DNA from: Lachnospiraceae bacterium | Lineage (GTDB): Bacteria; Bacillota; Clostridia; Lachnospirales; Lachnospiraceae | Direction: 5' to 3' | Assembly (NCBI GenBank): GCA_045628945.1 | Contig: JAZQQG010000046.1 | Span: 9,877 to 73,876, forward strand | DNA length: 64,000 nucleotides | In this document: positions 1 to 64,000 of the stretch, piece after piece | Layout of the letters: every line of letters begins with the position of its first letter | How positions within the stretch are numbered: the first letter of the stretch is position 1 | Notes under the pieces: generated by a model | Databases searched by the model: none | What the model was told of the DNA's origin: nothing | What the model saw: the letters and a program-made list of their open reading frames with translations, nothing else | Position numbers and translations under genes: made by a program

Positions 1-2245
1 TAATCTTATCCTGCTCCATACCCTTTGCCCAGAAACGCTCACGGGACAAACGAACATACCAGTTACTCATCTCATCTACGAAATCCTGAAGTGCACGGGC
101 AGCCTCGGGAATCTTGTAGTCATTCAAATCATTGTCAACTTCGTTCACAACGGTCTGCAATTTCGACAGTAACCACTTGTCCATTACCGGTAACTTATCA
201 TAATCCAAAGTGAACTTCGTTGCATCAAAGTTGTCGATATTAGCATAAAGTACGAAGAAAGCGTAGGTATTCCACAGGGTTCCCATGAACTTTCTCTGTC
301 CTTCCATTACCGTCTTACCACTGAAACGGTTCGGAAGCCAGGGAGCGGAGTTGATATAGAAATACCAACGAATCGCGTCAGCACCGTACTCATTTAATGC
401 TGCGAAAGGATCTACCGCATTGCCCTTCGACTTACTCATCTTCTGACCGTTCTCATCCTGAACATGGCCCAGTACGATTACGTTCTCATAAGGAGCCCTG
501 TTAAACAGTAACGTAGACTCTGCCATCAGAGAGTGGAACCATCCACGGGTCTGGTCTACCGCCTCGGAGATGAACTGTGCAGGGAACTGCTGCTCAAAGA
601 GATCCTTATTTTCAAAAGGATAATGATGCTGAGCAAAAGGCATCGCACCGGAGTCAAACCAGCAGTCCAAAACCTCGGGAACACGCTTCATGGTGCCGCC
701 GCACTTCGGACAGGTGCAGGTTATCTCATCGATGTAGGGTCTGTGAAGCTCTACCGTCTTCGCCGCTGCATTGCCACTAAGCTTCTCCAGCTCTTCACGG
801 CTGCCGATACACTCACGATTGCCACAGGAACACTCCCAGATATTTAACGGGGTACCCCAGTAACGGTTACGGGAGATTGCCCAGTCCTGAATATTCTCCA
901 ACCAGTTACCGAAACGACCCTTACCAATCGACTCGGGAATCCAGTTAACGGTATTATTGTTGCGGATTAAGTCCTCACGAACCGCAGTCTCCTTGATGTA
1001 CCAGGACTCACGGGCATAATAGATCAGAGGAGTATCGCATCTCCAGCAGTGAGGATACTCATGCTCGAACTTCGGAGCATCGAAAAGCTTACCCTCTGCA
1101 TCGAGATCCTTTAAAACCTCGGGATCTGCTTTTTTCACAAAGATGCCTGCATACGGCGTCTCTGCGGTTAATTCACCCTTACCGTTTACGAACTGAACGA
1201 AGGGAAGGTCATAGTTACGACCTACATTGGCATCATCCTCACCGAAAGCAGGTGCAATATGTACAATACCGGTACCGTCGGACATGGTAACGTAGTTATC
1301 ACAGGTTACATAGAAGCCCTTCTTATTCTGCTTGGCAGCACATTCACCGGCACATGCGAAGAGAGGCTCGTATTCCTTACGCTCAAGATCCTTTCCGACA
1401 TAGGTCTCAAGAATCTCATAAGCGGGAGTCTCCTCAGAGCCAAGCTTCCCAAGAACGGTATCCAGCAAAGCCTTTGCCATATAATAGGTGTAACCGTCCG
1501 CAGCCTTAACCTTGCAGTATTCCTCGCTCGGATTTACGCAAAGAGCCACATTGGAAGGAAGGGTCCAGGGAGTCGTGGTCCATGCAAGGAAATAAGCATC
1601 CTCACCGACACACTTGAAACGAACCACTGCGGAACGCTCCTTCACCGTCTTATATCCCTGAGATACCTCAGCGGAGGACAGAGGGGTACCACAACGAGGG
1701 CAGTAGGGTACAATCTTGAAGCCCTTGTAGAGTAAGCCCTTATTCCAGATTTCCTTTAACGCCCACCACTCGGACTCAATATAATCATCATGATAGGTAA
1801 CGTAGGGGTTATCCATATCTGCCCAGAAGCCTACGGTTCCGGAGAAATCCTCCCACATTCCCTTATATTTCCATACGGATTCCTTACACTTATCGATGAA
1901 AGGCTCCATACCATACTCTTCAATCTGCTCTTTTCCGTTCAGGCCGAGGAGCTTCTCTACCTCCAGCTCAACCGGAAGACCGTGAGTATCCCAACCGGCC
2001 TTACGAGGAACCATATATCCCTTCATGGTACGGTATCTGGGAATCATATCCTTGATAACACGGGTCAATACATGACCGATATGAGGCTTACCGTTTGCGG
2101 TCGGAGGTCCGTCATAGAAGGTATAGGTAGGGCCTTCCTTGCGACTGTCCATACTCTTCTGGAAGATGTCATTCTCCTGCCAGAATTTCAGCACTTCATG
2201 TTCTCTTTCAACGAAATTCAGATCTGTGGATACTTTCTTGTACAT
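1..2245 (-). CDS. ileS: Isoleucyl-tRNA synthetase, N-terminal ~748 codons; runs off the left edge, so it is absent from the ORF track
   Basis: My own reverse-complement translation from the ATG at 2245 gives MYKKVSTDLNFVEREHEVLKFWQENDIFQKSMDSRKEGPTYTFYDGPPTANGKPHIGHVLTRVIKDMIPRYRTMKG, with the class I HIGH motif. The frame is still open at the window edge (WYVRLSRERFWAKGMEQDKI at nt 61-2). A T-box leader with an AUC specifier lies upstream. Confidence 0.9.
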   Translation of the reverse strand, partial: MYKKVSTDLNFVEREHEVLKFWQENDIFQKSMDSRKEGPTYTFYDGPPTANGKPHIGHVLTRVIKDMIPRYRTMKGYMVPRKAGWDTHGLPVELEVEKLLGLNGKEQIEEYGMEPFIDKCKESVWKYKGMWEDFSGTVGFWADMDNPYVTYHDDYIESEWWALKEIWNKGLLYKGFKIVPYCPRCGTPLSSAEVSQGYKTVKERSAVVRFKCVGEDAYFLAWTTTPWTLPSNVALCVNPSEEYCKVKAADGYTYYMAKALLDTVLGKLGSEETPAYEILETYVGKDLERKEYEPLFACAGECAAKQNKKGFYVTCDNYVTMSDGTGIVHIAPAFGEDDANVGRNYDLPFVQFVNGKGELTAETPYAGIFVKKADPEVLKDLDAEGKLFDAPKFEHEYPHCWRCDTPLIYYARESWYIKETAVREDLIRNNNTVNWIPESIGKGRFGNWLENIQDWAISRNRYWGTPLNIWECSCGNRECIGSREELEKLSGNAAAKTVELHRPYIDEITCTCPKCGGTMKRVPEVLDCWFDSGAMPFAQHHYPFENKDLFEQQFPAQFISEAVDQTRGWFHSLMAESTLLFNRAPYENVIVLGHVQDENGQKMSKSKGNAVDPFAALNEYGADAIRWYFYINSAPWLPNRFSGKTVMEGQRKFMGTLWNTYAFFVLYANIDNFDATKFTLDYDKLPVMDKWLLSKLQTVVNEVDNDLNDYKIPEAARALQDFVDEMSNWYVRLSRERFWAKGMEQDKI

Positions 2246-2310
2246 AATTACACCCTTTCTCTGTAACCCTCCCTTTTCTCGTCGGGGAAGGTAAATAGCT
2301 TTGAAAAAAC

Positions 2311-2340
2311 AAAAAAACCCCGTCCTGTAATAGGACGAGG
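2311..2340 (-). terminator. Intrinsic terminator of the T-box leader
   Basis: Minus-strand RNA is CCUCGUCC-UAUUAC-GGACGGGG followed by UUUUUUUGUUUUUU. This is an 8-bp stem with one G-U pair plus a U-tract, about 65 nt upstream of the ileS ATG. Confidence 0.75.
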
Positions 2341-2650
2341 CTATCGGCTCGTTAACCACCTGTTACATCGTACTCTCCCAAAGCAGCCTGCCGGCTCCAA
2401 TCTCGTCTGGCACCCACCCGGATTCATACGGTATCCTGTAACGCCGGAAATAGCGGCGGTTCCTACTTATCTGCCTGCAAAAGCTCTCCTCCGGTTTCTC
2501 GCACCACAGGTTCCATGCTCTCAGGCAATCGTTCAGACCGCGACTTAGAAGTGATTTTCAATGGCTCATTACTCGCATCGGTCTCGCACCTTCACCGACT
2601 CGCTGTGGCTTTCCTCGTGCCATCTACTGTCTTCGTCATCGTCTTTTTAC
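2311..2650 (-). promoter_or_regulatory. T-box leader (tRNA-Ile-sensing transcription attenuator) of ileS
   Basis: The minus-strand leader starts with a GA/K-turn-like GAUGACGAAGACAGUAG. It carries AGCGA (AGVGA box, 2600-2604), GGUGCGA (distal-loop box, 2584-2590) and an F-box-like GCGUUA. The candidate specifier is GAAA-AUC-A, with the Ile codon at 2553-2555. The T-box core is GGUGGUUAACGAG (2348-2360), and its CGAG can pair with the 5' arm of the terminator. Confidence 0.7.
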
Positions 2651-2656
2651 GACATC

Positions 2657-2684
2657 ATTATAACGATTTTAGGCTTTTTGTCAA
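2657..2684 (-). promoter_or_regulatory. Sigma-A-type promoter for the ileS leader
   Basis: The minus strand reads TTGACA (2679-2684), a 16-nt spacer, then TATAAT (2657-2662). Confidence 0.6.
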
Positions 2685-2721
2685 GTGTTGCTCCCAAACC
2701 AATCCTTGTATCGTGTGATTA

Positions 2722-4131
2722 CTATATTTGAATAAGACCAATCGACTTCCACAAAGGGATGCTAAGCAGAAAGCCTACAATCGAAATAATAACATAGCAA
2801 CCGGACATCCTTCGTGCCAGTTTATAATCAATTGTATCGTCTCCCACAACTGCTACAGCGGTTAGATAACTAGTATTATTGAAGCGTGTACTCCACGCCT
2901 GCGCAATGGTAACAATCACCAGACCGGTAATCCATGGGCTGATTCCAATACTCTCACCGGCTCCAGCAAATACAATATAAAACAATGAAACCGCCGAAAT
3001 GGAAGATACAATAATATATCGGCTTAATGCCACTAAAACCCCCAAAACAGCGATAAATACATATTCATTCACTAACATGGGCTTAATCAATGGAGTCATC
3101 ACTCCTGCCAGCCAAGTATTGACTCCCAGGTCTGACATGATATTGGCCATACATACCAAGCCGCCAATAAAGATAATCATATCCCAAGCAACCTTGCTAC
3201 GAAATTCTTTTTTATCCAGACCTCCCATTAGTACTAAAACAAATACTGCAGTGATTGCGATTGCAGCCTCTGAAACACCATGGTAGTTCTTGGTAATCCA
3301 CATAATTAACGTTATCAGCAGTACAATTGCAACCTTTTTTTCAAGGCCACTCATTTTCCCCATTTCCGAAAGCTTATTCTCTACAAATCCTTTCGGAACG
3401 CGACTATCCCCTTTTGATCCATATAATAGCCACAAAGCAGCAAAACCGAGTACAATGATTGCCAATCCCCATACCCAGGTTGCCTGAATCCAGCTTCCCC
3501 AGGTAAAACTGTTCTGGATTTCATCCGGAAGCAGTCCAAGAAGTATAAAAACGTTCATGGACCCGCTATAAAAAATGTGTCCACTGATGGAGCCAAACAG
3601 AAACACTGCCATAAAGAGTCCTGTCATTTCTTTACTCTTCTTGGTCAAATTCATTTCTTCTGCCGCATCCACGGCAAACGGTGCCAGAATACTTGCTTTG
3701 GCCGTTATACTCGGAATCATGGGGCTAATAATCAACCCGGCAAAGGAGAATGCCAATAGCTGCCCAAAGTAGTTCTGCGGAAATCTTCGTAACACATGCA
3801 ATGCCACTCGTTTCATCAGTCCGCTTTTGGCAATAACCACACTCATTGGCAACACACCAATCAACAGCCATACCGTTGATGTTGAAAAAGCGGAATATAT
3901 GCCGGTAATCTGCTCTAAGCCGAGTGTCAAGCACACAGCAAGTGAAAACATTACTACAATGTATTCATCACATAGATTAATGATTAAATAGAAAATCATG
4001 CAGGACAGTATTCCAATATATTCCATGCCCTTTCGGTCTAGGCCCGGAAAACACGGAACAAGGCAGCCGGCTAATATCATACCGATACCCACTAATGTAC
4101 CGATGAACCTTAATATCTTTTTTTCATTCAT
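2722..4131 (-). CDS. Polytopic anion permease, SLC13/DASS-like (ArsB/NhaD superfamily)
   Basis: 469 aa, hydrophobic throughout, with two homologous halves. The SPMIPSITAKASILAPF-type re-entrant loop motif is typical of DASS permeases. It is the last gene of the LysR-linked locus. Confidence 0.7.
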   Translation of the reverse strand: MNEKKILRFIGTLVGIGMILAGCLVPCFPGLDRKGMEYIGILSCMIFYLIINLCDEYIVVMFSLAVCLTLGLEQITGIYSAFSTSTVWLLIGVLPMSVVIAKSGLMKRVALHVLRRFPQNYFGQLLAFSFAGLIISPMIPSITAKASILAPFAVDAAEEMNLTKKSKEMTGLFMAVFLFGSISGHIFYSGSMNVFILLGLLPDEIQNSFTWGSWIQATWVWGLAIIVLGFAALWLLYGSKGDSRVPKGFVENKLSEMGKMSGLEKKVAIVLLITLIMWITKNYHGVSEAAIAITAVFVLVLMGGLDKKEFRSKVAWDMIIFIGGLVCMANIMSDLGVNTWLAGVMTPLIKPMLVNEYVFIAVLGVLVALSRYIIVSSISAVSLFYIVFAGAGESIGISPWITGLVIVTIAQAWSTRFNNTSYLTAVAVVGDDTIDYKLARRMSGCYVIISIVGFLLSIPLWKSIGLIQI

Positions 4132-4148
4132 CGAGAATCACTTCCCAT

Positions 4149-5084
4149 CTATTCAACCGTTTTCGACTTCCACTCCGCAGTTTCAGCTAACTCACCAAAA
4201 ATCTTCGCATACAAATCCGGTCTCCAATCCGTCGTCTTAGTTACAGGGTTCGTATGATACAAGTTCTTAAAAGTATTAATAGACTGATAATCCACCAATG
4301 CTAAATCAATGGTTCCAAGGAATATACCGGGAATCTCTCCCTCCGGGTCTCCAAAAGGATGTCCTGCATAATAAGCTACATCGCCACCCTTGCCAACCGG
4401 ACCCATGATATGGCTGCAACCGGTAAATTCATAATATAAATCCTTGCCGACCAGATTCGCAGATGCCACAAAGATATTACTTCTTAAACAATCCGACTCT
4501 GTCTTGGTTCTGAAAACCTTACCGCAGGATACCCCCCAACCAATTGCGGTTGGATTCAGGAACAATCTAGCTCCCTGCGCCGCCGCATAGGCAATCAGTT
4601 CCGGGAAATTATATACATCATAACAAATACCGATTCCAACCTTGCCCCAAGGCGTATCAAAGACTACAGGGCGATCTCCCCTTGCGGCCCAATCGGGTTC
4701 ACGATTGGGAAGGTGAATCTTACGATAAGCATCTACGATTCCATCCGGTCCGATAATGACTCCGGTGTTATAGACAATACCGGTCAGCGCGTCCTTCTCT
4801 GGCATACCGAAGATTACAAAAATGTTATATTTTTTTGCATAGGCAGCGACAGCATCCGTTGACGGTCCCGGAATTGTCTCTGCAAGCTTCGTCTGCATCT
4901 TTTCTTCTCGGGGAACATCGTACAGATCATCGTAGCCTGTTAAGCACACTTCCGGTAAAACAACCATATCGGCGCCTCGCTTCGCCGCACTCTCCACATA
5001 CCCAAGAATACGGTTGAGATTAGCCTCCTTATTTCCCCACACAGGTTTGAAGTTCACTACTGCCAGATTCATTACATCCTTCAT
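4149..5084 (-). CDS. Carbon-nitrogen hydrolase (nitrilase superfamily amidase)
   Basis: All three parts of the Glu-Lys-Cys triad are visible: VVLPEVCLTGY (Glu), YRKIHLP (Lys) and GIGICYD (Cys). Confidence 0.85.
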   Translation of the reverse strand: MKDVMNLAVVNFKPVWGNKEANLNRILGYVESAAKRGADMVVLPEVCLTGYDDLYDVPREEKMQTKLAETIPGPSTDAVAAYAKKYNIFVIFGMPEKDALTGIVYNTGVIIGPDGIVDAYRKIHLPNREPDWAARGDRPVVFDTPWGKVGIGICYDVYNFPELIAYAAAQGARLFLNPTAIGWGVSCGKVFRTKTESDCLRSNIFVASANLVGKDLYYEFTGCSHIMGPVGKGGDVAYYAGHPFGDPEGEIPGIFLGTIDLALVDYQSINTFKNLYHTNPVTKTTDWRPDLYAKIFGELAETAEWKSKTVE

Positions 5085-5094
5085 ATATCCACCT

Positions 5095-5904
5095 CTACTC
5101 TAATGTTAATGCCTTTTCGGCAGCTTCATCATGCTGCTTATTGATGATTCCCAAGATTTCCTGCTTAATTGCCAAATATTCCGGACTAAAGCTGATTTCA
5201 TTTTCGTCCCCCTGATTCACCAATGATTGTGCAAAATTTACATTGAATTCCTTCAAAATTGACCCAGGACGCTTAGACATCACAATTACTCTGTTCCCTA
5301 ATTGAAGTGCCTCATCCACATCATGTGTGATCAGCATAATTGTCTTACCGGTCGTTTTCCAGATTTTACGCACCAAGGATTGCATATTGACTCTGGTCAA
5401 TGCATCCAATGCTCCAAAGGGTTCATCCATCAATATAATTCTCGGATCATTAATCAGTACCTTAGCCAGTGCTGCCCTCTGCTTCATACCGCCAGACAGT
5501 TCATAGGTTTTTTGCTTTTTGAAATCTCCTAACCCGACCTGCTTCAGATACTTATCTGCCGTCTCTCGTATTACTTGCTTATTTACCCCACGGACACGGG
5601 GGCCATAAGTTACATTCTTTTCAATAGACATCCAGGGATACAGATTCGGTGTTTGAAATACAACTCCACGACTCTGATCCGGTCCCTTGATTGCCTTGCC
5701 ATCAAGAGTGGCCAATCCGCTGGAGGGAAAAAGGAATCCCGCAATGATCTTCAGCAATGTACTTTTTCCACAGCCGGAGGGACCCAGAATACATACAAAA
5801 TCACCTTCATATATATCCAGATTAATGTCCTTAAGAGCCAGCACACCCTTCGAATTATCTCCATATTTAAGATTCAGATCTCGTACTTTGATTACAGTCT
5901 CCAT
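5095..5904 (-). CDS. ABC transporter ATP-binding protein, NitT/TauT (nitrate/sulfonate/taurine) type
   Basis: Walker A is GPSGCGKST, the signature is LSGGMKQR and Walker B is ILMDEPFGALD. The VVFQ...LYPW region is typical of SsuB/TauB-like ATPases. Confidence 0.9.
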   Translation of the reverse strand: METVIKVRDLNLKYGDNSKGVLALKDINLDIYEGDFVCILGPSGCGKSTLLKIIAGFLFPSSGLATLDGKAIKGPDQSRGVVFQTPNLYPWMSIEKNVTYGPRVRGVNKQVIRETADKYLKQVGLGDFKKQKTYELSGGMKQRAALAKVLINDPRIILMDEPFGALDALTRVNMQSLVRKIWKTTGKTIMLITHDVDEALQLGNRVIVMSKRPGSILKEFNVNFAQSLVNQGDENEISFSPEYLAIKQEILGIINKQHDEAAEKALTLE

Positions 5905-5934
5905 AGCGGATCAGCCTCCTCATCATTTACCTTG

Positions 5935-6939
5935 TTATTTCAAAAAATCACTTGTAATAGACTTCGTTAATACTTCCTTCGATGGTACTTCTGCAATACT
6001 TCCCTGACTTGCCATGAATTCAGCCGTTTTGTAAAGAACATCCGCAAAGGCCCCTCCCAAATAAGCATCCGATGCCTGATCTGCAGCAGAAATCCAACGA
6101 TAACCTTCGATAGAAGTCTTACACATTGCCTCATCCATTTCCAATCTAGCAGCTACATCCTTTACAACCTTATCTGGATTCTCCGCATATACAGCCTGGG
6201 TTTCGGACATTACCTTAACCAATGCGGTTACCGCTTCCGGATACTTATTGGCAAAAGACTTGGTTACTACATGTAATACAGCAGTTGTTGCACCAATCGA
6301 CTCACTGTCATTACCATCAAAGATTACAGTACCTCCGGCATTGATTAATGCTTCCAGGGAAGGCTGCCAAATGTATGCCGCATCAATATCTCCTCTATCC
6401 CACATAGCAATAATCTCAGTAGTTCCACCACCGATAATCTCAACCTTACTCTCGTCCACACCTGCGTCTGCCAAAGCACTCATAAGCGAATAATGAGAAG
6501 TAGATCCGGTTACGACACCAATCTTCTTGCCCTCCAAATCGCTTAAAGACTGAATACCTTCTTTAACAGCAAGACCTTCACACTCGGTAATAATTCCGGA
6601 AATCCAGAAAACTTCATATCCCAAATCATTCGAAATACCGGACACAACTGGTACGGTTCCCATATAACCAACATCAACGCTTCCCGATGCTAATGCGTTG
6701 TTGAGATCCTTACCATTACTAAACTCCACCAGCTCATACGGATAACCCAGGTCATCTAACAATCCTTCAACAATCGCAATCATCATATCGTTTGCTACAG
6801 GCTGATAGCCAATCTTAATCTTATTCGGATACTTTGAGTTCTCCTGATTCTTTGTGGTTTTCTTGCCACAGGCAATTAAGCCCATCGCCAACACAACCAC
6901 TAACACCAGACTAATCATTCTTTTTAACTTTTTTCTCAT
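5935..6939 (-). CDS. ABC substrate-binding lipoprotein, NMT1/TauA/SsuA-like
   Basis: It has a signal peptide and lipobox (LIACGKK). I chose the start at the ATG 6939 because of the AAGGAGG RBS; the track ORF begins at a TTG at 6975. It sits between the matching permease and ATPase genes. Confidence 0.8.
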   Translation of the reverse strand: MRKKLKRMISLVLVVVLAMGLIACGKKTTKNQENSKYPNKIKIGYQPVANDMMIAIVEGLLDDLGYPYELVEFSNGKDLNNALASGSVDVGYMGTVPVVSGISNDLGYEVFWISGIITECEGLAVKEGIQSLSDLEGKKIGVVTGSTSHYSLMSALADAGVDESKVEIIGGGTTEIIAMWDRGDIDAAYIWQPSLEALINAGGTVIFDGNDSESIGATTAVLHVVTKSFANKYPEAVTALVKVMSETQAVYAENPDKVVKDVAARLEMDEAMCKTSIEGYRWISAADQASDAYLGGAFADVLYKTAEFMASQGSIAEVPSKEVLTKSITSDFLK

Positions 6940-7013
6940 AACCTTTTCCTCCTTATGATATGAGTCTTTATTCAAAAAGCTTACCGTCTATCGGATTGCT
7001 CTTTGTCTCACCC

Positions 7014-7799
7014 TTACTCTTTTCCCTTCCAAGGGACAATCTTCTTCTCTATGAACAGAAGTCCGTTTTCCAAAATTAAGCCGGTCACACCCATCGTGAT
7101 GATTCCTACAAAAATAACATCGCTTCGCAGGTAATCGCCTGCATCTACAACCATCCAACCAATACCGGAAGCGGCAGCTACCATTTCCGCTGCAACTAAT
7201 GTTCTGTAGGTGCCGCTAAGTGCATTTCGTAATCCGATAAACACATCCGGTAATGATGCCGGAAGAATGACATACAGAAAGGTTTGGAACTTATTCGCGC
7301 CCATCGAGTATGAACCATATATGTAATCCTCCTTAACACGGCTAATTGCAGCCATGCAAGAGATATAGATGGGAGAAAATCCTGCCAAAAACAAAAGCAT
7401 AATTTTGGACTTATCATCAATTCCTAACCACAACACCAATAGGCTGTAATAAGCCAAAGGCGGAAGCGGTCTGTAAAACGAAAGAATCGGTTCGAAGATT
7501 GCTCTTACCTTGTCGAAGTATCCACAAATCAATCCCATTGGAATTGCGGTGATAACTGCCCAAAACATTGCTATAAACAATCGCTTCATACTAATCAGCA
7601 AATGATCCCCCAAGGTATTTCCTTTGTATCCCTTGGTACAAATAACAATGAACTCGTCCCACACCTTCTTGGGCGATGGAAGGAATATCTGTTTGATATA
7701 TCCCTTTTCTGTAACGAACCACCACAAGAAGAAGAGTAATGCTACCGTAATACAGCCAATAACCGTATTTGCTGAAATTCGTATCTTTTTCTTTTTCAT
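7014..7799 (-). CDS. ABC transporter permease, NitT/TauT family (SsuC/TauC-like)
   Basis: Six-TM BPD-type permease. I chose the third-codon ATG (7799), which lies 7 nt after AGGAGG; the track start is 7805. Confidence 0.85.
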   Translation of the reverse strand: MKKKKIRISANTVIGCITVALLFFLWWFVTEKGYIKQIFLPSPKKVWDEFIVICTKGYKGNTLGDHLLISMKRLFIAMFWAVITAIPMGLICGYFDKVRAIFEPILSFYRPLPPLAYYSLLVLWLGIDDKSKIMLLFLAGFSPIYISCMAAISRVKEDYIYGSYSMGANKFQTFLYVILPASLPDVFIGLRNALSGTYRTLVAAEMVAAASGIGWMVVDAGDYLRSDVIFVGIITMGVTGLILENGLLFIEKKIVPWKGKE

Positions 7800-7812
7800 A
7801 GGCATTCCTCCT

Positions 7813-7855
7813 AAAAAACAAAAAGCAACGTTGCTATTAGAAGCCCCGTTGCTTT
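7813..7855 (-). terminator. Intrinsic terminator after the LysR gene, abutting the permease RBS
   Basis: Minus-strand RNA is AAAGCAACG, a 16-nt loop, CGUUGCUUU, then UUGUUUUUU. The AGGAGG of the next gene follows directly. The region also contains the 12-nt palindrome AGCAACGTTGCT (7824-7835). Confidence 0.55.
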
Positions 7856-7915
7856 AACTTATCTGGATACTATCATCATTGTTTCGATATGTAAAATACT
7901 TGTTTTCAATAATTA

Positions 7916-8797
7916 TCATACCTTCTGGATATGATTCTCTTCCCGAAGGTATTCAACAAATCGACTTGCTGGCTCAGATAGATAGAACGACTTTGACCAT
8001 ACAAGATTCACAGAGGATCCTACTCGTGGACGTATCTCCTTATAAGTAAGTCCATCAAACTGATTCCCCACCAGGACCAGTGCAATTCCGGCATTCTCAC
8101 TTACCAAAGATTCTGCCATGGACAATACATTATATGAATAAACTATGTTTGGCTCAATATCTGCCTCGGCAAACCATTCTATGATTTCCGTCTGCCGCTT
8201 AATTGTTGACGGAATAATTAACGGTTCGTTCTTTAACATATCGGGCGTAATATATTCCTCCTCGCATTTAGCTAAGGGATGCCCTTCCGGAATTAATACC
8301 CCCCAGGCATCGACACTTAGTTCATATGAAAGATATTTTGCCTTTTCGAAGAATGGTCGCACAATCGCAATGTCAAAGATCCCCTTATCAATTCGATCCA
8401 GAATATCATCTGTTCCTCCGCACCAGATATCAAACTCTACTCGCGGATATTTCTTGTGAAAAGAAGCAATCATCGGTGCCAGATACTTCGTTCCGATTGC
8501 TTCTATCGTTCCGATGCTAATCTTACCGGTCGTTCCATACTGGTAGTCTTTTACTTGTCTTTCCAGCGCATCATATGCGGCAACCAGTTCCTCTGCACGG
8601 CTTTTCAGAAAAGCTCCCGCTTCTGTTAACTGAATCTGCTTTTTGCCTCTTATAAAAAGAATAACTCCCAGTTCATCTTCCAAATGCATCATCTGGGTAC
8701 TAAGAGGCGGTTGCGCCATATTCAGTTTTTTAGCAGCCTTTGTGATGCTTCCTTCCTCTGCAATTGTAAGAAAATAGCGTAGGGTTCGAATCTCCAT
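7916..8797 (-). CDS. LysR-family transcriptional regulator
   Basis: The N-terminal wHTH is MEIRTLRYFLTIAEEGSITKAAKKLNMAQPPLSTQMMHLE, followed by a periplasmic-binding-like effector domain. 293 aa. Confidence 0.9.
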   Translation of the reverse strand: MEIRTLRYFLTIAEEGSITKAAKKLNMAQPPLSTQMMHLEDELGVILFIRGKKQIQLTEAGAFLKSRAEELVAAYDALERQVKDYQYGTTGKISIGTIEAIGTKYLAPMIASFHKKYPRVEFDIWCGGTDDILDRIDKGIFDIAIVRPFFEKAKYLSYELSVDAWGVLIPEGHPLAKCEEEYITPDMLKNEPLIIPSTIKRQTEIIEWFAEADIEPNIVYSYNVLSMAESLVSENAGIALVLVGNQFDGLTYKEIRPRVGSSVNLVWSKSFYLSEPASRFVEYLREENHIQKV

Positions 8798-8810
8798 AAG
8801 ACCTCCTTAC

Positions 8811-8827
8811 CATACTCAAAAAGTATG
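8811..8827. promoter_or_regulatory. LTTR-box-like dyad (T-N11-A) upstream of the LysR gene
   Basis: CATAC-TCAAAAA-GTATG contains T-N11-A with ATAC/GTAT arms. It lies 14-30 nt upstream of the LysR start, in the divergent intergenic region. Confidence 0.35.
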
Positions 8828-8908
8828 AATACCGAATAATATGTGTATTTTTCAAATATTAGAAAATGGTATAGTATAAAATCAACATCATGTCAAGGAG
8901 GGACATTT

Positions 8909-9499
8909 ATGAAACCGTTCATTCTTACAATCGGACGTGAATTTGGAAGCCAGGGTGGCCAGATTGGCAGGCTTATCGCTGAAACCTACCAAGTCCCCTA
9001 TTACGATAAGACCGTTCTCGATCATATTGTTATGAACCAGAATTATATTAGCCAATATGATTTGGAGCGCTTGGATGAGCTGTGTAAATCCGGTCTCTCC
9101 ATCCGCTTATGGTCAGGGTCCGATCGATACCTTCTTAACAAAATATACGATTATCAAAGTGATCGTATTCAGGTTTTCGGTCAAACAACTGGTGGCGTGT
9201 TTGTCGGACGATGTGCAGATTATATTCTGCGTGGTATGCAAAATCACCTTAGCATTTTTATTTACTCTCCCATTGAGGTCCGAACAGCTTATCTGATGAA
9301 TAAGTATGGGTTAAGTCTGGATGCTACCAATGACTTGATAAATCGAATGGATCAATCGCGTCATAATTATTACAAATACTTTACCAAAGAGGTTCGTGGT
9401 GAGCGTCACAACCGCCAGATGTTCTTGGATAGCAGTCTGCTTGGTCCGGAAGGCTCGGCGGAATTGATTCAGCACATTATTTGTCAAAAGTATCTTTAA
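8909..9499 (+). CDS. Cytidylate-kinase-like family protein (P-loop NTPase of unknown role)
   Basis: The protein starts MKPFILTIGREFGSQGGQIGRLIAE (degenerate P-loop), which is typical of this family. The RBS is AAGGAGGGA. The track ORF starts upstream at a GTG at 8843. Confidence 0.75.
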   Translation: MKPFILTIGREFGSQGGQIGRLIAETYQVPYYDKTVLDHIVMNQNYISQYDLERLDELCKSGLSIRLWSGSDRYLLNKIYDYQSDRIQVFGQTTGGVFVGRCADYILRGMQNHLSIFIYSPIEVRTAYLMNKYGLSLDATNDLINRMDQSRHNYYKYFTKEVRGERHNRQMFLDSSLLGPEGSAELIQHIICQKYL

Positions 9500-9530
9500 T
9501 CTCGTATATTATCCTCCTTCTAATCAAAAT

Positions 9531-9563
9531 GGGGGCATGCGAAATATTATTTCACATGCCCCC
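9531..9563. terminator. Bidirectional intrinsic terminator between convergent genes
   Basis: GGGGGCATG, a 15-nt loop, then CATGCCCCC (perfect 9-bp GC-rich stem) between the stops at 9499 (+) and 9624 (-). Confidence 0.65.
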
Positions 9564-9623
9564 GCTCTTCGTTGCGGTCAGTCTATACTTACCCTGTCTT
9601 CTCTTCATATAATTTACATTATG

Positions 9624-10796
9624 CTACTCCGTATATCCCCGGTCATACTTCACTACCGCGAAATACTTCGTTTCGGGACGGGCATCCAACGCCGCCTCAA
9701 TCGTCGTCTGGATGTGTTCCTGCGAAACTTTTGCGTCAAAAGGAAGCACGACATCAAATAATACATTGGTGTGTGTCGGTCCCGGTACCACGCGAAAATC
9801 ATGGAAGCTTAAGTACTCATCAATGCCATGCAGCGTGTCTCGAATCAGTTCCCGAAGTTCCTCGTACTGCGGGATGTCCTTAAGAATCGGGTCCATATGA
9901 ATCGTTAAGATTACCCCCGTCTGCTCGTACACCAGATATTCCAACACATCGATTGCATCATGAATCTCCATCATATCTCCATGCCCGTCTACCTCAGCGT
10001 GAAGACTTCCGAAGGAATTTCCCGGCCCGTAGGAGTGAATCATAATATCATGCACACCGGATACGTGCGGATCTGCCATAACAATACCGATCAATGCTTC
10101 CACCGTCTCGCGGTCCGCAGGCTGTCCCAGAAGTTCTGCTACCGTGTCGCGAATAATTCCGATACCGGCAAACAGAATAAAGCAGGACACCACGCAACCC
10201 ATCACACCATCGACAGGTAAGGTGGTGAAAAGAGAAGCTACCAGCGCAATCACCGTAGCAGTAGTGGCAATCACGTCGGTCAGACTGTCCTTGGAGGTGG
10301 CAATCATAACAGAGGAATCGATTCGTTTCCCCAGATTCCTGTTAAATAGGAACATCCAGAACTTCATAAGAATCGACAGAATCAATGCTCCCAATACCAC
10401 CCACGAGAAATGGATTACATCCGGATGAAGAATCTTCGTCACACTGGTCTTCAGAAGCTCCACACCCACCATAAGGATTACAGAAGCCACGATTAAGGAA
10501 AAAAGATACTCCATACGACCATGACCGAAGGGATGATTCTTATCGGCAGGCTTCGCCGCTAACTTATAGCCTAAGAGACTGATAACACAGTTCCCGGCAT
10601 CCGATAGGTTGTTCATCGCATCCGACACAATGGACACGGAACCGCTTAAGAGTCCCATCGTCAGTTTCAAACCAAACAGAAGCACATTACAGAAAATGCC
10701 CACGATTCCGGAACAGAAGCCGTACTGTTTACGAACCTTCACATCCTTCACATTCTTATAATCTTTTATAAACAGTTTTACCAACAGATCTGTCAT
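9624..10796 (-). CDS. Cation diffusion facilitator (CDF) family metal efflux transporter
   Basis: Six TMs, with the SDAMNNLSD and HPFGHGRMEY motifs characteristic of CDF proteins, plus a C-terminal cytoplasmic domain. Confidence 0.9.
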   Translation of the reverse strand: MTDLLVKLFIKDYKNVKDVKVRKQYGFCSGIVGIFCNVLLFGLKLTMGLLSGSVSIVSDAMNNLSDAGNCVISLLGYKLAAKPADKNHPFGHGRMEYLFSLIVASVILMVGVELLKTSVTKILHPDVIHFSWVVLGALILSILMKFWMFLFNRNLGKRIDSSVMIATSKDSLTDVIATTATVIALVASLFTTLPVDGVMGCVVSCFILFAGIGIIRDTVAELLGQPADRETVEALIGIVMADPHVSGVHDIMIHSYGPGNSFGSLHAEVDGHGDMMEIHDAIDVLEYLVYEQTGVILTIHMDPILKDIPQYEELRELIRDTLHGIDEYLSFHDFRVVPGPTHTNVLFDVVLPFDAKVSQEHIQTTIEAALDARPETKYFAVVKYDRGYTE

Positions 10797-10805
10797 ACTG
10801 TGCCT

Positions 10806-12530
10806 CTATACATAGGAATAGATTACTTTCTCATGCGCCGCAGGAACCTGCCCGCGTACTCGAAAAAGCTCCGTTAACGTCAGGAATTCATAGCCACGGC
10901 ACTGCATAATCGTCAGAATATCATCCAGTGCTTCGGCGGTGGCAACATTCTCCTTTGCATCATGTAACAGAATAATCATACCGTTATCCTGTCCCTGCAG
11001 CGTTCTCTCAATTCGCTCGGGAATCGTCACCTCGGGATTCCAGTCATCACAGCCATGTCCCTCAATAAAGGGATGAGGAATCACCTCGTACATCTCCTCG
11101 CTCACCGCGATATAGGGAGGACGGAAGAAGGATGCTTTATGACCGGTATATTTCTCAATCAGAGCATCGGTCTTATCCACCTCGTCAAGCATCTCCTCGC
11201 GGGTAAGCTCCGGCATTCCGGGATGCGAGAAGGTATGGTTATTAATCTCGTGACCTGCCGCATCCATGGCTTTCAGAATGTCTCCGGTCTCCTCATCGAT
11301 ATTGCAACCGTTCACAAAAAACGATCCCTTCACGCCGTGCTTTGCAAGAACCTTAAGTATCTCCGGCGTCGTATCGGTATTCGGGCCGTCATCAAAGGTC
11401 ACTGCCGCAAAACGTTTTGCAGTCTGACCGCCGGCAGGAAGTCTTGAAGGAACCGCCTCGTTCCCGGAATGAATCCGGAGCAGTTCGCAGATTCGCTTCG
11501 ACAAAACAATGGCCGCCTTACGATGGGTCACCTCCGTCGGATGGTAGTCTGCTACCAGACCGTCTTCGGGACGCTGCTCCTCAAAAGGCATTGCATAGGT
11601 CATCTCGTCTCCGGTCTCCTTGCGGAAAAGTGCCACTGCCTCCTCGACTTTGTCACACAGACGGGTTCCCATCATTCCCAGAGTACAGAGAATAATTGCC
11701 TTGGGGTTACGTGCACGAATGACCTTTAAGAACTTCACATAGTCGTCACGATACCAATCCCGACGATCCGCATGCTCTACACAGTAGCTGTCATCGTTGG
11801 TACCCAGATTGATTACCACCACATCGGGTGTACGATGATTCTCAAAATCCCATGCAACGTCCTGCGGTTGTACACCACCCAAGTTCCCGTAAGAGAAGCC
11901 AACCTTCTCATAGAAAAGAGGAATCAACTGCTCGGGATGTCTCGTTTCTCCATCATCACTGTAACCCGAGATAATACCGTAACCGCTTAACGATACGAAG
12001 GCATAATCGGCATCCAGATTCGTAACGGTACGATAGGAGTAGCTCTTCGTATTATCCTCAGTCTCCGTGCGGAAATGATGAAGCGGATCCTCATCCTCCA
12101 CTCCGTAACCGCAGGTAATGGAATCTCCCACAATCTCAATGAAGAGATCCTTATCCTCCGTGGGTGCAATCGTAGTGCTTCCCGGATCGATTCCGGTAAT
12201 CATCATCGTGGACATCGCACTCTCCGAAAGCTTCAGTACACGTACCACGTCCCCGCAGCTCACAGGAACCTCAAAGGTCTTCACAGGCTCATCCATTAAG
12301 CAGGTAATCACGCGGCGACGATTCACGACGATACCGATTCGGGCCTGATTCTCCCCTGCCTTCGGATCGGAAGCCGTACTGTCTCCCGTTACTTCGATAC
12401 GGACGGTACTTGCTTCGCCAATCACCTTAAATTCAATTCCGCTTCCGGAATATGCGCACCATGCACCCTCCTTGCAGGCGTAGGCACGGCCTAAGAATTT
12501 CACATTCTCTTTTGCAATCGGTGTCATCAT
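10806..12530 (-). CDS. Bifunctional carbohydrate esterase: CE2-like (beta-sandwich + SGNH) N-terminal half fused to a CE4 NodB-type polysaccharide deacetylase
   Basis: The SGNH part has block I GDSITCGYG, a GTND block and a DYHPT His block. The CE4 motifs are TFDDGP, HTFSH, RPPY and LLHD. No signal peptide is present. Confidence 0.8.
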   Translation of the reverse strand: MMTPIAKENVKFLGRAYACKEGAWCAYSGSGIEFKVIGEASTVRIEVTGDSTASDPKAGENQARIGIVVNRRRVITCLMDEPVKTFEVPVSCGDVVRVLKLSESAMSTMMITGIDPGSTTIAPTEDKDLFIEIVGDSITCGYGVEDEDPLHHFRTETEDNTKSYSYRTVTNLDADYAFVSLSGYGIISGYSDDGETRHPEQLIPLFYEKVGFSYGNLGGVQPQDVAWDFENHRTPDVVVINLGTNDDSYCVEHADRRDWYRDDYVKFLKVIRARNPKAIILCTLGMMGTRLCDKVEEAVALFRKETGDEMTYAMPFEEQRPEDGLVADYHPTEVTHRKAAIVLSKRICELLRIHSGNEAVPSRLPAGGQTAKRFAAVTFDDGPNTDTTPEILKVLAKHGVKGSFFVNGCNIDEETGDILKAMDAAGHEINNHTFSHPGMPELTREEMLDEVDKTDALIEKYTGHKASFFRPPYIAVSEEMYEVIPHPFIEGHGCDDWNPEVTIPERIERTLQGQDNGMIILLHDAKENVATAEALDDILTIMQCRGYEFLTLTELFRVRGQVPAAHEKVIYSYV

Positions 12531-14293
12531 TTCAAATCCTCCAAAAACTTACGCATCCAGCTGGGTCTTTGTTGCAGGAAAGTCGTAATATCGTTCAAGT
12601 CACTTTCGAGTCGGTCTAATCCGGACCACAGATCCCACTCGCCGCCCTCACGGCGCTTATCCAGATACTTCTGGAAGATTCTGTGTTCGGTGATTCGCTC
12701 CTTGTGAATCTCGTTTAAGGCCGCCACCGCCGAATCCGGGTCGAATACGGTATTCATCAGTTCTTCCATCTTGTTGAGGAAATAATTCTTGCAGTCCTCA
12801 CGCTTCATTAATCCCGCAAACATCGGGGAATAGCGGTTCGAGCTTTCCTTCAGTATCTGCTTCAGATTGTCGTATCGATAGCCGGTCTCGGTCTGGTTGT
12901 ACAGATCATAGCAGTAATCCAGGTCATGTAAAAGATAACGCCATCTTCCGTCGAACACACCGTCTCCCAGAGGTTCTCCGGCAGCAGGAACATAGCGGAA
13001 AAGTTTGTAGTTATTCTGAGGCCAGTCATTGTTGTTGATATAAATCTGGAAAGCATAATAATCCAGATAATTCTCGACATCCATGAATTTGCAAAGGTCG
13101 GCGTAGACATCCTCATCGCACAGATCCAGTTTCGTCATCCAGGAATAGGTCTCATTGTACTGCTCGGACCAATGAGGTGTTACGGTATCTCCGGGTTCAA
13201 TTCCGTCCTCACCGCTATCGGCCTTCCATTGCTCATTTCCCTCTAACACAACGAAGGTACCCTCGCCGTCACCGTATTTCTTTTTGAAATAGGTATCGCA
13301 GTAGTTCTCATGCATCCACAGAAGACCGTAGTAATTCCGGTTCACGAAAACCGTAACCGGGATAACCGCTTCATAATCGGAGAATCCCGCTGCCATAGCC
13401 AGACGCTGGTTGAACTCATCGCGAATGTAACCAAACTGGAAATCATTACCAAGATCACGTACCACAAGCTTCTTATAGGAGGCAACCGTCGTCATGCCGT
13501 CTGCCGCCACCGTGCCGAATACATCGGTCTTGAAACGGTTGTTGCCATACTCGTCTCTTGCATAGAGCTTAAAGGACTTAATGACATTGCCACGGGAAGC
13601 ACCGCCGTAAGGACGAAGGCCCGCGTTCTGGGATAACAGAAGCGTACCCTTGGCATCAAACAGCTCCACATACACCTCACGCTCCGTTTCCTCGCCTCGC
13701 TTCTTGGCATTTTCGCCGTAAAGAGTTCCCTTAGGAGCCTGCAGAAGTTCTTCCGGGTTACCGCTTACGCACATAACCGCCGTGGAGAAACGACTGAGCA
13801 CACCCTTATTGACAAGAAACGTTCCGGTACATTCCTCGGAGAAGGAACCGTCCGGATACTCGATAATCGAGCGGACCACATGGACCTCCGGATATTTGTC
13901 ATCCGTTCCGCGCTTCAACGTAATGGTGCCGGAGTAGGCCGATGTTTTCTTACGGGGATCCGAACCGTCCGTCGTAAAATAGATGGTTCCTCCCTGCTCC
14001 GGATCCGCTAAGGAAAGCGATAGCGTCTGCTCTTTTTCGTAGAACCCCGGTACCACGGAAAAAAGAATCGCGCCCTGCTCATAGTGATACGGCTTATTCT
14101 GTTCAATGATGTGATTCACATCCAAATGCTCGTTTTCCTCATAGAGAAGCTCCCGCTCCACATCGGAAAGCGCCGATGCATCCTTCTGATTCGTGCTAAG
14201 CATTTTCTCACGAACCGAGCCTTCCGCACATCCGACTAACATGGTGGACAGAAGCCCGATGCCGAGAATTCGTAACCAGCCTTTTTTCTTCAT
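12527..14293 (-). CDS. CotH kinase-family lipoprotein with an N-terminal chitobiase/hexosaminidase-C-like (Fn3-like) domain
   Basis: Lipobox LVGCAEG. The GTIYFTTDGSDP motif marks the CHB_HEX_C-like domain. The CotH-like core includes VFVNRNYYGLLWMHE and NNDWPQNNYKLFR...LHDLDY. Confidence 0.75.
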   Translation of the reverse strand: MKKKGWLRILGIGLLSTMLVGCAEGSVREKMLSTNQKDASALSDVERELLYEENEHLDVNHIIEQNKPYHYEQGAILFSVVPGFYEKEQTLSLSLADPEQGGTIYFTTDGSDPRKKTSAYSGTITLKRGTDDKYPEVHVVRSIIEYPDGSFSEECTGTFLVNKGVLSRFSTAVMCVSGNPEELLQAPKGTLYGENAKKRGEETEREVYVELFDAKGTLLLSQNAGLRPYGGASRGNVIKSFKLYARDEYGNNRFKTDVFGTVAADGMTTVASYKKLVVRDLGNDFQFGYIRDEFNQRLAMAAGFSDYEAVIPVTVFVNRNYYGLLWMHENYCDTYFKKKYGDGEGTFVVLEGNEQWKADSGEDGIEPGDTVTPHWSEQYNETYSWMTKLDLCDEDVYADLCKFMDVENYLDYYAFQIYINNNDWPQNNYKLFRYVPAAGEPLGDGVFDGRWRYLLHDLDYCYDLYNQTETGYRYDNLKQILKESSNRYSPMFAGLMKREDCKNYFLNKMEELMNTVFDPDSAVAALNEIHKERITEHRIFQKYLDKRREGGEWDLWSGLDRLESDLNDITTFLQQRPSWMRKFLEDLK

Positions 14294-14306
14294 AGGAATC
14301 CTCCGT

Positions 14307-16076
14307 TTATTGAATCGTAATTGAAGTAATGGTTAGTTTTTTGCCGTAAACAATAATCCCGATATCACCGATGGTTGCATTCCCGCCGATGGAACTGTTC
14401 CAATCCGCACCGGTGACGGTGAGGGTATTGCCACTCGCAGAGCACTGGCAGCACCAGTTCTGATCGATGGCAACATTGCCGGAAAAGGTAACCGTAATCT
14501 TCCAATTTGCTTTGTCGGAAGAGCCGGTATTCTTTAAGCTGACATTCAACTGATAGTAATCATTCGTACCGTCATTCCAGGTATTGGAGGAAGAGACGTC
14601 CGCCGTGCAATTGGCCCCGGAACCGCTTCCGGAGATGTTGTCCGGATTGCCGGACCACTCTCCGCCTCCGGAACTGCCGGAGCTTCCGGAATCCCCGGAG
14701 CCGCTGTCGTCCGAACCGTAGTCGGTGGTGCCCACCTTTTCCAGATCTCCGTTCATCATCTTAATGAACCATTTGCCGGAGTCCGAGAGATCCTTCGTCG
14801 TCCAGCCGGAGGTCTTGCTTGTCTTAATTAAGGAACAGGTCTCGTTCTTATTGGACAGCTGCCAGATACAGGAGCTGATTCCCAGATCATCCAGCAACTG
14901 CATCCACTTGGCTGCTTCCTTCTCATTGATGTTACCGCTTCCGGAAGCATTGCAGATTCCATACTCGGTAACAAAGATCGGAAGACCGCTCTTATGTGCC
15001 GAAGCGCATTTCTTGCGAAGATCGTCCTTGTGGGTATCCGCATAGAAATGCAGGGTGTACATGATGTTATCGTACTTTGTAATGGGATCCTTGGCGGCCT
15101 TGTCCACATCCTGACTCCAGGTCGGCGTACCGACAATCACGATACCATCCTCGTCATTCTCGCGAATCACACCGATGACTTCCTCTGCGTACTTCTTGAT
15201 GGTCGACCAGGAGGTACCGCCGTTGGGCTCATTACAGATTTCATAGAAAACATTGTCGTTGTCCGCATACTTCTCGGACATATACTTAAAGAATTCCTTG
15301 GCTTCTTTTTTGTGTGTGGTCGGATCGTTGTCATTCAGAATATGCCAGTCGATAATACAGTAAAGGCCAAGCTCGGTACACCAGTCCACCAGTTGACAGA
15401 CCGTATCCCGCTGTGCCTGCTGTCCTTTGGCATCCTTCGTGGTATAGCCTGCATATTCCTCGGTATATACCGCGATTCGGAAAATCTGAATTCCCCACTC
15501 GTCCTGCATGGTCTGCAGGGCCTTTTTATTATTAAATTCCGGGAACCATACAATACCGAAGCTGCTGACACCCTTTAACTGTACCGGATTGCCGTTTTGG
15601 TCCACCAGGTCTGCACCGCTAACCGCAAGTTTTCCGTAGGTTGCCACCGGCGTTCCGTTGGGCGTGGTCGGCTTCTTATCGGAATCCTTCTTGTCCGTAT
15701 CCGTCTTGCCGGAGTCTTTCTTGCCGGAGTCTTTCTTATCGGAGTCTTTCTTACCTGTGTCCGTCTGATCGGAATCTGTTTTGCCATCGGTAGCGGAAGT
15801 ATCCTCCTTCGAGGTCTCGTCTCCTTCCTCCACCGTCTCGTCGGTAAGCTCCTCCTCTGGATTCAATTCCTCCGATTCTTCCCCGGTTAAGCTATCCTCC
15901 CCGGTCATTCCTTCCGTCTGCGGATTCTGGATATCCCCCGCATCCGTTCCGTTTATATTCTCTTCCGAAAGCGTGGGATTCAGCTTGGAGGGTCCTTTTT
16001 TACCACAGCCGGCAAGGGCAAGAACCACTACCAGTACCAGGCACAGGAATCCTCTGTACAGTTTTCTTTTTTTCAT
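14307..16076 (-). CDS. GH5 endo-beta-1,4-glucanase-like lipoprotein with an acidic/K-D-S-T linker and a C-terminal CBM2-like module
   Basis: Lipobox LAGCGKK. The GH5 acid/base motif is ICNEPNG and the nucleophile motif is FVTEYG; DWHILND is also present. The C-terminal ~110 aa has spaced Trp/Asn/Cys residues resembling a CBM. Confidence 0.85.
   Translation of the reverse strand: MKKRKLYRGFLCLVLVVVLALAGCGKKGPSKLNPTLSEENINGTDAGDIQNPQTEGMTGEDSLTGEESEELNPEEELTDETVEEGDETSKEDTSATDGKTDSDQTDTGKKDSDKKDSGKKDSGKTDTDKKDSDKKPTTPNGTPVATYGKLAVSGADLVDQNGNPVQLKGVSSFGIVWFPEFNNKKALQTMQDEWGIQIFRIAVYTEEYAGYTTKDAKGQQAQRDTVCQLVDWCTELGLYCIIDWHILNDNDPTTHKKEAKEFFKYMSEKYADNDNVFYEICNEPNGGTSWSTIKKYAEEVIGVIRENDEDGIVIVGTPTWSQDVDKAAKDPITKYDNIMYTLHFYADTHKDDLRKKCASAHKSGLPIFVTEYGICNASGSGNINEKEAAKWMQLLDDLGISSCIWQLSNKNETCSLIKTSKTSGWTTKDLSDSGKWFIKMMNGDLEKVGTTDYGSDDSGSGDSGSSGSSGGGEWSGNPDNISGSGSGANCTADVSSSNTWNDGTNDYYQLNVSLKNTGSSDKANWKITVTFSGNVAIDQNWCCQCSASGNTLTVTGADWNSSIGGNATIGDIGIIVYGKKLTITSITIQ
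15672..15775 (-). repeat. In-frame 15-nt tandem repeat encoding the (K)KDS(G/D)K linker of the GH5 protein
   Basis: Three adjacent copies of CGGAGTCTTTCTT(GC/AT/AC) lie at 15710-15754, flanked by degenerate copies. The region translates as KKDSDKKDSGKKDSGKTDTDKKDSDKK. Confidence 0.8.
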
Positions 16077-19000
16077 TATGATTTCTCTCCTGTCGATTCA
16101 AACAGTAATTGCATATCCTTCATAAGTTGCAGCAAGGTATCCAGTGCCTGATCCTCGTCCTTTTCCGTATGACCGGTCGGGGCAAGCTTCAGCACAAAAA
16201 TCGGTTCCTTCTGCATTGTCATCGTAAGCTTTCCGCTGTAGACAGACATTAATTTGGGTAACACGTCGACCTGCACCGGCGCCGTGGGAAGCATCTTCAT
16301 TCGGATCGAGGAAGTCGATCCCTTGATCTCGGTGAGGAAGCGCTCGTGGGCCTTCATTCGTAAATAAGAAATCCGAATCAGGTTGTCTGCGGATCGCGGA
16401 ACCTTCCCAAAACGGTCGAGCAATTCTCCGCGCATCTCATCGCATTCGTCCTCCGACTCCAACATGGCAATCCGCTTGTAGATTTCCAGTTTCTGTTCTT
16501 CGTTCAGAATATAATCTGCCGGGATGAACGCATTGATGTTTAAGTCGACCAGGGTCTGATAATCCATCGTAGCCGGGATTCCCTTGCGGACACGCACGGC
16601 TTCGTTTAACATCTTGCAATACAGGTCGTAGCCAACCGCCGCCATATGTCCGTGCTGACTGGTGCCCAGAATGTTTCCGGCACCGCGAATCTCCAGATCG
16701 CGCATGGCAATCTTGAAACCGCTTCCGAGGTCCGTAAATTCACGGATTGCCGCCAGACGTTTCTCCGCAATCTCCCGCAGCATTTTGTCTCGCTTGTACA
16801 TAAGAAACGCATAGGAGGTTCGATTGCTTCGACCGACACGACCGCGAAGCTGATAGAGCTGGGACAGACCCATCTGGTCGGAGTCATGAATAATAATCGT
16901 ATTTACATTCGAGATATCCAGACCGGTCTCGATAATCGTCGTGGAAACGAGCACATCGATCTCCCCGTTAATGAAATCGTACATAATATGCTCAAGTTCG
17001 CTCTCCTTCATCTGGCCGTGTGCATAAGCCACATTGGCCTCGGGAACCATATTCTGAATGGCGGCGGCACATTCGCCGATTCCTGCCACACGATTGAACA
17101 CATAGTAGACCTGGCCGCCTCGGGACAACTCTCGTACAATGGCCTCACGCACCATTTCTTCATTGTATTCCATGACGTAGGTCTGAATCGGCTGACGCTC
17201 ATCCGGAGCTTCCTCTAAGACACTCATATCACGAATACCCGCTAAGGACATATGAAGGGTACGGGGAATCGGCGTCGCCGTCAGCGTCAGTACATCAATA
17301 TTCTCACGAAGCTTCTTAATCTTTTCCTTATGGCTGACACCGAAACGCTGCTCCTCGTCAATGACCAGAAGTCCCAGATCTTTGAACTGCACGTCGGCCG
17401 ACAGCAAACGATGCGTACCGATGACAATATCCGACATTCCTTTTCGCAAACGTTCAATGGATTCCTTCTGCTGGGAAGGCGATCGGAAGCGGCAGAGCAG
17501 TTCCACCGACACCGGATAATCCTTCATACGCTGCAAAAAAGTATTGTAATGCTGCTGCGCAAGAATGGTGGTCGGCACCAGAAAAGCCACTTGTTTCCCA
17601 TCCTGCACCGCCTTAAAGGCCGCACGAATCGCAATCTCGGTCTTGCCAAAACCCACGTCGCCGCAGATCAGTCGATCCATGATCTTCGTGCTCTCCATAT
17701 CGGCCTTCGTCGCTTCAATTGCGGTTAACTGATCCTCCGTCTCTTCAAACGGAAACATCTCCTCAAATTCCCGCTGCCATACATTGTCCTTACTGAAGCA
17801 GAAGCCGGTAGCCTCCCGACGGGACGCGTAGAGTCTCACCAGATCGTCCGCAATCTCGTTCACCGCCTGACGAACCTTGCTCTTGGTCTTCGTCCATTCC
17901 TGGGTACCGAGCTTACTGATCTTCGGAGCCTTCTCGGCATCCGCGGAGGAATATTTCTGCAACACATCCAAACCGGTCGCGGGAACATACAGTACCCCGC
18001 TGTCACGATACTCGATGCGCATATAATCTCGAACCGTTTTCTCGACCTCCACCTTCTCGATGCCCTTATAGACCCCGAGTCCGTGGTTCTCATGCACGAC
18101 GTAATCGCCGATTTTTAACTGTGAAAAATCCTTAAGCTTCGTGCCCTTGTGTTCCTGATACTTCTTTCTCTTCTTGCGAACCGCACCGAAAATATCCGTA
18201 TCCGAGATGACCACAAGCTTAAGCATCGGATATTCGAAGCCCTTGGACAGATGTCCGTAGAAGGTCATAATCTCTCCGGGCAAAAGAACATGGTCTCGAT
18301 CCTCCGAATAGAACGCAATCAGCTCCTCGTCCGTCAAATCCTTCGCCAGACGTTCCGCACGTGTTCTCGAACCGCTGATCAAAAGAATACGATACCCGTT
18401 TTTCTTATAGGTGGCGAGATCCTTTGTCAGAGTCTCAAAGCTGTTATTGTAGGGGGCCACGCTCTTTACCTGAACGGAGCGGGTGACCTCGAAGTGAATC
18501 GGAAGTCCCGAGGACTCCAGGGCCGCCAGGGCCAACACGCAGGAGCGTTCCAGCTCCCCGAAGGTCTCACCTGCAGAACGAAGAATCTCCATCTGGCCCG
18601 GAATCAGGTATCCCTTCTCCACCCGGGCCTTCATGCTCTCCCGGAATTCCTGTTCCACCGCATTGGCATGCTCCTTGACACGCAAGGGCTCATCCAGAAT
18701 AACGATACACTTTTCTTTATCAAAAAGAGACAGGAAGGTGCCCGCCTCCGGATAGAAATAACGAATATAGCTATCCAGATTCATATAGGATTGCAGTTCA
18801 ATGACCTGGTCGCGCAGCATCTCCATCTGCTGTGAGATTCGATGAGCTTCCTCGGTATGAAACTCCTTGCGGAGGGCATCACTTATTTTTTTACCGTCGG
18901 CAAGAATTCGATTCAGGCCCTCCTGAATGCGATCCTCATCCAGAACCATTTCGGTGGCCGGGAAAATCGTAACCGACGACATCGCCTCAATGGAACGCTG

Positions 19001-19621
19001 ACTCTCAATATCGAACTTACGAATCGACTCGACATCATCGCCCCAGAGCTCGATTCGATAGGGATTCTCCTCCGTCAGATCGAAGACATCGATAATGTCA
19101 CCACGGACGGCAAACTGTCCGGGAGCCTCAACCTGATAGGCCTTCTCATAGCCCATTGCCGCCAGATTACGCGAAAAGTCCTTCAGATTCAGTGCACGTC
19201 CGACCCGCGCACCGGTAATATGATTCAGATAGACCTGAACCGGCACCTGAAACTGCATCAGCGCATCAAAGGTCGTAATAACCGTACAGGGCTTGCCCTC
19301 TAAAAGTCTTCGAATCACGCGGATTCGGTCCATAACAAGATTATTGCTGTGAATATCCGCCTGGTAAAAGATCAGATCCTTTGCCGGATAATACAGGGTC
19401 TCCCGGTCGTAGAGGAGCGCATCCTCATAGAGTTCGCGTGCCTTCTGCTCACTGAAGGTTGCAATAATTCGCTGCTCGTAGCCGGCGCCCAGTCCATCCG
19501 CGATATGTAGTTTTTGTGCATCCACACAACCGGTTACCAAAACGCGCTGTCCCTTGCGAAGTGCCGTGGACATCTCGTCGTAACCGCCCAATTCCCGGAT
19601 TGGATTCCGTAAAATCTGCAT
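16076..19621 (-). CDS. mfd: Transcription-repair coupling factor
   Basis: 1181 aa. It has a UvrB-homology N-terminus, an RNAP-interaction (CarD-like) region, superfamily-2 helicase motifs ([16 protein letters not shown]), and TRG and C-terminal domains. Confidence 0.97.
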
Positions 19622-20196
19622 TATCTTACTACCTTCGTATTGTATCGATTCATTGCATCATCGGTTCGATCGGACATCATGAGGAGTAAAGCCTCCATGG
19701 CATTGGCAATCGCCTCATCCAGATTCTTTTTGTCCTCACCGGCAAAATGACCAAGCACCCAATCCTTCAGATCGAACTGCTTCGGCTTCTCACCCACACC
19801 CATTTTAATGCGGGAAAAGCCTTCCGTGCCCAGATGAAGAATAATGTTCTTCAAGCCGTTATGCCCGCCGGCACTCCCCTTCTTACGAATGCGAATCTGA
19901 CCGGGATCCAGACTGATATCATCACTGATGACAATCACTTCCTCCTCCGAATCGAGATGATAGTAATCCACGATTTCCCGAAGGCTCTCTCCGCTCAGAT
20001 TCATATAGGTCTGGGGTTTTGCAAGGATAACCTTCTGCCCGTCAATAACGCCCTTCCCGATGATTGCCTTATGCTTCTTCTCCGACACACTGATTCCATA
20101 TTTCGCCGCCAGTGCGTCAATCAGCATAAAGCCAACATTATGTCTTGTATTCTCATACTCTTTGCCGGGATTTCCCAGGCCTGCAATTAAGTACAT
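19621..20196 (-). CDS. pth: Peptidyl-tRNA hydrolase
   Basis: The protein starts MYLIAGLGNPGKEYENTRHNVGF and contains GGHNGLK, both canonical Pth motifs. It has a 1-nt stop/start overlap with mfd. Confidence 0.95.
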   Translation of the reverse strand: MYLIAGLGNPGKEYENTRHNVGFMLIDALAAKYGISVSEKKHKAIIGKGVIDGQKVILAKPQTYMNLSGESLREIVDYYHLDSEEEVIVISDDISLDPGQIRIRKKGSAGGHNGLKNIILHLGTEGFSRIKMGVGEKPKQFDLKDWVLGHFAGEDKKNLDEAIANAMEALLLMMSDRTDDAMNRYNTKVVR

Positions 20197-20226
20197 AGCG
20201 CTCTCCTGTAGCGGTCCTTGCTACTA

Positions 20227-21270
20227 TCAATTCAGGATAGTCTCATAATCGAATGCCCGATAGGTCTCACGAATTCTATTAATGAGTTCTTGATAATTCG
20301 TAGCAGTCACCAAATGATTCTCCGTCTGTATATCTCTAAATAGTAACGAATTAATCTCCGGCGAATAATGAATTACATCTTTGTAATAATCCAGATTGGT
20401 AGTAATCGTTAGCTCATCGATATAACTATACAAACGAACATTTTCATACTGCGTCAATTCTCGAAAAGCCATCTCGATTATCTCCATCGTTTCATCCCAA
20501 TCTTCCTCACTCCTCGATGCCCAGTTCAGAGCACTCATAGGAGGAAAATATAACACAAATTCCGTATTCGGATTCTCAAGAATAAACTTCACAAAATACT
20601 TCTCAATATTCTCTTTCTCGTTTTTCCGCATTTGATCTGTTAAATGCGATTCATAAGGAACAGCTAACTGACTATCATATGCTGCCAAAGCATACTCTCT
20701 GCCATACCGGATCCCTGAATAATCATAGTAGGTCGAAAAATCCATTTTTTCACGACCCTGTATGGTATTCCTTATTCCTCTACGAGCAAACTCTACCGTT
20801 GAGAGATTGAAAATATATTTCCAATCATTTAAATAATTATTGTCGTATAGAAAAAATGGATAATCATAACCTTCGTACCACTCATTCGTTCCGCTTGTTA
20901 ATCGTCCGTAGTTGATTGAGAAAAACATAAGTTTGATATGATCATTATTCGCAAACGCGGTCTCCATCGCTCTTCCATACTCTACCGGATTAGCACCTGG
21001 ATAGATAACCTTAACTGCATCAACATGAAATGCTTCATTGAAATCCGCCAAACTACCATACTCATCATAGGAAGTACCTAACATTACTGCATCGTAATCA
21101 AAATTCCGAAGAATTCCATCATTGATCCAACGATTATCCCCCCATTCATAGCCAAATGATTTCATGGGCTTTCTATAGTGAAAAAAAGGATCCACTACAA
21201 CTATCAACCCTCCCAGGAGAATTGTTGGAATAAATACTATTATCAATTTTATGATTAATTTTTTCATCAC
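20227..21270 (-). CDS. Membrane-anchored DltD-like / SGNH-like accessory protein (predicted extracytoplasmic acyl-transfer partner of the MBOAT)
   Basis: It has a single N-terminal TM (LIIKLIIVFIPTILLGGLIVVV) and a candidate Ser block (VMLGTSYDEY). A C-terminal Asp-x-x-His (KDVIHYSP) resembles that of DltD. It has a 1-nt overlap with the MBOAT gene. The assignment rests on motifs and context only. Confidence 0.5.
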   Translation of the reverse strand: MMKKLIIKLIIVFIPTILLGGLIVVVDPFFHYRKPMKSFGYEWGDNRWINDGILRNFDYDAVMLGTSYDEYGSLADFNEAFHVDAVKVIYPGANPVEYGRAMETAFANNDHIKLMFFSINYGRLTSGTNEWYEGYDYPFFLYDNNYLNDWKYIFNLSTVEFARRGIRNTIQGREKMDFSTYYDYSGIRYGREYALAAYDSQLAVPYESHLTDQMRKNEKENIEKYFVKFILENPNTEFVLYFPPMSALNWASRSEEDWDETMEIIEMAFRELTQYENVRLYSYIDELTITTNLDYYKDVIHYSPEINSLLFRDIQTENHLVTATNYQELINRIRETYRAFDYETILN

Positions 21271-22793
21271 TAAAATCCTGCATAAATAAAGTTGCTAACT
21301 GATCCCAAAATAGTAAATGCAACAGACAATACCACAACCCAGTAAATGCACCAACGTAGCAACAACGGTTTGGTATTTATCACCTCAACGGTCTTTCGTC
21401 CGGAATACAAAATATACTCCTCAAACACCATATTAATCACAGCAATGAGCAATAATATGACACCTAACACGCCACCAAATCCCATCAACGAAACTCCATG
21501 CATATGAATCGTTGAATAGAGCCCCATTGGTGAGAGGCTTACATGATTTGAGAAAATGCAACGCAACACCCGAATTCCCGATGCAATGGATTCCGCTTTA
21601 AAAAAGACAAAACCAACTGTAAGCAACAGAATTGTTCGAATAACACGAAAAGCATCAAACCACACCTTTTTCTCCAGATGAAAGCGTTGCCGCAAGGTTG
21701 CAAAGAATGGTTCCATAATCTGCCCCATTACAATGATAAACCAGAACCACAAACCTTCGCCCAGAACATATTTCCAATCACTTCCATGCCAGATGCCCAT
21801 TGCAGTCCACACAAAAAACATTGCAATATAGGAAGGCACTTTTTTTCCTTGCTTTTTACCAAAGATTTTCTTCGCTCTTGTTCCAACCGCTATCAAAAAG
21901 CGTGACTTCAATAGCGGATTCATAATATAGTCGCGTAAAAAACTACCTAAAGTAATATGCCAACGATTCCAAAACTCTCGAACATTTTTAGACAACAACG
22001 GCGCATCAAAATTCTCCGTTAATGTAATCCCCATACATTGGGAAATTCCGATAACGATATCCATGCATCCAGAAAAATCCGCATACAACACAAAGAGATA
22101 CAAAACAGCAGACATCGCTACCCATACCCCATTGTATTCGGAAGGATTATAGAAAATCGCATCCACCAAAATTGCCAACCGACCGGCCACCAAGAGTTTC
22201 TTGCACAGTCCCCAAGCTGTACGTTTTAGACCGTTAACAACTCTTGCATATTCAAATCGATGTTCCGCGAACAGTTGCGCTCCCAGTTGCCCATGCCGCG
22301 AGATAGGTCCGGAAATCATCTGCGGGAAGAAAATCATATACAGAAGTAATTTCAACGGATTATTTTCACTTATCGTTACACTCCAATAAACATCCAAAAG
22401 ATAGGAAATCATCTGAAGTGTATAGAAACTAATTGCAAACGGAGCAACAAAATGGACATGCTGTATTTTGGTCTTGGGCCAAAAAAGTCTAATTGTATCT
22501 ATTCCTAGATTTGTATATTTCAAAATCGCCAAAATAGCTATGTTGGTTATGAGTATCGCTACTACAACCAGTTTTTTGTGCCTTGAACTCTCTTTTGAAA
22601 TATAATGCGCTCCCCAATAAGTACTCAACCAACCAATTGCCACGTATATCAATGCGTAAAAAGGGCAGTTTAGGATATAGAATCCTATACTACCCCCTAG
22701 TAACATAATCCATTGTAGCGATTTTGGAACAATCAGATAAAGAACCAAAAAAGCAAACAATACGATATAAAACAAGCAAGATGTAATCTCCAT
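21270..22793 (-). CDS. MBOAT-family membrane-bound O-acyltransferase (DltB/AlgI-like)
   Basis: 507-aa polytopic protein. The conserved His region is FWNRWHITLGSFLRDYI, compared with FW(R)RWHISL in DltB/AlgI. Confidence 0.88.
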   Translation of the reverse strand: MEITSCLFYIVLFAFLVLYLIVPKSLQWIMLLGGSIGFYILNCPFYALIYVAIGWLSTYWGAHYISKESSRHKKLVVVAILITNIAILAILKYTNLGIDTIRLFWPKTKIQHVHFVAPFAISFYTLQMISYLLDVYWSVTISENNPLKLLLYMIFFPQMISGPISRHGQLGAQLFAEHRFEYARVVNGLKRTAWGLCKKLLVAGRLAILVDAIFYNPSEYNGVWVAMSAVLYLFVLYADFSGCMDIVIGISQCMGITLTENFDAPLLSKNVREFWNRWHITLGSFLRDYIMNPLLKSRFLIAVGTRAKKIFGKKQGKKVPSYIAMFFVWTAMGIWHGSDWKYVLGEGLWFWFIIVMGQIMEPFFATLRQRFHLEKKVWFDAFRVIRTILLLTVGFVFFKAESIASGIRVLRCIFSNHVSLSPMGLYSTIHMHGVSLMGFGGVLGVILLLIAVINMVFEEYILYSGRKTVEVINTKPLLLRWCIYWVVVLSVAFTILGSVSNFIYAGF

Positions 22794-22804
22794 GATTATT
22801 CCAC

Positions 22805-23062
22805 CTAAATTCTGCTTAAAATAATATCAACCATCTCACCTACATTTTTCATGGTGTTCACTTCTCCCATGTTAAACTTTATGCCGAAACATTTCTCGAT
22901 TGCAACGACAAGATTGATATGTTCAAGACTATCCCAGTCTTCGATATCATTGGAAGTTGTCTCATCGGATACACAAATATCCTCGTCATCAAATACTTCT
23001 CGAAACACTTCATTTAACTTAACATACAATTCTTCTCTACTCATTTGACTCCTCATTTCCAA
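22805..23062 (-). CDS. Acyl/peptidyl carrier protein (DltC-like size)
   Basis: The phosphopantetheine-site motif is IEDWDSLEHINLVVAIE (the Ser of DSL). The likely true start is the ATG at 23044 (GAGGAG RBS, 79 aa), which overlaps the FkbH-like stop by 8 nt. Confidence 0.8.
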   Translation of the reverse strand: MEMRSQMSREELYVKLNEVFREVFDDEDICVSDETTSNDIEDWDSLEHINLVVAIEKCFGIKFNMGEVNTMKNVGEMVDIILSRI

Positions 23063-24827
23063 TTACATCGTTTTTGTTCACGTATTTTACTGGAATGGTG
23101 TATTCCCATTCCCGATTACCATTCTCATCTTCACGAACCAACGCAAAACCCTGATCCAAATAAAAGTCTCGCACCATACCGTTTTTCGCAGTCGGATAAT
23201 AGTAACCAATGATTTTGTCGATTCCATTTTTCTTACACGCTTGAACCAATGCATCCATCATCGCGTATTCCATATTGCGTTTCAACACGCGACAACTCAT
23301 AAGCCATAACTCAACATGACAACATGCTCCGTCTTTTCGTCCTATCACAACCGAAACCAATCCATTATCACCAAACTTATCCGACAAGCGCCCGCTCAAA
23401 GTGATATACTGTGGATTTTCAGCAATTGCCTCGATTTCTGCTTGCGTATAGCGCTTCGTTGTAAGATTAAACTGATTGCTCTTATTTGTCAGCTGTGCAA
23501 TGCGCGACATATAGAGTTCCTTAAACGGTTCTATCACGCCCTTCATCTGCAGTGATAACAGATAATCACGATAGTCCGTAAAACTCGCTTCCAGTCTAGC
23601 TCTTTCCGCATTATCCTTGTACATCTTATTTCGGCCCAGATCGTCTGCAGAGAGATTCGTTACCTCAAAGAAACCGCTTCTGTCAATTGTTTGAATATAA
23701 TTTTGAGGAGCATCCAGATACGGAGCTCTAACACCCGGAAGCTGTGCAACAACAATCTCACGTTCCGCAGGATTGTCGTCCAAAAAGACCAAACTCTCCG
23801 GTAATAAACTAAGTTCCCTTGCAATTGCAGCAAAATTACGATCCTTAGGTTCCCAATTTGCTTTTATTACAACAAAATCATCCGGCTTTAATACTCCATC
23901 CGGATGATTTAATCCGGCTATTGCATTCTCCTCTTCATTTTTCGAATCAATATTTAATACGATTCCCAGATCCTTATGCGCCTTAATATACTGCTGGATT
24001 TCAGTATAAACCTGCCCTTCAGACTCTTCCGGTCCGATTGCAAGATTATTTACTCCGTCGTCTCCAACGATTCCACCCCATAACGTATTATCCAGATCAC
24101 AGACAAATCCCTTTTTGTTTTTACCAAAAATAGACTTGATTATATTTGAAATATTAAACGACAGATACGGAATTGCAGACACATTCAACGCATATTTATA
24201 CATATGCCAGTAGAAAGGTTCCTGCCATTTCTTTAAGCCATAATCTGCAGAAATATAATTAATATCACAAATATAGAAGTTATTATGCGTCTGCGCATAA
24301 CGATAAAATTCTTGATTGATTCTACTTAGAAAATTCGTCGCACCATGAATATCACTCGCATCTCGATTCCCTAACAGGCGATAGAATGGCATCTCAAAAT
24401 TATTCTGAACAATTGGGCAACGATAGGTCTGTGACAGGCGGTTCCACATCGCCACAAATCGGTCCACTTCCGCATGAAGTAGATTCTCTATCACATCCTC
24501 GCTATCCTGAATTGTCGGATAGGTTGTAATATTACGATTGGTTGTATGTACATAAATAATATCCGGTGCAAAGTCTTCTAACTCTGGATTCGGAAACATT
24601 GCATCTTGATAATAACGATTATACTCAGACTCGTAGAATGACGGTTTGATTCCATAATCTAAGAGAAACAATTCCAAAATTTGTTTAATGTTACTGGTTG
24701 TTGATCCTCCCAAAATAGCAATCTTTTTCTCAATGAAAGAAGAACCACTTTCCAATAATACTCTTCTAATTTTCTTTTTATTAGCCAAAATGTAATCTGC
24801 ATCAAATGGATACTGTAATTCTTTCAC
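23037..24827 (-). CDS. FkbH-like HAD-IIIC phosphatase / acyl-loading enzyme
   Basis: The HAD motif I is FVCDLDNTLWGGIVGDDG, followed by SKNEEENA and VFLDDNPAEREIV. The C-terminal acyltransferase-like half contains LMSCRVLKR. The 596-aa architecture matches FkbH-type proteins. Confidence 0.8.
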   Translation of the reverse strand: MKELQYPFDADYILANKKKIRRVLLESGSSFIEKKIAILGGSTTSNIKQILELFLLDYGIKPSFYESEYNRYYQDAMFPNPELEDFAPDIIYVHTTNRNITTYPTIQDSEDVIENLLHAEVDRFVAMWNRLSQTYRCPIVQNNFEMPFYRLLGNRDASDIHGATNFLSRINQEFYRYAQTHNNFYICDINYISADYGLKKWQEPFYWHMYKYALNVSAIPYLSFNISNIIKSIFGKNKKGFVCDLDNTLWGGIVGDDGVNNLAIGPEESEGQVYTEIQQYIKAHKDLGIVLNIDSKNEEENAIAGLNHPDGVLKPDDFVVIKANWEPKDRNFAAIARELSLLPESLVFLDDNPAEREIVVAQLPGVRAPYLDAPQNYIQTIDRSGFFEVTNLSADDLGRNKMYKDNAERARLEASFTDYRDYLLSLQMKGVIEPFKELYMSRIAQLTNKSNQFNLTTKRYTQAEIEAIAENPQYITLSGRLSDKFGDNGLVSVVIGRKDGACCHVELWLMSCRVLKRNMEYAMMDALVQACKKNGIDKIIGYYYPTAKNGMVRDFYLDQGFALVREDENGNREWEYTIPVKYVNKNDVIGNEESNE

Positions 24828-25552
24828 TCTTTGACCTCATGTTTAACTACAATATTCTGTCCTGTGAATTCATTTGCATCTTCAATCAACGGAAGAAGAG
24901 CTTCAACGGTCTCCTCAACAGAGAGGTTCACCCCTCCCGGCTGTTTTGCCGCATTTTGTTCAATAATAAGGCTCGGAATCTCCGAGAGAAACTTCGTTTC
25001 CATCATTTCCGGGGATATTCCATTAACTGTAATCCCTTTCTCAGCATATTCTACAGCCACCGCTTTCATTAGTCCCAAAAGAGCATACTTGACTGTTACA
25101 TAGGAAGATTGATATTTAGGCGGTATTCCATCTGTATATGCCGTTAGCATCAACACCACTTTTCCAAAATGTTTCTTAGTCATTTGTGGAATAATATATT
25201 CAAGCAACAGCGTTGCCGATCTGACTGAAATGTTCCATCCTAAATCATAATTTGACCAAACATCTTTATGAAACTGCAAATTGTATGCCTTTGGAGCGGG
25301 CAAGTGTACAAAGTGTGTCGGAACCAACTCTCTCTCTTTCAACATCTGAATAAATCTCTCTGTCTCCATCAAAGAGGAAAAGTCCGCCTGAATCGAAATA
25401 ACATTGCGATATTGTGAAATCAATGCATCCCACTCAGGATCCGGTGTTCTGTATTGAAGAATAATGGTTCCGAATTTCGCCGCCACCCTCTTTAATAAGC
25501 ACTTACCAATATCAGAAGATGCTCCGGTTATTAGAAGTGTTCTATTATCCAT
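24824..25552 (-). CDS. Short-chain dehydrogenase/reductase (SDR), ketoacyl-reductase-like
   Basis: The cofactor motif is TGASSDIGK and the catalytic region is SSYVTVKYAL (YxxxK). It has a 4-nt ATGA overlap with the FkbH-like gene. Confidence 0.85.
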   Translation of the reverse strand: MDNRTLLITGASSDIGKCLLKRVAAKFGTIILQYRTPDPEWDALISQYRNVISIQADFSSLMETERFIQMLKERELVPTHFVHLPAPKAYNLQFHKDVWSNYDLGWNISVRSATLLLEYIIPQMTKKHFGKVVLMLTAYTDGIPPKYQSSYVTVKYALLGLMKAVAVEYAEKGITVNGISPEMMETKFLSEIPSLIIEQNAAKQPGGVNLSVEETVEALLPLIEDANEFTGQNIVVKHEVKE

Positions 25553-25562
25553 TTACAATCTC

Positions 25563-25994
25563 CTATTCAAGAAATCCGGTCGTCAACAATCCGCGTAAAA
25601 CTTTTTTCCCTAATTGATTATGGATTTCTACCTTCACGACCATCTGCTTTACTGACTCGTGTAATTCTTTTACAGTTCCAACAACCGTGAGACAATCTCC
25701 CACGTAAACCGGGGAGACAAACTTAGTCTCTACTTGCTGAATAATACAGTATTTGCCAGGCAAATATACCCCGCCCAGTTGTGAAATCAACGAGGCCGTA
25801 AGCATCCCATATACCACCTTGCCGCTAAAACCATAATTTCTTGCAAAATTCTCATCGGTATGAAGCAGATTCGTATCTCCTGATAATTCACAAAAGCTCT
25901 TCATTTTATCTTCTGTGATAGCAACAGTAAACTGTTCCGTCTTCCCAATTTGCAATTGTTCGAAGGTGTATTCATTCATCGCATATTTCCCCAT
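25563..25994 (-). CDS. MaoC-like (hotdog-fold) dehydratase
   Basis: 143 aa. SGDTNLLHTDENFA matches the MaoC dehydratase active-site region (D-x4-H). It is the first gene of the cassette, and an extended -10 (TGATATAAT on the minus strand) lies upstream. Confidence 0.8.
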   Translation of the reverse strand: MGKYAMNEYTFEQLQIGKTEQFTVAITEDKMKSFCELSGDTNLLHTDENFARNYGFSGKVVYGMLTASLISQLGGVYLPGKYCIIQQVETKFVSPVYVGDCLTVVGTVKELHESVKQMVVKVEIHNQLGKKVLRGLLTTGFLE

Positions 25995-26074
25995 AATTAG
26001 TTGTAATTATATCAAAAAAAGCCAACAATATCCATAGATTATTCCAACAAAACTCTACATTCCTTCCTTGAATA

Positions 26075-26110
26075 GACAAAAAGGCCACCCACATAACATG
26101 GGTGACCTTT
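26075..26110 (-). terminator. Intrinsic terminator after glgD
   Basis: Minus-strand RNA is AAAGGUCACCCA-UGUUAUG-UGGGUGGCCUUU followed by UUGUCUAUU. It lies about 20 nt downstream of the glgD stop. Confidence 0.7.
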
Positions 26111-26128
26111 ATAACCTTTTGATAATCC

Positions 26129-27247
26129 TTACAGAATGTAACGATCTGCGTCGTTGGCCAGGATACGGATACCATCTTCGCCCTTCAGCACAGCGCCGGC
26201 ATCAATCGTAGAATGGCTCTCGATAATGCAGTTCTCGATTACCGCATTGTCGTTAATGTAGACATCGTTCAGGATGATACTGTTCTTAATGGTTACATTG
26301 TTGCCAACGTATACTTTTTTGAACAGAACCGAACCCTCAACCGAACCGTTTACGATGGAACCGCTGGCTACCAGAGAGTTGCGAACCTTCGAGCCGACAT
26401 TGTACTTGGCAGGAGGAAGGTCATCCACCTTGGAGTAAATATCGGGATACTGATGGAAGAAGTAGTCGCGAATCTCAGGCTTTAAGAAGTCCATATTGGT
26501 CTCGAAGTAATCCTCTGCGGACGCAATATTGCGCCAGTAGTCGGTAATCTTATAACCATTGATCTGCTTAACATCCTTGTAACGAATCAGGATGTCTTTT
26601 ACGAAATCATAGCGGTCTTCCTTGGCACTCTCCTCAATCAATTCGATGAGCTGACGACGACGAATGACATAGATACCGCAGGAAATCGTGTTATGCTTGG
26701 CAGCAATGGGCTTCTCCTCGAATTCAACGATACGACCGGCATCGTCCAACTTTAAGGTGCCGTAACGCTTCACATCAAAGTTCTCATCCACATCGCGGCA
26801 TACAACGGTAACGTCTGCCTTCTTCTCGATGTGATCCTCCAGAAGCTTGTTGTAATCCATCTTATATACGCAGTCACCGGAAGCGATGATTACATAGGGC
26901 TCATGACTCTCCTTTAAGAAAGATAAGTTCTGATAGATGGCATCTGCGGTTCCGCGATACCAGTTGCTGTTCTCGCTGGTAACGGCGGGAGTGAATACGA
27001 ATAATCCACCCTGCTTACGTCCGAAATCCCACCACTTGGAGGAACTTAAATGCTCCGTTAAGCTGCGGGCATTATACTGGGTAAATACGGCAACCTTCTG
27101 CACATGCGAGTTGCTCATATTGCTCAGGGCAAAATCAATACTGCGGTAACTTCCGGCGATAGGCATTGCGGAGATCGCACGCTTAGCGGACAGTTCACGC
27201 ATTCTGTGGTTATTACCACCTGCAAGAATAATACCGATTGCTCTCAT
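26129..27247 (-). CDS. glgD: Glucose-1-phosphate adenylyltransferase, GlgD (regulatory) subunit
   Basis: 372 aa. It has a nucleotidyltransferase fold without the full GlgC active-site glycine loop (ILAGGNNHRM), plus a C-terminal left-handed beta-helix. It lies directly downstream of glgC with a 1-nt overlap. Confidence 0.88.
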   Translation of the reverse strand: MRAIGIILAGGNNHRMRELSAKRAISAMPIAGSYRSIDFALSNMSNSHVQKVAVFTQYNARSLTEHLSSSKWWDFGRKQGGLFVFTPAVTSENSNWYRGTADAIYQNLSFLKESHEPYVIIASGDCVYKMDYNKLLEDHIEKKADVTVVCRDVDENFDVKRYGTLKLDDAGRIVEFEEKPIAAKHNTISCGIYVIRRRQLIELIEESAKEDRYDFVKDILIRYKDVKQINGYKITDYWRNIASAEDYFETNMDFLKPEIRDYFFHQYPDIYSKVDDLPPAKYNVGSKVRNSLVASGSIVNGSVEGSVLFKKVYVGNNVTIKNSIILNDVYINDNAVIENCIIESHSTIDAGAVLKGEDGIRILANDADRYIL

Positions 27248-28527
27248 TACTGATCCCCTCCCTTGATAATAGATTTACCGCTGGCAAGCCAGTTATTGGG
27301 ATAATCCTCGGGAGTCGTCTCGCCAAAGATTACGGTATTCTTACCGACTGCTACATTGTCGGGGATAATCGACTTCTCACCGATACATACAAGGCCGTCG
27401 GTGTAGATTCTGGAGTCATATTCACTGACAGCTTCCTCACCGGTACCGATGTTACAGTTCTTACCAACCACTACGTTCTCGGCGATAATAGCCTTATTCA
27501 GAACCGTTCCCGCACCGATTACGGTGTTGTTCATAATAATGGAGTCACGAACAACAGCGCCCTTTTCGATGGTAACATTGCATCCGATAACGGAGCTGTA
27601 TACCTCACCGTAGATGGAACTTGCCTCACCGATAATACACTTCTCAACGGTGCTGTCCGCAGAAATGTACTGAGGAGGAAGTGCATCGGATTTCGTGTAG
27701 ATCTTCCAATATTCCTCGTATAAGTTGAACTCGGGAACGATATCGATTAACTCCATATTCGCTTCCCAGTAAGAATGTAAGGTTCCTACATCCTTCCAGT
27801 ATCCGTTGAATTCGTATGCATACAAAGCACATCCGTTGTCCTTGCAGTAAGGGATGATATGCTTACCAAAATCCAGATTCGGCTGCTCTGCCATTGCACG
27901 GAGGGAATCTCTTAACGTCTTCCAGTTGAAGATATAGATACCCATACTTGCAAGGTTGCCGTGAGGATTCTCCGGCTTCTCTTCAAATTCTACAATCTGA
28001 CGCTTCTCGTCAGTAATAACGATACCGAAACGCTTTGCCTCTTCAATCGGAACAGGCATCGCTGCAATGGTAACGTCCGCTTTGTTCTGCTTATGGAAAT
28101 CCAGCATTACCTCATAGTCCATCTTGTAGATGTGGTCACCGGACAGAATCAGGACATAATCCGGATTAAAGCTGTCCATATAATCAATATTCTGGTAGAT
28201 TGCATTCGCAGTACCGGTATACCAGTCCGTGTTCTCAATCTTCTCGTAAGGAGGCAATACGGTTACACCACCTACGTTACGGTCAAGATCCCAAGGAATA
28301 CCGATTCCGATATGTGTATTTAACTTCAGAGGCTGATACTGGGTCAGAACACCGACGGTATCCACTCCGGAGTTGATACAGTTACTTAAGGGGAAATCAA
28401 TAATACGATATTTTCCACCAAAAGATACTGCCGGCTTCGCCATCTTCGAAGTCAGGACGCCTAATCTGCTGCCTTGTCCACCGGCAAGAAGCATGGCGAT
28501 CATCTCTTTCTTAATCATTCTATTCAC
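27247..28527 (-). CDS. glgC: Glucose-1-phosphate adenylyltransferase
   Basis: [38 protein letters not shown] is the canonical GlgC N-terminus. 426 aa. Confidence 0.95.
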
Positions 28528-28782
28528 TCCCTTTTTTGTCTTTCATCATACACTCGCCCATAACAGAGTATACTGTTCAGTAATTATAACACATCACTGT
28601 GCGAAAGTGAATATTTTTACAAAAAAGAATCGAATTTTCGTAATTTTTTGTTAATATTTCACACAGCGCTTTTTCGGAAGATTCCGTCCCGAAAAGTGTT
28701 CCTTTTTACCTTATAAAAGAGTATAATATTTCCTGGTTGTTCTTCGACCGCATTCTATGTCATATTTCAAAAGGATAATACC

Positions 28783-30162
28783 ATGTTCCGAATTGATTTC
28801 AATACACCTATCCATGTTCATTTCATCGGTATCGGCGGTATCAGTATGAGCGGTCTGGCGGAGATTCTGCTGGACAAGGGCTTTACCGTATCGGGCTCGG
28901 ATGCCCATGCCTCCGAACTGACCGATGAATTAGAAGCCAAGGGTGCTCTTTTTAACGAGGGGCAGCGTGCTTCCAATATTACGGATGACATCGACCTTGT
29001 TGTCTATACCGCAGCCATTCGGGCCAATAACCCCGAATATGCGGAGGTCGTGAAGCGCGGACTTCCCATGCTGACCCGTGCCGAGTTGTTAGGGCAGTTA
29101 ATGCAGAACTACGCGATGCCGATTGCCGTCAGCGGTACCCACGGCAAGACGACCACCACATCGATGCTCTCCGAGATTCTCTTAGCGGAACAGGTCGACC
29201 CTACCCTGTCCATCGGCGGAATTCTGAAGTCCATCAAGGGCAACATCCGCATCGGACATTCCCAATACTTTGTTACCGAAGCCTGCGAGTATACCAACAG
29301 CTTCTTAAGCTTCTATCCCCGCATGGCTCTGATTCTGAATATCGAGGAGGATCATCTGGATTTCTTCAAGAATCTGGAGGACATCCGTGCTTCTTTCCGC
29401 AGATTCGCAGACTTATTACCGGCTGACGGTACCTTAATCATCAACCATGAGCTGGAACGCCTGCCGGAATTCCTTGAGGGCCTTGGCTGCAAGGTGGTCA
29501 CCTTCGGTTGTACGGAAGGCTCCGATTATCGCATCGGAGAAGTAACCTTCGATGAGATGGGTTGCGGACAGTTCACTCTTACCATGCCGAACGACCGTAG
29601 CATCCGTCTGGCCCTGAAGACTCCCGGTATTCACAACTGTATGAATGCCGCAGCCGCTGCTGCCACTGCGGATTTACTCGGTGTTTCCTCGGAAAATATC
29701 ATTCGTGCACTGAATGATTTTACCGGTGCCGATCGTCGTTTTGAATACAAAGGCAAAATCGGTGAGGTTACCATCGTGGATGATTACGCACATCATCCGA
29801 CGGAGATCACTTCCGCTCTGACTGCCGCACAGAAGATTCGTCACAACACGCTGTGGACGGTATTCCAGCCCCATACCTATACCCGTACCAAAGCGCTCTT
29901 CGGCGATTTCGTGGAAGCACTTTCCCTGTCGGATAAGGTTGTTATGGCACCCATCTATCCGGCCCGCGAAACCGACACCCTCGGAATGGATTCGAAGCTC
30001 ATCGCCGATGCCCTGGAAGCCAAGGGTGTAACCGCTTATTCTTTTCCGACCTTCGATGAGATTGAGAACTTCCTGCTCTTAAATTGTGTGCCCGGCGACA
30101 TGATTATCACCATGGGCGCAGGCGATGTGGTTCGCATCGGAGAAAAATTACTTGGAAAATAA
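28783..30162 (+). CDS. murC: UDP-N-acetylmuramate--L-alanine ligase
   Basis: HFIGIGGISMSGLAEILL is the Rossmann-type N-terminus, GTHGKTTTTSM is the Mur ligase P-loop, and DDYAHHPTEI is also present. Confidence 0.95.
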   Translation: MFRIDFNTPIHVHFIGIGGISMSGLAEILLDKGFTVSGSDAHASELTDELEAKGALFNEGQRASNITDDIDLVVYTAAIRANNPEYAEVVKRGLPMLTRAELLGQLMQNYAMPIAVSGTHGKTTTTSMLSEILLAEQVDPTLSIGGILKSIKGNIRIGHSQYFVTEACEYTNSFLSFYPRMALILNIEEDHLDFFKNLEDIRASFRRFADLLPADGTLIINHELERLPEFLEGLGCKVVTFGCTEGSDYRIGEVTFDEMGCGQFTLTMPNDRSIRLALKTPGIHNCMNAAAAAATADLLGVSSENIIRALNDFTGADRRFEYKGKIGEVTIVDDYAHHPTEITSALTAAQKIRHNTLWTVFQPHTYTRTKALFGDFVEALSLSDKVVMAPIYPARETDTLGMDSKLIADALEAKGVTAYSFPTFDEIENFLLLNCVPGDMIITMGAGDVVRIGEKLLGK

Positions 30163-30163
30163 G

Positions 30164-30311
30164 TTATCCACATTCTCATTTTGCAATATCCACGATGGGA
30201 ATGTGGATTTTTCATTCCGATAGCGGATGAGCAAAGTGCCGTCTTTTCGGCACTTCTGCCCCTTGTAAAAAAGGACGTGCGAAGATATCCACCTAATCCA
30301 CATTATCCACA
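30164..30311. promoter_or_regulatory. DnaA-box cluster upstream of the DnaD-domain/DnaI-like operon
   Basis: Two boxes match TTATCCACA perfectly (30164-30172 and 30303-30311). TAATCCACA (30294-30302) has one mismatch. ATATCCACC (30285-30293), ATATCCACG (30186-30194) and the inverted AAATCCACA (30202-30210) each have two mismatches. Boxes 30285-30311 are three directly abutting 9-mers. Confidence 0.7.
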
Positions 30312-30376
30312 TTGAAATGCGGACTTTTTACCGTCAAAATGTGAATTACTTTGTTGTATACAGAGGGGTTTTCGGG

Positions 30377-30385
30377 TGCTATAAT
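30377..30385 (+). promoter_or_regulatory. Extended -10 promoter element (TGcTATAAT) for the replication-loader operon
   Basis: TGCTATAAT lies 34 nt upstream of the ATG at 30419. No convincing -35 was found. Confidence 0.45.
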
Positions 30386-30418
30386 CACAAATGCCTAAAA
30401 GGGGGTATTTGTGTAATT

Positions 30419-31519
30419 ATGAGTTCTCTTCGTTTATCCAAGAATACAAAATCGACGACAACGGTGATTCATAACACCTTCATCGATGAATATATGACGG
30501 ATGCCAATGATGCGCAGCTGAAGGTCTATCTGTACCTGACGCGCGTCATCAATGCGAATCAGGCTGTCAGTGTGCCTGAAATTGCCGACCGTTTCAACCA
30601 TACCGAGCGTGATGTCATGCGTTCCCTGAAGTATTGGGAGAAGAAGGGTCTGATGGCATTGGATTATGACGACAACAAGAATCTGGTAGGCGTCGAGCTG
30701 ATTGACCCGTCTACCGTAAATCTGCTCGCTACCGGTGCGTCTGTACTTCCCGCTGCCAAGCGTGAGGTTGCTGCCGCTGCCGTATCCGATTCCACGCCGA
30801 CCTATACGGTTCCCGCTGTTCCCGCGAAGCCTTCCTATTCCGCTGAGGATCTGAAGTCCTTCCGTGAGAATCCCGAGACCGGTGAGATTCTCTTCGTTAC
30901 CGAGCAGTACCTGAAGAAACCTCTTACGGTTGCCGACGTAAAGTCCATTATGTACATGAACCGCGAGCTTCATTTCAATGCGGATCTGATTGATTACCTG
31001 ATTCAGTACTGCGTAAGCCATGACAAAAAAGAACTTCGCGACATCGTCAAGATTGCTGCGACCTGGATGGAGGCCGGCATTAAGAATACGAAGGATGCCA
31101 AGAAGTACGCTTCTGCCGCAGACGAGAACTATGGCAAGATCATGAAAGCATTGGGAAGAGATTCCTATCCCACGACCTACGAACTGGATTTCATTCGCCG
31201 TTGGACCAAAGAATACGGCTTCGGCGAGGAGATGATTGTAGAGGCCTGCAATCGTGCTTCTCTCTCCACCGGAGTTCATCGTTTTGAATACACCGACGGA
31301 ATTCTGCACAACTGGCTTACCGCCGGCGTTCGCACTCCGGATGCCATTGCAAAGGCCGAAAGTGCCTTCCGTCCCCGTAAAAATGCAAGCAACGGTTCTG
31401 CCGCCTCCGGTACTTCCGCTGCAGGTTCCGGACATAAGGGAAGCACTTCCTCTTTTACCGGATTCCATCAGAACGACTATGATTTCAGCAAATTAGAGGA
31501 AGAGATCCTCTGCAACTAA
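30419..31519 (+). CDS. DnaD-domain replication initiation / membrane attachment protein (B. subtilis DnaB/DnaD-like)
   Basis: The N-terminal winged-helix-like region (YLYLTRVINANQ...IADRFNHTERDVMRSLKYWEKKGL) is followed by C-terminal DnaD/DnaB_2-type repeats (FIRRWTKEYGFGEEMIVEACNRA...ILHNW). The start at 30419 follows an AAAAGGGGG RBS; the track start is 30317. Confidence 0.8.
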   Translation: MSSLRLSKNTKSTTTVIHNTFIDEYMTDANDAQLKVYLYLTRVINANQAVSVPEIADRFNHTERDVMRSLKYWEKKGLMALDYDDNKNLVGVELIDPSTVNLLATGASVLPAAKREVAAAAVSDSTPTYTVPAVPAKPSYSAEDLKSFRENPETGEILFVTEQYLKKPLTVADVKSIMYMNRELHFNADLIDYLIQYCVSHDKKELRDIVKIAATWMEAGIKNTKDAKKYASAADENYGKIMKALGRDSYPTTYELDFIRRWTKEYGFGEEMIVEACNRASLSTGVHRFEYTDGILHNWLTAGVRTPDAIAKAESAFRPRKNASNGSAASGTSAAGSGHKGSTSSFTGFHQNDYDFSKLEEEILCN

Positions 31520-31534
31520 CAACAGGAGATTCCC

Positions 31535-32533
31535 GTGCCCTTAACGAACACGCAATATAAATCAATCGAACAGGAATACGAGCAGCGCCGTTTACAGAAT
31601 TACCGCCTGCTCAAAACCCGTCAGGAGGAAGTCTATGCGAAGGCTCCGGAATACCGCGAGCTGGAGGAAAAGATTGCCTCTTTGTCTGTTGCCCAGAGCA
31701 AGAAATTCCTTGAAGGGGACGAGACAGCGATTACCGAACTGAAGTCAAAGATTCGCGAGTTAAAAGAACAGAAGCACCTGGCCATCATTCGTGCCGGACT
31801 TCCGGGCGATTATCTCGATCCGATCTATGATTGCCCCGATTGCAAGGATACCGGCTACATCGGTACCGCGAAGTGCCATTGTCTGAAGCAGGCCATTACG
31901 GACTTCATCTATGAGCAGTCCAACATCAAAAATCAGCTCCAGACGGAGAACTTTGCCACGCTCTCCTATGAGTTCTATCAGGGGGAAGACCTCCTTCGCT
32001 ATAAGAACGCGGTTGAGACCTGCCACAATTTTGTGAATAATTTCAATTCAGACTTTCATAATATTCTTTTATATGGTACGGTAGGTACCGGCAAGAGTTT
32101 TCTTTCCGGATGCATTGCCAAAGAATTAATCGAAAAGGGCCACACGGTGCTGTACTTCAGCGCAACCTCCCTCTTCGACTCCCTGGCGCAGACCACCTTT
32201 GATTATAATGCAAGGGAGGAACGCAGCCGACTGATGGAAGATCTGCAGGAATGTGACCTGCTCATCATCGACGATTTGGGCACCGAGTACACGAATTCCT
32301 TCACTCTGTCCCAGTTATTTAGCCTCATCAACGAGAGATTCCTGCGTAAGAAATCCCTCGTCATCTCCAGCAATCTGGGGTTGGAGGAATTAAGAGACCG
32401 TTATTCCGAGCGAATCTTCTCCCGCTTGACCGGCAAAGAGACTTCGGTATGCAAGGTGACCGGCCCGGACATTCGTCTCTACAAAAAGCGCATGTACAAT
32501 CGCAACAGCGCCAAACCCGATCCACGTGCATAA
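31535..32533 (+). CDS. DnaI/DnaC-like AAA+ helicase loader
   Basis: The N-terminal Zn-ribbon-like motif is CPDCKDTGYIGTAKCHC. Walker A is GTVGTGKSFL and Walker B is LLIIDDLGTE. It has a GTG start. Confidence 0.85.
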   Translation: MPLTNTQYKSIEQEYEQRRLQNYRLLKTRQEEVYAKAPEYRELEEKIASLSVAQSKKFLEGDETAITELKSKIRELKEQKHLAIIRAGLPGDYLDPIYDCPDCKDTGYIGTAKCHCLKQAITDFIYEQSNIKNQLQTENFATLSYEFYQGEDLLRYKNAVETCHNFVNNFNSDFHNILLYGTVGTGKSFLSGCIAKELIEKGHTVLYFSATSLFDSLAQTTFDYNAREERSRLMEDLQECDLLIIDDLGTEYTNSFTLSQLFSLINERFLRKKSLVISSNLGLEELRDRYSERIFSRLTGKETSVCKVTGPDIRLYKKRMYNRNSAKPDPRA

Positions 32534-32594
32534 TCCCTTCGCGGGAATATCATTAATTATATTATTATTTACACAATAGAAAGTGAGGACTCTT

Positions 32595-33782
32595 ATGTCT
32601 GACAAGCGCGAAGAAAAAAGAAATCTGGAAACCATCCCTGTTGGCTCCCTGGGTATTATCCCTTTAACCGGATGCCGTGAATTAGGTGAGAAGGTGGATC
32701 AGTACCTCGTATCCTGGAGAACAGAGCGAGAGAGCGAGCACAAGGACAGCCTGGCATTCCAGGGCTATCAGCGTGATTCTTTCCTGTTAAATGCCAAGGT
32801 ACCTCGTTTCGGTACCGGTGAGGCAAAGGGTGTAATCGAGGAATCCGTTCGTGGTAATGACCTCTACCTCTTAGTAGATGTAACGAATTATTCCAAGACC
32901 TATACCGTATGCGGACAGACCAATCACATGTCTCCCGATGATCATTTCCAGGATCTGAAGCGTATCATCGCAGCTGTCGGCGGTAAGGCAAGACGTATTA
33001 CCGTAATTATGCCCTTCTTATACGAGAGCAGACAGCACAAGAGAACCGCAAGAGAGTCCCTTGACTGTGCAATCGCATTGCAGGAGCTCGTAGCAATGGG
33101 TGTTGACAATATCATCACCTTCGATGCCCATGACCCTCGTGTACAGAATGCAATTCCTCTTCACGGCTTTGAGACCGTACAGCCTACCTATCAGTTCATC
33201 AAGGGCTTATGCAGAACCGTGCCTGATCTGCAGCTGGATTCCGAGCATATGATGGCTATCAGCCCCGATGAAGGTGGTATGGGCCGTGCCATCTACATGG
33301 CAAACGTGCTCGGTCTGGATATGGGTATGTTCTACAAGCGTCGTGATTACACTCGCATCGTAAACGGCCGTAACCCCATCGTGGCACATGAGTTCTTAGG
33401 TACCGATGTGGAAGGCAAGGATATGATCATTCTCGACGATATGATTTCCTCCGGTGAGAGTATGCTCGAGGTAGCTGCCGCACTGAAGGCCAGAAAGGCG
33501 CGTCGTATCTTCGTTTGTGCAACCTTTGGTCTTTTCACCAACGGTCTGGATGCTTTCGATAAGGCTTACCATGACGGCATCATCGATAAGGTTCTTACCA
33601 CGAACTTAATCTACCAGACTCCCGAGTTGCTTGAGCGTGAGTATTACATCAACTGCGATATGAGCAAGTACATTGCCTACTTAATCGATACGCTGAATCA
33701 CGATGCTTCCATCAGCGACCTGTTAAATCCCAGCGATCGTATCAACAACCTGGTAGCAAAGTACAAGGCAGAGAGACAGTAA
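32595..33782 (+). CDS. prs: Ribose-phosphate pyrophosphokinase (long form)
   Basis: TFDAHDPRVQN is present, and the PRPP-binding loop is ILDDMISSGESM. The start at 32595 follows an AGTGAGGA RBS. Confidence 0.85.
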   Translation: MSDKREEKRNLETIPVGSLGIIPLTGCRELGEKVDQYLVSWRTERESEHKDSLAFQGYQRDSFLLNAKVPRFGTGEAKGVIEESVRGNDLYLLVDVTNYSKTYTVCGQTNHMSPDDHFQDLKRIIAAVGGKARRITVIMPFLYESRQHKRTARESLDCAIALQELVAMGVDNIITFDAHDPRVQNAIPLHGFETVQPTYQFIKGLCRTVPDLQLDSEHMMAISPDEGGMGRAIYMANVLGLDMGMFYKRRDYTRIVNGRNPIVAHEFLGTDVEGKDMIILDDMISSGESMLEVAAALKARKARRIFVCATFGLFTNGLDAFDKAYHDGIIDKVLTTNLIYQTPELLEREYYINCDMSKYIAYLIDTLNHDASISDLLNPSDRINNLVAKYKAERQ

Positions 33783-33792
33783 ATAGAAACCT

Positions 33793-34779
33793 ATGAAGAC
33801 TCGTCAAATCATCAGTTCCGCTCTTCTTGTGTTAACGGCCCTGATCTGGGGTATCGCTTTTGTGGCCCAGAGTGTCGGCATGGATTATGTCGGAACCTTT
33901 ACCTTCAACGGAGTGCGCTTTGCGGTAGGCGGTCTGGTACTGCTTCCGGTCATTGCCTTTATCAATGCGCAGAAGAAGCGCAAGGCCATCGCAGAGGGTG
34001 CCTCTCCGGAATCCTTCAAGACTCCGGAAGCTCTCAAGGCACGTCGCAAAGCTCGACGCACCGTATTCCTTGGCGGAATCTGCTGCGGTATTGCCCTGGC
34101 CATTGCCGCTAACCTCCAGCAGTACGGCATTATCTATACCACTACCGGTAAGGCCGGTTTCTTAACCGCCTGCTATATCATCATCGTGCCGATTCTTGGT
34201 CTTTTTCTCCATAAAAAGACCACGTCCTTCCTCTGGATTGGCGTGGCCCTGGCTATGGTCGGTATGGTATTCTTGTGTTTCATCGGAAAAGGCAACGAAG
34301 TCCTCGAAGGCGTTCCCTGTGTGAATCTCTTCGGGTTACAGATCTCCGTGGGAGACATTACCTTATTCGCCTGTGCGATTATGTTCTCCGTGCAGATTCT
34401 GATTATCGACCACTTCTCTCCGATGGTAGACGGTGTGCAGATGTCCTGCATTCAGTTTTTTACGGTGTCGGTGCTCTCAAGTATCTGTATGTTCCTCTTC
34501 GAGAAGCCCGAACTTCACGCAATCCTGTCGGCCTATCTGCCGATTCTCTACACCGGTGTCTTATCCTCCGGCGTAGCCTACACGCTGCAGATTGTGGCCC
34601 AGAAGGACTTAAATCCCACCGTGGCCTCCCTCATCATGAGCTTAGAGTCCACCTTCAGTCTCTTAGCCGGCTGGATTATCTTAGGCCAGCGAATGACGGT
34701 CTATGAGATTGTCGGCTGTGTACTGATTTTTGTGGCAATTGTGCTAGCACAGTTGCCGGAGAAGGAAAAAAATAACTGA
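33793..34779 (+). CDS. DMT-superfamily (EamA-like) transporter
   Basis: Ten predicted TMs arranged as two EamA-type repeats. 328 aa. Confidence 0.85.
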   Translation: MKTRQIISSALLVLTALIWGIAFVAQSVGMDYVGTFTFNGVRFAVGGLVLLPVIAFINAQKKRKAIAEGASPESFKTPEALKARRKARRTVFLGGICCGIALAIAANLQQYGIIYTTTGKAGFLTACYIIIVPILGLFLHKKTTSFLWIGVALAMVGMVFLCFIGKGNEVLEGVPCVNLFGLQISVGDITLFACAIMFSVQILIIDHFSPMVDGVQMSCIQFFTVSVLSSICMFLFEKPELHAILSAYLPILYTGVLSSGVAYTLQIVAQKDLNPTVASLIMSLESTFSLLAGWIILGQRMTVYEIVGCVLIFVAIVLAQLPEKEKNN

Positions 34780-34791
34780 TTGGAACATAAA

Positions 34792-34828
34792 AGAGAGTAC
34801 AACATAAATGATTGTACCCTCTTTTTTT
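34792..34828. terminator. Bidirectional intrinsic terminator
   Basis: AGAGAGTACAA-CATAAATGA-TTGTACCCTCT followed by TTTTTT. It lies between the convergent stops at 34779 (+) and 34832 (-). Confidence 0.7.
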
Positions 34829-34831
34829 CCG

Positions 34832-35296
34832 TTATTCAGTGAAGAGATTTAAAAAGTTGTTCACAAAGTCCATTTGATGCATCATGTCTCTATTCGTAAC
34901 GAAAACCATTTGTACTGACATAACGTCCGGAAAGAAGAACACATCTACCTCATCAAATGCATAAAAATAATAATATCCATTCCGCCTTAATGGTTTGCCA
35001 AACAAACCCGTCAATTGCTTCAGTAATCCTTTTTCCTCTGGTTTAAATGTATAGCTGATGAAATATAATCCCTTACCATCGTGAAGATACTCTGTACTAA
35101 CTGTCTCGTGACCAAGTATCTTCTGATTATCCAAATCACCTTTTTTTTCAGTAACATCAAACGACTCCCCCATTTCATGTCCATGTAAAATGTCCTTTTT
35201 TTCATACAAAACATTGTTCAAAATATAAATACATAGGATAAAGCATGATAAGGATGCTATTATTTTTACTATTCTTACTATTTTTCTTTTTTCCAT
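34832..35296 (-). CDS. Hypothetical membrane-anchored protein
   Basis: 154 aa with an N-terminal TM (IIASLSCFILCIYILNNVL). I recognise no family. The gene is A+T-rich. Confidence 0.5.
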   Translation of the reverse strand: MEKRKIVRIVKIIASLSCFILCIYILNNVLYEKKDILHGHEMGESFDVTEKKGDLDNQKILGHETVSTEYLHDGKGLYFISYTFKPEEKGLLKQLTGLFGKPLRRNGYYYFYAFDEVDVFFFPDVMSVQMVFVTNRDMMHQMDFVNNFLNLFTE

Positions 35297-35333
35297 ACTA
35301 ATACCACAATTCCCTTAACAGTATCTTTATATT

Positions 35334-35363
35334 AGGTATGATTCCTGTCAAGGAATCATACCT
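35334..35363. repeat. Perfect 13-bp inverted repeat with a 4-nt loop
   Basis: AGGTATGATTCCT-GTCA-AGGAATCATACCT, in the divergent intergenic region 38-67 nt upstream of the 34832..35296 gene. Confidence 0.8.
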
Positions 35364-35446
35364 TCTGATAAACGTAGTGTATCAGCGCCGCGGAAGCGGT
35401 TTTTTGCCACTATTATCACTCAACAAAAATAGAACCCAATAATATA

Positions 35447-35474
35447 TTGTCATATCACGATATCGTGATATAAT
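35447..35474 (+). promoter_or_regulatory. Promoter with an overlapping perfect 20-bp palindromic operator for the DUF4160/DUF2442 pair
   Basis: TTGTCA (35447-35452), a 16-nt spacer, then TATAAT (35469-35474). The palindrome ATATCACGAT|ATCGTGATAT (35452-35471) fills the spacer and overlaps both hexamers. Confidence 0.65.
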
Positions 35475-35488
35475 AGAAAGGACTTATA

Positions 35489-35743
35489 ATGCCAGTCATA
35501 GCAAGATTTAATGGAATCATAATTAAAATGTACTTTTTGCAAGGAGAACATAACCCTCCGCATATTCATGCATTCTATAGTGACGATGTAGTCGCAATAG
35601 ACTATATGACCGGAGAGATTTTGGATGGATATCTACCTCCCAAAGAACTAAAACAAGTTCTCCAATGGGTAGCGCTTCATAAGAATGAGTTGCAGATTAT
35701 TTGGGAGACACAGCAATTCAAGAGACTTCCACCTTTAGATTAG
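35489..35743 (+). CDS. DUF4160-family small protein
   Basis: 84 aa. The start MPVIARFNGIIIKMYFLQGEHNPPHIHAFY is the hallmark N-terminus of DUF4160. Confidence 0.75.
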   Translation: MPVIARFNGIIIKMYFLQGEHNPPHIHAFYSDDVVAIDYMTGEILDGYLPPKELKQVLQWVALHKNELQIIWETQQFKRLPPLD

Positions 35744-35756
35744 ACAGGAGGAGACA

Positions 35757-36185
35757 ATGTTTCACAAGGTAAAGAATGTAAATGCATTACCGGATTACAG
35801 ACTAAGCGTACAATTCTGCGAAGGTGTCACCAAGCTATATGACCTGAAGCCGCTTTTCGACCGCTTTCCTGCTTTTTGTTTGTTGCAGGAACATCGGAAT
35901 GTCTTTTTCAATGTGTCCGTTGATCTTGGGGGATATGGAATCGTGTGGAACGAAGAACTGGATCTGTCCTGCGACGAATTATGGGAGAACGGAGTCACGG
36001 TTGCCACTCCTTTTGACGGACTGATGTCCTTTGCCGATGCAACCGAATTGTGGGGGCTGAATGAGAGCACCTTAAGAAAAGCCATCGCTTATGGCAAGCT
36101 CATTAACGGTGTGGATGTATGCAAATATGGGAAGCAGTGGATTATTTCTGTCGAAGCCATGAAGCGCGAATATGGTGAGGGATGA
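35757..36185 (+). CDS. DUF2442 domain fused to a C-terminal helix-turn-helix (excisionase/MerR-like)
   Basis: The N-terminus (VNALPDYRLSVQFCEGVTKLYDLKPL...DLGGYGIVWNEELDLSCDELW) is DUF2442-like. The C-terminal segment FADATELWGLNESTLRKAIAYGKL resembles an HTH. The gene begins 13 nt after the DUF4160 stop. Confidence 0.7.
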   Translation: MFHKVKNVNALPDYRLSVQFCEGVTKLYDLKPLFDRFPAFCLLQEHRNVFFNVSVDLGGYGIVWNEELDLSCDELWENGVTVATPFDGLMSFADATELWGLNESTLRKAIAYGKLINGVDVCKYGKQWIISVEAMKREYGEG

Positions 36186-36207
36186 TAGGAGAAGCACTAG
36201 AAAAGCA

Positions 36208-36236
36208 TTGATTATTATACAATTTTTGAATATAAT
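36208..36236 (+). promoter_or_regulatory. Orphan sigma-A-like promoter with no CDS behind it
   Basis: TTGATT (36208-36213), a 17-nt spacer, then TATAAT (36231-36236). About 85 nt of structured sequence and a T-tract (36316-36327) follow. Confidence 0.35.
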
Positions 36237-36341
36237 AACAGTAAAGTTGAGGACGGAACAGGCAGCCGTCACGCCCTTGTGGTCTTAAAAGAGATGCAGA
36301 TTGCCACCTGCCAACTTTTCTTTTTTTGTTAGACGCAAAAG

Positions 36342-36388
36342 AACACCACCGTTTCGATTTTAATAAATCGTTTAGGTGGTGTTTTTTA
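36342..36388. terminator. Long hairpin terminator (bidirectional)
   Basis: AACACCACC...GGTGGTGTT closes an inner CGATTT/AAATCG helix. It is followed by TTTTT on the + strand and by a U-rich run on the - strand, downstream of the TauE-family gene. Confidence 0.65.
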
Positions 36389-36458
36389 TCCACTAATTCA
36401 CTAACTTATACTATAATCGACAAATCTCGCTTTCTTTTAGTTCGGATCTCGAACACAC

Positions 36459-37235
36459 TTATCCAATCAGCCGAAATCCCATCACCACAACACCCAATAC
36501 TACCAACACGACTCCCGTCGCGCGATTCAAGGTCTTAGGCGTTGCCTTATTGGCAAACACGGCGGCGATTCGCGCCCACAGGAAGGTAAACAGGATGCAC
36601 AGTGCTAATACCAGCCAGTCCGGTGTGGTACTCATGGAAAAATGAGACAACGCCCCCGTCAATGCGGTAAAGGTCATAATAAAGACGCTGGTTCCCACTG
36701 CAGTCTTCAGCTCATACCCCAGCACGCTCGTAAGGACTAACAGCATCATCATACCGCCCCCGGCACCGACAAAGCCGCAGATAAAACCAATCATCATTCC
36801 ACACACAATGGATTGCACGATTCTTTTTTTCTGCGAAACCGCCATCATGGCTTCCTTCGTGGTCATAACCGGTTTCAAGATGAATTTAACACCCAGCAGG
36901 AAGGTCATGAAGACCGAGAAGGTTCCCATGGTCGTGGAAGGCACCCGACTGGACACATAGCTTCCCACAACGGTAAATGCCAACACGCTCCCCATCATCA
37001 CGAGGCCGTTTTTCACATCGAGATTCCTATTTCTGCCATAAGTATAAGCGGATACGGCACTGGCCAACACATCGGAGGACAGTGCGATTCCGACGGCCAG
37101 ATAGGGGTCCATATCTAAGAATGTCACCAGCATCGGCGTAATAACCGCTGCGGCGCTCATTCCGGCAAAGCCGGTTCCTAAGCCCGCTCCCATGCCGGCG
37201 AAAAAAGTAACCAGCAAAACCAATACTATACGCAT
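36459..37235 (-). CDS. Sulfite exporter TauE/SafE-family membrane protein
   Basis: Eight TMs that are rich in Gly/Ala/Val, as is typical of TauE/SafE. I chose the start at the ATG 37235 (GGAGGAGA RBS); the track start is a TTG at 37283. Confidence 0.8.
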   Translation of the reverse strand: MRIVLVLLVTFFAGMGAGLGTGFAGMSAAAVITPMLVTFLDMDPYLAVGIALSSDVLASAVSAYTYGRNRNLDVKNGLVMMGSVLAFTVVGSYVSSRVPSTTMGTFSVFMTFLLGVKFILKPVMTTKEAMMAVSQKKRIVQSIVCGMMIGFICGFVGAGGGMMMLLVLTSVLGYELKTAVGTSVFIMTFTALTGALSHFSMSTTPDWLVLALCILFTFLWARIAAVFANKATPKTLNRATGVVLVVLGVVVMGFRLIG

Positions 37236-37279
37236 GAGGTCTCCTCCTTTTCCAGCAAGTCCTCTATACACTGCATACG

Positions 37280-37753
37280 TCAATGTCGAAACGTAACCTT
37301 ATGCAGCATCTTATAATATGCCGTTTTTCCCTCCGAGAAGAAGCCTGCGTTCCGATAGAAATCATGTGTCTTAGGGTCTGAGGAACCGGTAATCAGCATC
37401 ATCTTATAGCAGCCCGCATCACGGGCAACCTCTTCCGCATAAGCAAGGCACTGACCGGCATACCCTTGCCCGCGGTAAGCGGCATCCGTTACCACATTTT
37501 CGACTAAGGCATAAGGAGATACATTACGCGTCAGATTCGGAATCACAATGCAGGTACAGGAGGATACCAATCTGCCATCCACCTCAGCAACGATTAAATG
37601 ATAATCCGGGTCAGAGCAGATTCTCTCCCAGATGCCCACAAGGTGGTCGTCCTGTTCCGGCACAGAGGTCTCGTGCAGATGCAGATAGAGGACCAAAAGA
37701 TTATCCAGATCATCCTTTTTTACTTCGCGAATCGTAAGCATTGTCTCCTCCAA
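37280..37753 (-). CDS. GNAT-family N-acetyltransferase
   Basis: 157 aa. The acetyl-CoA-binding motif A region is YRGQGYAGQCLAYAEEVA. Confidence 0.85.
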   Translation of the reverse strand: MEETMLTIREVKKDDLDNLLVLYLHLHETSVPEQDDHLVGIWERICSDPDYHLIVAEVDGRLVSSCTCIVIPNLTRNVSPYALVENVVTDAAYRGQGYAGQCLAYAEEVARDAGCYKMMLITGSSDPKTHDFYRNAGFFSEGKTAYYKMLHKVTFRH

Positions 37754-37804
37754 TACTTTGGGCTGTTCAGAACTACCTCCGTATAACGAAAGTGTCGATT
37801 TAGA

Positions 37805-38374
37805 TCAGACCTCTATCAGTTCCCTCGCCATTTCAAGATACTCCCGCTCAACCTCCTCAAAGGGTCTTACCGCATACGACAGTTCGATATGAATCTCGGG
37901 CTGTTTGTCGGAGATTACTTCATTCAATAAATTCTTCATATCATACCAGAGCATGGCATTGTCAATCTCCTTCACCGTAGCGCATTCCTCGGGGGATAGA
38001 GCGGACCCCAGAAATTTCTCATAGATGACGTTTAATAACCGCTCTTCTGCCTCGATATAATTCGGAAGTTCCTTCTTGAAGGGACGGGGCACGTCGGACA
38101 TATAGCACTCGCTGGCATCATGTAGTAGACAGGCAAGCACCAAACGATTCGAGAGTCCGCGAGCCTTCGCCTCTCTGGCACAGTTTATGCAATGCTGCCC
38201 TACAGAAAAGAAGCTTTTCACATGGCCGTTTCCGCGGGTAATGAGCGACAGCGCATGGGCGATATCCTCGATATGAAGTGCCTCCGAATCCGGAGAGAGC
38301 GGATAGAACCACACCCCGGTATAGGTGGTGATATGCTCGCCGATATGTGATTTATTCTCGTGAGAAGAGTTCAT
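37805..38374 (-). CDS. HD-domain phosphohydrolase (YfbR-like nucleotidase fold)
   Basis: The metal ligands are H...HD: an ALSLITRGNGH-type His region, then LLHDASECYMSDVP. Confidence 0.75.
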   Translation of the reverse strand: MNSSHENKSHIGEHITTYTGVWFYPLSPDSEALHIEDIAHALSLITRGNGHVKSFFSVGQHCINCAREAKARGLSNRLVLACLLHDASECYMSDVPRPFKKELPNYIEAEERLLNVIYEKFLGSALSPEECATVKEIDNAMLWYDMKNLLNEVISDKQPEIHIELSYAVRPFEEVEREYLEMARELIEV

Positions 38375-38422
38375 TCCTTACTCCTGTTATCTCTATGTAC
38401 TAACAGATCTGCCGCCTTGAGC

Positions 38423-39835
38423 TTATTCTGTCGCCTTGTCCTGCTTCGTACCCACCAGATTCTGCACCCAAACACCACTACGCACCATGAAGTAGCCAAT
38501 GACTGCCTTCACAATCTCGGAATAGACCACAATGGCGAAGAGCAGATGGATGTCCATCTTCGTGAAACGACTGAGCACAAAGGCCAACGGAATCTGCAAA
38601 AGCCAGCTAAATCCGAAATCAAACAGGAAGGTGATTCCGGTCTTGCCGCCGCTTCGCAGAGTAAAATAGCAGGAATTCGTGTAGGACCAAATGGGCATCG
38701 CAATCGCCTGAATCATAATAAAGTAGGTTGCAAGGTCACGCACCTGCTGTTCGGTATTGTAGAGAAGCGGGAAAACCTTGGCCACGGGAAGTGCCGCGAT
38801 TCCCACTACGGTTGACAGCATAACGCCAAAAAATAACAGTTTGTTATCATACTCCTTGGCTTCCTCAAGCTTCCCGGCGCCGAGCTTCGCCCCGACAATA
38901 ATCGAAATACAGCCACCCATCTGAATGAAAAATACATTAATCAGATTCACAATCGTGCCGGCAATATTTCGTCCGGCCACCACATCCAAACCTCGTACCG
39001 AATAGCACTGTGCAATTGCAGATACGCCTACGGACCAGAGGAACTCGTTGGCCAAAAGCGGAATACTCTTCCAGGTTACTTTTTTTGCAAGCGCACCGGG
39101 AATTCGGAAGCCACGGAACAGACCGACACCGTACGGCGCTTTCTTGTGTCTTGTATGAACCCACACAATCACAACGCCCGCCTCGATGTATTTTGCGATT
39201 ACGGTTGCAATGGCTGCACCCCGGACCCCTAATTCCGGCAAACCGAAATTACCGAAAATTAAGCCGTAGTCTAATATCAGGTTAATGCCGACAGCCGCCA
39301 TGGAACCGATCATAGGGATTTTCGTTTCCCCGCTTTCACGGGTTGCACTGGCATAAGCCTGACCCAACGCAAAAGGCAGGAGGCTGAAGAGCATGATGCG
39401 CATGTACTCTTTTCCATAGGAGAGGGTCGCCGCAATCTGCTCCGGGGAATCGTCCTTGCTTAAATAGAGGGAGATTAACGGATCCATGCAGAAATACAGC
39501 ACAAGTCCCGCAATCAGCGTCACCGATAGTGCCAAAAGAATACGATAGCGAAGGGTATATTTCTGTCCCTCGTAATCCCCTTTGCCATAGAACTGTGCTC
39601 CGAAGATACTCGGACCGGATACCCCGCCGAAAATCGTGATATTAAAAATAAACATATACTGGTTCACGATGGACACACCGCTCATCTGCTCGGTACCGAT
39701 TGCGCCCACCATGATATTGTCTAACATACTGACGAAGTTCGTAATCAGGTTCTGCAGAATCATGGGAACCACAATTCCGAGAACATAGAGATAGAACCTC
39801 TTGTCACCTAAATATTTTTCTCTGAACTTTCTCAT
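38423..39835 (-). CDS. MATE-family efflux transporter
   Basis: 470 aa with 12 TMs. The N-terminus ILQNLITNFVSMLDNIMVG is typical of MATE/NorM-type proteins. Confidence 0.9.
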   Translation of the reverse strand: MRKFREKYLGDKRFYLYVLGIVVPMILQNLITNFVSMLDNIMVGAIGTEQMSGVSIVNQYMFIFNITIFGGVSGPSIFGAQFYGKGDYEGQKYTLRYRILLALSVTLIAGLVLYFCMDPLISLYLSKDDSPEQIAATLSYGKEYMRIMLFSLLPFALGQAYASATRESGETKIPMIGSMAAVGINLILDYGLIFGNFGLPELGVRGAAIATVIAKYIEAGVVIVWVHTRHKKAPYGVGLFRGFRIPGALAKKVTWKSIPLLANEFLWSVGVSAIAQCYSVRGLDVVAGRNIAGTIVNLINVFFIQMGGCISIIVGAKLGAGKLEEAKEYDNKLLFFGVMLSTVVGIAALPVAKVFPLLYNTEQQVRDLATYFIMIQAIAMPIWSYTNSCYFTLRSGGKTGITFLFDFGFSWLLQIPLAFVLSRFTKMDIHLLFAIVVYSEIVKAVIGYFMVRSGVWVQNLVGTKQDKATE

Positions 39836-39902
39836 TTCTCTTTACCATATACTCACTCTGAAAAGAGGCGGGGAACCCGTCCCGCTTCCTCATCACAGGT
39901 AG

Positions 39903-39929
39903 AAAAAGCGGACAGAAGAATCTGCCCGC
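39903..39929 (-). terminator. Intrinsic terminator of the amino-acid ABC operon
   Basis: Minus-strand RNA is GCGGGCAGA-UUCUU-CUGUCCGC followed by UUUUUC. It begins 8 nt after the ATPase stop. Confidence 0.7.
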
Positions 39930-39936
39930 CACGAAC

Positions 39937-40659
39937 TTATAATACTGCATTCAGGAACTGCTTGGTACGCTCGTTCTCCGGGTTCGTAAAGATTTTCTCC
40001 GGAGTGCCCTGCTCTGTAATCTGTCCATCGGACATAAACAGAACTCGATCGGCCACCTCACGGGCAAAGCCCATCTCGTGGGTTACCACAACCATGGTCA
40101 TTCCTTCCCGGGCCAATTCCTTCATAACCTCCAAAACCTCGCCAACCATCTCCGGGTCCAGCGCACTGGTAGGCTCATCGAAGAGCATTACCTTCGGCTT
40201 CAGTGCCAGGCTTCGTACAATGGCAATTCGCTGCTTCTGTCCACCGGACAGAGAGGCGGGATATGCGTTTGCCTTTTCCGTTAGATTTACAAGCTTCAAT
40301 AATCGCATTGCGGTTGCTTCGGCTTCTTCTTTGTCCATAAGCTTCAGCTTTAACGGCGCCATAGTAATATTTTCCATAATGGTCAGATGAGGGAAAAGAT
40401 TAAAATGCTGGAATACCATTCCCATCTGTCGGCGAACCGCATTGATATCCGTGGACTTATCTAGGATATTCGTTCCCTCAAAATAGATCTCGCCCTTCTG
40501 GGGACGCTCCAAGAGGTTCAGACAGCGAAGAAAGGTCGACTTACCGGAACCGGAAGGCCCGATGACTACAACCTTCTCTCCCTCCGCGATATGCTCACTG
40601 ACGTCGTTTAAGACAAGATGATCGCCAAAACTCTTATACAAATGCTCTACTCTAATCAC
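39937..40659 (-). CDS. Polar amino-acid ABC transporter ATP-binding protein (GlnQ-like)
   Basis: Walker A is GPSGSGKST, the signature is LSGGQKQR and Walker B is [11 protein letters not shown]. 240 aa. Confidence 0.95.
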
Positions 40660-41365
40660 TCTGACGCATCCTCCTCTCTAATCTGCTCAACAACGCCGTA
40701 AAGGACATTACAATAATCAGGTACACAAGTGCTACACACAATAACGGCAACAACGCTTCATAGGTATTCCCACGAATGATATCGCCACCGCGGGTCAGCT
40801 CGTTCAGGCCGATGTAACCGCAGACGGAAGTCTCCTTTAAAAGAGCAATGACCTCGTTTACCATAGCCGGCAGCGAATTCTTGATTGCCTGAGGCAGGAT
40901 TACCTTCGTCATGGTCGTGTAATAGTTAAGACCCAGGCTTCGGCCGGCCTCCATCTGGCCCTTGTCCACGGACATGATACCGCCACGGAAAATCTCCGCA
41001 ACGTATGCACCGGAGTTAATACCGAAGGTCAGAATTGCAACCGTAATCTTGTCCGTCACCGTAACAAGCACAACGAAATACATAATCAGCAACTGTACCA
41101 TAACCGGCGTACCACGGATGATTGTCAGATACACCTTGCAGAGCGCATTGCCGATTTTCAGGAACACTCCGCCGATCCCGCGGACCTTCTCCTCTTTTAG
41201 CTGGTCGTAGGTCGTACGGATTACAGCCACCAGGATACCGATCAGAAGACCGATTGCCAATGCGCCTGCCGTAACGATTAACGTATTCACAAGACCCTTG
41301 GTAATGAACTGCCAGCGATCCTTCTCTATGAAGACGAAATGCAGTTTGTCCATAAATTCACTCAT
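40652..41365 (-). CDS. Polar amino-acid ABC transporter permease (HisM/GlnP-like)
   Basis: It has a GTPVMVQLL-type motif and the EAA-loop equivalent [23 protein letters not shown]. Confidence 0.9.
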
Positions 41366-41382
41366 TTTTTAACCCCTTGCAT

Positions 41383-41425
41383 AAAAAAAGAAAAACGCCG
41401 CTTCCCGCGAATCGAAGAAGCGGCG
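41383..41425 (-). terminator. Intra-operon intrinsic terminator between the binding-protein and permease genes
   Basis: Minus-strand RNA is CGCCGCUUC-UUCGAUUCGCGG-GAAGCGGCG followed by UUUUUCUUUUUUU. Confidence 0.65.
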
Positions 41426-41509
41426 CTACTATATTTCATTCTATCTTGCGCGCCATTTCATGTCAAGAAATACTCTCCCGAATGTGCGCAGAACCGTACC
41501 TTTTGCCGA

Positions 41510-42262
41510 TTATTCAGCAGAAATGTACTTGTCGATAATCGCCTGAACGGTACCGTCCTTAATGAGCTCGTCCAGAGCTGCATTGAACTCGTCCAGAAGT
41601 GCCTTGTTGTCCTTACGGATACAAGCTGCGTAATCCTCGGTAACGTACTCGGTATCAAGAATTCTTAAGCCCTCGGTAGCTGCAACGAATGCCTTAGCAG
41701 GCTCGTTGTCGATGATGACTGCATCTACCTTACCCTGAAGCAGAGCCATAACGGCATCATTACCCTTATTGTACTCTTCTACATGATCGGTACCGTAATC
41801 ATCACAAGCGTAGATGTCACCGGTCGTTGCTAACTGAACACCGATTACAACATAGGAAAGATCATCGATGGACTCAATCTCAGACTCCTCGCGAACGATA
41901 ACAACCTGAACACCGGTAGCATAAGAGGTGGAGAAGTTGATGCTCTTCAGACGATCCTCGGTAACGGTCATACCGGCCATACCCAGGTCAGCCTTACCGG
42001 AAGAAACAGCGGTGATGATGGAATCGAATTCCATATCCTGAACCTCAAGCTTAAGACCCATCTTCTCAGCAACTGCTCTACAGATCTCAACGTCGATACC
42101 AACAACCTCACTACCATCGTAATACTCATAGGGAGGGAAATAAGCATTGGTCGCCATGGTGAGAACACCCTTCTTAACCAATTTGCTCTTCTTACCGCAA
42201 CCTGCCAGTAACATGCAAGCTGCCATTACAAAAACCAACAGAATCGAAATGCGCTTTTTCAT
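41510..42262 (-). CDS. Polar amino-acid ABC substrate-binding lipoprotein
   Basis: Lipobox LLAGCGKK, with a type 3 SBP fold (PPYEYYDG...GIDVEI...). The start at 42262 follows an AAGGAG RBS; the track start is 42280. Confidence 0.9.
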   Translation of the reverse strand: MKKRISILLVFVMAACMLLAGCGKKSKLVKKGVLTMATNAYFPPYEYYDGSEVVGIDVEICRAVAEKMGLKLEVQDMEFDSIITAVSSGKADLGMAGMTVTEDRLKSINFSTSYATGVQVVIVREESEIESIDDLSYVVIGVQLATTGDIYACDDYGTDHVEEYNKGNDAVMALLQGKVDAVIIDNEPAKAFVAATEGLRILDTEYVTEDYAACIRKDNKALLDEFNAALDELIKDGTVQAIIDKYISAE

Positions 42263-42346
42263 AATATTCTCCTTTTCCATTTGTGATAAATGAATAAATT
42301 TATATCCTCAAAAATAGCACTTTTTCCAAACGGTGTCAACTATTGC

Positions 42347-42376
42347 TTGCATTTGTGATAGATTTCATGCTATACT
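42347..42376 (+). promoter_or_regulatory. Promoter of the preQ1 riboswitch-queT unit
   Basis: TTGCAT (42347-42352), an 18-nt spacer, then the extended -10 TGcTATACT (42368-42376). Confidence 0.55.
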
Positions 42377-42395
42377 CCGCAGTGCACACCTCGTG

Positions 42396-42440
42396 CTGTG
42401 AGTTCGTAACCATCCTCACAAAAAACAAAACTAAGGAGAA
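42396..42440 (+). promoter_or_regulatory. preQ1-I riboswitch (translational, sequestering the SD)
   Basis: The RNA reads CUGUGAG-UUCGUAACCAUC-CUCACA-AAAAACAAAACUAAGGAG. P1 is GUGAG/CUCAC and the loop contains GUAAC. The A-rich tail ends in CUAAGG, which overlaps the Shine-Dalgarno 8 nt before the queT ATG. This closely parallels the Bacillus and Thermoanaerobacter preQ1-I sequences. Confidence 0.85.
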
Positions 42441-42447
42441 CTTCATT

Positions 42448-42975
42448 ATGAAAAACAATTCCCGCAGCAAGGTACTCTTCCTTGCACAAGCAGGTGTGAT
42501 TGCCGCGCTCTACGTGGTGCTCACCTACTTCATCAACGCATTCAATCTGGCCAGCGGTGCCATTCAGGTGCGTATCTCTGAGATGCTCTGCATTCTCCCC
42601 TTTTTCACTCCCGCTGCAGTACCCGGACTTACCATTGGTTGTCTCATCTCAAACCTGATTACAGGTGGACTCATCTGGGATGTTATTTTCGGCACCATGG
42701 CGACCTTACTCGGTGCAGTCGGAAGCTACCTCTTACGTAAGCACAAGTTCCTGGTAACCCTCCCCCCGGTAATCGCCAATGCAATCATCGTGCCTTTTAT
42801 CCTGTTCTACGGCTATGGATTCCAGTCTGCATGGATTATCAAGGGCGTGGATCTGTCCATCCCCTTCTATGTTGCAACCGTCGGGGCCGGTGAGATTATC
42901 TCCGTGTGCATCCTGGGAAGTATTCTTTTACAGGCATTGTTGCCCTTCCGTAAGCAGATCTTTGGGCAGGAGTAA
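42448..42975 (+). CDS. queT: QueT-family queuosine-precursor transporter (ECF S-component-like)
   Basis: 175 aa with 5-6 TMs. It lies directly behind a preQ1-I riboswitch. The track ORF starts upstream at a TTG at 42343. Confidence 0.8.
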   Translation: MKNNSRSKVLFLAQAGVIAALYVVLTYFINAFNLASGAIQVRISEMLCILPFFTPAAVPGLTIGCLISNLITGGLIWDVIFGTMATLLGAVGSYLLRKHKFLVTLPPVIANAIIVPFILFYGYGFQSAWIIKGVDLSIPFYVATVGAGEIISVCILGSILLQALLPFRKQIFGQE

Positions 42976-43017
42976 GACAAGTAAGTCGTCAAAGGATACC
43001 TTTTAAGAATCAACAAC

Positions 43018-43070
43018 AAAAAGTCTGAGGAATTTGCCTATCTGCAAGGCATTTCCCTCAGACTTTTTTA
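43018..43070. terminator. Bidirectional intrinsic terminator
   Basis: AGTCTGAGG...CCTCAGACT with an inner TGCCT/AGGCA helix. It is flanked by AAAA on the left and TTTTTTATT on the right, between the convergent stops at 42975 (+) and 43091 (-). Confidence 0.75.
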
Positions 43071-43090
43071 TTATCGTTTTATCGCAACTT

Positions 43091-45628
43091 CTATCGAGAC
43101 TCGTTGATGTAGGTAAAGGCACGGCTCTGAATAATTGCCGCAACATCCTTGGCATTCTTCTGTCCGCCAAAGAAGGCCGCTGCCTCCTCCTTGATGATGT
43201 TAATCAGATCCGTATCCGTATGGTCGATACTGGTAACGCTAATTACGTAGTTGTACAGCTCCTCATACTCCGCATCGGTTAACTGCGAGATAACAATCTC
43301 CTCTCCGCCGATGTAATAGGTATCATCCATGTAGTTCACCGTTCCGTCGTCATCGATCCAGTAGTATTTTTCCTGAGACTTGTCTTTTACAATGCTCCAG
43401 GAACTCTTCAGTACCGGGAAGCTTCCCATTCCTTCCGCAATGGCATCCTGGTAGTCCTTTGTGAAGAAATGACGAATGAACTGCCATGCTCCATCCTTAT
43501 TCTTGGACTGATTCGTGATGGCAAAGGAACCGTTCTCACGGCAGAGAATTGCGCCGTTGGTATCCTTGCTCGGGAAACCTACGAAGCTTACATCCTCACC
43601 GAATTCACCCTGTCTGGTGGAATTGATGTAACGGAAGTTGTAGAGATAAATCGTACGCAGAAGCGCCTTGTTATTACGGTATGCAAGCTCTCTCTCATTC
43701 CAGTAAGCTTCCCAATCCGTATCCTCATCCCATTCCCAGACAACCTCATCCGGGAAACGATTAATTAACTCCAGTAACTCAATGAACTCAGCGGAATCAA
43801 ACTTACACTCACCGCTGGCGTAGTTCACAAACTGTCCGCCGGCCAGATCCATCGCAAGATCCAGAATGTCTTCCTTGGAGGAATCCATCAGCATTACTGC
43901 GTCCGGATACTCTTTTAACAACTGATTCATCTTGGCAACGCTCCAGTCGGAACCGTCACCGACTACGCTGGTCTTACCGATCATGGTACGAACCGTAAAG
44001 GAATCCGTTAACTCATAGAGTTTTCCCTTAATGGTATAAGCCTCCAGGATATTGGGCACAAACGCATCGCGACTAAGCACGGAATCGTTATCAAGGAAGC
44101 TGTACAGATCGGCCAGCAGTCCTTTATTGGCGTAGATGGAAGAATTCATCTGATCACTGAAAAGAATAATATCAGGAATCTTACCGCTAATCAGATCATT
44201 GTGGAACTGTACGGTACCGGAGGTATAGTCATCATTGGAATAGCTGTCATACTGACCGTAATCGGTAAGGGAGATACGATAGGTTCCGTTGGTCTTATTG
44301 AACTCGGTTACGTAATTACGCAACTGGTTATTGGGATAGTAGCATGCAAGATTTAAAATAATCGCATCCTTAACATCCTCGGGATTCACCTTGGTTGCAA
44401 TCACGTAATGATCCCCATAGGTAGTGTAATCATAGTAACAGATTAAGAATTCCTTATCGGAAATTTCAACAAGATAATTCGGAGAGTTAAATGCCGCATC
44501 GGAATCCACGAAATTCATTAACTCCTTCATCTCTCCCGTGTCAAAAGAGAATCCGAAGATGGACATACTATCGACTAAGTACAGATCATAGCTGGTACCG
44601 GGATAAATGGTATAACGATAGGTACTGCCAAAAGGAGTACTCTTTTTCTCGGATAACTGTTTTGCCGCAATATCATAGATATAATACTCCTGCGCGACAT
44701 CCCCCCACTTGCTTAAGCAGAGACGATTCTTCGACATACGATAGAGGTTTCCGTAGTCTGTGCAATCCTTTTCCTCCGCAACGATATTCAGATTCGAATC
44801 AAAAATGTAGAGGCCGTCCATAAGAGCGGCACATCCACCGTCCTCTAAAGCAACCATACCGGCAAGGTAACTGTACTCATCCGGCTTAACGTCGAAGGTA
44901 AACTCTTTAATCAGCTCACCCTGCGCAGAGAAGGCACGAAGATAAGGCGTACTGGAAAACGAATAATTCCCCTCATCATCCCAGGTACTGCTCTCCAACA
45001 TACTTGCCACATAGACCTGACCATTCGCGTCCACATCAAAGTTTCTGGTATACTCGTTCGATTCAACCACAAAAGAGAAGCTCTCGCCGGCAGAACCGTC
45101 CAGATTCGTCCAGGCAATCGTTACGCGCGTCTCATAGGTCCACTCACCTTCATCGTAATAGTCGTCACCATAATCGCCTTCATCGGGAACTCCGTAGCCG
45201 GGATCAATCACAACCGGAGGTTCCATTACGTAATCGTCCGTAATGTCCACCATCTCCAGATCGTCCGTCTCCACAGGGGTCGGCATGGGCACCGGAGAGG
45301 TTACGACCTTGTTTCCGTAGACTACCGACTCTGTCGGAACCTTACAGAAACCGTAGCCTTCGACCAGCTCACCGTTGTGATAGGTCAAATACTCCGTGTT
45401 CATCGCATACATGCGGTTGTTGGCCACAATCATTCTGGAGGGACTGCCTTTGCCGTCATTCTCCATAGGAATATCCTTCAAAGAATAGACCACATCCTTG
45501 TTACGCTTCGAAGAATAAGATACCGCTCCGTCCTTTTTCTTTTTGCCCTGTCCACAGCCGGTCAGCATTCCGACCGCCATGACTAAGGTTAATGCGGTAG
45601 CAATTCCTCTTTTCATGCTACTCTTCAT
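43091..45628 (-). CDS. Giant extracellular solute-binding lipoprotein (N-terminal ~400-aa beta-rich module plus a family-1-like SBP domain)
   Basis: Lipobox LTGCGQG. An acidic D/E/Y-rich segment spans about aa 112-163. The C-terminal half ends EEAAAFFGGQKNAKDVAAIIQSRAFTYINE, as sugar SBPs do. It is a paralogue of 50309..52534. Confidence 0.7.
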   Translation of the reverse strand: MKSSMKRGIATALTLVMAVGMLTGCGQGKKKKDGAVSYSSKRNKDVVYSLKDIPMENDGKGSPSRMIVANNRMYAMNTEYLTYHNGELVEGYGFCKVPTESVVYGNKVVTSPVPMPTPVETDDLEMVDITDDYVMEPPVVIDPGYGVPDEGDYGDDYYDEGEWTYETRVTIAWTNLDGSAGESFSFVVESNEYTRNFDVDANGQVYVASMLESSTWDDEGNYSFSSTPYLRAFSAQGELIKEFTFDVKPDEYSYLAGMVALEDGGCAALMDGLYIFDSNLNIVAEEKDCTDYGNLYRMSKNRLCLSKWGDVAQEYYIYDIAAKQLSEKKSTPFGSTYRYTIYPGTSYDLYLVDSMSIFGFSFDTGEMKELMNFVDSDAAFNSPNYLVEISDKEFLICYYDYTTYGDHYVIATKVNPEDVKDAIILNLACYYPNNQLRNYVTEFNKTNGTYRISLTDYGQYDSYSNDDYTSGTVQFHNDLISGKIPDIILFSDQMNSSIYANKGLLADLYSFLDNDSVLSRDAFVPNILEAYTIKGKLYELTDSFTVRTMIGKTSVVGDGSDWSVAKMNQLLKEYPDAVMLMDSSKEDILDLAMDLAGGQFVNYASGECKFDSAEFIELLELINRFPDEVVWEWDEDTDWEAYWNERELAYRNNKALLRTIYLYNFRYINSTRQGEFGEDVSFVGFPSKDTNGAILCRENGSFAITNQSKNKDGAWQFIRHFFTKDYQDAIAEGMGSFPVLKSSWSIVKDKSQEKYYWIDDDGTVNYMDDTYYIGGEEIVISQLTDAEYEELYNYVISVTSIDHTDTDLINIIKEEAAAFFGGQKNAKDVAAIIQSRAFTYINESR

Positions 45629-46700
45629 TTTCTATTTCCTCCTCTTTTTTCGAGTGCTTGATTTTATGCAATAATGCCGATCCCCACTGACCGATACGAT
45701 CACGAAGGCGCTCTAAGAGCCGTCGGACATCTTCCTTATGCCAGGTTCGATTTCGATAGAGGGCCACAAGGAACCCGATCACAATCACCAAAACCACCAA
45801 CAGACAAAACAGTCTGCTTACCGTAAGCGTCGCCATCGAATCTTCATGCGCTCTCGCTACGTTTTCCCAATAAGGATAGCATACCGGTTCCGTGACCATG
45901 GAGCGCGTTGACCGATTGAAGAACAGCTTTACCATCGGGAAAAGACCATATCGCCCGGTGTTCTGAACGATGGTTGTCTGCCCGAGAACCTTCTTTAACT
46001 GGTTCACCGCGAAATTCTTCACCGGGTTCGGCATGCAGATCTCGTAGGTGGAATACCCGTCAAAGCTACCGTATTTCTGAAGTGCGGACGCCGGCAGAAT
46101 CACCGTCGGGTTCTCGAAGCCTGCAGCGCGTTCCAGCTTGCCGGAGGGACGTTTGATGACGCCCTTGATGATAAAAGGAACCCCACCGATCTCCACGGTC
46201 ATTCCGGCGACTTTTTTTGCGCCGAACAGCTTCCAGGCAACCTCTTCATCGACAACCAGATAATCATCCATCATATCGGAGGGACTAAAGTACGTTCCGT
46301 CCACAAACGAATATTCGTGGAAAAAGAAGAAATCCCCCTTCACGCCGTAAGCCTGAAAACTTCCGTAGGAATGATCATGACGAATGCCCACATTCCCGAT
46401 TCCGCTGTAGCAATCAAGAAAGAGCTTCGCGTTCTCTTTTGCCGGTGCAATCGCCTCCTGCGTCAGGGAATCAATCAGACCGTAATGCGCCGCCAGAATC
46501 GTGTTGTCATCCGCATTCTCTCCATAATGGAAAAAGCAGGAAACCTGCGCATATCCGCCCTTGTTGCTCCATTTCTTCACAACGGACTGATCCCGATAGG
46601 ATGCTATATTCAATTCACTGATCAGGGTGAGCACAAGGTACAGAACCGCGAAAACTATCGCCGTAATCAGTACCGGCCACCGGATTTTCTTTTTTCTCAT
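45618..46700 (-). CDS. Bitopic membrane protein resembling TM1, the periplasmic core domain and TM2 of MacB/FtsX-type permeases (truncated; no full FtsX domain)
   Basis: The N-terminal TM is WPVLITAIVFAVLYLVLTLI. A ~260-aa extracytoplasmic domain follows (VVDEEVAWKLFGAKKVAGMTVEIGGVPFIIKGVIKRP is MacB_PCD-like). There is one C-terminal TM and then a basic/acidic tail. Confidence 0.5.
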   Translation of the reverse strand: MRKKKIRWPVLITAIVFAVLYLVLTLISELNIASYRDQSVVKKWSNKGGYAQVSCFFHYGENADDNTILAAHYGLIDSLTQEAIAPAKENAKLFLDCYSGIGNVGIRHDHSYGSFQAYGVKGDFFFFHEYSFVDGTYFSPSDMMDDYLVVDEEVAWKLFGAKKVAGMTVEIGGVPFIIKGVIKRPSGKLERAAGFENPTVILPASALQKYGSFDGYSTYEICMPNPVKNFAVNQLKKVLGQTTIVQNTGRYGLFPMVKLFFNRSTRSMVTEPVCYPYWENVARAHEDSMATLTVSRLFCLLVVLVIVIGFLVALYRNRTWHKEDVRRLLERLRDRIGQWGSALLHKIKHSKKEEEIENEE

Positions 46701-46703
46701 GAA

Positions 46704-48422
46704 TTAGTTTTCCGTAAGTCTAACCTGCTTGCCGATTCCAATGGGTTTCGAGGACGTCGTAATGACATAATCTCCGTAGTTCAGACCACCGCTGACAGCC
46801 GTCTGGGTATCGTCGCTACCAAGTACCGTTACATCCACGCGGGTTGCAAAGTATCGATTGCCCAGAGGTGAGCTCTTCGAGGTTACCACTAAAACGAACT
46901 TGCCGTCGCGGTCCTCGTGAATTGCAGTATTCGGCACCACATAATCGTAATATGCGTTCTTCTCACCTACCGAGAGCGTCAGCGTATCCCCGGCGGTAGC
47001 GTCGCTTCCGCTGATGGTAAACTCCAGAATCTTATTCTTGGAAGGATTCTGCGGATCGGTCTTGATGGCCGTAAGCTTTGCCTTCAGGTCGTAATAGTAC
47101 CAGGAATTCGAGATGTCCGCGAAATCACCGATGCTGACTCTCTGTGCCTGCTCCTTGGTCACGGTAAACGATAATTTGAACTCATCGTCAGCAGGCTGAA
47201 TCATGCAGACAACCTCCCCTGCATTGACCGTCTGACCTGCATTGTAGTACATATCAATAATACGTCCGGAAATCGGTGCTTCCACCGTGGTTCCTACCGT
47301 CTGGTTCTCCAAATCGGCAATAATTTTCTTCTGCTTCTTAATGGCATCCAGCTGCTCGGTTAAGGAAGTCTCCAGAGCGATTCTTGCCACATAATCATTC
47401 TGGTCTGCCTGCGCCTTTGCAAGACTTGCCTGCGCCTTATCCAGTTCATTGGTGGCATTCAGAATCTTCACACGCATCTCGCTTAACGTAGTGGAGGATA
47501 CCGCCGTTGCCAGTTTATCCGCCAGCGCCTTCTGTGCCGTAGTAAGCTTGGTCTGTGCCGTAGTAACCGCATTGGTCGCTGCGGTCAGATTATCTCTTGC
47601 GGTCACATAGGCATTATAAGCATTCTTGACTGCCGTAAGAGTATCCTGTGCCGCTACAACGGTCGGGTCTGTGGTGTCTCCTCCGGCTGCCGACAATGCT
47701 GCATCGTATGCGGTCTGCGCCTCGGTAACCGTCAAGCCATAGGCATCGTAGGTCGCCTGTGCCGCATCAAAAGCGGTCTGCTTGGGATCCACCTGAGCCT
47801 GCGCAGCATTCAACTCTGCCTGCGCCTTCTCCACAGCCTTCTCCTCCGCAGAGGAATCTACATAGGAAGCCTCCAGCGAAGCCAGTTTCTCATTTAACTC
47901 ATCCAACTTGGACTGCTTCTCGTCAACCTTCTTCTGTGCGGATGCAACGGCATCCATCTTCTTTTCCAGGTTCTTACGATAATCCTTGGCGGAAGTGGTC
48001 TTTCCACCGGTAACCTGCGCATAGATCTCCGTTGTTACCTCCGGAGAGAGAAGTGCCGCATCATAAGCCTTCTGCAGGGACTCTAAAGTCTCCTTGGCTG
48101 CCAACAGCTCCGAGCTGTCGCCGTCTTCCAGGTAGTAGAGAATCTCACCGGCCTCGACAACATCGCCCCTGTGATGTGCCACACGCTCAATTGTACGCGT
48201 CGTTTTTATTTCGACGGAGCGGGGTTCGGTTGCCTCAATGGTTCCGGTTCCGCGAATCTTCGTGGAGATGTTGCCACCCATAATGTACTGGGTTGCCACC
48301 TGCGGTAAGGAATAATTCATAATGGTGTTTGAGAAAAATGTTAACACCAGCATTGTTGCCAGAAAGATAATGGCAATGGTCTTAATCAATTCTTTTTTTC
48401 TTGTCTTGGATCGCTCACTCAT
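46704..48422 (-). CDS. HlyD-family periplasmic adaptor (membrane fusion protein) with a very long Ala/Gln/Thr-rich coiled coil
   Basis: The N-terminal TM is followed by a lipoyl-like hairpin (HRGDVVEAGEILYYLE ... ISGRIIDMYYNAGQTVNAGEVVCMIQP). A coiled coil of about 250 aa and a C-terminal beta-barrel follow. Confidence 0.8.
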   Translation of the reverse strand: MSERSKTRKKELIKTIAIIFLATMLVLTFFSNTIMNYSLPQVATQYIMGGNISTKIRGTGTIEATEPRSVEIKTTRTIERVAHHRGDVVEAGEILYYLEDGDSSELLAAKETLESLQKAYDAALLSPEVTTEIYAQVTGGKTTSAKDYRKNLEKKMDAVASAQKKVDEKQSKLDELNEKLASLEASYVDSSAEEKAVEKAQAELNAAQAQVDPKQTAFDAAQATYDAYGLTVTEAQTAYDAALSAAGGDTTDPTVVAAQDTLTAVKNAYNAYVTARDNLTAATNAVTTAQTKLTTAQKALADKLATAVSSTTLSEMRVKILNATNELDKAQASLAKAQADQNDYVARIALETSLTEQLDAIKKQKKIIADLENQTVGTTVEAPISGRIIDMYYNAGQTVNAGEVVCMIQPADDEFKLSFTVTKEQAQRVSIGDFADISNSWYYYDLKAKLTAIKTDPQNPSKNKILEFTISGSDATAGDTLTLSVGEKNAYYDYVVPNTAIHEDRDGKFVLVVTSKSSPLGNRYFATRVDVTVLGSDDTQTAVSGGLNYGDYVITTSSKPIGIGKQVRLTEN

Positions 48423-48444
48423 GTCGTAATTCCTTCCTCCACAC

Positions 48445-49332
48445 TTAACCCTTAATTCCGCCCTGATAGGTAATGCCCTCTACGAGATAATCCTCGCCGT
48501 AGAAGAACACCAGCAGGGTGGGAATCATATAGATAGTAGCTACTGCAAACGCCAGTCCGACTTCTCCTTCATTAATCTGCGATAAGAAGATGGACAGCGG
48601 ATATTTCTCACTGTTCGTTAACAGAATCAACGGCTGTTCCACCATGTTCCAGTAATCGATGAAGATTAGAATCGCTACGGAACACAAACAGCCCTTACAC
48701 AACGGGAAGCAGATTCTGCGGAAGATCTGCCACTCTCCGGCACCGTCAATCTTCGCCGCCTCGATAAAAGAGGACGGAATCCTTCGCATATACTTCGTAA
48801 GCAGGAACACCGCGAAGGGAGAGAAGATTCCCGGAAGCCAGATGGCCCAGTAGGTGTTGATCAGATGCAGCCGGTTCGATACCAGATAATTCGGTACCAG
48901 GGTTACCTGATAGGGCATCAGCATCAGAATGATGTACAAAAAGAAGATAATCTCCTTCACCTTGCTCCGATATCTCGCAAGCGAATACGATGCAAACATG
49001 GCAACCATCAACTGGAATACCACAATCGGCACCACCAGAATGACGGAGTTCCAGAACTTCAGCAAATACTCGGGGCTCTTAAGCAGCACCGTAATGTACT
49101 GATGGAAGGAAACGATATCCGGCAAAAACTTCAGGTTAACGATATCCGAGATATACACCTTGCCACCTGTACTGTTTGTGGCGAAGACGACGCCGTAGTT
49201 AGCGGAAATCTCAGACTGTGCCATCAACGAATTTGTAATTGTAAGCACGATGGGCGTTACGAAGAGCAATGCCACCATCATCAAGAGGATGAAGACAAGG
49301 GTTCTTCCGATCGCCAGTTTGACTCTCTTCAT
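48445..49332 (-). CDS. Carbohydrate ABC transporter permease (MalG/CUT1-like)
   Basis: Six TMs. The EAA loop is FIEAAKIDGAGEWQIFRRICFPL. Confidence 0.9.
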   Translation of the reverse strand: MKRVKLAIGRTLVFILLMMVALLFVTPIVLTITNSLMAQSEISANYGVVFATNSTGGKVYISDIVNLKFLPDIVSFHQYITVLLKSPEYLLKFWNSVILVVPIVVFQLMVAMFASYSLARYRSKVKEIIFFLYIILMLMPYQVTLVPNYLVSNRLHLINTYWAIWLPGIFSPFAVFLLTKYMRRIPSSFIEAAKIDGAGEWQIFRRICFPLCKGCLCSVAILIFIDYWNMVEQPLILLTNSEKYPLSIFLSQINEGEVGLAFAVATIYMIPTLLVFFYGEDYLVEGITYQGGIKG

Positions 49333-50279
49333 TATTCCTCCACGTCTTTACCGAAATGATTCTCGGTAATAAAGAGAATTCCGATAATGACCACCATAAC
49401 AAGGGACATCAGAATTGCCGCCGCCGACAGCTTCTGATAATCCAGGGATAAGAACGTGTTGTTCATAAAATGCTGTAGCATATAGATACTGCTGAACGGG
49501 TATTTACCGGTAAGCAGATAGATCTCTCGGAACACCTTAAAGGAGTTAATTAAGGACATAATCGTGACAAACAGAATCGTCGGCGAAAGATAGCGAAGCT
49601 TAATCTTGAAGAAGATCTGGAATGCATTCGCACTCTCCAGACGCGCCACCTCGATAATGTCCTGCGGGATATTTGCTAAGGCCGACATGAAAAGAATCAT
49701 GTTATAGCCCAGATTCTTCCATTGGAAAAGAAGCACGATAACGCTCTGTGCCTTCTCGGACTTCAACCAGTCCACCCCCTGGGCTCCCAGATTGGCAAGC
49801 ATGGCATTCACGACACCGTTATTGTGAAACAGCACCTGCCAGATTAACACAATCGAAGCAATGGGCACCATTAACGGACTGAGGAAAAAAGAACGAAGCT
49901 GAGACTTAAACGGGATTTTGCAATCCAGCATTAAGGCTAAAAGCAAAGACAGCACCACCGCAAGCGGTACGGCAATCAGAGAGAACATTCCCGTATTCTT
50001 CGCCGCAATCTGAAACGCCTTATTGTCCAGAATCTTCGTGAAATTCTCCAATCCCACGAACTGATGCGTAATCGGATTATCCACCGTGGAATAATATACA
50101 ACCACGCAGAAGGGCAGGATAAAGAACACCAGAACTCCAAGCAGGCTGGGCGCCAGATATGCCCAGGAGAGAATCCGCTCCTTTACGCTTCTCTTCTCGC
50201 GATACTTACGAAGCTCCTTACGGCTCTTGCCATAGTGCTTATCGATATGCAGTTTTGAATCGACTGCTTTTTTCTTCAT
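49332..50279 (-). CDS. Carbohydrate ABC transporter permease (MalF/CUT1-like)
   Basis: Six TMs. The EAA-loop variant is IEVARLESANAFQIFFKIKLRYLSP. It has a 1-nt overlap with the downstream permease gene. Confidence 0.9.
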   Translation of the reverse strand: MKKKAVDSKLHIDKHYGKSRKELRKYREKRSVKERILSWAYLAPSLLGVLVFFILPFCVVVYYSTVDNPITHQFVGLENFTKILDNKAFQIAAKNTGMFSLIAVPLAVVLSLLLALMLDCKIPFKSQLRSFFLSPLMVPIASIVLIWQVLFHNNGVVNAMLANLGAQGVDWLKSEKAQSVIVLLFQWKNLGYNMILFMSALANIPQDIIEVARLESANAFQIFFKIKLRYLSPTILFVTIMSLINSFKVFREIYLLTGKYPFSSIYMLQHFMNNTFLSLDYQKLSAAAILMSLVMVVIIGILFITENHFGKDVEE

Positions 50280-50308
50280 GGAACCTTCTCGCTGCTAAAA
50301 ATCTATCA

Positions 50309-52534
50309 CTAATAAGTCTCACTGATATACAGACTTACGCGGTTTTGGATAATCGATACGACTTCGTCAACACTCTTCTGTCCTGCAAAGTATGCGCCGG
50401 CCTCTTCCATAATCATTTTCAGAAGTTCCTGATCAAACTCATAAGAAATTGCACGCTCCATAAGACTCAGAATCTCCTGTTTCTCCTCCGACGTCGGAGC
50501 CGAAACCTCGAACACTTTATCATTATAACCCCAGGTCATTACCTCGTCACTGGTACTTACGATACGATAATATTCCTCGAATGCATCCTTCTCGGTAGGG
50601 AATCCATACTGATCCCAGTAGTATTCCTCATTTAACTCAACCGTCATCAGATTACGCAGGAACGTCCAAGCCACATCCGGGTACTTACATTTGGATGTGA
50701 TGGCAACTCCACTTCCGTGACTTCCGGTAAAGATTGCTCCGTCTTCGCTCGTCGGGAATCCGGACAATACCCCCTGCCCATAGAGCATTTTGTACATAGA
50801 ATAGCCACTCCAACCATCCACATACCCATTGCACAGCAAAAGTCGCCCGGCTAACATCTCATCCTCCGCATAATACTGCTCGTCGTAGGTCTCCCAGTAT
50901 TTCTTCAGTTCCTCTATAGAATAGCCGTAATTAGCAAACCGCAAAACATTTTTGAAATCTTCGTTATCCAGATTGACTTTCCCCTGCTCGTAATCAAAGA
51001 AACGAGTACCGGAAGCTGCCAGCGCCATCCTTAAGATTTCTTCTTTGGTTGCAAACGCCATCACCTGCTTACAATCGGAAGAAGTCATATAAGCAAGGGC
51101 CTCTTCTAACGTCAGCTGATTGTCTTCCCCCGCTGCCATGTGGGAGGTATAGTAGAGATTCAAAACACAGGAGGAAGTCATCGCATAGGTCTTACCGTGA
51201 TAGGTATAATCCTGGAAGGCCACCGGATAGTATCGATCCCGATTGATCTGTGCATCCTGTTTCAAATAAGAATCTATGTCTACCAACAACCCTTTATCCG
51301 CAAAGGAATACCAGCCTCCGCTATAGGTTAAATCCGATAGGCTAATCAAATCCGGACAATCCGAAGAGGTAATTGCATTATTGAAATTCATCAACGCAAC
51401 CTCATAATCCTCTGCCGTATTACTGTAATCTACGATTTTAATTCTGTATTCGTCTTGGCTCTTATTGAACTCGACAACCTGTCTTGCCACCGAATCGTTG
51501 GATCCAAAGCATCCCAAAACCAAAGTCTTCGTTTCTTTTACTTCAGCGATAGGAGTCTTAACCAATTCAATCAGCTGCGCCTGCATCCCTCCCATATCGG
51601 AACGCGAACGGGTAATCAGCAGAAGATTCCCGTTATCACGGCAGGACAGACATTCATAGGAATCTGCGATAATATCCACATCGGTCCAGGCCAACAGGTT
51701 CTCGGTCTTCCCCGTGAGCATATCATATCTGTCTACGCCCTTGTCGTTCATCAGGAACATACCGTTCGCTCCGTCGGGTGATATATATTCCGCATTATTC
51801 AATCCGGTGTAGGTCTGGCCAAGTCCTTTTTTGTCCGGGCTTAATTCCGCCGCCTTCAGTTTACTGTCATGGTAAAGCATCATCGGCACGTTGTTGCCAC
51901 CATAGCCTAATGCATTGATCCAACCGTCCTGCTTCACCTCAAAGAGCTTCTGCCCACTATAATCCAACGCCACAATCAGCGTTTCACTTGCTAAAAGATA
52001 AATCGCAGAATCTGCTGCCAGCATTTTAGAAACATAGAAACCCCATTCCAGATCCTGTCGGTCCTCCAGATAGGTAATGTCCGCTACCGTTTCGAACTCG
52101 CCGGTTTCCCCCAGTTTCACCAGGGAATGACCGTTTGCGTCATCCTCAGCATATTGACCTGCAATTCCATACACCGTTCCATCCGGAGACATTGCAAGAC
52201 AATCTAGGGTTTTGCCCTCGATTGAAACGTTCTGAACCTGCTCTTCCATACTCGCTAACTCTAGCGTGCACAGCTCAGGAGTAACAATATAGTCAAACTC
52301 CTCCTCATTCTCGATTACAGAATAGGTGGAAGCAAGATAAGTCAGCTTATCTCCCTGAAAAATGAAATTTGAATTGTAATCTCCGCGAAAAGAATAATCC
52401 AGATACTTGGGCACGTACACAAATTCTTGCTGCGGTTCGGAATTCTCTTTCTTGGTCTTTTTCCCGCAACCGGCAAACAATGCCACAAGCATGGCAAGCA
52501 TTAGGATTACTGCAATCGATTTTCTGCGCTTCAT
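50309..52534 (-). CDS. Giant extracellular solute-binding lipoprotein (N-terminal ~330-aa beta-rich module plus an SBP domain); first gene of the operon
   Basis: Lipobox LFAGCGKK. The C-terminus EEAGAYFAGQKSVDEVVSIIQNRVSLYISE parallels the end of the 43091..45628 protein. Confidence 0.7.
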   Translation of the reverse strand: MKRRKSIAVILMLAMLVALFAGCGKKTKKENSEPQQEFVYVPKYLDYSFRGDYNSNFIFQGDKLTYLASTYSVIENEEEFDYIVTPELCTLELASMEEQVQNVSIEGKTLDCLAMSPDGTVYGIAGQYAEDDANGHSLVKLGETGEFETVADITYLEDRQDLEWGFYVSKMLAADSAIYLLASETLIVALDYSGQKLFEVKQDGWINALGYGGNNVPMMLYHDSKLKAAELSPDKKGLGQTYTGLNNAEYISPDGANGMFLMNDKGVDRYDMLTGKTENLLAWTDVDIIADSYECLSCRDNGNLLLITRSRSDMGGMQAQLIELVKTPIAEVKETKTLVLGCFGSNDSVARQVVEFNKSQDEYRIKIVDYSNTAEDYEVALMNFNNAITSSDCPDLISLSDLTYSGGWYSFADKGLLVDIDSYLKQDAQINRDRYYPVAFQDYTYHGKTYAMTSSCVLNLYYTSHMAAGEDNQLTLEEALAYMTSSDCKQVMAFATKEEILRMALAASGTRFFDYEQGKVNLDNEDFKNVLRFANYGYSIEELKKYWETYDEQYYAEDEMLAGRLLLCNGYVDGWSGYSMYKMLYGQGVLSGFPTSEDGAIFTGSHGSGVAITSKCKYPDVAWTFLRNLMTVELNEEYYWDQYGFPTEKDAFEEYYRIVSTSDEVMTWGYNDKVFEVSAPTSEEKQEILSLMERAISYEFDQELLKMIMEEAGAYFAGQKSVDEVVSIIQNRVSLYISETY

Positions 52535-52785
52535 TCTACACTCCTAACAATAGATACGTATGTACCTATTTCCCCTTATGGTTTTTTCACTAAATACATC
52601 GTAATTCATGCGGTATCAGAATACAATAGCAGGAAACCTTAACAATTCTTAAGAGTTTCTTAAGGGTTGTCGGTACCCGCGGCCTCGGAATCGTGCTATG
52701 ATATTACTCAGAAAGCAATACACTATGAATGCGATGGAGACCGTTTTCCGCATCGATACCTGAAAAAGTCTCCGGGAGGACTACC

Positions 52786-54063
52786 ATGAAATATGCTTAT
52801 ACGAATATGATTCTTTTAGATGGATCCGAAGAGATGACTCCGCAGACCGGCAAGGTTGTCCTGATCCAGGAGGACAAGATTGAGGCGATTGTCGAGGAAG
52901 GCGCCGATCTTACGGGCTACACCCCGGTGGATCTGGGGGGACAGTACCTATTGCCCGGACTCATTAATCTGCATGTTCATCTTGCAGGCTCGGGTAAGCC
53001 AAAAAACAATTCCGCCGATGCCAAGCGTCTCGTGAAACTGATTACGAAGAACAGCTTCACCAATGCCATCGGCCGTAAGCTGGTAGCCGGTTTTGCCAAG
53101 ACCCAGCTGATGAGCGGTACCACCACCATCCGTACCGTGGGCGGTATCAGCAACTATGACACGACCGTTCGCGATCAGATTGCGTCAGGCAAAAAAATCG
53201 GTCCGCGAATTCTGGCTTCCGATATGGCCATCTCCGTTCCCGGAGGGCACATGGCCGGTTCTCTCGCCTATGAGGCGCATACACCCGAAGAGGCGGCTCA
53301 TTTCGTAGACCTCGTAGCCGCAAATCATCCGGACCTCATTAAACTCATGATTACCGGTGGCGTCTCCGATGCAGAGAAGCTCGGGGAACCCGGTGTCCTT
53401 CGTATGAAACCCGAGATAGTACGGGCCGCCTGCGACCGGGCACATGAGCTTGGTTTCTCGGTTGCGGCACATGTGGAAAGTCCGGAAGGCGTTTCGGTTG
53501 CCCTCGAAAACGGTGTGGATTCCATCGAGCACGGCGCGAAACCCACCGATGATATTCTTCGTCTTTTCAAGGAGCGTGGTTCCTTCCATGTATCGACAAT
53601 TTCCCCGGCCCTTCCCTTTGCTCTTTTTACCAAAGAGATGCCCGGCGTAACAGATACCATGCGCGAAAACGGTAAGATTGTATTTGACGGAATCATCGCC
53701 TTAGCCAAGGCTTGTCTGGAAAACGGAATCCCTGTGGGACTCGGTACCGACACCGCCTGCCCGTATGTAACGCAATATGATATGTGGCGGGAGCTTGCAC
53801 TTTTCGTAAAATATTGCGGAGTAAGCAATGCTTTTGCCATCTATTCCGCAACGAAGCTCAATGCCCGGCTTGCCGGCATCGGTGACATCACCGGTTCCAT
53901 CGACCCCGGCAAATCCGCTGACCTGATTACGGTCCGTGAAAATCCGCTGGAAGACATTCACGCCCTTCGCAATGTTACGACCGTTACCATGGCCGGACGT
54001 CTCCACGTCGCCAAGGTTAAGAAGATTCCTAAGGTGGAACGCGAGCTGGACGCATATATGTAA
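52786..54063 (+). CDS. Metal-dependent amidohydrolase-superfamily protein
   Basis: The HxH motif is LLPGLINLHVHL. Later His/Asp ligands (VAAHVES, SIEHG, GTDT) fit the TIM-barrel amidohydrolase pattern. The start at 52786 follows a GGGAGG RBS. Confidence 0.85.
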   Translation: MKYAYTNMILLDGSEEMTPQTGKVVLIQEDKIEAIVEEGADLTGYTPVDLGGQYLLPGLINLHVHLAGSGKPKNNSADAKRLVKLITKNSFTNAIGRKLVAGFAKTQLMSGTTTIRTVGGISNYDTTVRDQIASGKKIGPRILASDMAISVPGGHMAGSLAYEAHTPEEAAHFVDLVAANHPDLIKLMITGGVSDAEKLGEPGVLRMKPEIVRAACDRAHELGFSVAAHVESPEGVSVALENGVDSIEHGAKPTDDILRLFKERGSFHVSTISPALPFALFTKEMPGVTDTMRENGKIVFDGIIALAKACLENGIPVGLGTDTACPYVTQYDMWRELALFVKYCGVSNAFAIYSATKLNARLAGIGDITGSIDPGKSADLITVRENPLEDIHALRNVTTVTMAGRLHVAKVKKIPKVERELDAYM

Positions 54064-54095
54064 AGGATTTCACATTTCCCGAAAGCAGGATACCT

Positions 54096-54722
54096 ATGAC
54101 CACACGAGAAGAAGCACTGGCCTTCGGATTGTCTTTTCCGGAGACCTATCAGGACGTTCCGTTCCACGATCCCAATTGGCAACTGGTTCGGATCAAGACG
54201 AATAAAAAAGCATTCCTTTGGACCTATGAGCGGGACGGCTACATAAATCTGAATGTAAAAGTCAGCCCGGAATGGCGAGATTTCTGGCGAAGCACCTACC
54301 CGTCCGTGATTGCCGGCTACCACCAGAATAAGGAGCATTGGAATACCATCATTCTGAACGGGAGCATTCCGCGAGAAGAGATTGAACGAATGATTGCCGA
54401 AAGCTACGACCTGGTCTCCGATTCACCCACCAAGCGAATCTACGAGGCCGTTCGGAAGATTCCCCGCGGACAGGTCGCTACCTACGGGCAGGTTGCTGCC
54501 TTGGCCGGCAACCCGAAAATGTCCCGTGCCGTCGGAAATGCTCTCCACAAAAATCCGGATCCCGATACGATTCCCTGCTACCGCGTAGTGAATTCTGCCG
54601 GTGAACTGGCCGGTGCCTTTGCCTTCGGCGGCGCCGAGGTACAAGCCAACCTTCTTCGCGCTGACGGCATCGAAGTCCACGAGAATCGTGTGGATCTGTC
54701 GCGCTTCGGAATGAAACTGTGA
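54096..54722 (+). CDS. Fusion of an MmcQ/YjbR-family domain with an MGMT/Ogt-type alkyltransferase DNA-binding/active-site domain
   Basis: The N-terminal half (AGYHQNKEHWNTIILNG...MIAESYDLV) is YjbR-like. The C-terminal half (IPRGQVATYGQVAALAGNPKMSRAVGNALHKNP...IPCYRVV) is the MGMT domain, with PCYR in place of the canonical PCHR. Confidence 0.8.
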   Translation: MTTREEALAFGLSFPETYQDVPFHDPNWQLVRIKTNKKAFLWTYERDGYINLNVKVSPEWRDFWRSTYPSVIAGYHQNKEHWNTIILNGSIPREEIERMIAESYDLVSDSPTKRIYEAVRKIPRGQVATYGQVAALAGNPKMSRAVGNALHKNPDPDTIPCYRVVNSAGELAGAFAFGGAEVQANLLRADGIEVHENRVDLSRFGMKL

Positions 54723-54791
54723 CGCCTTCGGAATGGAACTTCCGTGTTTCGGAATGAAGCCGTGACACGTTATGAAATGAAACTGTATCAA
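54705..54791 (+). repeat. Four phased direct repeats (periods 22, 21, 22 nt)
   Basis: TTCGGAATGAAACTGTGAC (54705), TTCGGAATGGAACTTCCGT (54727), TTCGGAATGAAGCCGTGAC (54748) and TTATGAAATGAAACTGTAT (54770). The first copy contains the stop codon of the preceding gene. Confidence 0.85.
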
Positions 54792-54827
54792 GAATTCATG
54801 TAACCCCACAAGAAAGGAGAACCCTCT

Positions 54828-55115
54828 ATGTGCATTTCTCGCAAACGCTATCACTTAGATTACGACGGTCAGAAGGATTTCTATCAGGGAGCTCAGGACA
54901 CCTATCCTGCCGGTGCCACGGTTCGCTTGCATTTCGACTTCATCGCAACGGATACGGACTATTCCTTTTACCTGGATGACGAACCCCTGCGCCCCTCCTG
55001 GAAAGAAGAAAAATTCACCTTTATCTTCAAGATGCCTGATCATGACGCCAAGATTCACTATAAGGCCGTGAATACCATGCATATGGACCGAGGTCAGATG
55101 GAGGATTCGGAGTAA
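54828..55115 (+). CDS. Hypothetical small protein (95 aa)
   Basis: The RBS AAAGGAGA lies 8 nt upstream of the ATG, and a very strong terminator follows. I recognise no family. Confidence 0.5.
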   Translation: MCISRKRYHLDYDGQKDFYQGAQDTYPAGATVRLHFDFIATDTDYSFYLDDEPLRPSWKEEKFTFIFKMPDHDAKIHYKAVNTMHMDRGQMEDSE

Positions 55116-55217
55116 CAAATCCTTGTTTCCCCGATTTGCTGTCCGGTTTGCCCGAATGAGTCCGAGATTCGAGCTTACTTGGAAGTATACAAGTACCTTT
55201 TCCCCGGAAACTATCCC

Positions 55218-55264
55218 AACTGGTGCGAATAAGAAGATTTCTTCTTACTCGCACCAGTTTTTCA
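55218..55264 (+). terminator. Strong intrinsic terminator
   Basis: A 19-bp stem with one mismatch (AACTGGTGCGAATAAGAAG-ATTT-CTTCTTACTCGCACCAGTT) followed by TTTTTC. Confidence 0.8.
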
Positions 55265-55317
55265 TTGGAAGTCCGCCACTTTCGCAAACTTTTGGTGTGA
55301 AATATGAGAAACTTGCC

Positions 55318-55402
55318 AAGTCGCACCATGGAACCGTCCATTTCCTGGTGCGACTTAGCCAAAAGAAGCTTTTTCGCACCGGAAGTTGCCGAATTCGGCA
55401 AC
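55318..55402. repeat. Hairpin/palindrome cluster sharing GGTGCGA / TCGCACC arms
   Basis: A 15-bp stem spans 55318-55356 (AAGTCGCACCATGGAA...TTCCTGGTGCGACTT). TCGCACCGG at 55374-55382 can pair alternatively with the 3' arm. A perfect 18-nt palindrome, GTTGCCGAATTCGGCAAC, lies at 55385-55402. Confidence 0.75.
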
Positions 55403-55410
55403 CGCACAAC

Positions 55411-55455
55411 GCAAAAATGGTGGGAATGCAACAAAAATGTCGTATTCCCACCATT
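55411..55455 (-). terminator. Intrinsic terminator of the transketolase operon
   Basis: A perfect 12-bp stem, AATGGTGGGAAT...ATTCCCACCATT, is followed on the minus strand by UUUUUGCG. It lies about 48 nt downstream of the stop at 55503. Confidence 0.75.
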
Positions 55456-55502
55456 ATTCATACCAAATAGCAATTCTCAGAAACCTTTCCGAGTTTCACC
55501 AA

Positions 55503-56450
55503 CTACTTCACAAAATCCTTCACCTTTGCGTAGATTCCGTCACAATCCAAACCATACTTCTTCACCAACGCAGCAGCCGAACCGGACTCGCCGAACATAT
55601 CATTCATACCGATACGAAGCATCTTGGTCGGGCAATTCTCGGCAAGGCACTCAGCAACCGCACCGCCAAGGCCTCCGATTACGGAATGCTCTTCTACGGT
55701 TACAATCTTACCGGTCTCTTTGGCAGCCTTGATAATCAACTCGTTGTCGAGAGGCTTAATCGTGTGGATATTGATTACGCGAGCACTGATACCGTCCTCT
55801 GCAAGCTTCTCAGCCGCAAGCAGGGATTCGCATACCGTAATACCATTGGCAACGATAGTCACATCCGAACCGTCGCGTAAGGTAATTCCCTTACCAATCT
55901 CAAACTTGTAATCCGGATTATCATTGATTACAGGAACAGCGGCACGACCGAAACGAAGATATACGGGACCGTCGTGCTGAATGGCAGCTTCTACGGCAGC
56001 CTTTGCTTCCACATCATCGGAGGGGCAGATTACTACCATGCCGGGGATAACTCGCATTAAGGCAAGGTCCTCGTTGCACTGATGGCTCGCACCGTCTTCT
56101 CCTACGGTAATACCTGCGTGGGTAGCACCGATCTTAACATTCAGATGAGGATATCCTACGGAGTTACGTACCTGCTCGAAAGCACGTCCGGCAGCGAACA
56201 TGGCAAAAGAGGATACGAAGGGAATCTTACCGGTGGTCGCAAGTCCTGCGGCGATGCCCACCATATTCGCTTCCGCAATACCACAATCGATGTGGCGCTC
56301 CGGGAATGCTTTTTTGAAAATCGAGGTCTTGGTAGCGCCTGCCAGATCGGCATCCAGAACCACAAGGTTCGGATACTTCTCACCCATTGCGACTAAAGCA
56401 TTACCATAGCTCTCTCTGGTTGCAATCTTCTTACTCATATCTATCGACAT
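55503..56450 (-). CDS. tkt: Transketolase, C-terminal (pyrimidine-binding) subunit
   Basis: 315 aa. The DADLAGATKT and GIAEANMVGIAAGLA motifs are present. It overlaps the N-terminal-subunit gene by 10 nt. Confidence 0.93.
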   Translation of the reverse strand: MSIDMSKKIATRESYGNALVAMGEKYPNLVVLDADLAGATKTSIFKKAFPERHIDCGIAEANMVGIAAGLATTGKIPFVSSFAMFAAGRAFEQVRNSVGYPHLNVKIGATHAGITVGEDGASHQCNEDLALMRVIPGMVVICPSDDVEAKAAVEAAIQHDGPVYLRFGRAAVPVINDNPDYKFEIGKGITLRDGSDVTIVANGITVCESLLAAEKLAEDGISARVINIHTIKPLDNELIIKAAKETGKIVTVEEHSVIGGLGGAVAECLAENCPTKMLRIGMNDMFGESGSAAALVKKYGLDCDGIYAKVKDFVK

Positions 56451-57274
56451 AACTCGGCACCTACTTTCTCAAGATCTGCCATAGCAATCTCGTACTGTTC
56501 GTCATTGGGAGCAACACCATGCCAGGAAGCCTGGTTCTCCATAAAGGATACGCCCTTGCCCTTGGTGGTATGCGCGATAATACAGGTCGGCTGACCCTTG
56601 GTCTCCCGCGCTTCCTTGAAGGCTGCACGAATCTCATCAAAATTGTGTCCGTCAATGTTGATTACATGGAAGTTGAATACCTCGAACTTCTTATCAATCG
56701 GATAAGGAGAACATACATCTGCAACATTTCCGTCAATCTGCAGACCGTTGTTATCCACAATCACTACCAGGTTATCCAGCTTACGATGGCCGGCAAACAT
56801 CGCTGCCTCCCATACCTGACCTTCCTGAATCTCACCGTCACCGAGTAAGGTGTAGGTACGATATTCCTTGCCGTCTAACTTCGCACTCAATGCCATGCCG
56901 ACAGCAGCACTGATTCCCTGGCCTAAGGAACCGCTGCTCATATCAACACCGGGAACATGCTGAAGACAGGGATGACCCTGCAGATAGGATCCCAGCTTAC
57001 GAAGCGTTGTAAGATCCTCCACCGGGAAATATCCGCGATGTGCAAGTGCGGAATACAGACCGGGTGCGGTATGACCCTTGGAAAGAACGAAACGGTCACG
57101 CTCGGGAGCCTTCTGATTCTTCGGGTCGATATTCATCTCCTCGAAATAGAGATAGGTAAATAAATCTGCTGCAGACAGAGATCCGCCGGGATGTCCGGCC
57201 TTTGCGCTATGAACAGCGGTAACGATGCCCTTACGAACCTCGTTGGCCTGCTTTTGCAGTTCAAGATTGTTCAT
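56441..57274 (-). CDS. tkt: Transketolase, N-terminal (TPP-binding) subunit
   Basis: 277 aa. AKAGHPGGSLSAADL, SKGHTAPGLY and GDGEIQEGQVWEA form the TPP-binding motif. Confidence 0.93.
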   Translation of the reverse strand: MNNLELQKQANEVRKGIVTAVHSAKAGHPGGSLSAADLFTYLYFEEMNIDPKNQKAPERDRFVLSKGHTAPGLYSALAHRGYFPVEDLTTLRKLGSYLQGHPCLQHVPGVDMSSGSLGQGISAAVGMALSAKLDGKEYRTYTLLGDGEIQEGQVWEAAMFAGHRKLDNLVVIVDNNGLQIDGNVADVCSPYPIDKKFEVFNFHVINIDGHNFDEIRAAFKEARETKGQPTCIIAHTTKGKGVSFMENQASWHGVAPNDEQYEIAMADLEKVGAELCR

Positions 57275-57460
57275 GTGATATCCTCCATTTGTACATACTC
57301 GTACTTAAATACTGTATCATAAAAAGAACTGAGATTCTACATGCGATTTGACTTTTCTTGCGAATATGCTATTGTAAAAAAGAATATGCGATTGCCCCTC
57401 AGCCGTAGAAAGGAATCCGGCTTCTCACTAAGGCTTACATCCCACTGCAAAGGAGACCCC

Positions 57461-57760
57461 ATGGAAGGCATGAACAACAATTACGAACCGATTTCCCGCC
57501 CGATTGTCGCAATGATCATGGGAGTATTCTCTCTTGTATTCTTTTTTAATCCCTGGATCGCACTGATTTTCGGAATCATCGGACTGGTATTCTCCCTTCT
57601 CGCCATACAGCAGACTCGCTTAAAGCAGATGGGAATCGCCGGACTGATCACCTCGGTTTTGGGACTGCTCATCGCGGTGTCCATGATTCTCTTTTTCATC
57701 CTGGGAGCCTATTGTTACGGCCGTTCCTGGAACGAGTCCGTCGACCACCTCTTTCGCTAA
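57461..57760 (+). CDS. Small DUF4190-like membrane protein
   Basis: About 99 aa with two or three TMs (IVAMIMGVFSLVFFFNPWIALIFGIIGLVFSLLAI). The start follows AAAGGAGA; the track start is 57341. Confidence 0.6.
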   Translation: MEGMNNNYEPISRPIVAMIMGVFSLVFFFNPWIALIFGIIGLVFSLLAIQQTRLKQMGIAGLITSVLGLLIAVSMILFFILGAYCYGRSWNESVDHLFR

Positions 57761-58876
57761 TTACTCTTCTATACGAGTCATATAAAAGGTATAGCCGAAA
57801 TTATCCGACAGATATACGCTGTTGCAATCCACAAAGTAATAGTTCATGGTGTAGGTATTGCTTTTGTCCGTGAAGGTAATCTGTGAATTCTGTTCATCCA
57901 CACTCCAGCTGAAGTAATCCTTGTATCCCGCAGCACCTGCAGCGGTACGCCCCCACAGCTGTCCGTATCCGCTTCCCGACAATTCATTCTCCACAACCAA
58001 TTCCATATACTCATAGTTGAAAGTACTGTCCGGTCCCGCGAAGCCCATTTGGGGAAGTGCATATTCCAGTTCACAAATGAAATCATACGGAATATTCCAA
58101 TGCGAATATGTCGTTTGCAAAGCGTCCACGAATTCATTACGATCCAATGCTACCGCAGAATCACTCAAATAGTAGTGGGTGAAATGATAATCTTTTCCAT
58201 CGGGAGCGGTAACCGTAAGTTTACCCGTCATACTATCGCAGGAGTAATGATAGTTTTCTTTGCCCTGGAAACAGGTGAATTCATTGGCATTCGGATTCTG
58301 TTCCGTATCCAGTACATACTTCCAAATCGGATAGTTACGCCCGGAATCCATTGCTACCTTCGAGTAGCAGGCAATTGTTACGCTATCATATCCAAATCCA
58401 ATCAGCTGGATTTCATCAAAAGCAGCATCCACAACCTGTCTTTTCATCTCATAGTCCCAGGTCTCTCCACGGTCTGTATATTCGTTGGCTGTCCGACTGT
58501 ATGTCATGCGTAGGTATTCTCCGAAACCGTCCTCATCGACCCAATACGCAAAGAACTTCCCCACACTCGCGTCCTTCTCATTCATCTGTTCTTCGAAATT
58601 CTCATACAACAGATAGGAAATCACAGCAATGTTGCACTGAACCTCCGGTGTCGTCTCCTCAACAGGAATACCTGCGGAAGGCTTCTCCTCCGTATCTTCC
58701 GCTTTCGGAAGGTCTGTCTCATCCTCTTCGGCTCCCACCTGCACCGGATTCACCTCTGCGGGAAGTTTCATACTCGCAGGAAGATCCTTGGCATTGTCCG
58801 AACCGCCACATCCCCCTAACAGACTCATCATCATAAGGCCCACTATCACAGAGCCGATTTTCTTACGCATTCTCAC
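57761..58876 (-). CDS. Hypothetical lipoprotein
   Basis: Lipobox LLGGCGGS, then an acidic linker and an aromatic-rich domain with no family I recognise. Confidence 0.55.
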   Translation of the reverse strand: MRMRKKIGSVIVGLMMMSLLGGCGGSDNAKDLPASMKLPAEVNPVQVGAEEDETDLPKAEDTEEKPSAGIPVEETTPEVQCNIAVISYLLYENFEEQMNEKDASVGKFFAYWVDEDGFGEYLRMTYSRTANEYTDRGETWDYEMKRQVVDAAFDEIQLIGFGYDSVTIACYSKVAMDSGRNYPIWKYVLDTEQNPNANEFTCFQGKENYHYSCDSMTGKLTVTAPDGKDYHFTHYYLSDSAVALDRNEFVDALQTTYSHWNIPYDFICELEYALPQMGFAGPDSTFNYEYMELVVENELSGSGYGQLWGRTAAGAAGYKDYFSWSVDEQNSQITFTDKSNTYTMNYYFVDCNSVYLSDNFGYTFYMTRIEE

Positions 58877-58934
58877 TATCTCCTGTTCTTTTTTTGATTC
58901 TGAGCACTTCGTCCATCTCGGACTTTTCGTTTTT

Positions 58935-59237
58935 CTATGCCTCGTAATCCAAGCACACGCGGCTCTTGGTAAAAGGACGAACCTTCGTATCCGCTACCGC
59001 AACATGTGCAGGATGTACCGCATATCCCTTCAGAGCCTCTTCGCTCTCAAAAGAGGAATCTAACATCACATCGGCATTCGAAGAAGGAAGTCCCTTCGTA
59101 TGAACATGAATATCCAACAATCCGGGAATCTGTCCCTTCAATCCTTCCAAACCTGCCTTGATTCCGGCCTTAACCTCTTCTTTCTGCTCTGCGGATAACT
59201 CATCCTTCAGATTCCACAGAATTACATGCTTAACCAT
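58935..59237 (-). CDS. Dabb-family (stress-responsive alpha/beta barrel) protein
   Basis: 100 aa. The start MVKHVILWNLKDE and the later HPAHVAV region are typical of the Dabb/DUF3291-like ferredoxin fold. Confidence 0.75.
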   Translation of the reverse strand: MVKHVILWNLKDELSAEQKEEVKAGIKAGLEGLKGQIPGLLDIHVHTKGLPSSNADVMLDSSFESEEALKGYAVHPAHVAVADTKVRPFTKSRVCLDYEA

Positions 59238-59293
59238 TCTTCTTTTCCTCCTGTTTCTCCTTGTTCCAAGGTCATAATTCGACCTGCAAAAAA

Positions 59294-60349
59294 CTACTCT
59301 TTTGTATCAAAAACCGTACAGGGAACCGCAGTTGCCTTCAGACCGTATTCTCCGTTGACAATCTTCTCGCCCCACTCCTCGGAAAGTCGGCTTCCGTCCC
59401 ACATGCTGGTCAGGTCCAGATAGGAGACGTTTCCGCCGTTCCCCATCCAGCTCCAGGCCAGATAACCGATTTTTTTCTCCTCGCAGTACTGCATGAGGAA
59501 ATCCTCATCCACATCGCCGTCCGTGTGCTTGTAGCCGAACTCACCGATGCAGACGCATAAGCCGGCCTCCAGAGCATTGTCGATATTCTTCTGAATCGTA
59601 GCGGCATCCTTACCGGCCGTGCCGTACATATGAATCGAGAACATCGTGTTGCCGTCCGGATCTGCCTCAAGAATTGCCGGTCCGCATTCTGCAATACTTT
59701 TGGCCGTCTGCCCCCAGCCGCCGGCATCGATCATAATCGTATTCTTGATTCCGGCCTCACGAAGGCGCTTTACCGCATCGGTATAAGCACTTTCGTAATC
59801 GCTCTGATTGTATCTTCCCTGCCATTCATTGATGATATTCAGAATCGCATAGGCTTCGTTGCCGATTAAGGCTTCCTTAATCTCGATCCAGTAATCCACG
59901 GCCTTTTCGACCATCTCAATCTTATTGGAGCCGGTACCGTCATGCACCTCCAACACCGCAATCATGTTGCGATTGGCACAGGCACTGATCAAAGCGCTGA
60001 CCGCCTTAAGGGAATCCACATTGTACTCTTCTCCATTGGAAAGAACAATACGAATACAGTTGGCACCCGCTTCCTGAATCGCATTCAGCGCCACAGCGGC
60101 CTTATCCTTAAACCAGGTATGCGCATGATTGACTCCGCGCATCACAAAAGGATTGCCGTTGGCATCCAACAACTGATTCCCGCTTACGTGAAAACCGCCG
60201 GTTGCCTCCTCGGTGATTCCGCCGGCTTCCGTCCCCTGCTCGGTTCCCGGCTTCCCGGTATTATTCTGTTTCTTGCCGCCGCAACCAAGCATTCCGACGG
60301 TTAACAGCATCACTAACAGGAATGCGGTAATTTTTTTCGTTCTTTTCAT
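59294..60349 (-). CDS. GH5 beta-mannanase-like lipoprotein
   Basis: Lipobox MLGCGGKK. GFHVSGNQLLDANGNPFVMRGVNHAHTWFKD resembles Bacillus GH5 mannanases. The acid/base motif is NIINEWQG and the nucleophile motif is CIGEFG. The start at 60349 follows GGGAGG; the track start is 60409. Confidence 0.8.
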   Translation of the reverse strand: MKRTKKITAFLLVMLLTVGMLGCGGKKQNNTGKPGTEQGTEAGGITEEATGGFHVSGNQLLDANGNPFVMRGVNHAHTWFKDKAAVALNAIQEAGANCIRIVLSNGEEYNVDSLKAVSALISACANRNMIAVLEVHDGTGSNKIEMVEKAVDYWIEIKEALIGNEAYAILNIINEWQGRYNQSDYESAYTDAVKRLREAGIKNTIMIDAGGWGQTAKSIAECGPAILEADPDGNTMFSIHMYGTAGKDAATIQKNIDNALEAGLCVCIGEFGYKHTDGDVDEDFLMQYCEEKKIGYLAWSWMGNGGNVSYLDLTSMWDGSRLSEEWGEKIVNGEYGLKATAVPCTVFDTKE

Positions 60350-60425
60350 AACACCTCCCGGGGCACTCTGCTTTCTTCGGCCAAGGCCGTCTGCTCCCGC
60401 CCCACTCACTTACCCATATCTTATC

Positions 60426-60470
60426 GAAAAAGAACAAAAAAGGATACTGTGCATTTTTGACACAGTATCC
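60426..60470 (-). terminator. Intrinsic terminator after the response-regulator gene
   Basis: A perfect 10-bp stem, GGATACTGTG...CACAGTATCC, is followed on the minus strand by UUUUUGUUCUUUUU. Confidence 0.75.
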
Positions 60471-60494
60471 TATCTTCTTCATAGATTACAATCC

Positions 60495-60872
60495 TTAGCC
60501 TAACGTCTTTAACGTATCTAACAGTTTCTCCTGCTCAATCGGCTTCACAAGATAACCGAAGGTCTGGTTCTTAAGGGATTCGCTTACCGAATCCTTAATT
60601 CGCTCCGGATGATTCATTCCGGTGATAAATACAATGGGGATCATCTTGCACTCCTCTCGTGCATAGATGTTCTTCATCGTTTCAACGCCGTCCTCATCGG
60701 GCATCAGGTAATCCAACAGAATAATGTCGGGAGTGTGCTTATCCAGAAACTGGAGAGCACTCTTACCGGAGTTCACGATGGTGACATTGTATTCATCCTG
60801 CAGATAGGTACGAATCAGACGAAGCATTAACGGATCGTCATCAATAATCAATACATGCTTCTTATCAGCCAT
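60495..60872 (-). CDS. Stand-alone response-regulator receiver domain (CheY-like)
   Basis: 125 aa. The acidic pocket is IIDDD, the phospho-acceptor is in IILLDYLMPDEDG, and the conserved Lys is in YLVKP. It has no output domain and no adjacent histidine kinase. Confidence 0.88.
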   Translation of the reverse strand: MADKKHVLIIDDDPLMLRLIRTYLQDEYNVTIVNSGKSALQFLDKHTPDIILLDYLMPDEDGVETMKNIYAREECKMIPIVFITGMNHPERIKDSVSESLKNQTFGYLVKPIEQEKLLDTLKTLG

Positions 60873-61028
60873 TTATCGCCACTCCCTTCTGTTGAATTTC
60901 GATATAGTACTATGGTACTACATCGTACATTCAGTATAGCAAGTTTGCGGCATTTGTCTACTGTTCCGAAAACATTTTCGAAAAAGTTGTCGAATTTGTA
61001 TCCTGTTCTGCGGTTTCCTGCGAATTCT

Positions 61029-61745
61029 CTATTTTTTTACCACACGAATCTCCGTGTAAATCTCCTTAAGGACCTCATCCGTATAGACCCGGTCGATCCA
61101 TTTTTCGATAGAGTTTCGCGGCGCTCTTCCCTCTCTGCGACCGGTCTGTCGAAGGGATACCCCGAGAGAGAAAAAACAATCCAATAGAAGAAATATACAC
61201 AAAACCGTTCCGACAATCTTCCCGAATTTCGGTTTGAAATTCTCAATGGTTCGACTGATGAGCGGATAAACCAGACGAATGTAGAGAAATCCGACCACTC
61301 CCCACAGAATACTCATCTGCAGACAGACGCGGCCGTTCAGATTAAAGGCCTTATTGACATAGCTCCAGGATTTCGTTCCGAGAACATGCTCCATTAACCA
61401 GGAGCACATATACTCAAAGCCGGTTCCCAACGCCATACTGGAGAAGTAGAGAATCCATCCGTTCTTACGGCGCACTCGATACAGTAACAGGGTAACCAGC
61501 ACCATCATCACGCCATAGATCGGGCTAAAGGGTCCGATCAACACGCCCCGACGGCTCATCAGATGTCCGCGCAGATACAGATACCATAAGGTCTCCGCCA
61601 GACACCCCATGACACTTCCCAGGACAAATAACCACGCCAGCTTATAGAAACTCAGTCCATACGCATAGGATTCCGGATTATCTTCATATAGAGTTCCGCT
61701 CCGCCTATGATGCGGCAGCTTTTGAAATTTCGTACTATCCATCAT
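61029..61745 (-). CDS. Polytopic membrane protein ('putative ABC-transporter type IV' / CmpB-like family)
   Basis: 238 aa with 5-6 TMs. The assignment is from general resemblance only. Confidence 0.5.
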   Translation of the reverse strand: MMDSTKFQKLPHHRRSGTLYEDNPESYAYGLSFYKLAWLFVLGSVMGCLAETLWYLYLRGHLMSRRGVLIGPFSPIYGVMMVLVTLLLYRVRRKNGWILYFSSMALGTGFEYMCSWLMEHVLGTKSWSYVNKAFNLNGRVCLQMSILWGVVGFLYIRLVYPLISRTIENFKPKFGKIVGTVLCIFLLLDCFFSLGVSLRQTGRREGRAPRNSIEKWIDRVYTDEVLKEIYTEIRVVKK

Positions 61746-62299
61746 TGTTTTTTCCTTGTATGCATGGCACGCAACCGTGCAAAGTACGCCTCATCGCAAC
61801 GATCGAAGGTTCCGTCCTCCGTAAATATTCTCTCATACTCCGTGTAGATTGCCTGAAGAAGCCCCTGATAGGGCTCCCAGTCTGCGAGCATTCTTTCGAT
61901 ATCGTATTCCTGGCGGCAATGATAATCCGGTGCGCTTTTTAAGAATCGACCGCCCTGAGGACGTTCCTCGAAGGAGAGTCTGCAGCCGGTCTCCGTAAGT
62001 GCGATACATTCTCCCATGGCATCCACTCCCACGAAGGTATAGCATTTATGTCGCATCCTCATAAAAAAGAATGCGCCCTTCGGTCCGCTTACCCGATCAA
62101 TCGCATAGAGACCGTCTTCGTCTTGTAGCAGGTTCAAAAGTGCATCGCGGGAAACGCCTGCCTCGGAGGCTTCGAAGGAATCCCCTGACGACACGCCCAG
62201 AGCACGCAGCAGATCCGAGGGCGCCAGAGAACAGCCATGCTCTTTGCAGCATCGTCCTCCACACTTCGCACACTCATCACCCGGTCTGTATCCTTCCAT
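61742..62299 (-). CDS. Cys-rich hypothetical protein (CxxCxxxCC, YkgJ-like metal-cluster motif)
   Basis: CAKCGGRCCKEHGC lies near the N-terminus and further Cys residues follow. It has a 4-nt ATGA overlap with the downstream membrane-protein gene. Confidence 0.45.
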   Translation of the reverse strand: MEGYRPGDECAKCGGRCCKEHGCSLAPSDLLRALGVSSGDSFEASEAGVSRDALLNLLQDEDGLYAIDRVSGPKGAFFFMRMRHKCYTFVGVDAMGECIALTETGCRLSFEERPQGGRFLKSAPDYHCRQEYDIERMLADWEPYQGLLQAIYTEYERIFTEDGTFDRCDEAYFARLRAMHTRKKQ

Positions 62300-62469
62300 C
62301 CATGCCTCCCAGAGCCACCCGACGCCTTCCTCTCTATAGAGTCCGGCTTCCCATATAATGTGTTTTTATAGTATCACACCTACCGAACAGATGAAACCCT
62401 GAATTGTTTTTTGACACAAGTTGGAATATAATAACTCACCGAGAGAAGTCTGAGTTCTCGGAGGTAGAC

Positions 62470-63801
62470 ATGATTCCCGTTATCGTATTGACCGCGTGTG
62501 TGTGCGTGGCTCTGATTACCATTATTCTGACAAGTCCCGGAATCCGCATCGGAAGACACCGACTGCTGATTCTCTACTGGTATGCACCTGTCTTAGGGGC
62601 GATTCTCTTGCTCTGTCTTGGGCTTCTGTCTCCGACCGAGGTCTGGACCGGGCTTACCGCGACCGGAAGCATCAATCCGTTGAAAATCCTGGTGCTTTTC
62701 CTCTCCATGACCAGTCTCTCCATCTTCTTAGATGAGGCGGGGATGTTTCGTTTCCTGGCAGGGCGTGCCATTCTCTTTGCCCGTTCCAGCCAGAAGAAGC
62801 TCTTCCTTGTGCTCTATCTGCTCGTTTCGATTCTGACGGTTTTCACGAGTAATGATATTATCATCTTGACCTTTACGCCGTTCATCTGCTATTTTGCCAA
62901 AAATGCAGGCATCAATCCGATTCCGTATCTCTTCGGCGAATTCGTTGCGGCCAATACCTGGAGTATGGCACTGATCATCGGCAATCCAACCAATATCTAT
63001 CTGGCCACCTCCGCCGGAATCACCTTCGGAGCCTATGTCGCGCGAATGGCTCTTCCGACCGTGTTTGCCGGAGTGATTGCATATCTGCTGCTTCGTCTGA
63101 TTTTCCGCAGGGAACTGAATACCCCCATGAGCCCCATCTCTTCCGAGGCCACCATTCGCTACCCCTGGCTTGTGCGCGTCGGTGTCCTTCACTTGGGTCT
63201 GTGTACCGTTCTTTTGGTGCTGTCCTCGTATCTGAAGCTTGAGATGTGGCTGATTACCTTATGTTTTGCGGTCAGCCTCTTCCTGTGGATTGGTCTTTTT
63301 CCGATGCTTACCCATAAAAAAAGTGAGCCGCACATTCTTCGGCACACCCTGCATCGTCTGCCCTGGGAGCTGATTCCTTTTGTCATTTCGATGTTCCTTC
63401 TTGTGCTGGCGCTTGAGAACCACGGAGTATCAACACTCCTTGAACAGTGGCTTACGGGCCCGGAAGGTGCTGCTTCCTCGGCAGTGATTCTTCAGTATGG
63501 TGCCTCGTCCTTTCTGGTGGCAAACGTAATGAACAACATTCCGATGGCGGTGCTCTTCGGTTCCATCACCGGCCAGATTACCACCGTTTCCAAGCTTCCC
63601 GCCGTCTACGCCGCAATCATCGGCTCGAATCTGGGTGCATTTTTCACCCCTCTCGGAGCCTTGGCCGGCATCATGTGGGCAGGAATTCTGAAACGCCTCG
63701 GAATCGATTTCAGTTTCCGCAAATATATCTCCTACGGTGTTCGAATCTCGATTCCCGCACTGTTTGCGGCCCTGCTTGGCTTGTGGATTCTGTTTCGATA
63801 A
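62470..63801 (+). CDS. ArsB/NhaD-superfamily permease (arsenical-pump/citrate-transporter-like)
   Basis: About 443 aa with 10-12 TMs. The start at 62470 follows a GGAGG RBS; the track start is 62404. Confidence 0.75.
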   Translation: MIPVIVLTACVCVALITIILTSPGIRIGRHRLLILYWYAPVLGAILLLCLGLLSPTEVWTGLTATGSINPLKILVLFLSMTSLSIFLDEAGMFRFLAGRAILFARSSQKKLFLVLYLLVSILTVFTSNDIIILTFTPFICYFAKNAGINPIPYLFGEFVAANTWSMALIIGNPTNIYLATSAGITFGAYVARMALPTVFAGVIAYLLLRLIFRRELNTPMSPISSEATIRYPWLVRVGVLHLGLCTVLLVLSSYLKLEMWLITLCFAVSLFLWIGLFPMLTHKKSEPHILRHTLHRLPWELIPFVISMFLLVLALENHGVSTLLEQWLTGPEGAASSAVILQYGASSFLVANVMNNIPMAVLFGSITGQITTVSKLPAVYAAIIGSNLGAFFTPLGALAGIMWAGILKRLGIDFSFRKYISYGVRISIPALFAALLGLWILFR

Positions 63802-63925
63802 TCCGACGTGCCTTTTTCGGCATAGGCTTTCCCCTTTTTCGCGTAAATTCCACCCAAAACCGCAAAAATGCGGTATAATAGAGTTGGAAACAAAGGAAGC
63901 TTCACATAAAAAGGAGGGATTGCTT

Positions 63926-64000
63926 ATGGAATTCAAGGTAAAAAGACGACCCCTGGAGGCAACGGCAATATTATACGAGCCCGGTAAAGGTCTGGAAGAC
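63926..64000 (+). CDS. 5' end of an unidentified CDS (runs off the right edge)
   Basis: The RBS AAAAAGGAGGG lies 7 nt before the ATG at 63926. The frame MEFKVKRRPLEATAILYEPGKGLED stays open to the window end. Confidence 0.4.
   Translation, partial: MEFKVKRRPLEATAILYEPGKGLED

Follow-up and report, generated by a model that had tools for sequence, protein, structure and literature searches.

A six-gene cassette predicted to feed a three-carbon acyl group from a carrier protein to an MBOAT for cell-surface acylation

In the Dlt pathway, an acyl group carried on a small carrier protein is handed to a membrane-bound MBOAT and then to an extracytoplasmic SGNH-fold protein. The locus studied here, in a 64-kb window (the whole stretch of Lachnospiraceae bacterium DNA that was analysed), raises the question of what a similar arrangement does when no DltA ligase accompanies it and an FkbH-like enzyme stands in its place. 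The preliminary description reported six tightly packed co-directional genes encoding a MaoC dehydratase, an SDR reductase, an FkbH-like HAD-IIIC protein, a carrier protein, an MBOAT and a TM-anchored DltD-like protein, and this observation held on re-examination. All six ORFs lie on the minus strand between 20227 and 25994, and the junctions are +10 nt (MaoC to SDR), -4 nt (SDR to FkbH), -26 nt (FkbH to ACP; or -8 nt from the ATG at +18, which gives the 79-aa form on record in the public collection), +11 nt (ACP to MBOAT) and -1 nt (MBOAT to the sixth protein, hereafter p347 for its 347 residues). The motifs DLDNTLWGG, MSCRVL, DSL and FWNRWHITL are all present. One small correction concerns the MaoC start, which is more likely the ATG at 25979, as this is preceded by a GGGGA Shine-Dalgarno-like sequence and the 143-aa form is not on record. 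The features and the evidence for each are collected in Table 1.

Table 1. Features of the cassette and its boundaries, with positions in the 64-kb window
Position	Strand	Feature	Evidence
26080..26110	-	Terminator-like hairpin of the upstream gene glgD; upstream boundary of the cassette	14-bp stem with 6 GC pairs followed by a T-run; GC content drops just downstream
26006..26034	-	Promoter-like site (TGGATA-17-TATAAT, extended -10 TG) in front of the first gene	10 of 12 matches, best site in the region; a consensus match only, and the number of sites in the region equals the shuffle expectation
25563..25994	-	MaoC-type (R)-hydratase/dehydratase, single hotdog	PF01575 (MaoC_dehydratas) 9.6e-18; best PDB hits human 3-hydroxyacyl-thioester dehydratase 2 (3ir3, 4e-17) and PhaJ; hydratase-2 residues D40/N42/H45 invariant in 28 cassette homologues
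24824..25552	-	Classical SDR reductase (candidate alpha-keto reductase)	adh_short_C2 1.7e-23; best PDB hit FabG 2ph3; Y151/K155 (YxxxK) invariant and S/T137 conserved in 18 cassette homologues
23037..24827	-	Long FkbH-like enzyme: FkbH_N domain (1-235), HAD-IIIC phosphatase (about 240-390), GNAT-fold C-terminal acyl-transfer domain with Cys512	FkbH TIGR01686 at 260 bits against a cut-off of 146.65, plus FkbH_N; 3SLR (BF1531) 3.5e-51 by sequence and TMt 0.81 by fold; C-terminal domain matches GNAT folds at TMt 0.6-0.74; D244, D246, S295-K296-N297, K328, D350-D351 and S511-C512-R513 invariant, including against the FkbH homologue of a zwittermicin-type NRPS/PKS cluster
22805..23062	-	Acyl carrier protein (79-85 aa; phosphopantetheine Ser45 in the 85-aa numbering, codon 22928-22930)	PP-binding 2e-4 and generic ACP NCBIfam models; best PDB hit putative ACP 2LML, 1.3e-19; no DltC match at E<=1; D44-S45 invariant in 61 homologues
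21270..22793	-	MBOAT membrane acyltransferase with catalytic His279 (FWNRWH)	PF03062 1.3e-12; TIGR04091 DltB at 134.8 bits, below the cut-off of 375; only PDB sequence relatives are DltB structures (1e-18, core residues 120-352)
21273..21290	-	C-terminal acyl-shuttle hexapeptide FIYAGF (Tyr504) of the MBOAT	Read from the sequence; matches the FxYxxF motif whose Tyr is auto-acylated in PatA and sits on DltX in the Dlt system, and whose role as an acyl-Tyr shuttle is experimentally established for PatA and DltX (PMC12148441); 82 of 88 MBOATs in the first 84 related loci end the same way
20227..21270	-	p347, TM-anchored extracytoplasmic SGNH-fold acyltransferase candidate; Ser67, Asp298, His301	No Pfam, NCBIfam or PDB sequence match; 111 homologues with S67 and H301 invariant and D298 in at least 90%; AF2 pLDDT 92, TM helix 2-26; best PDB fold hit DltD 6o93 (E 1.3e-4, TMq 0.40), followed by GDSL/PAF-AH esterases and OatA-C
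20200..26100	.	Low-GC island that coincides with the cassette (edges approximate)	GC 0.35-0.43 inside (about 0.39 overall) against 0.48-0.52 (about 0.50) in the flanking pth/mfd and glgD/glgC genes

The preliminary description further proposed that the last three genes copy the DltC-DltB-DltD logic, that FkbH replaces DltA, and that a glycerate-derived C3 unit, perhaps remodelled towards a lactyl- or pyruvoyl-type unit, is esterified to a cell-envelope polymer. This interpretation was partly supported. Its core withstood each of the conditions that had been set in advance to refute it, as the FkbH-like protein keeps the HAD Asp residues and the Cys of the SCR motif, p347 has a predicted SGNH/DltD-like fold and triad, no adenylation or ketosynthase motif occurs in any of 164 related loci, and our literature search found no prior description of the combination. 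An adenylation motif (PS00455) was likewise absent from all six frames of the 64-kb window. However, three corrections are required. First, the last three genes are not Dlt homologues in the family sense: the MBOAT scores below the DltB cut-off and carries the fused C-terminal FxYxxF shuttle of PatA/AlgI-type MBOATs that DltB lacks, the ACP is not DltC-like, and p347 resembles DltD at the fold level only. Second, the p347 family usually partners carrier-less MBOATs, whereas FkbH-linked MBOATs usually have a different SGNH-like partner; p347 itself is therefore not specific for carrier-fed systems. Third, the system is not confined to Clostridia, as relatives of this MBOAT occur in Lachnospiraceae, Oscillospiraceae, a Synergistaceae MAG and Sinorhizobium pSymB, often inside polysaccharide loci.

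Is the MBOAT coupled to the FkbH-like enzyme and the ACP, or merely adjacent to them? In a genome survey centred on p347, every MBOAT of the type found in the window (E<1e-70) lay in an FkbH/ACP locus, whereas about 75 generic MBOATs did not. The window-type clade (E 1e-77 to 1e-152) is separated from the generic MBOATs (E about 1e-25 to 1e-57), and its members were not seen without a nearby ACP or away from an FkbH gene, with the exception of one related locus (L085). Among 32 FkbH-centred loci with full flanks, 28 have an ACP and 17 have the window-type MBOAT; however, 9 of the 32 have no MBOAT within 9 kb and one uses an AT3 acyltransferase instead, indicating that FkbH-ACP products also go elsewhere. 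In 4 of 4 look-ups centred on the MBOAT and chosen without reference to FkbH, an FkbH_N protein and a 78-82-aa ORF were adjacent, including a Synergistaceae MAG with the same six genes. In Sinorhizobium meliloti, pSymB carries an MBOAT (ending FLYQGF), a p347 homologue (hhalign 98.2%), an ACP and an FkbH-like gene beside KPS export genes. The neighbourhoods of relatives also include Wzx, Wzy, glycosyltransferases, NDP-sugar enzymes and ABC exporters, although the window itself contains no polysaccharide or teichoic-acid locus that would point to an acceptor.

The nature of the acyl group is suggested by the first two genes. Of 29 MaoC-containing loci, 28 also have a reductase, either an SDR or an aldo-keto reductase, which is what a dehydration followed by keto-reduction predicts. 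This matches the route to polyketide starter units in which DH-KR proteins convert glyceryl-S-ACP to lactyl-S-ACP in FR901464 and lankacidin biosynthesis (He et al. 2014, as summarised in PMC4765723), the only characterised FkbH, DH and KR combination. We propose with moderate confidence that the FkbH-like enzyme would take 1,3-bisphosphoglycerate, hold it on Cys512, remove the phosphate with its HAD domain (Asp244/Asp246) and pass glyceryl to Ser45 of the holo-ACP; the MaoC dehydratase would remove water to give enol-pyruvoyl/pyruvoyl-ACP; and the SDR would reduce the 2-keto group to give lactyl-ACP. The MBOAT (His279) would then move the acyl group from the ACP thioester on the cytoplasmic side onto Tyr504 of its own shuttle on the outer side, from which p347 (Ser67/Asp298/His301) would esterify a hydroxyl of a surface polymer, in relatives most likely a capsule, exopolysaccharide or O-antigen-type glycan. 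Our analysis establishes the gene order, the domain identities, the conservation of catalytic residues, the folds and the co-occurrence statistics, whereas every biochemical step of this scheme is inferred, including the substrate, the order of dehydration and reduction, the transfer from ACP to MBOAT and the acceptor; we found no published biochemical test of any step. In particular, the long FkbH-like subfamily has a 235-residue N-terminal domain, as in BF1531, that NRPS/PKS FkbH enzymes lack, so its substrate could differ, and the MaoC dehydratase is not the PKS-type DH of the precedent.

The alternative that survives best, although it remains tentative, is that the same machinery transfers glyceroyl, pyruvoyl, acryloyl/3-hydroxypropionyl or another C3 derivative rather than lactyl, and that MaoC and SDR might act in another order or direction, for example with the SDR oxidising glyceryl-ACP as FkbK-type enzymes do. 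Many relatives have only the core FkbH-ACP-MBOAT-partner genes without MaoC or SDR (related loci L004, L011, L111, L126 and L137), which implies glyceroyl transfer there, and other relatives add an aldo-keto reductase, a split transketolase and a type II thioesterase, so the chemistry clearly varies. The linkage of MaoC to a reductase and the lactyl precedent argue against this reading for the present cassette.

It is also possible, but unlikely, that two independent modules happen to be neighbours, with the MBOAT-SGNH pair O-acetylating a polymer from acetyl-CoA, as PatAB or AlgI/J do, and FkbH-ACP-MaoC-SDR making an acyl group that a cytoplasmic or other transferase puts on a nucleotide sugar or another molecule. 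The roughly 75 p347-MBOAT pairs without any FkbH or ACP nearby, the FkbH-ACP loci without an MBOAT or with an AT3 acyltransferase, and the PatA-type fused shuttle, which characterised acetyl-CoA users also have, are in line with this view. However, the distinct MBOAT clade travels with FkbH and ACP across phyla, the ACP and MBOAT genes are adjacent in most relatives as they are here, and the cassette contains no other acyltransferase that could consume the acyl-ACP.

A polyketide or lipid secondary-metabolite pathway, in which FkbH-ACP would supply an unusual starter or extender unit and the MBOAT would acylate a small molecule, is very unlikely: although the biochemically characterised FkbH enzymes, as far as is known, work in PKS/NRPS pathways and plasmid-borne homologues in Bacillus and Streptomyces lie in such clusters, none of the 164 related loci has a ketosynthase motif, PKS-type homologues lack the N-terminal domain and share only 27-30% identity over residues 242-570, and the neighbours are housekeeping genes here and polysaccharide genes in relatives. 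A divergent but genuine Dlt system with DltA encoded elsewhere is equally improbable, because, even though DltB and DltD are the nearest solved structures and some database sources label close MBOAT relatives 'DltB', it is contradicted by the DltB score, the fused shuttle and absence of DltX, the lack of DltC similarity and of adenylation motifs in the window and in the 164 related loci, the absence of any role for an FkbH, a dehydratase and a reductase in D-alanylation, and the homologues in Gram-negative Sinorhizobium next to capsule export genes.

How, then, does the cassette compare with characterised systems? The Dlt pathway (DltA, DltC, DltB, DltX and DltD), which D-alanylates teichoic acids, is the only previously described carrier-protein-fed MBOAT/SGNH system, and a 2025 mechanistic paper states that other MBOAT/SGNH pathways lack a carrier protein (PMC12148441). 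Here there is no adenylation step, loading is predicted to be by an FkbH-like enzyme, the MBOAT is about 80 residues longer than DltB, and the acyl group is predicted to be a C3 hydroxy-acid rather than an amino acid. The O-acetyltransferases PatA/PatB, AlgI/AlgJ/AlgX, WssH/WssI, PatA1/PatB1 and CcsH/CcsI share the fused motif (FIYANF in PatA), a separate extracytoplasmic SGNH partner with a Ser-His-Asp triad and an expected cell-envelope polymer target, but they use acetyl-CoA, whereas a dedicated ACP gene precedes the MBOAT gene here. FkbH/OzmB/ZmaN-type enzymes load glyceryl onto an ACP (reportedly; Dorrestein et al. 2006; Chan et al. 2006), and share with the cassette the HAD-IIIC and C-terminal Cys domains with all catalytic residues, the dedicated ACP and, in the FR901464 and lankacidin route, an adjacent dehydratase and ketoreductase; here, however, there is no PKS or NRPS to receive the unit, and the reductase is a free-standing SDR and the dehydratase MaoC-type, rather than PKS DH*/KR* domains. 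The closest solved relative of the FkbH-like protein, Bacteroides fragilis BF1531 (PDB 3SLR), is a structural-genomics target of unknown function of which only the N-terminal 387 residues (N-terminal and HAD domains) were solved, and its entry title describes no function or partner proteins.

In summary, the six genes are best explained as a self-contained operon for acylating an extracytoplasmic glycopolymer with a glycolysis-derived C3 acyl group, probably lactyl, whose donor would be a carrier-protein thioester rather than an acyl-CoA. The system would therefore be a hybrid, carrier-fed like Dlt but with a self-shuttling MBOAT, and this combination is common in gut and rumen bacteria.

The six ORFs of the cassette exist as the preliminary description reported them, all on the minus strand, and in the order MaoC, SDR, FkbH-like protein, ACP, MBOAT and a 347-aa protein (p347) they are separated by junctions of +10, -4, -26, +11 and -1 nt. 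The -26 junction becomes -8 if the ACP starts at the ATG that gives the 79-aa form on record in public data, and the MaoC gene more probably starts at 25979. The five cassette proteins found in the public cluster collection are singletons. The cassette forms a sharp compositional island (about 0.39 GC against 0.50), with GC of 0.35-0.43 inside and 0.48-0.52 in the flanks and with edges near 20200 and 26100, and it is inserted between pth-mfd and a strong glgD terminator hairpin with a promoter-like site. Because no terminator-like site lies before pth-mfd, the cassette may have been acquired horizontally and may read through into pth. The rest of the window holds transporters, plant-fibre enzymes, glgCD and murC, but no glycan or teichoic-acid locus that would indicate the acceptor in this genome. 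Three secreted or lipoprotein-like plant-cell-wall enzymes lie in a row (a CE2-GDSL esterase fused to a CE4 deacetylase, a CotH-domain protein, and a GH5 cellulase with CBM2 and a long Asp/Ser/Lys-rich linker), suggesting that the host is a fibre degrader. Relatives suggest a Clostridia, Lachnospiraceae-like, fibre degrader.

Locations of the cassette genes, of neighbouring features and of related loci (L numbers denote related loci)
Feature	Location	Strand
MaoC	window 25563-25994	minus
SDR	window 24824-25552	minus
FkbH-like protein	window 23037-24827	minus
FkbH_N domain (FkbH residues 1-235)	window 24123-24827	
ACP	window 22805-23062	minus
MBOAT	window 21270-22793	minus
p347	window 20227-21270	minus
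D27-P28-x-F30-H31 motif (p347 residues 27-35)	window 21165-21192	
glgD terminator hairpin with promoter-like site	window 26110-26006	
Low-GC island	window 20200-26100	
67-aa ORF, probably not a gene	window 25972-26175	minus
Three plant-cell-wall enzymes	window 10806-16076	
S. meliloti pSymB locus	L167:6681-11716 (CP140955.1 1048481-1053516)	
FkbH-ACP locus with AT3 acyltransferase	L172:10001-13116	
Variant cassette with split transketolase	L115:7485-18885	
FkbH-like plus ACP with VOC protein and nonulosonic-acid genes	L171:1-12511	
FkbH-like plus ACP with VOC protein, C. perfringens plasmid	L169:1558-5769	
Three small genes between SDR and FkbH	L002:12227-13002	
Three small genes between SDR and FkbH	L173:11709-12484	

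Pfam and NCBIfam searches confirmed five of the six assignments. The FkbH-like protein scores 260.1 bits on TIGR01686 against a curated cut-off of 146.65, covering profile positions 3-320 of 323, across the HAD-IIIC and C-terminal domains, and it also carries an N-terminal FkbH_N domain. Its N-terminal and HAD parts match the crystal structure of B. fragilis BF1531 (3SLR) at 3.5e-51 by sequence and with a TMt of 0.81 by fold, and its C-terminal domain has a GNAT acyltransferase fold. The preliminary description had set the presence of the catalytic Asp and Cys residues as a condition for its reading, and in an alignment with a homologue from a zwittermicin-type NRPS/PKS cluster on B. thuringiensis pBMB431 and with homologues from S. 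meliloti, C. perfringens and Subdoligranulum, residues D244 and D246 of HAD motif I (DxDxT), S295-K296-N297, K328 and D350-D351 of motifs II-IV, and S511-C512-R513 are all invariant. The C-terminal Cys reportedly carries the acyl intermediate in OzmB, and the same role for Cys512 is inferred by analogy. NRPS/PKS-type homologues align only to residues 242-570; the 235-residue N-terminal domain, with its invariant GGST and QNNF motifs, is present in polysaccharide-associated long FkbH-like proteins and in BF1531 but absent from NRPS/PKS-type FkbH homologues, and therefore marks a distinct 'long' subfamily. In the MaoC protein, whose nearest solved relatives are human 3-hydroxyacyl-thioester dehydratase 2 and PhaJ, the hydratase-2 residues D40/N42/H45 are invariant in 28 cassette homologues, and in the SDR, whose nearest solved protein is FabG, Y151/K155 are invariant in 18 cassette homologues. 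In the ACP, D44-S45 are invariant in 61 homologues and the best PDB match is a putative ACP (2LML, 1.3e-19).

The sixth protein, p347, matches no Pfam, NCBIfam or PDB sequence, either as a single sequence or, against the PDB, as a profile of 54 family members, and only the fold comparison was informative. It has 111 homologues, all unnamed or 'hypothetical', in which S67 and H301 are invariant and D298 is at least 90% conserved, so that the Ser/Asp/His triad is inferred from conservation. A confident AF2 model (pLDDT 92) shows an N-terminal TM helix (residues 2-26) and an alpha/beta domain, and its best PDB fold hit is DltD of E. faecalis (6o93, E 1.3e-4, probability 1.0), although with modest overlap (TMq 0.40), followed by GDSL/PAF-AH esterases, sialate O-acetylesterases and the OatA C-terminal domain. 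The preliminary reading of a TM-anchored SGNH/DltD-like protein thus holds for predicted fold and architecture, but p347 is not a DltD family member. In the family alignment, the D27-P28-x-F30-H31 motif directly after the TM helix is invariant or nearly so (DPFFHY here, DPYDIY in S. meliloti), and its position at the membrane surface suggests a contact with the MBOAT funnel or the shuttle peptide.

The core of the MBOAT aligns with DltB structures, and FWNRWH279, which contains the universally conserved catalytic His, aligns with efwnrwHmsl of 8jem/6bug. However, the protein scores only 134.8 bits on the DltB model (TIGR04091) against a cut-off of 375, and at 507 aa it is about 80 residues longer and ends in ...SNFIYAGF, with Tyr504, whereas DltB lacks the two extra helices and the motif. 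Anderson et al. 2025 (PMC12148441) show that the C-terminal FxYxxF motif of PatA (FIYANF in N. gonorrhoeae) is auto-acylated on Tyr and donates to the SGNH partner, and that DltB lacks this motif and uses the microprotein DltX instead. The cassette therefore mixes features: it has a dedicated carrier protein, as Dlt does, and an MBOAT of the self-shuttling type, as in PatA, AlgI and WssH. With the catalytic His, the C-terminal FxYxxF motif and an adjacent (1-nt overlap) TM-anchored partner of SGNH-type fold, the pair has the sequence features of bacterial MBOAT-SGNH envelope acyltransferases. In these pairs, Dlt excepted, the donor is acyl-CoA (acetyl-CoA) and there is no carrier protein; the genomic context, in which a dedicated ACP and its putative loading enzyme co-occur with this MBOAT clade, argues against such a donor here, although the donor can only be inferred.

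Comparative surveys were made from three starting points. A p347-centred scan of species-representative genomes found at least 580 relatives, mostly in Lachnospiraceae and Oscillospiraceae, and in 80 loci the p347 homologues are almost always next to an MBOAT. Of the 88 MBOATs across these 80 loci and four found earlier (L001-L084), 82 end in FxYxxF. Only a minority of these loci have FkbH and ACP, and those that do carry MBOATs much closer to that of the window (E 1e-79 to 1e-152) than the generic ones (about 1e-25 to 1e-57). An FkbH-centred metagenome scan found 518 relatives, of which 80 loci at 59-72% identity were kept; among the 32 loci with at least 7 kb on both sides, 28 have an ACP within 9 kb, 17 a window-type MBOAT, 23 any MBOAT, 17 MaoC and 10 an SDR. 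In an MBOAT-centred check, four MBOAT relatives (41-48% identity) were chosen only by how long their contigs were, and all four lie beside an FkbH_N protein and a 78-82-aa ORF; three also have MaoC and SDR, one is a Synergistaceae MAG with the same six genes, and three sit among Wzx, Wzy, glycosyltransferase and NDP-sugar genes. Outside Firmicutes, S. meliloti pSymB has an MBOAT ending in FLYQGF, then a 409-aa protein annotated 'TonB-dependent receptor', then an ACP and an FkbH-like gene (annotated 'HAD family hydrolase'), all next to rkpR and the KPS export genes. As the 409-aa protein is a p347 homologue (hhalign 98.2%, E 3e-14), its annotation looks wrong, and the same four-gene core therefore exists in a tractable alphaproteobacterium, where the genes are homologues of U8C43_12430-12445. 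Among Lachnospiraceae, a cultured carrier of the cassette is Lachnospiraceae bacterium YSD2013 (L005). Two unannotated plasmid records were uninformative.

The partner and tailoring genes are variable. In most FkbH-linked loci the gene after the MBOAT is not a p347-family member but encodes another TM-anchored protein with a (V/I)G(G/A/S)S block-I-like motif. A Pfam search of ten proteins encoded downstream of FkbH-linked MBOATs gave only two weak GDSL hits, and hhalign linked them to the p347 family over the N-terminal 116 columns only, at 90% probability. The tailoring genes fall into three sets: none, with the core only; MaoC plus SDR, as in the window; and MaoC plus an aldo-keto reductase (or an SDR), with a split transketolase and sometimes a type II thioesterase. 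In 28 of 29 related loci with MaoC, it is accompanied by a reductase (an SDR or an aldo-keto reductase). A variant cassette at L115 and ten similar loci (L103, L105, L109, L112, L116, L123, L131, L144, L150, L160) comprises Wzx, AT3, FkbH, aldo-keto reductase, split transketolase (N and C halves), MaoC, ACP, MBOAT, a 506-aa partner and a type II thioesterase, and the transketolase suggests an acyl group more elaborate than C3. At L172, a 69%-identical FkbH-like gene and its ACP are followed by an AT3 (Acyl_transf_3) membrane acyltransferase instead of an MBOAT, then DUF6020 and a GT2, and FkbH-ACP donors may feed both families of membrane acyltransferase. FkbH-like plus ACP also occur with a VOC/glyoxalase-family protein at L171 and on a C. 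perfringens plasmid (L169); one locus places MBOAT, partner, FkbH, a VOC protein and an ACP beside nonulosonic-acid genes, and the presence at L171 of NeuB, a CMP-sugar synthetase, DegT and ATP-grasp genes points to acylated nonulosonic acids on flagellin or capsule glycans. In some copies of the otherwise identical cassette (L002, L173), three small genes (DUF7724, DUF7723 and a weak DUF4160 match) are inserted between the SDR and FkbH genes, and they are absent from others (L001, L003, L170); this looks like a small mobile or toxin-antitoxin-like insertion.

The best-supported model has five steps. The FkbH-like enzyme would capture 1,3-bisphosphoglycerate on Cys512, the HAD domain would dephosphorylate it and glyceryl would be transferred to the ACP; MaoC would dehydrate this to pyruvoyl-ACP; the SDR would reduce it to lactyl-ACP; the MBOAT would transfer the acyl group from the thioester to Tyr504 on the outer face; and an SGNH-type transfer through Ser67 would place it on a polymer hydroxyl. 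The first three steps follow the established chemistry of OzmB, FkbH and ZmaN. They also follow the documented DH-KR conversion of glyceryl-S-ACP to lactyl-S-ACP of the FR901464/lankacidin type (He et al. 2014, as summarised in PMC4765723). The last two steps follow the PatAB and Dlt mechanism (PMC12148441). A dehydratase and a reductase are indeed encoded directly upstream of FkbH; by Pfam assignment, a MaoC-type hotdog and a free-standing SDR are different families from PKS DH/KR domains. What we observed directly is the gene arrangement, the family assignments, the residue conservation and the co-occurrence in related loci, whereas all five steps, including the use of 1,3-bisphosphoglycerate, the formation of glyceryl-S-ACP, the acyl donor of the MBOAT and the transfer to a polymer, are inferred for this cassette. 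The preliminary interpretation, in which an FkbH-type enzyme replaces DltA and the last three genes copy DltC-DltB-DltD, is partly supported: the FkbH-type identity of the putative loading enzyme and the predicted fold of p347 stand but membership of the Dlt families does not.

Orthology to the Dlt D-alanylation system was rejected. No PS00455 AMP-binding motif of a DltA-type ligase was found in the six-frame translation of the 64-kb window or in 10,905 ORFs of 164 related loci, although the pattern matched control motif strings. The MBOAT falls far below the DltB cut-off and has the fused shuttle motif. The ACP hits only generic NCBIfam ACP models, all below cut-off, and a PDB search returned 40 ACPs but no DltC at E<=1. 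p347 resembles DltD by fold alone. No DltX-like microprotein ORF occurs in the cassette; the only small ORF nearby, of 67 aa, overlaps the glgD 3' end and the cassette promoter region, ends in ...NYGEICDE without FxYxxF and is probably spurious. A PKS role was rejected because no ketosynthase motif occurs in any of the 164 loci, nor was one found in the window.

The system works like Dlt in using a carrier protein, and like PatAB or AlgI-J in its membrane half, but by the above criteria it is a member of neither subfamily. Its cytoplasmic half works like polyketide lactyl-starter biosynthesis, but no PKS is present. In the literature searched, nothing describes this combination, and searches linking FkbH with MBOATs, teichoic acids or polysaccharides, and with lactyl or lactate starter units and bisphosphoglycerate, returned nothing relevant. 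The system is abundant, as at least 8,000 FkbH-like clusters were found in public metagenomes at E<=1e-20, many from gut and rumen samples, with the top 120 all 67-72% identical.

A broader reading, which we regard as tentative, is that the cassette represents a second, widespread class of carrier-protein-dependent trans-membrane acylation. In this view, FkbH-like enzymes would divert a glycolytic intermediate onto dedicated ACPs, optional tailoring enzymes (MaoC plus SDR or aldo-keto reductase, split transketolase, VOC proteins) would diversify the acyl group, and self-shuttling MBOATs, and in some loci AT3 acyltransferases, would export it as an acyl-Tyr intermediate to SGNH-fold partners, which would decorate capsules, exopolysaccharides or glycoprotein glycans with O-lactyl or O-glyceroyl esters in gut and rumen Firmicutes, Synergistota and rhizobia. 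The current rule that only Dlt uses a carrier protein would then be wrong, and a new family of surface-glycan modifications in abundant gut commensals would become predictable from sequence.

MBOAT-SGNH pairs are the main route by which bacteria acylate envelope polymers, and these modifications shape lysozyme and antimicrobial-peptide resistance, immune recognition and biofilm properties. The field currently recognises one carrier-protein-fed example (Dlt, D-alanine) and several acetyl-CoA-fed ones, and the most recent mechanistic synthesis explicitly excludes carrier proteins from the non-Dlt MBOAT/SGNH systems (PMC12148441). On the inferred mechanism, this cassette combines the two designs and replaces ATP-dependent adenylation with direct capture of a glycolytic acyl-phosphate, and it predicts non-acetyl C3 ester decorations, lactyl or glyceroyl, on surface glycans. 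As a homologous four-gene core sits beside capsule export genes in the genetically tractable Sinorhizobium meliloti, this hypothesis is directly testable, and it could explain unassigned substituents in commensal polysaccharides.

Follow-up and report, generated by a model that had tools for sequence, protein, structure and literature searches.

Introduction

Adaptor proteins and MacB ectodomains are textbook exporter parts. What would they do inside an operon whose permeases and binding proteins are those of an importer, in a bacterium without an outer membrane? The question is raised by a 64,000-nucleotide stretch of DNA (the window) from a Lachnospiraceae bacterium (GCA_045628945.1, JAZQQG010000046.1:9877-73876), for which a preliminary description proposed a six-gene operon that mixes an ABC importer core with efflux-type adaptor parts and has no ATPase. 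A search of the open-access literature returned no description of a membrane-fusion protein (MFP) or a MacB-PCD protein in an importer operon.

Results

A probable single transcription unit

Six co-directional genes run along the minus strand from 52534 to 43091 (Table 1), and every reading frame has the position and length first proposed. The intergenic spacings, likewise confirmed, are +29, −1, +22, +3 and −11 nt in transcription order, the last being an overlap of 11 nt between the start of SBP2 and the stop of the PCD gene. The operon closes with an intrinsic terminator, in which a U run comes after a long G+C-rich hairpin; its RNA fold has −40.3 kcal/mol (z = −6.0 relative to shuffled sequences). 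With an A run on its far side, the terminator could also serve the convergent QueT gene. No comparable internal terminator was found, a scan for terminator-like sites giving 15 weak ones where 9.8 ± 3.5 were expected. The small gaps (−11 to +29 nt), a strong terminator only after SBP2 and internal sites not above chance all argue for a single transcription unit.

The operon promoter presumably lies in the 194 nt that separate SBP1 from the divergent amidohydrolase gene, and an AGGAG there precedes the ATG of SBP1. A consensus scan found no sigma-70-like site in this region, and scanning the complete window against Rfam at gathering cut-offs gave nothing near the operon, this region included; control by a riboswitch or leader was therefore dropped. 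The idea of a horizontal-transfer island was also dropped, because the GC content of the region (0.46–0.51) matches that of the flanks. An anti-phage defence system was rejected as well: PADLOC returned just a coiled-coil artefact (JetC at 4e-5).

Table 1. Features of the operon and its borders (window coordinates)
Feature	Position	Strand	Description
Upstream intergenic region	52535-52728	-	194 nt, common to divergent amidohydrolase gene
SBP1	50309-52534	-	741 aa ORF, predicted lipoprotein; predicted N-terminal beta-propeller, residues ~38-328 (51551-52423); MalE-like solute-binding domain, residues ~336-741 (50312-51529)
permF	49332-50279	-	315 aa permease ORF
permG	48445-49332	-	295 aa permease ORF
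HlyD-like membrane-fusion protein	46704-48422	-	572 aa ORF; helical insert, residues 100-372 (47307-48125)
MacB_PCD protein	45618-46700	-	360 aa ORF
SBP2	43091-45628	-	845 aa ORF, predicted lipoprotein; MalE-like solute-binding domain, residues ~435-845 (43094-44326)
Intrinsic terminator	43011-43069	-	G+C-rich long hairpin, then U run; closes operon

An importer core that probably relies on an ATPase from elsewhere

The family calls of the preliminary description, namely solute-binding proteins (SBPs), MalF/MalG-like permeases, an HlyD protein and a MacB-like protein, were upheld by Pfam, NCBIfam, Foldseek and PDB profile matches. Both permeases carry the BPD_transp_1 domain (PF00528; 48 bits for permF and 62 bits for permG, cut-off 26.4). 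PermF is of the MalF/UgpA/SugA type (closest NCBIfam models UgpA, GlcT and MalF) and permG is a type I importer permease of the MalG/UgpE/SugB type; the closest NCBIfam models for the pair (UgpA/E, GlcT/U and MalF/G) all score below their equivalog cut-offs. Among solved chains permF is closest to SugA (7cad, 8ja7), MalF and AlgM1, and the PDB matches of both permeases are overall to SugA/B, MalF/G and AlgM1/2. EAA loops had been reported as visible in both proteins, and we locate them at residues 191–211 of permG (EAAKIDGAG...) and, in an EAA-like form, at residues 210–233 of permF (EVARLESAN...). By family membership, the permease pair together with the MalE-like receptors is the core of a type I (CUT1) ABC importer.

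The operon has no gene for an ATPase, and none of the products contains an NBD domain or an LSGGQ motif. An ATPase of the MalK/MsmK type is likewise absent from the homologous loci and from the rest of the 64-kb window, whose only ABC ATPases (39937–40659, the GlnQ-type ATPase of an adjacent amino-acid transporter, and 5095–5904) are both assigned to other systems. Neither is MalK-like in context, and both were rejected as the ATPase of the operon. The preliminary description was right that the operon encodes no ATPase, but not in the letter of its statement that all six products lack a Walker A motif: the string AQVTGGKT occurs at residues 135–142 of the HlyD protein. It lies inside the coiled coil, and we judge it a chance match. 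To treat the missing ATPase as unusual was an overstatement, since ATPase-less CUT1 operons are ordinary in Firmicutes, where an MsmK/MsmX-type ATPase encoded elsewhere is commonly shared.

Receptors with an additional N-terminal domain

Both binding proteins are predicted lipoproteins, with the lipoboxes LFAGC (Cys23) in SBP1 and MLTGC (Cys25) in SBP2; a comparable ...AACG/TACG/SGCG box is found in most homologs of the upstream and downstream SBPs. Matches to SBP_bac_1/8 are confined to the C-terminal halves. For SBP1, SBP_bac_1 scores 25.7 bits, just under the Pfam cut-off of 26, and for SBP2 both SBP_bac_8 (52.6 bits) and SBP_bac_1 (36 bits) are above their cut-offs. The two proteins share 28% identity over 560 aa (E 1e-42); on this comparison they are paralogs that diverged anciently, and some loci have three or four receptors. 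Word-indexed searches for SBP relatives returned at least five and at least eight proteins, small numbers that we attribute in part to the fast divergence of the receptors.

The large size of the receptors had been noted in the preliminary description, which did not mention what the extra residues are predicted to form: an N-terminal beta-propeller. The AF2 model of SBP1 (pLDDT 75, from an alignment of nine sequences) has about 28 strands in residues 38–328, followed by an alpha/beta SBP fold, and SBP2 has an N-terminal beta-rich domain of ~400 aa with an acidic low-complexity insert. When the full-length SBP1 model was used for the fold search, MBP fusions swamped the matches, and the N-terminal domain was tentatively assigned by a profile search instead. 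The profile of 10 N-terminal domains matched PQQ-propeller proteins and designed propellers at 1e-10 to 1e-5, over just one or two blades, the best match being to the PQQ-type propeller blades of 7dxn (E 1e-10). Pfam matches of this domain to SGL, Reg_prop and SBBP are all sub-threshold.

The best Foldseek matches of the SBP1 model were CbpC (7x0o, E 1e-16), Lmo0181 and a beta-1,2-glucooligosaccharide binding protein, and SBP2 also matched CbpC 7x0o (E 2e-10). In addition, SBP2 weakly matches NgcE, the receptor for GlcNAc/chitobiose, with an E of 3.7e-4 and a score well short of the cut-off. Judged by the similarity of the SBP folds to oligosaccharide-binding proteins, no conserved catabolic genes lying nearby, the ligand is probably carbohydrate-like.

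The adaptor

The fourth gene had been described as encoding an HlyD-type MFP with a coiled coil of ~250 aa. The family stands (HlyD_3, 42.4 bits against a cut-off of 22.2; HlyD_D23, 31.3 against 30), and the insert comes to ~270 residues. The NCBIfam RND_mfp model TIGR01730 scores 73 bits, under its cut-off of 94.9, and profile matches in the PDB are to HlyD (8dck, 5e-12), 5c22, MacA (4dk0/5nik) and EmrA. The protein consists of a TM helix (residues 10–36), a split lipoyl domain interrupted by the Ala/Thr/Gln-rich helical insert, and a beta-barrel plus C-terminal domain (373–572). The strongest helix break within the insert is GGDTTDP at residues 247–253; across adaptors, a G/P break lies near the midpoint (median fractional position 0.45). 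By homology to other MFPs and from this midpoint break, the insert is a putative hairpin. Conservation within the adaptor is concentrated in the TM helix and the C-terminal domain, which are 65% and 63% identical, respectively, to those of the window protein. The coil, at 24% identity, is hypervariable, and it ranges from 193 to 389 aa among homologs.

A MacB ectodomain without a motor

The 360-residue protein matches MacB_PCD (PF12704) with 40.7 bits (cut-off 27), and its AF2 model (pLDDT 87) has a Porter/Sabre-type ectodomain (~45–270) between TM1 (4–34) and TM2 (277–316). The preliminary description of a truncated, MacB-like bitopic protein holds as regards truncation and likeness to MacB, but the chain crosses the membrane twice and continues into a cytoplasmic helix (322–359). 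Foldseek matches to MacB (5gko/5nik), Spr0695 (5xu1) and the YknZ ectodomain (5f9q) reach E ~1e-9, and the whole range, LolC/E included, spans 1e-9 to 1e-4. The protein has no FtsX Pfam match, no TM3-4, no coupling helix and no NBD, and it ends ~40 residues after TM2. Its family is tight, with 650 clusters at E<1e-30 that are homogeneous in size (mostly 340–400 aa) and with the motifs GGDFFxFH, PNP, RSM and YPYWEN in an alignment of 26 homologs. Three protein clusters, and also L078, contain fusions of the PCD protein to the downstream SBP; one of these fusions (P0151) has a plain TM anchor in place of the lipobox. Such fusions support the view that the efflux-type parts are physically linked to a binding protein.

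The gene order is conserved

The juxtaposition on which the preliminary description hinged is conserved: in every adequately covered locus the HlyD and PCD genes come after permG and before the large downstream SBP, never at either end of the operon. The complete order SBP-permF-permG-HlyD-PCD-SBP, with all six genes intact, was found in 58 of the 80 species-level genome loci retrieved; most of the others are cut by contig ends, and two lack the upstream SBP only. These two are the sole exceptions to the order among the retrieved loci with sufficient flanking sequence. The same order was seen in all distant homologs that were looked up (35–41% identity). With 58 complete syntenic loci, intact reading frames and strong family motifs, chance juxtaposition and a decayed remnant are ruled out. 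PCD relatives are encoded in at least 569 species genomes, and the module is so far known almost only from Lachnospiraceae. Cultured carriers include Acetatifactor muris (DSM 23669), A. aquisgranensis and Waltera intestinalis (WCA3-601-WT-6H).

Flanking genes vary among loci and are mostly housekeeping. Across the homologous loci no conserved ATPase adjoins the module. Nor does a conserved regulator, glycosidase or CBM protein, and this argues against a classical polysaccharide-utilization locus. Conservation is graded within the module: over the 58 loci, mean pairwise identity is highest for the permeases (0.77 for permF and 0.79 for permG), followed by the PCD protein (0.55), the adaptor (0.50) and the SBPs (~0.39). 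Homologs of permF are 63–81% identical to the window protein. The constant gene order amid differing flanks, the number of genomes with a PCD relative, the tightness of the PCD family and the PCD-SBP fusions all point to one functional unit.

We consider it quite unlikely that two systems merely share a transcript, an ordinary CUT1 importer with two receptors and a MacAB-like remnant that serves a complete MacB-type ABC transporter elsewhere. Such a transporter is indeed encoded just upstream, on the same strand, in ~17 of ~85 distinct loci, as an ATPase and an FtsX-PCD-FtsX permease of ~1100 aa, and Gram-positive adaptors normally partner MacB homologs (PMC5985334). Most loci, however, and the window itself, have no MacB-type ABC nearby, and the ~1100-aa permeases bring their own PCD. 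The invariant interleaving of the two genes, the fusions and an adaptor conservation that tracks the CUT1 permeases also speak against separate systems.

Discussion

Our best reading, in which we place middling confidence, is that the products of the six genes form a single machine: an importer of type I, energized by a shared ATPase from elsewhere, that carries a motor-less superstructure of MacA and MacB-ectodomain type. The contacts within it are inferred from conservation, fusions and analogy. ATP hydrolysis would be supplied by an MsmK/MalK-type ATPase. The PCD protein would form a dimer beneath a ring of adaptor subunits, on the pattern of MacA6:MacB2. The nearly invariant TM helix and the C-terminal, membrane-proximal domain of the adaptor would dock onto the PCD protein and onto the permeases, which are conserved to the same degree. 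The hypervariable ~270-residue insert would form a hairpin, with arms of ~120–145 residues each (roughly 18–21 nm if helical throughout), that reaches into the wall or crosses it. By holding or feeding the propeller-SBP receptors, this superstructure may bring to the importer a ligand, probably carbohydrate-like, that has been captured in the wall or next to it. The docking is suggested by MacAB, where the MP and beta-barrel domains of the adaptor touch the MacB ectodomain and the hairpin does not, and where the adaptor TM helix is required to stimulate the transporter (PMC5985334); these contact parts match the conserved parts of our adaptor, and the gradient from permeases through PCD protein and adaptor to SBPs runs in parallel. 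Why a conduit would be needed is not obvious, as oligosaccharides pass freely through the peptidoglycan mesh.

More speculatively, and in our estimate rather unlikely, the six proteins could form a hybrid ABC machine in which the ATP cycle of the importer is mechanically linked to an adaptor tube of great length and to the MacB ectodomain, which has no motor of its own. The PCD stalk helices and the TM helix of the adaptor, packed against the permeases, would provide this link. Such a machine would be a wall-spanning uptake device in a monoderm, with the propeller-SBP lipoproteins as exchangeable, fast-evolving surface receptors.

A machine that is not an importer at all is clearly improbable. 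Cycling of the MalFG-like pair and its ATPase would in this case drive the PCD ectodomain and adaptor tube by extracytoplasmic mechanotransmission, a molecule would be expelled or extracted from the membrane surface or the wall zone, and the SBP-like lipoproteins would act as donors or acceptors. The PCD domains of all characterized relatives do work outside the membrane and not in transport across it (PMC5985334). The protein described here also retains both stalk helices and the conserved juxtamembrane motif YPYWEN, and its housekeeping neighbourhoods hold no catabolic genes. Yet coupling in MacB requires the coupling helix and TM3-4, both missing here, and, to our knowledge, permeases of the BPD_transp_1 family with EAA loops and MalE-like receptors have no known role other than import. 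We regard as very improbable an FtsEX-type wall-remodelling controller, whose PCD ectodomain would bind a coiled-coil protein and regulate a wall hydrolase while the importer recovers wall fragments: FtsX ectodomains do bind coiled-coil partners such as EnvC and PcsB (PMC7668044; PMC5768738), and the weak, below-cut-off match of SBP2 to NgcE and the housekeeping context would fit, but no hydrolase, LytM, CHAP or amidase domain occurs in the six proteins, the lipoyl and barrel domains of the coiled-coil protein mark it as a genuine MFP, and no conserved hydrolase gene adjoins the module.

Among known systems, the proposed importer with a MacA/MacB-like superstructure resembles the CUT1 importers (MalEFGK2; LpqY-SugABC; AlgM1M2SS-AlgQ) in its two BPD_transp_1 permeases with EAA loops and its MalE-like receptors, which are predicted to be lipid-anchored, as in Gram-positives, and whose closest structures bind sugars. 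It differs from them in an operon that has no ATPase gene, linked regulator or glycosidase, in the predicted N-terminal beta-propeller of 300–400 aa added to each receptor, and in the interleaved MFP and MacB-PCD genes. The latter two recall Spr0693-0694-0695 of S. pneumoniae and YknWXYZ of Bacillus, monoderm systems with a membrane-anchored MFP and a Porter/Sabre ectodomain between two stalk helices. These are characterized MacAB-like pumps whose adaptor assembles into a hexameric tube that crosses the inner zone of the wall (PMC5768738, PMC5985334), and to call the role of an adaptor in a monoderm cell unclear, as the preliminary description did, went too far. A tube through the wall zone would be expected of the present adaptor too; the Spr0693 assembly, at 154 Å, has been matched to the inner wall zone (PMC5768738). 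The alpha-barrel of Spr0693 measures 56 Å, compared with a helical insert here of ~270 residues (193–389 across homologs). Unlike these pumps, the PCD protein has no TM3-4 (FtsX domain), coupling helix or NBD partner, and the operon partner is an importer and not an exporter: in all 58 complete loci, importer-type permeases are the sole transporter genes of the unit.

MacAB-TolC-YbjP (PDB 9qgy) and LolCDE-LolA, both among the structural matches of the PCD protein, offer another parallel, a type VII ectodomain that engages a lipoprotein or carrier. Both are complete ATP-driven type VII transporters of diderms, which the operon described here does not encode; its lipoproteins are SBP-type receptors, to one of which the PCD protein is sometimes fused. 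FtsEX with EnvC or PcsB also pairs a PCD-type ectodomain with a long coiled-coil extracytoplasmic protein, but the latter is here an MFP without hydrolase or activator domain, and FtsE and the FtsX TM3-4 are absent.

If our reading is correct, an importer operon with a built-in adaptor and a MacB ectodomain without a motor would extend the known uses of these modules. The efflux-type parts have been retained in this operon across hundreds of species of a dominant gut bacterial family. The operon also offers a concrete system for what adaptors do in bacteria without an outer membrane, and the existence of cultured carriers makes direct testing possible. The gradient from near-invariant permeases to fast-evolving receptors and hairpin suggests an exposed surface structure, possibly under selection by host or phage, on abundant gut commensals.

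Operon layout and component proteins

The six minus-strand open reading frames agree in position and length with the preliminary description: upstream receptor SBP1 (741 aa), MalF-type permease (315 aa), MalG-type permease (295 aa), HlyD-like adaptor (572 aa), MacB-like protein (360 aa; hereafter PCD protein) and downstream receptor SBP2 (845 aa), with spacings of +29, −1, +22, +3 and −11 nt, also as first given. EAA loops were found in the permeases and lipoboxes in the SBPs. A terminator (strong hairpin with U-run, z = −6.0) lies 3′ of SBP2, terminator-like sites within the operon are weak and not more frequent than chance, and an Rfam gathering scan of the window gave no element upstream. 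The layout is that of a single operon. The convergent gene of a QueT-family transporter adjoins its 3′ side and may share the terminator; the scan found no preQ1 riboswitch before it. A three-gene polar amino-acid ABC importer (SBP, permease and GlnQ-type ATPase) also lies downstream. The sole Rfam match of the window above gathering score is a skipping-rope RNA (RF02924, 61 bits, E 3e-12).

Coordinates of features in the window and at homologous loci (L numbers)
Feature	Sequence	Coordinates	Strand
Six-gene operon	window	43091–52534	−
PCD protein gene	window	45618–46700	−
QueT-family transporter gene	window	42343–42975	+
Polar amino-acid ABC importer	window	39937–42280	−
GlnQ-type ATPase gene	window	39937–40659	
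Second ABC ATPase gene	window	5095–5904	
Skipping-rope RNA	window	36242–36319	+
GH5 cellulase gene	window	14307–16076	−
GH5 cellulase gene	window	59294–60409	−
CotH-family protein gene	window	12527–14293	
Low-GC stretch	window	~20000–26000	
Split transketolase genes	window	55503–57274	−
Split transketolase genes	L004	2143–3914	
MacB-type ABC	L001	1–3035	
MacB-type ABC	L035	2174–6243	
MacB-type ABC	L080	2–3951	
Adaptor with Pro/Ser-rich insertion	L041	7977–9992	

Both large proteins are SBPs as proposed, with SBP_bac_1/8 confined to their C-terminal halves, and are paralogs (28% identity across 560 aa). Their surplus size appears from modelling to be an N-terminal β-propeller, unrecognised in the preliminary description: the SBP1 model (pLDDT 75, shallow alignment) has ∼ 28 β-strands in residues 38–328, followed by the SBP fold, and the N-domain, which no Pfam family covers, gives a profile match to PQQ-type propeller blades (1e-10). 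The nearest solved relatives of the SBP fold of SBP1 (CbpC, Lmo0181, a β-1,2-glucooligosaccharide binding protein and MalE) are oligosaccharide-binding proteins. The permeases are indeed BPD_transp_1 proteins, closest to the NCBIfam models UgpA/E, GlcT/U and MalF/G and to the solved structures of SugA/SugB, MalF/MalG and AlgM1/M2. Its permeases and receptors place the system among the CUT1 importers, transport itself being predicted; it is the fold relatives that suggest a carbohydrate substrate.

The PCD protein clears the Pfam cut-off for MacB_PCD, in support of the MacB-like call; the label ‘bitopic’ was wrong, as there are two membrane crossings. The AF2 model (pLDDT 87) comprises TM1 (4–34), an α/β ectodomain (∼ 45–270), TM2 (277–316) and then a cytoplasmic helix, and Foldseek matched it to MacB, S. 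pneumoniae Spr0695, the YknZ ectodomain, YbbP, HrtB and LolC/E. We therefore regard it as a genuine Porter/Sabre ectodomain on two stalk helices. TM3–4, the coupling region and the NBD are all missing, and a search of the protein for an FtsX domain or NBD found neither. Rather than a MacB transporter it is a PCD-only derivative, for which no curated family exists. No NCBIfam model scored above cut-off, and sources give its homologs the generic name ‘ABC transporter permease’. Immediately after TM2, on the cytoplasmic side, the PCD-only alignment shows a conserved basic/aromatic motif, W-K/R-x-R-x-W-T-x-K-D, where MacB instead has its major coupling helix. Among cluster representatives, the ectodomain of P0228 (711 aa) carries a long acidic, low-complexity insertion, and the cytoplasmic tail of P0129 (509 aa) is similar to it.

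The 572-aa protein clears both the HlyD_3 and the HlyD_D23 cut-offs, as expected of a HlyD-type protein, and a profile of 14 homologs matches HlyD (8dck, 5e-12; 5c22), MacA and EmrA. Its domain content is that of an MFP, yet its operon holds no exporter partner. Residues 100–372 form a helical insert rich in Ala/Thr/Gln, whose strongest helix breaker, GGDTTDP (247–253), is close to its midpoint; across 75 adaptors (the window protein and 74 homologs) the strongest break has a median fractional position of 0.45. Judged from sequence, such a near-central break is consistent with a hairpin. If arms of ∼ 120–145 residues were continuous helices, the predicted reach would be ∼ 18–21 nm; the Spr0693 α-barrel is 56 Å high (PMC5768738). 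In L041 the adaptor's helical insert is interrupted midway, at the would-be hairpin tip, by ∼ 90 residues rich in Pro/Ser. The domain and fold matches establish the families of the six products and, the putative propeller aside, their folds. The claim that none contains a Walker A motif stands insofar as none is an ATPase; a literal Walker-A-like string does occur in the HlyD coil and was dismissed as a chance match.

Conservation of the module

The finding is real and strongly conserved. The PCD protein has 418 word-indexed homologs; among the 120 matches listed, most measure ∼ 340–400 aa and a few reach up to 553; MacB_PCD is the sole domain in all of them, and those with a name belong to Lachnospiraceae or Bacillota. 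Searched by profile, 1.84 billion representatives yielded 650 clusters at E<1e-30, the best 150 being mostly 340–400 aa, with some of 400–730 aa (insertions or tails) and three above 1000 aa. Scanning one genome per GTDB species placed a relative in at least 569 genomes, and nearly all of the best 80 are named Lachnospiraceae (e.g. Acetatifactor, Kineothrix, Blautia, Waltera).

The preliminary description had left conservation of the juxtaposition to be checked. At 11 loci of distant PCD homologs (35–41% identity) the order is SBP, permease, permease, HlyD-like, PCD, SBP, with an additional upstream SBP in one clade, and it held in 87 tblastn loci, contig extent permitting. All six genes are intact at 58 loci; about eleven have one or two additional upstream SBP paralogs, and the upstream SBP is missing from L035 and L061. 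The interleaved gene order is thus deeply conserved. Each SBP best matches the window counterpart of the same position, so the two are old paralogs kept side by side. Both the window and L004 (PCD protein 41% identity) have, upstream of the module, a transketolase split into N- and C-terminal genes, indicating local synteny; amidohydrolase and YjbR/MGMT fusion genes are additionally inserted in the window. Four loci (L018, L039, L045, L082) with a typical Lachnospiraceae-type module come from assemblies that bear the labels Muribaculum, Odoribacter splanchnicus or Bacteroidales; mis-binning of contigs or contamination of the assemblies is the probable cause.

Mean pairwise identity across the 58 complete loci reveals a gradient, from the MalG-type (0.79) and MalF-type (0.77) permeases through the PCD protein (0.55) and adaptor (0.50) to the downstream (0.40) and upstream (0.38) SBPs. 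Within the adaptor, identity to the window protein is 65% for the N-terminus plus TM helix and 63% for the C-terminal domain, against 24% for the helical insert (length 193–389 residues), and the TM and juxtamembrane stretch, LTFFSNTIMNYSLPEVATQY, shows almost no variation. For MacAB, contact with the MacB ectodomain is made by the MP and β-barrel domains of the adaptor, not by its hairpin, and transporter stimulation needs the adaptor TM helix (PMC5985334). The pattern fits an arrangement in which membrane-proximal parts of the adaptor would engage conserved partners in the membrane, its distal part and the receptors facing outside.

Energy source and MacB-type neighbours

No MalK/MsmK-type ATPase is encoded in the operon, the homologous loci or the 64-kb window, and at no homologous locus does the unit itself contain an ABC ATPase. 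Of ABC ATPases, the window encodes the GlnQ-type protein of the adjacent polar amino-acid transporter and one other. Orphan, shared MsmK/MsmX ATPases are usual in CUT1 systems of Firmicutes, so the absence is no anomaly in itself.

A MacB-type ATPase and a ∼ 1100-aa FtsX-PCD-FtsX permease are encoded close upstream of the module, on its strand, at ∼ 17 of ∼ 85 distinct loci (e.g. L001, L035 and L080); that of L035 has a long coiled-coil insert and stands where the upstream SBP would be. These neighbours keep alive the unlikely alternative that adaptor and PCD protein form a MacAB remnant, co-transcribed yet independent, which serves a separate MacB pump. The upstream ABC seems confined to a clade and does not occur in the window. 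Moreover, the three cluster representatives P0134 (1089 aa), P0151 (1131 aa), P0249 (1228 aa) and locus L078 join MacB_PCD and a propeller-SBP, in that order, in one polypeptide. The topology is coherent, the PCD C-terminus being cytoplasmic and the SBP signal/anchor helix leading the chain back out. P0151 has lost the lipobox cysteine and retains a plain hydrophobic helix, which speaks for a true three-helix fusion and against an overlooked stop codon. Such fusions count as Rosetta-stone evidence for joint action of the PCD protein and downstream receptor.

Other features of the window

The window also encodes two GH5 cellulases, one of them bearing a CBM2 domain, as well as a CotH-family protein that combines chitobiase C-terminal and Fn3-associated domains. 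These genes hint at fibre degradation as a lifestyle but show no linkage to the module in other genomes. A low-GC stretch (0.385–0.396 vs ∼ 0.48 around) includes genes of the MBOAT, FkbH-like and short-chain dehydrogenase types and may have been acquired as a cluster for modifying surface polymers.

Discussion

The best-supported reading is of one machine: a CUT1 type I importer with multiple propeller-SBP lipoprotein receptors that has recruited a MacA/MacB-ectodomain module minus its motor. We propose, with moderate-to-low confidence, that an ATPase encoded in trans would power the importer, that PCD protein and adaptor would assemble in a MacA6:MacB2-like manner and dock on the permeases, and that this superstructure, its adaptor hairpin tube spanning the wall zone, would hold or feed the receptors. 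An extracytoplasmic mechanotransmission machine that imports nothing is improbable to much the same degree as the MacAB remnant, and an FtsEX-like controller of wall remodelling can be given very little credence. The components of the proposed importer are all of known kinds; their combination and the motor-less MacB ectodomain are undescribed in the searchable literature, and the full texts searched describe no adaptor or MacB ectodomain within an importer operon.

No glycosidase, regulator or catabolic gene is conserved beside the module at the homologous loci, and the flanks of the 11 distant loci bear no relation to one another and hold mostly housekeeping genes (transketolase, enolase, iPGM, EF-Ts, SecDF, aspartyl-tRNA synthetase). 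Such surroundings suggest a constitutive, core function and not an inducible glycan-utilisation locus.
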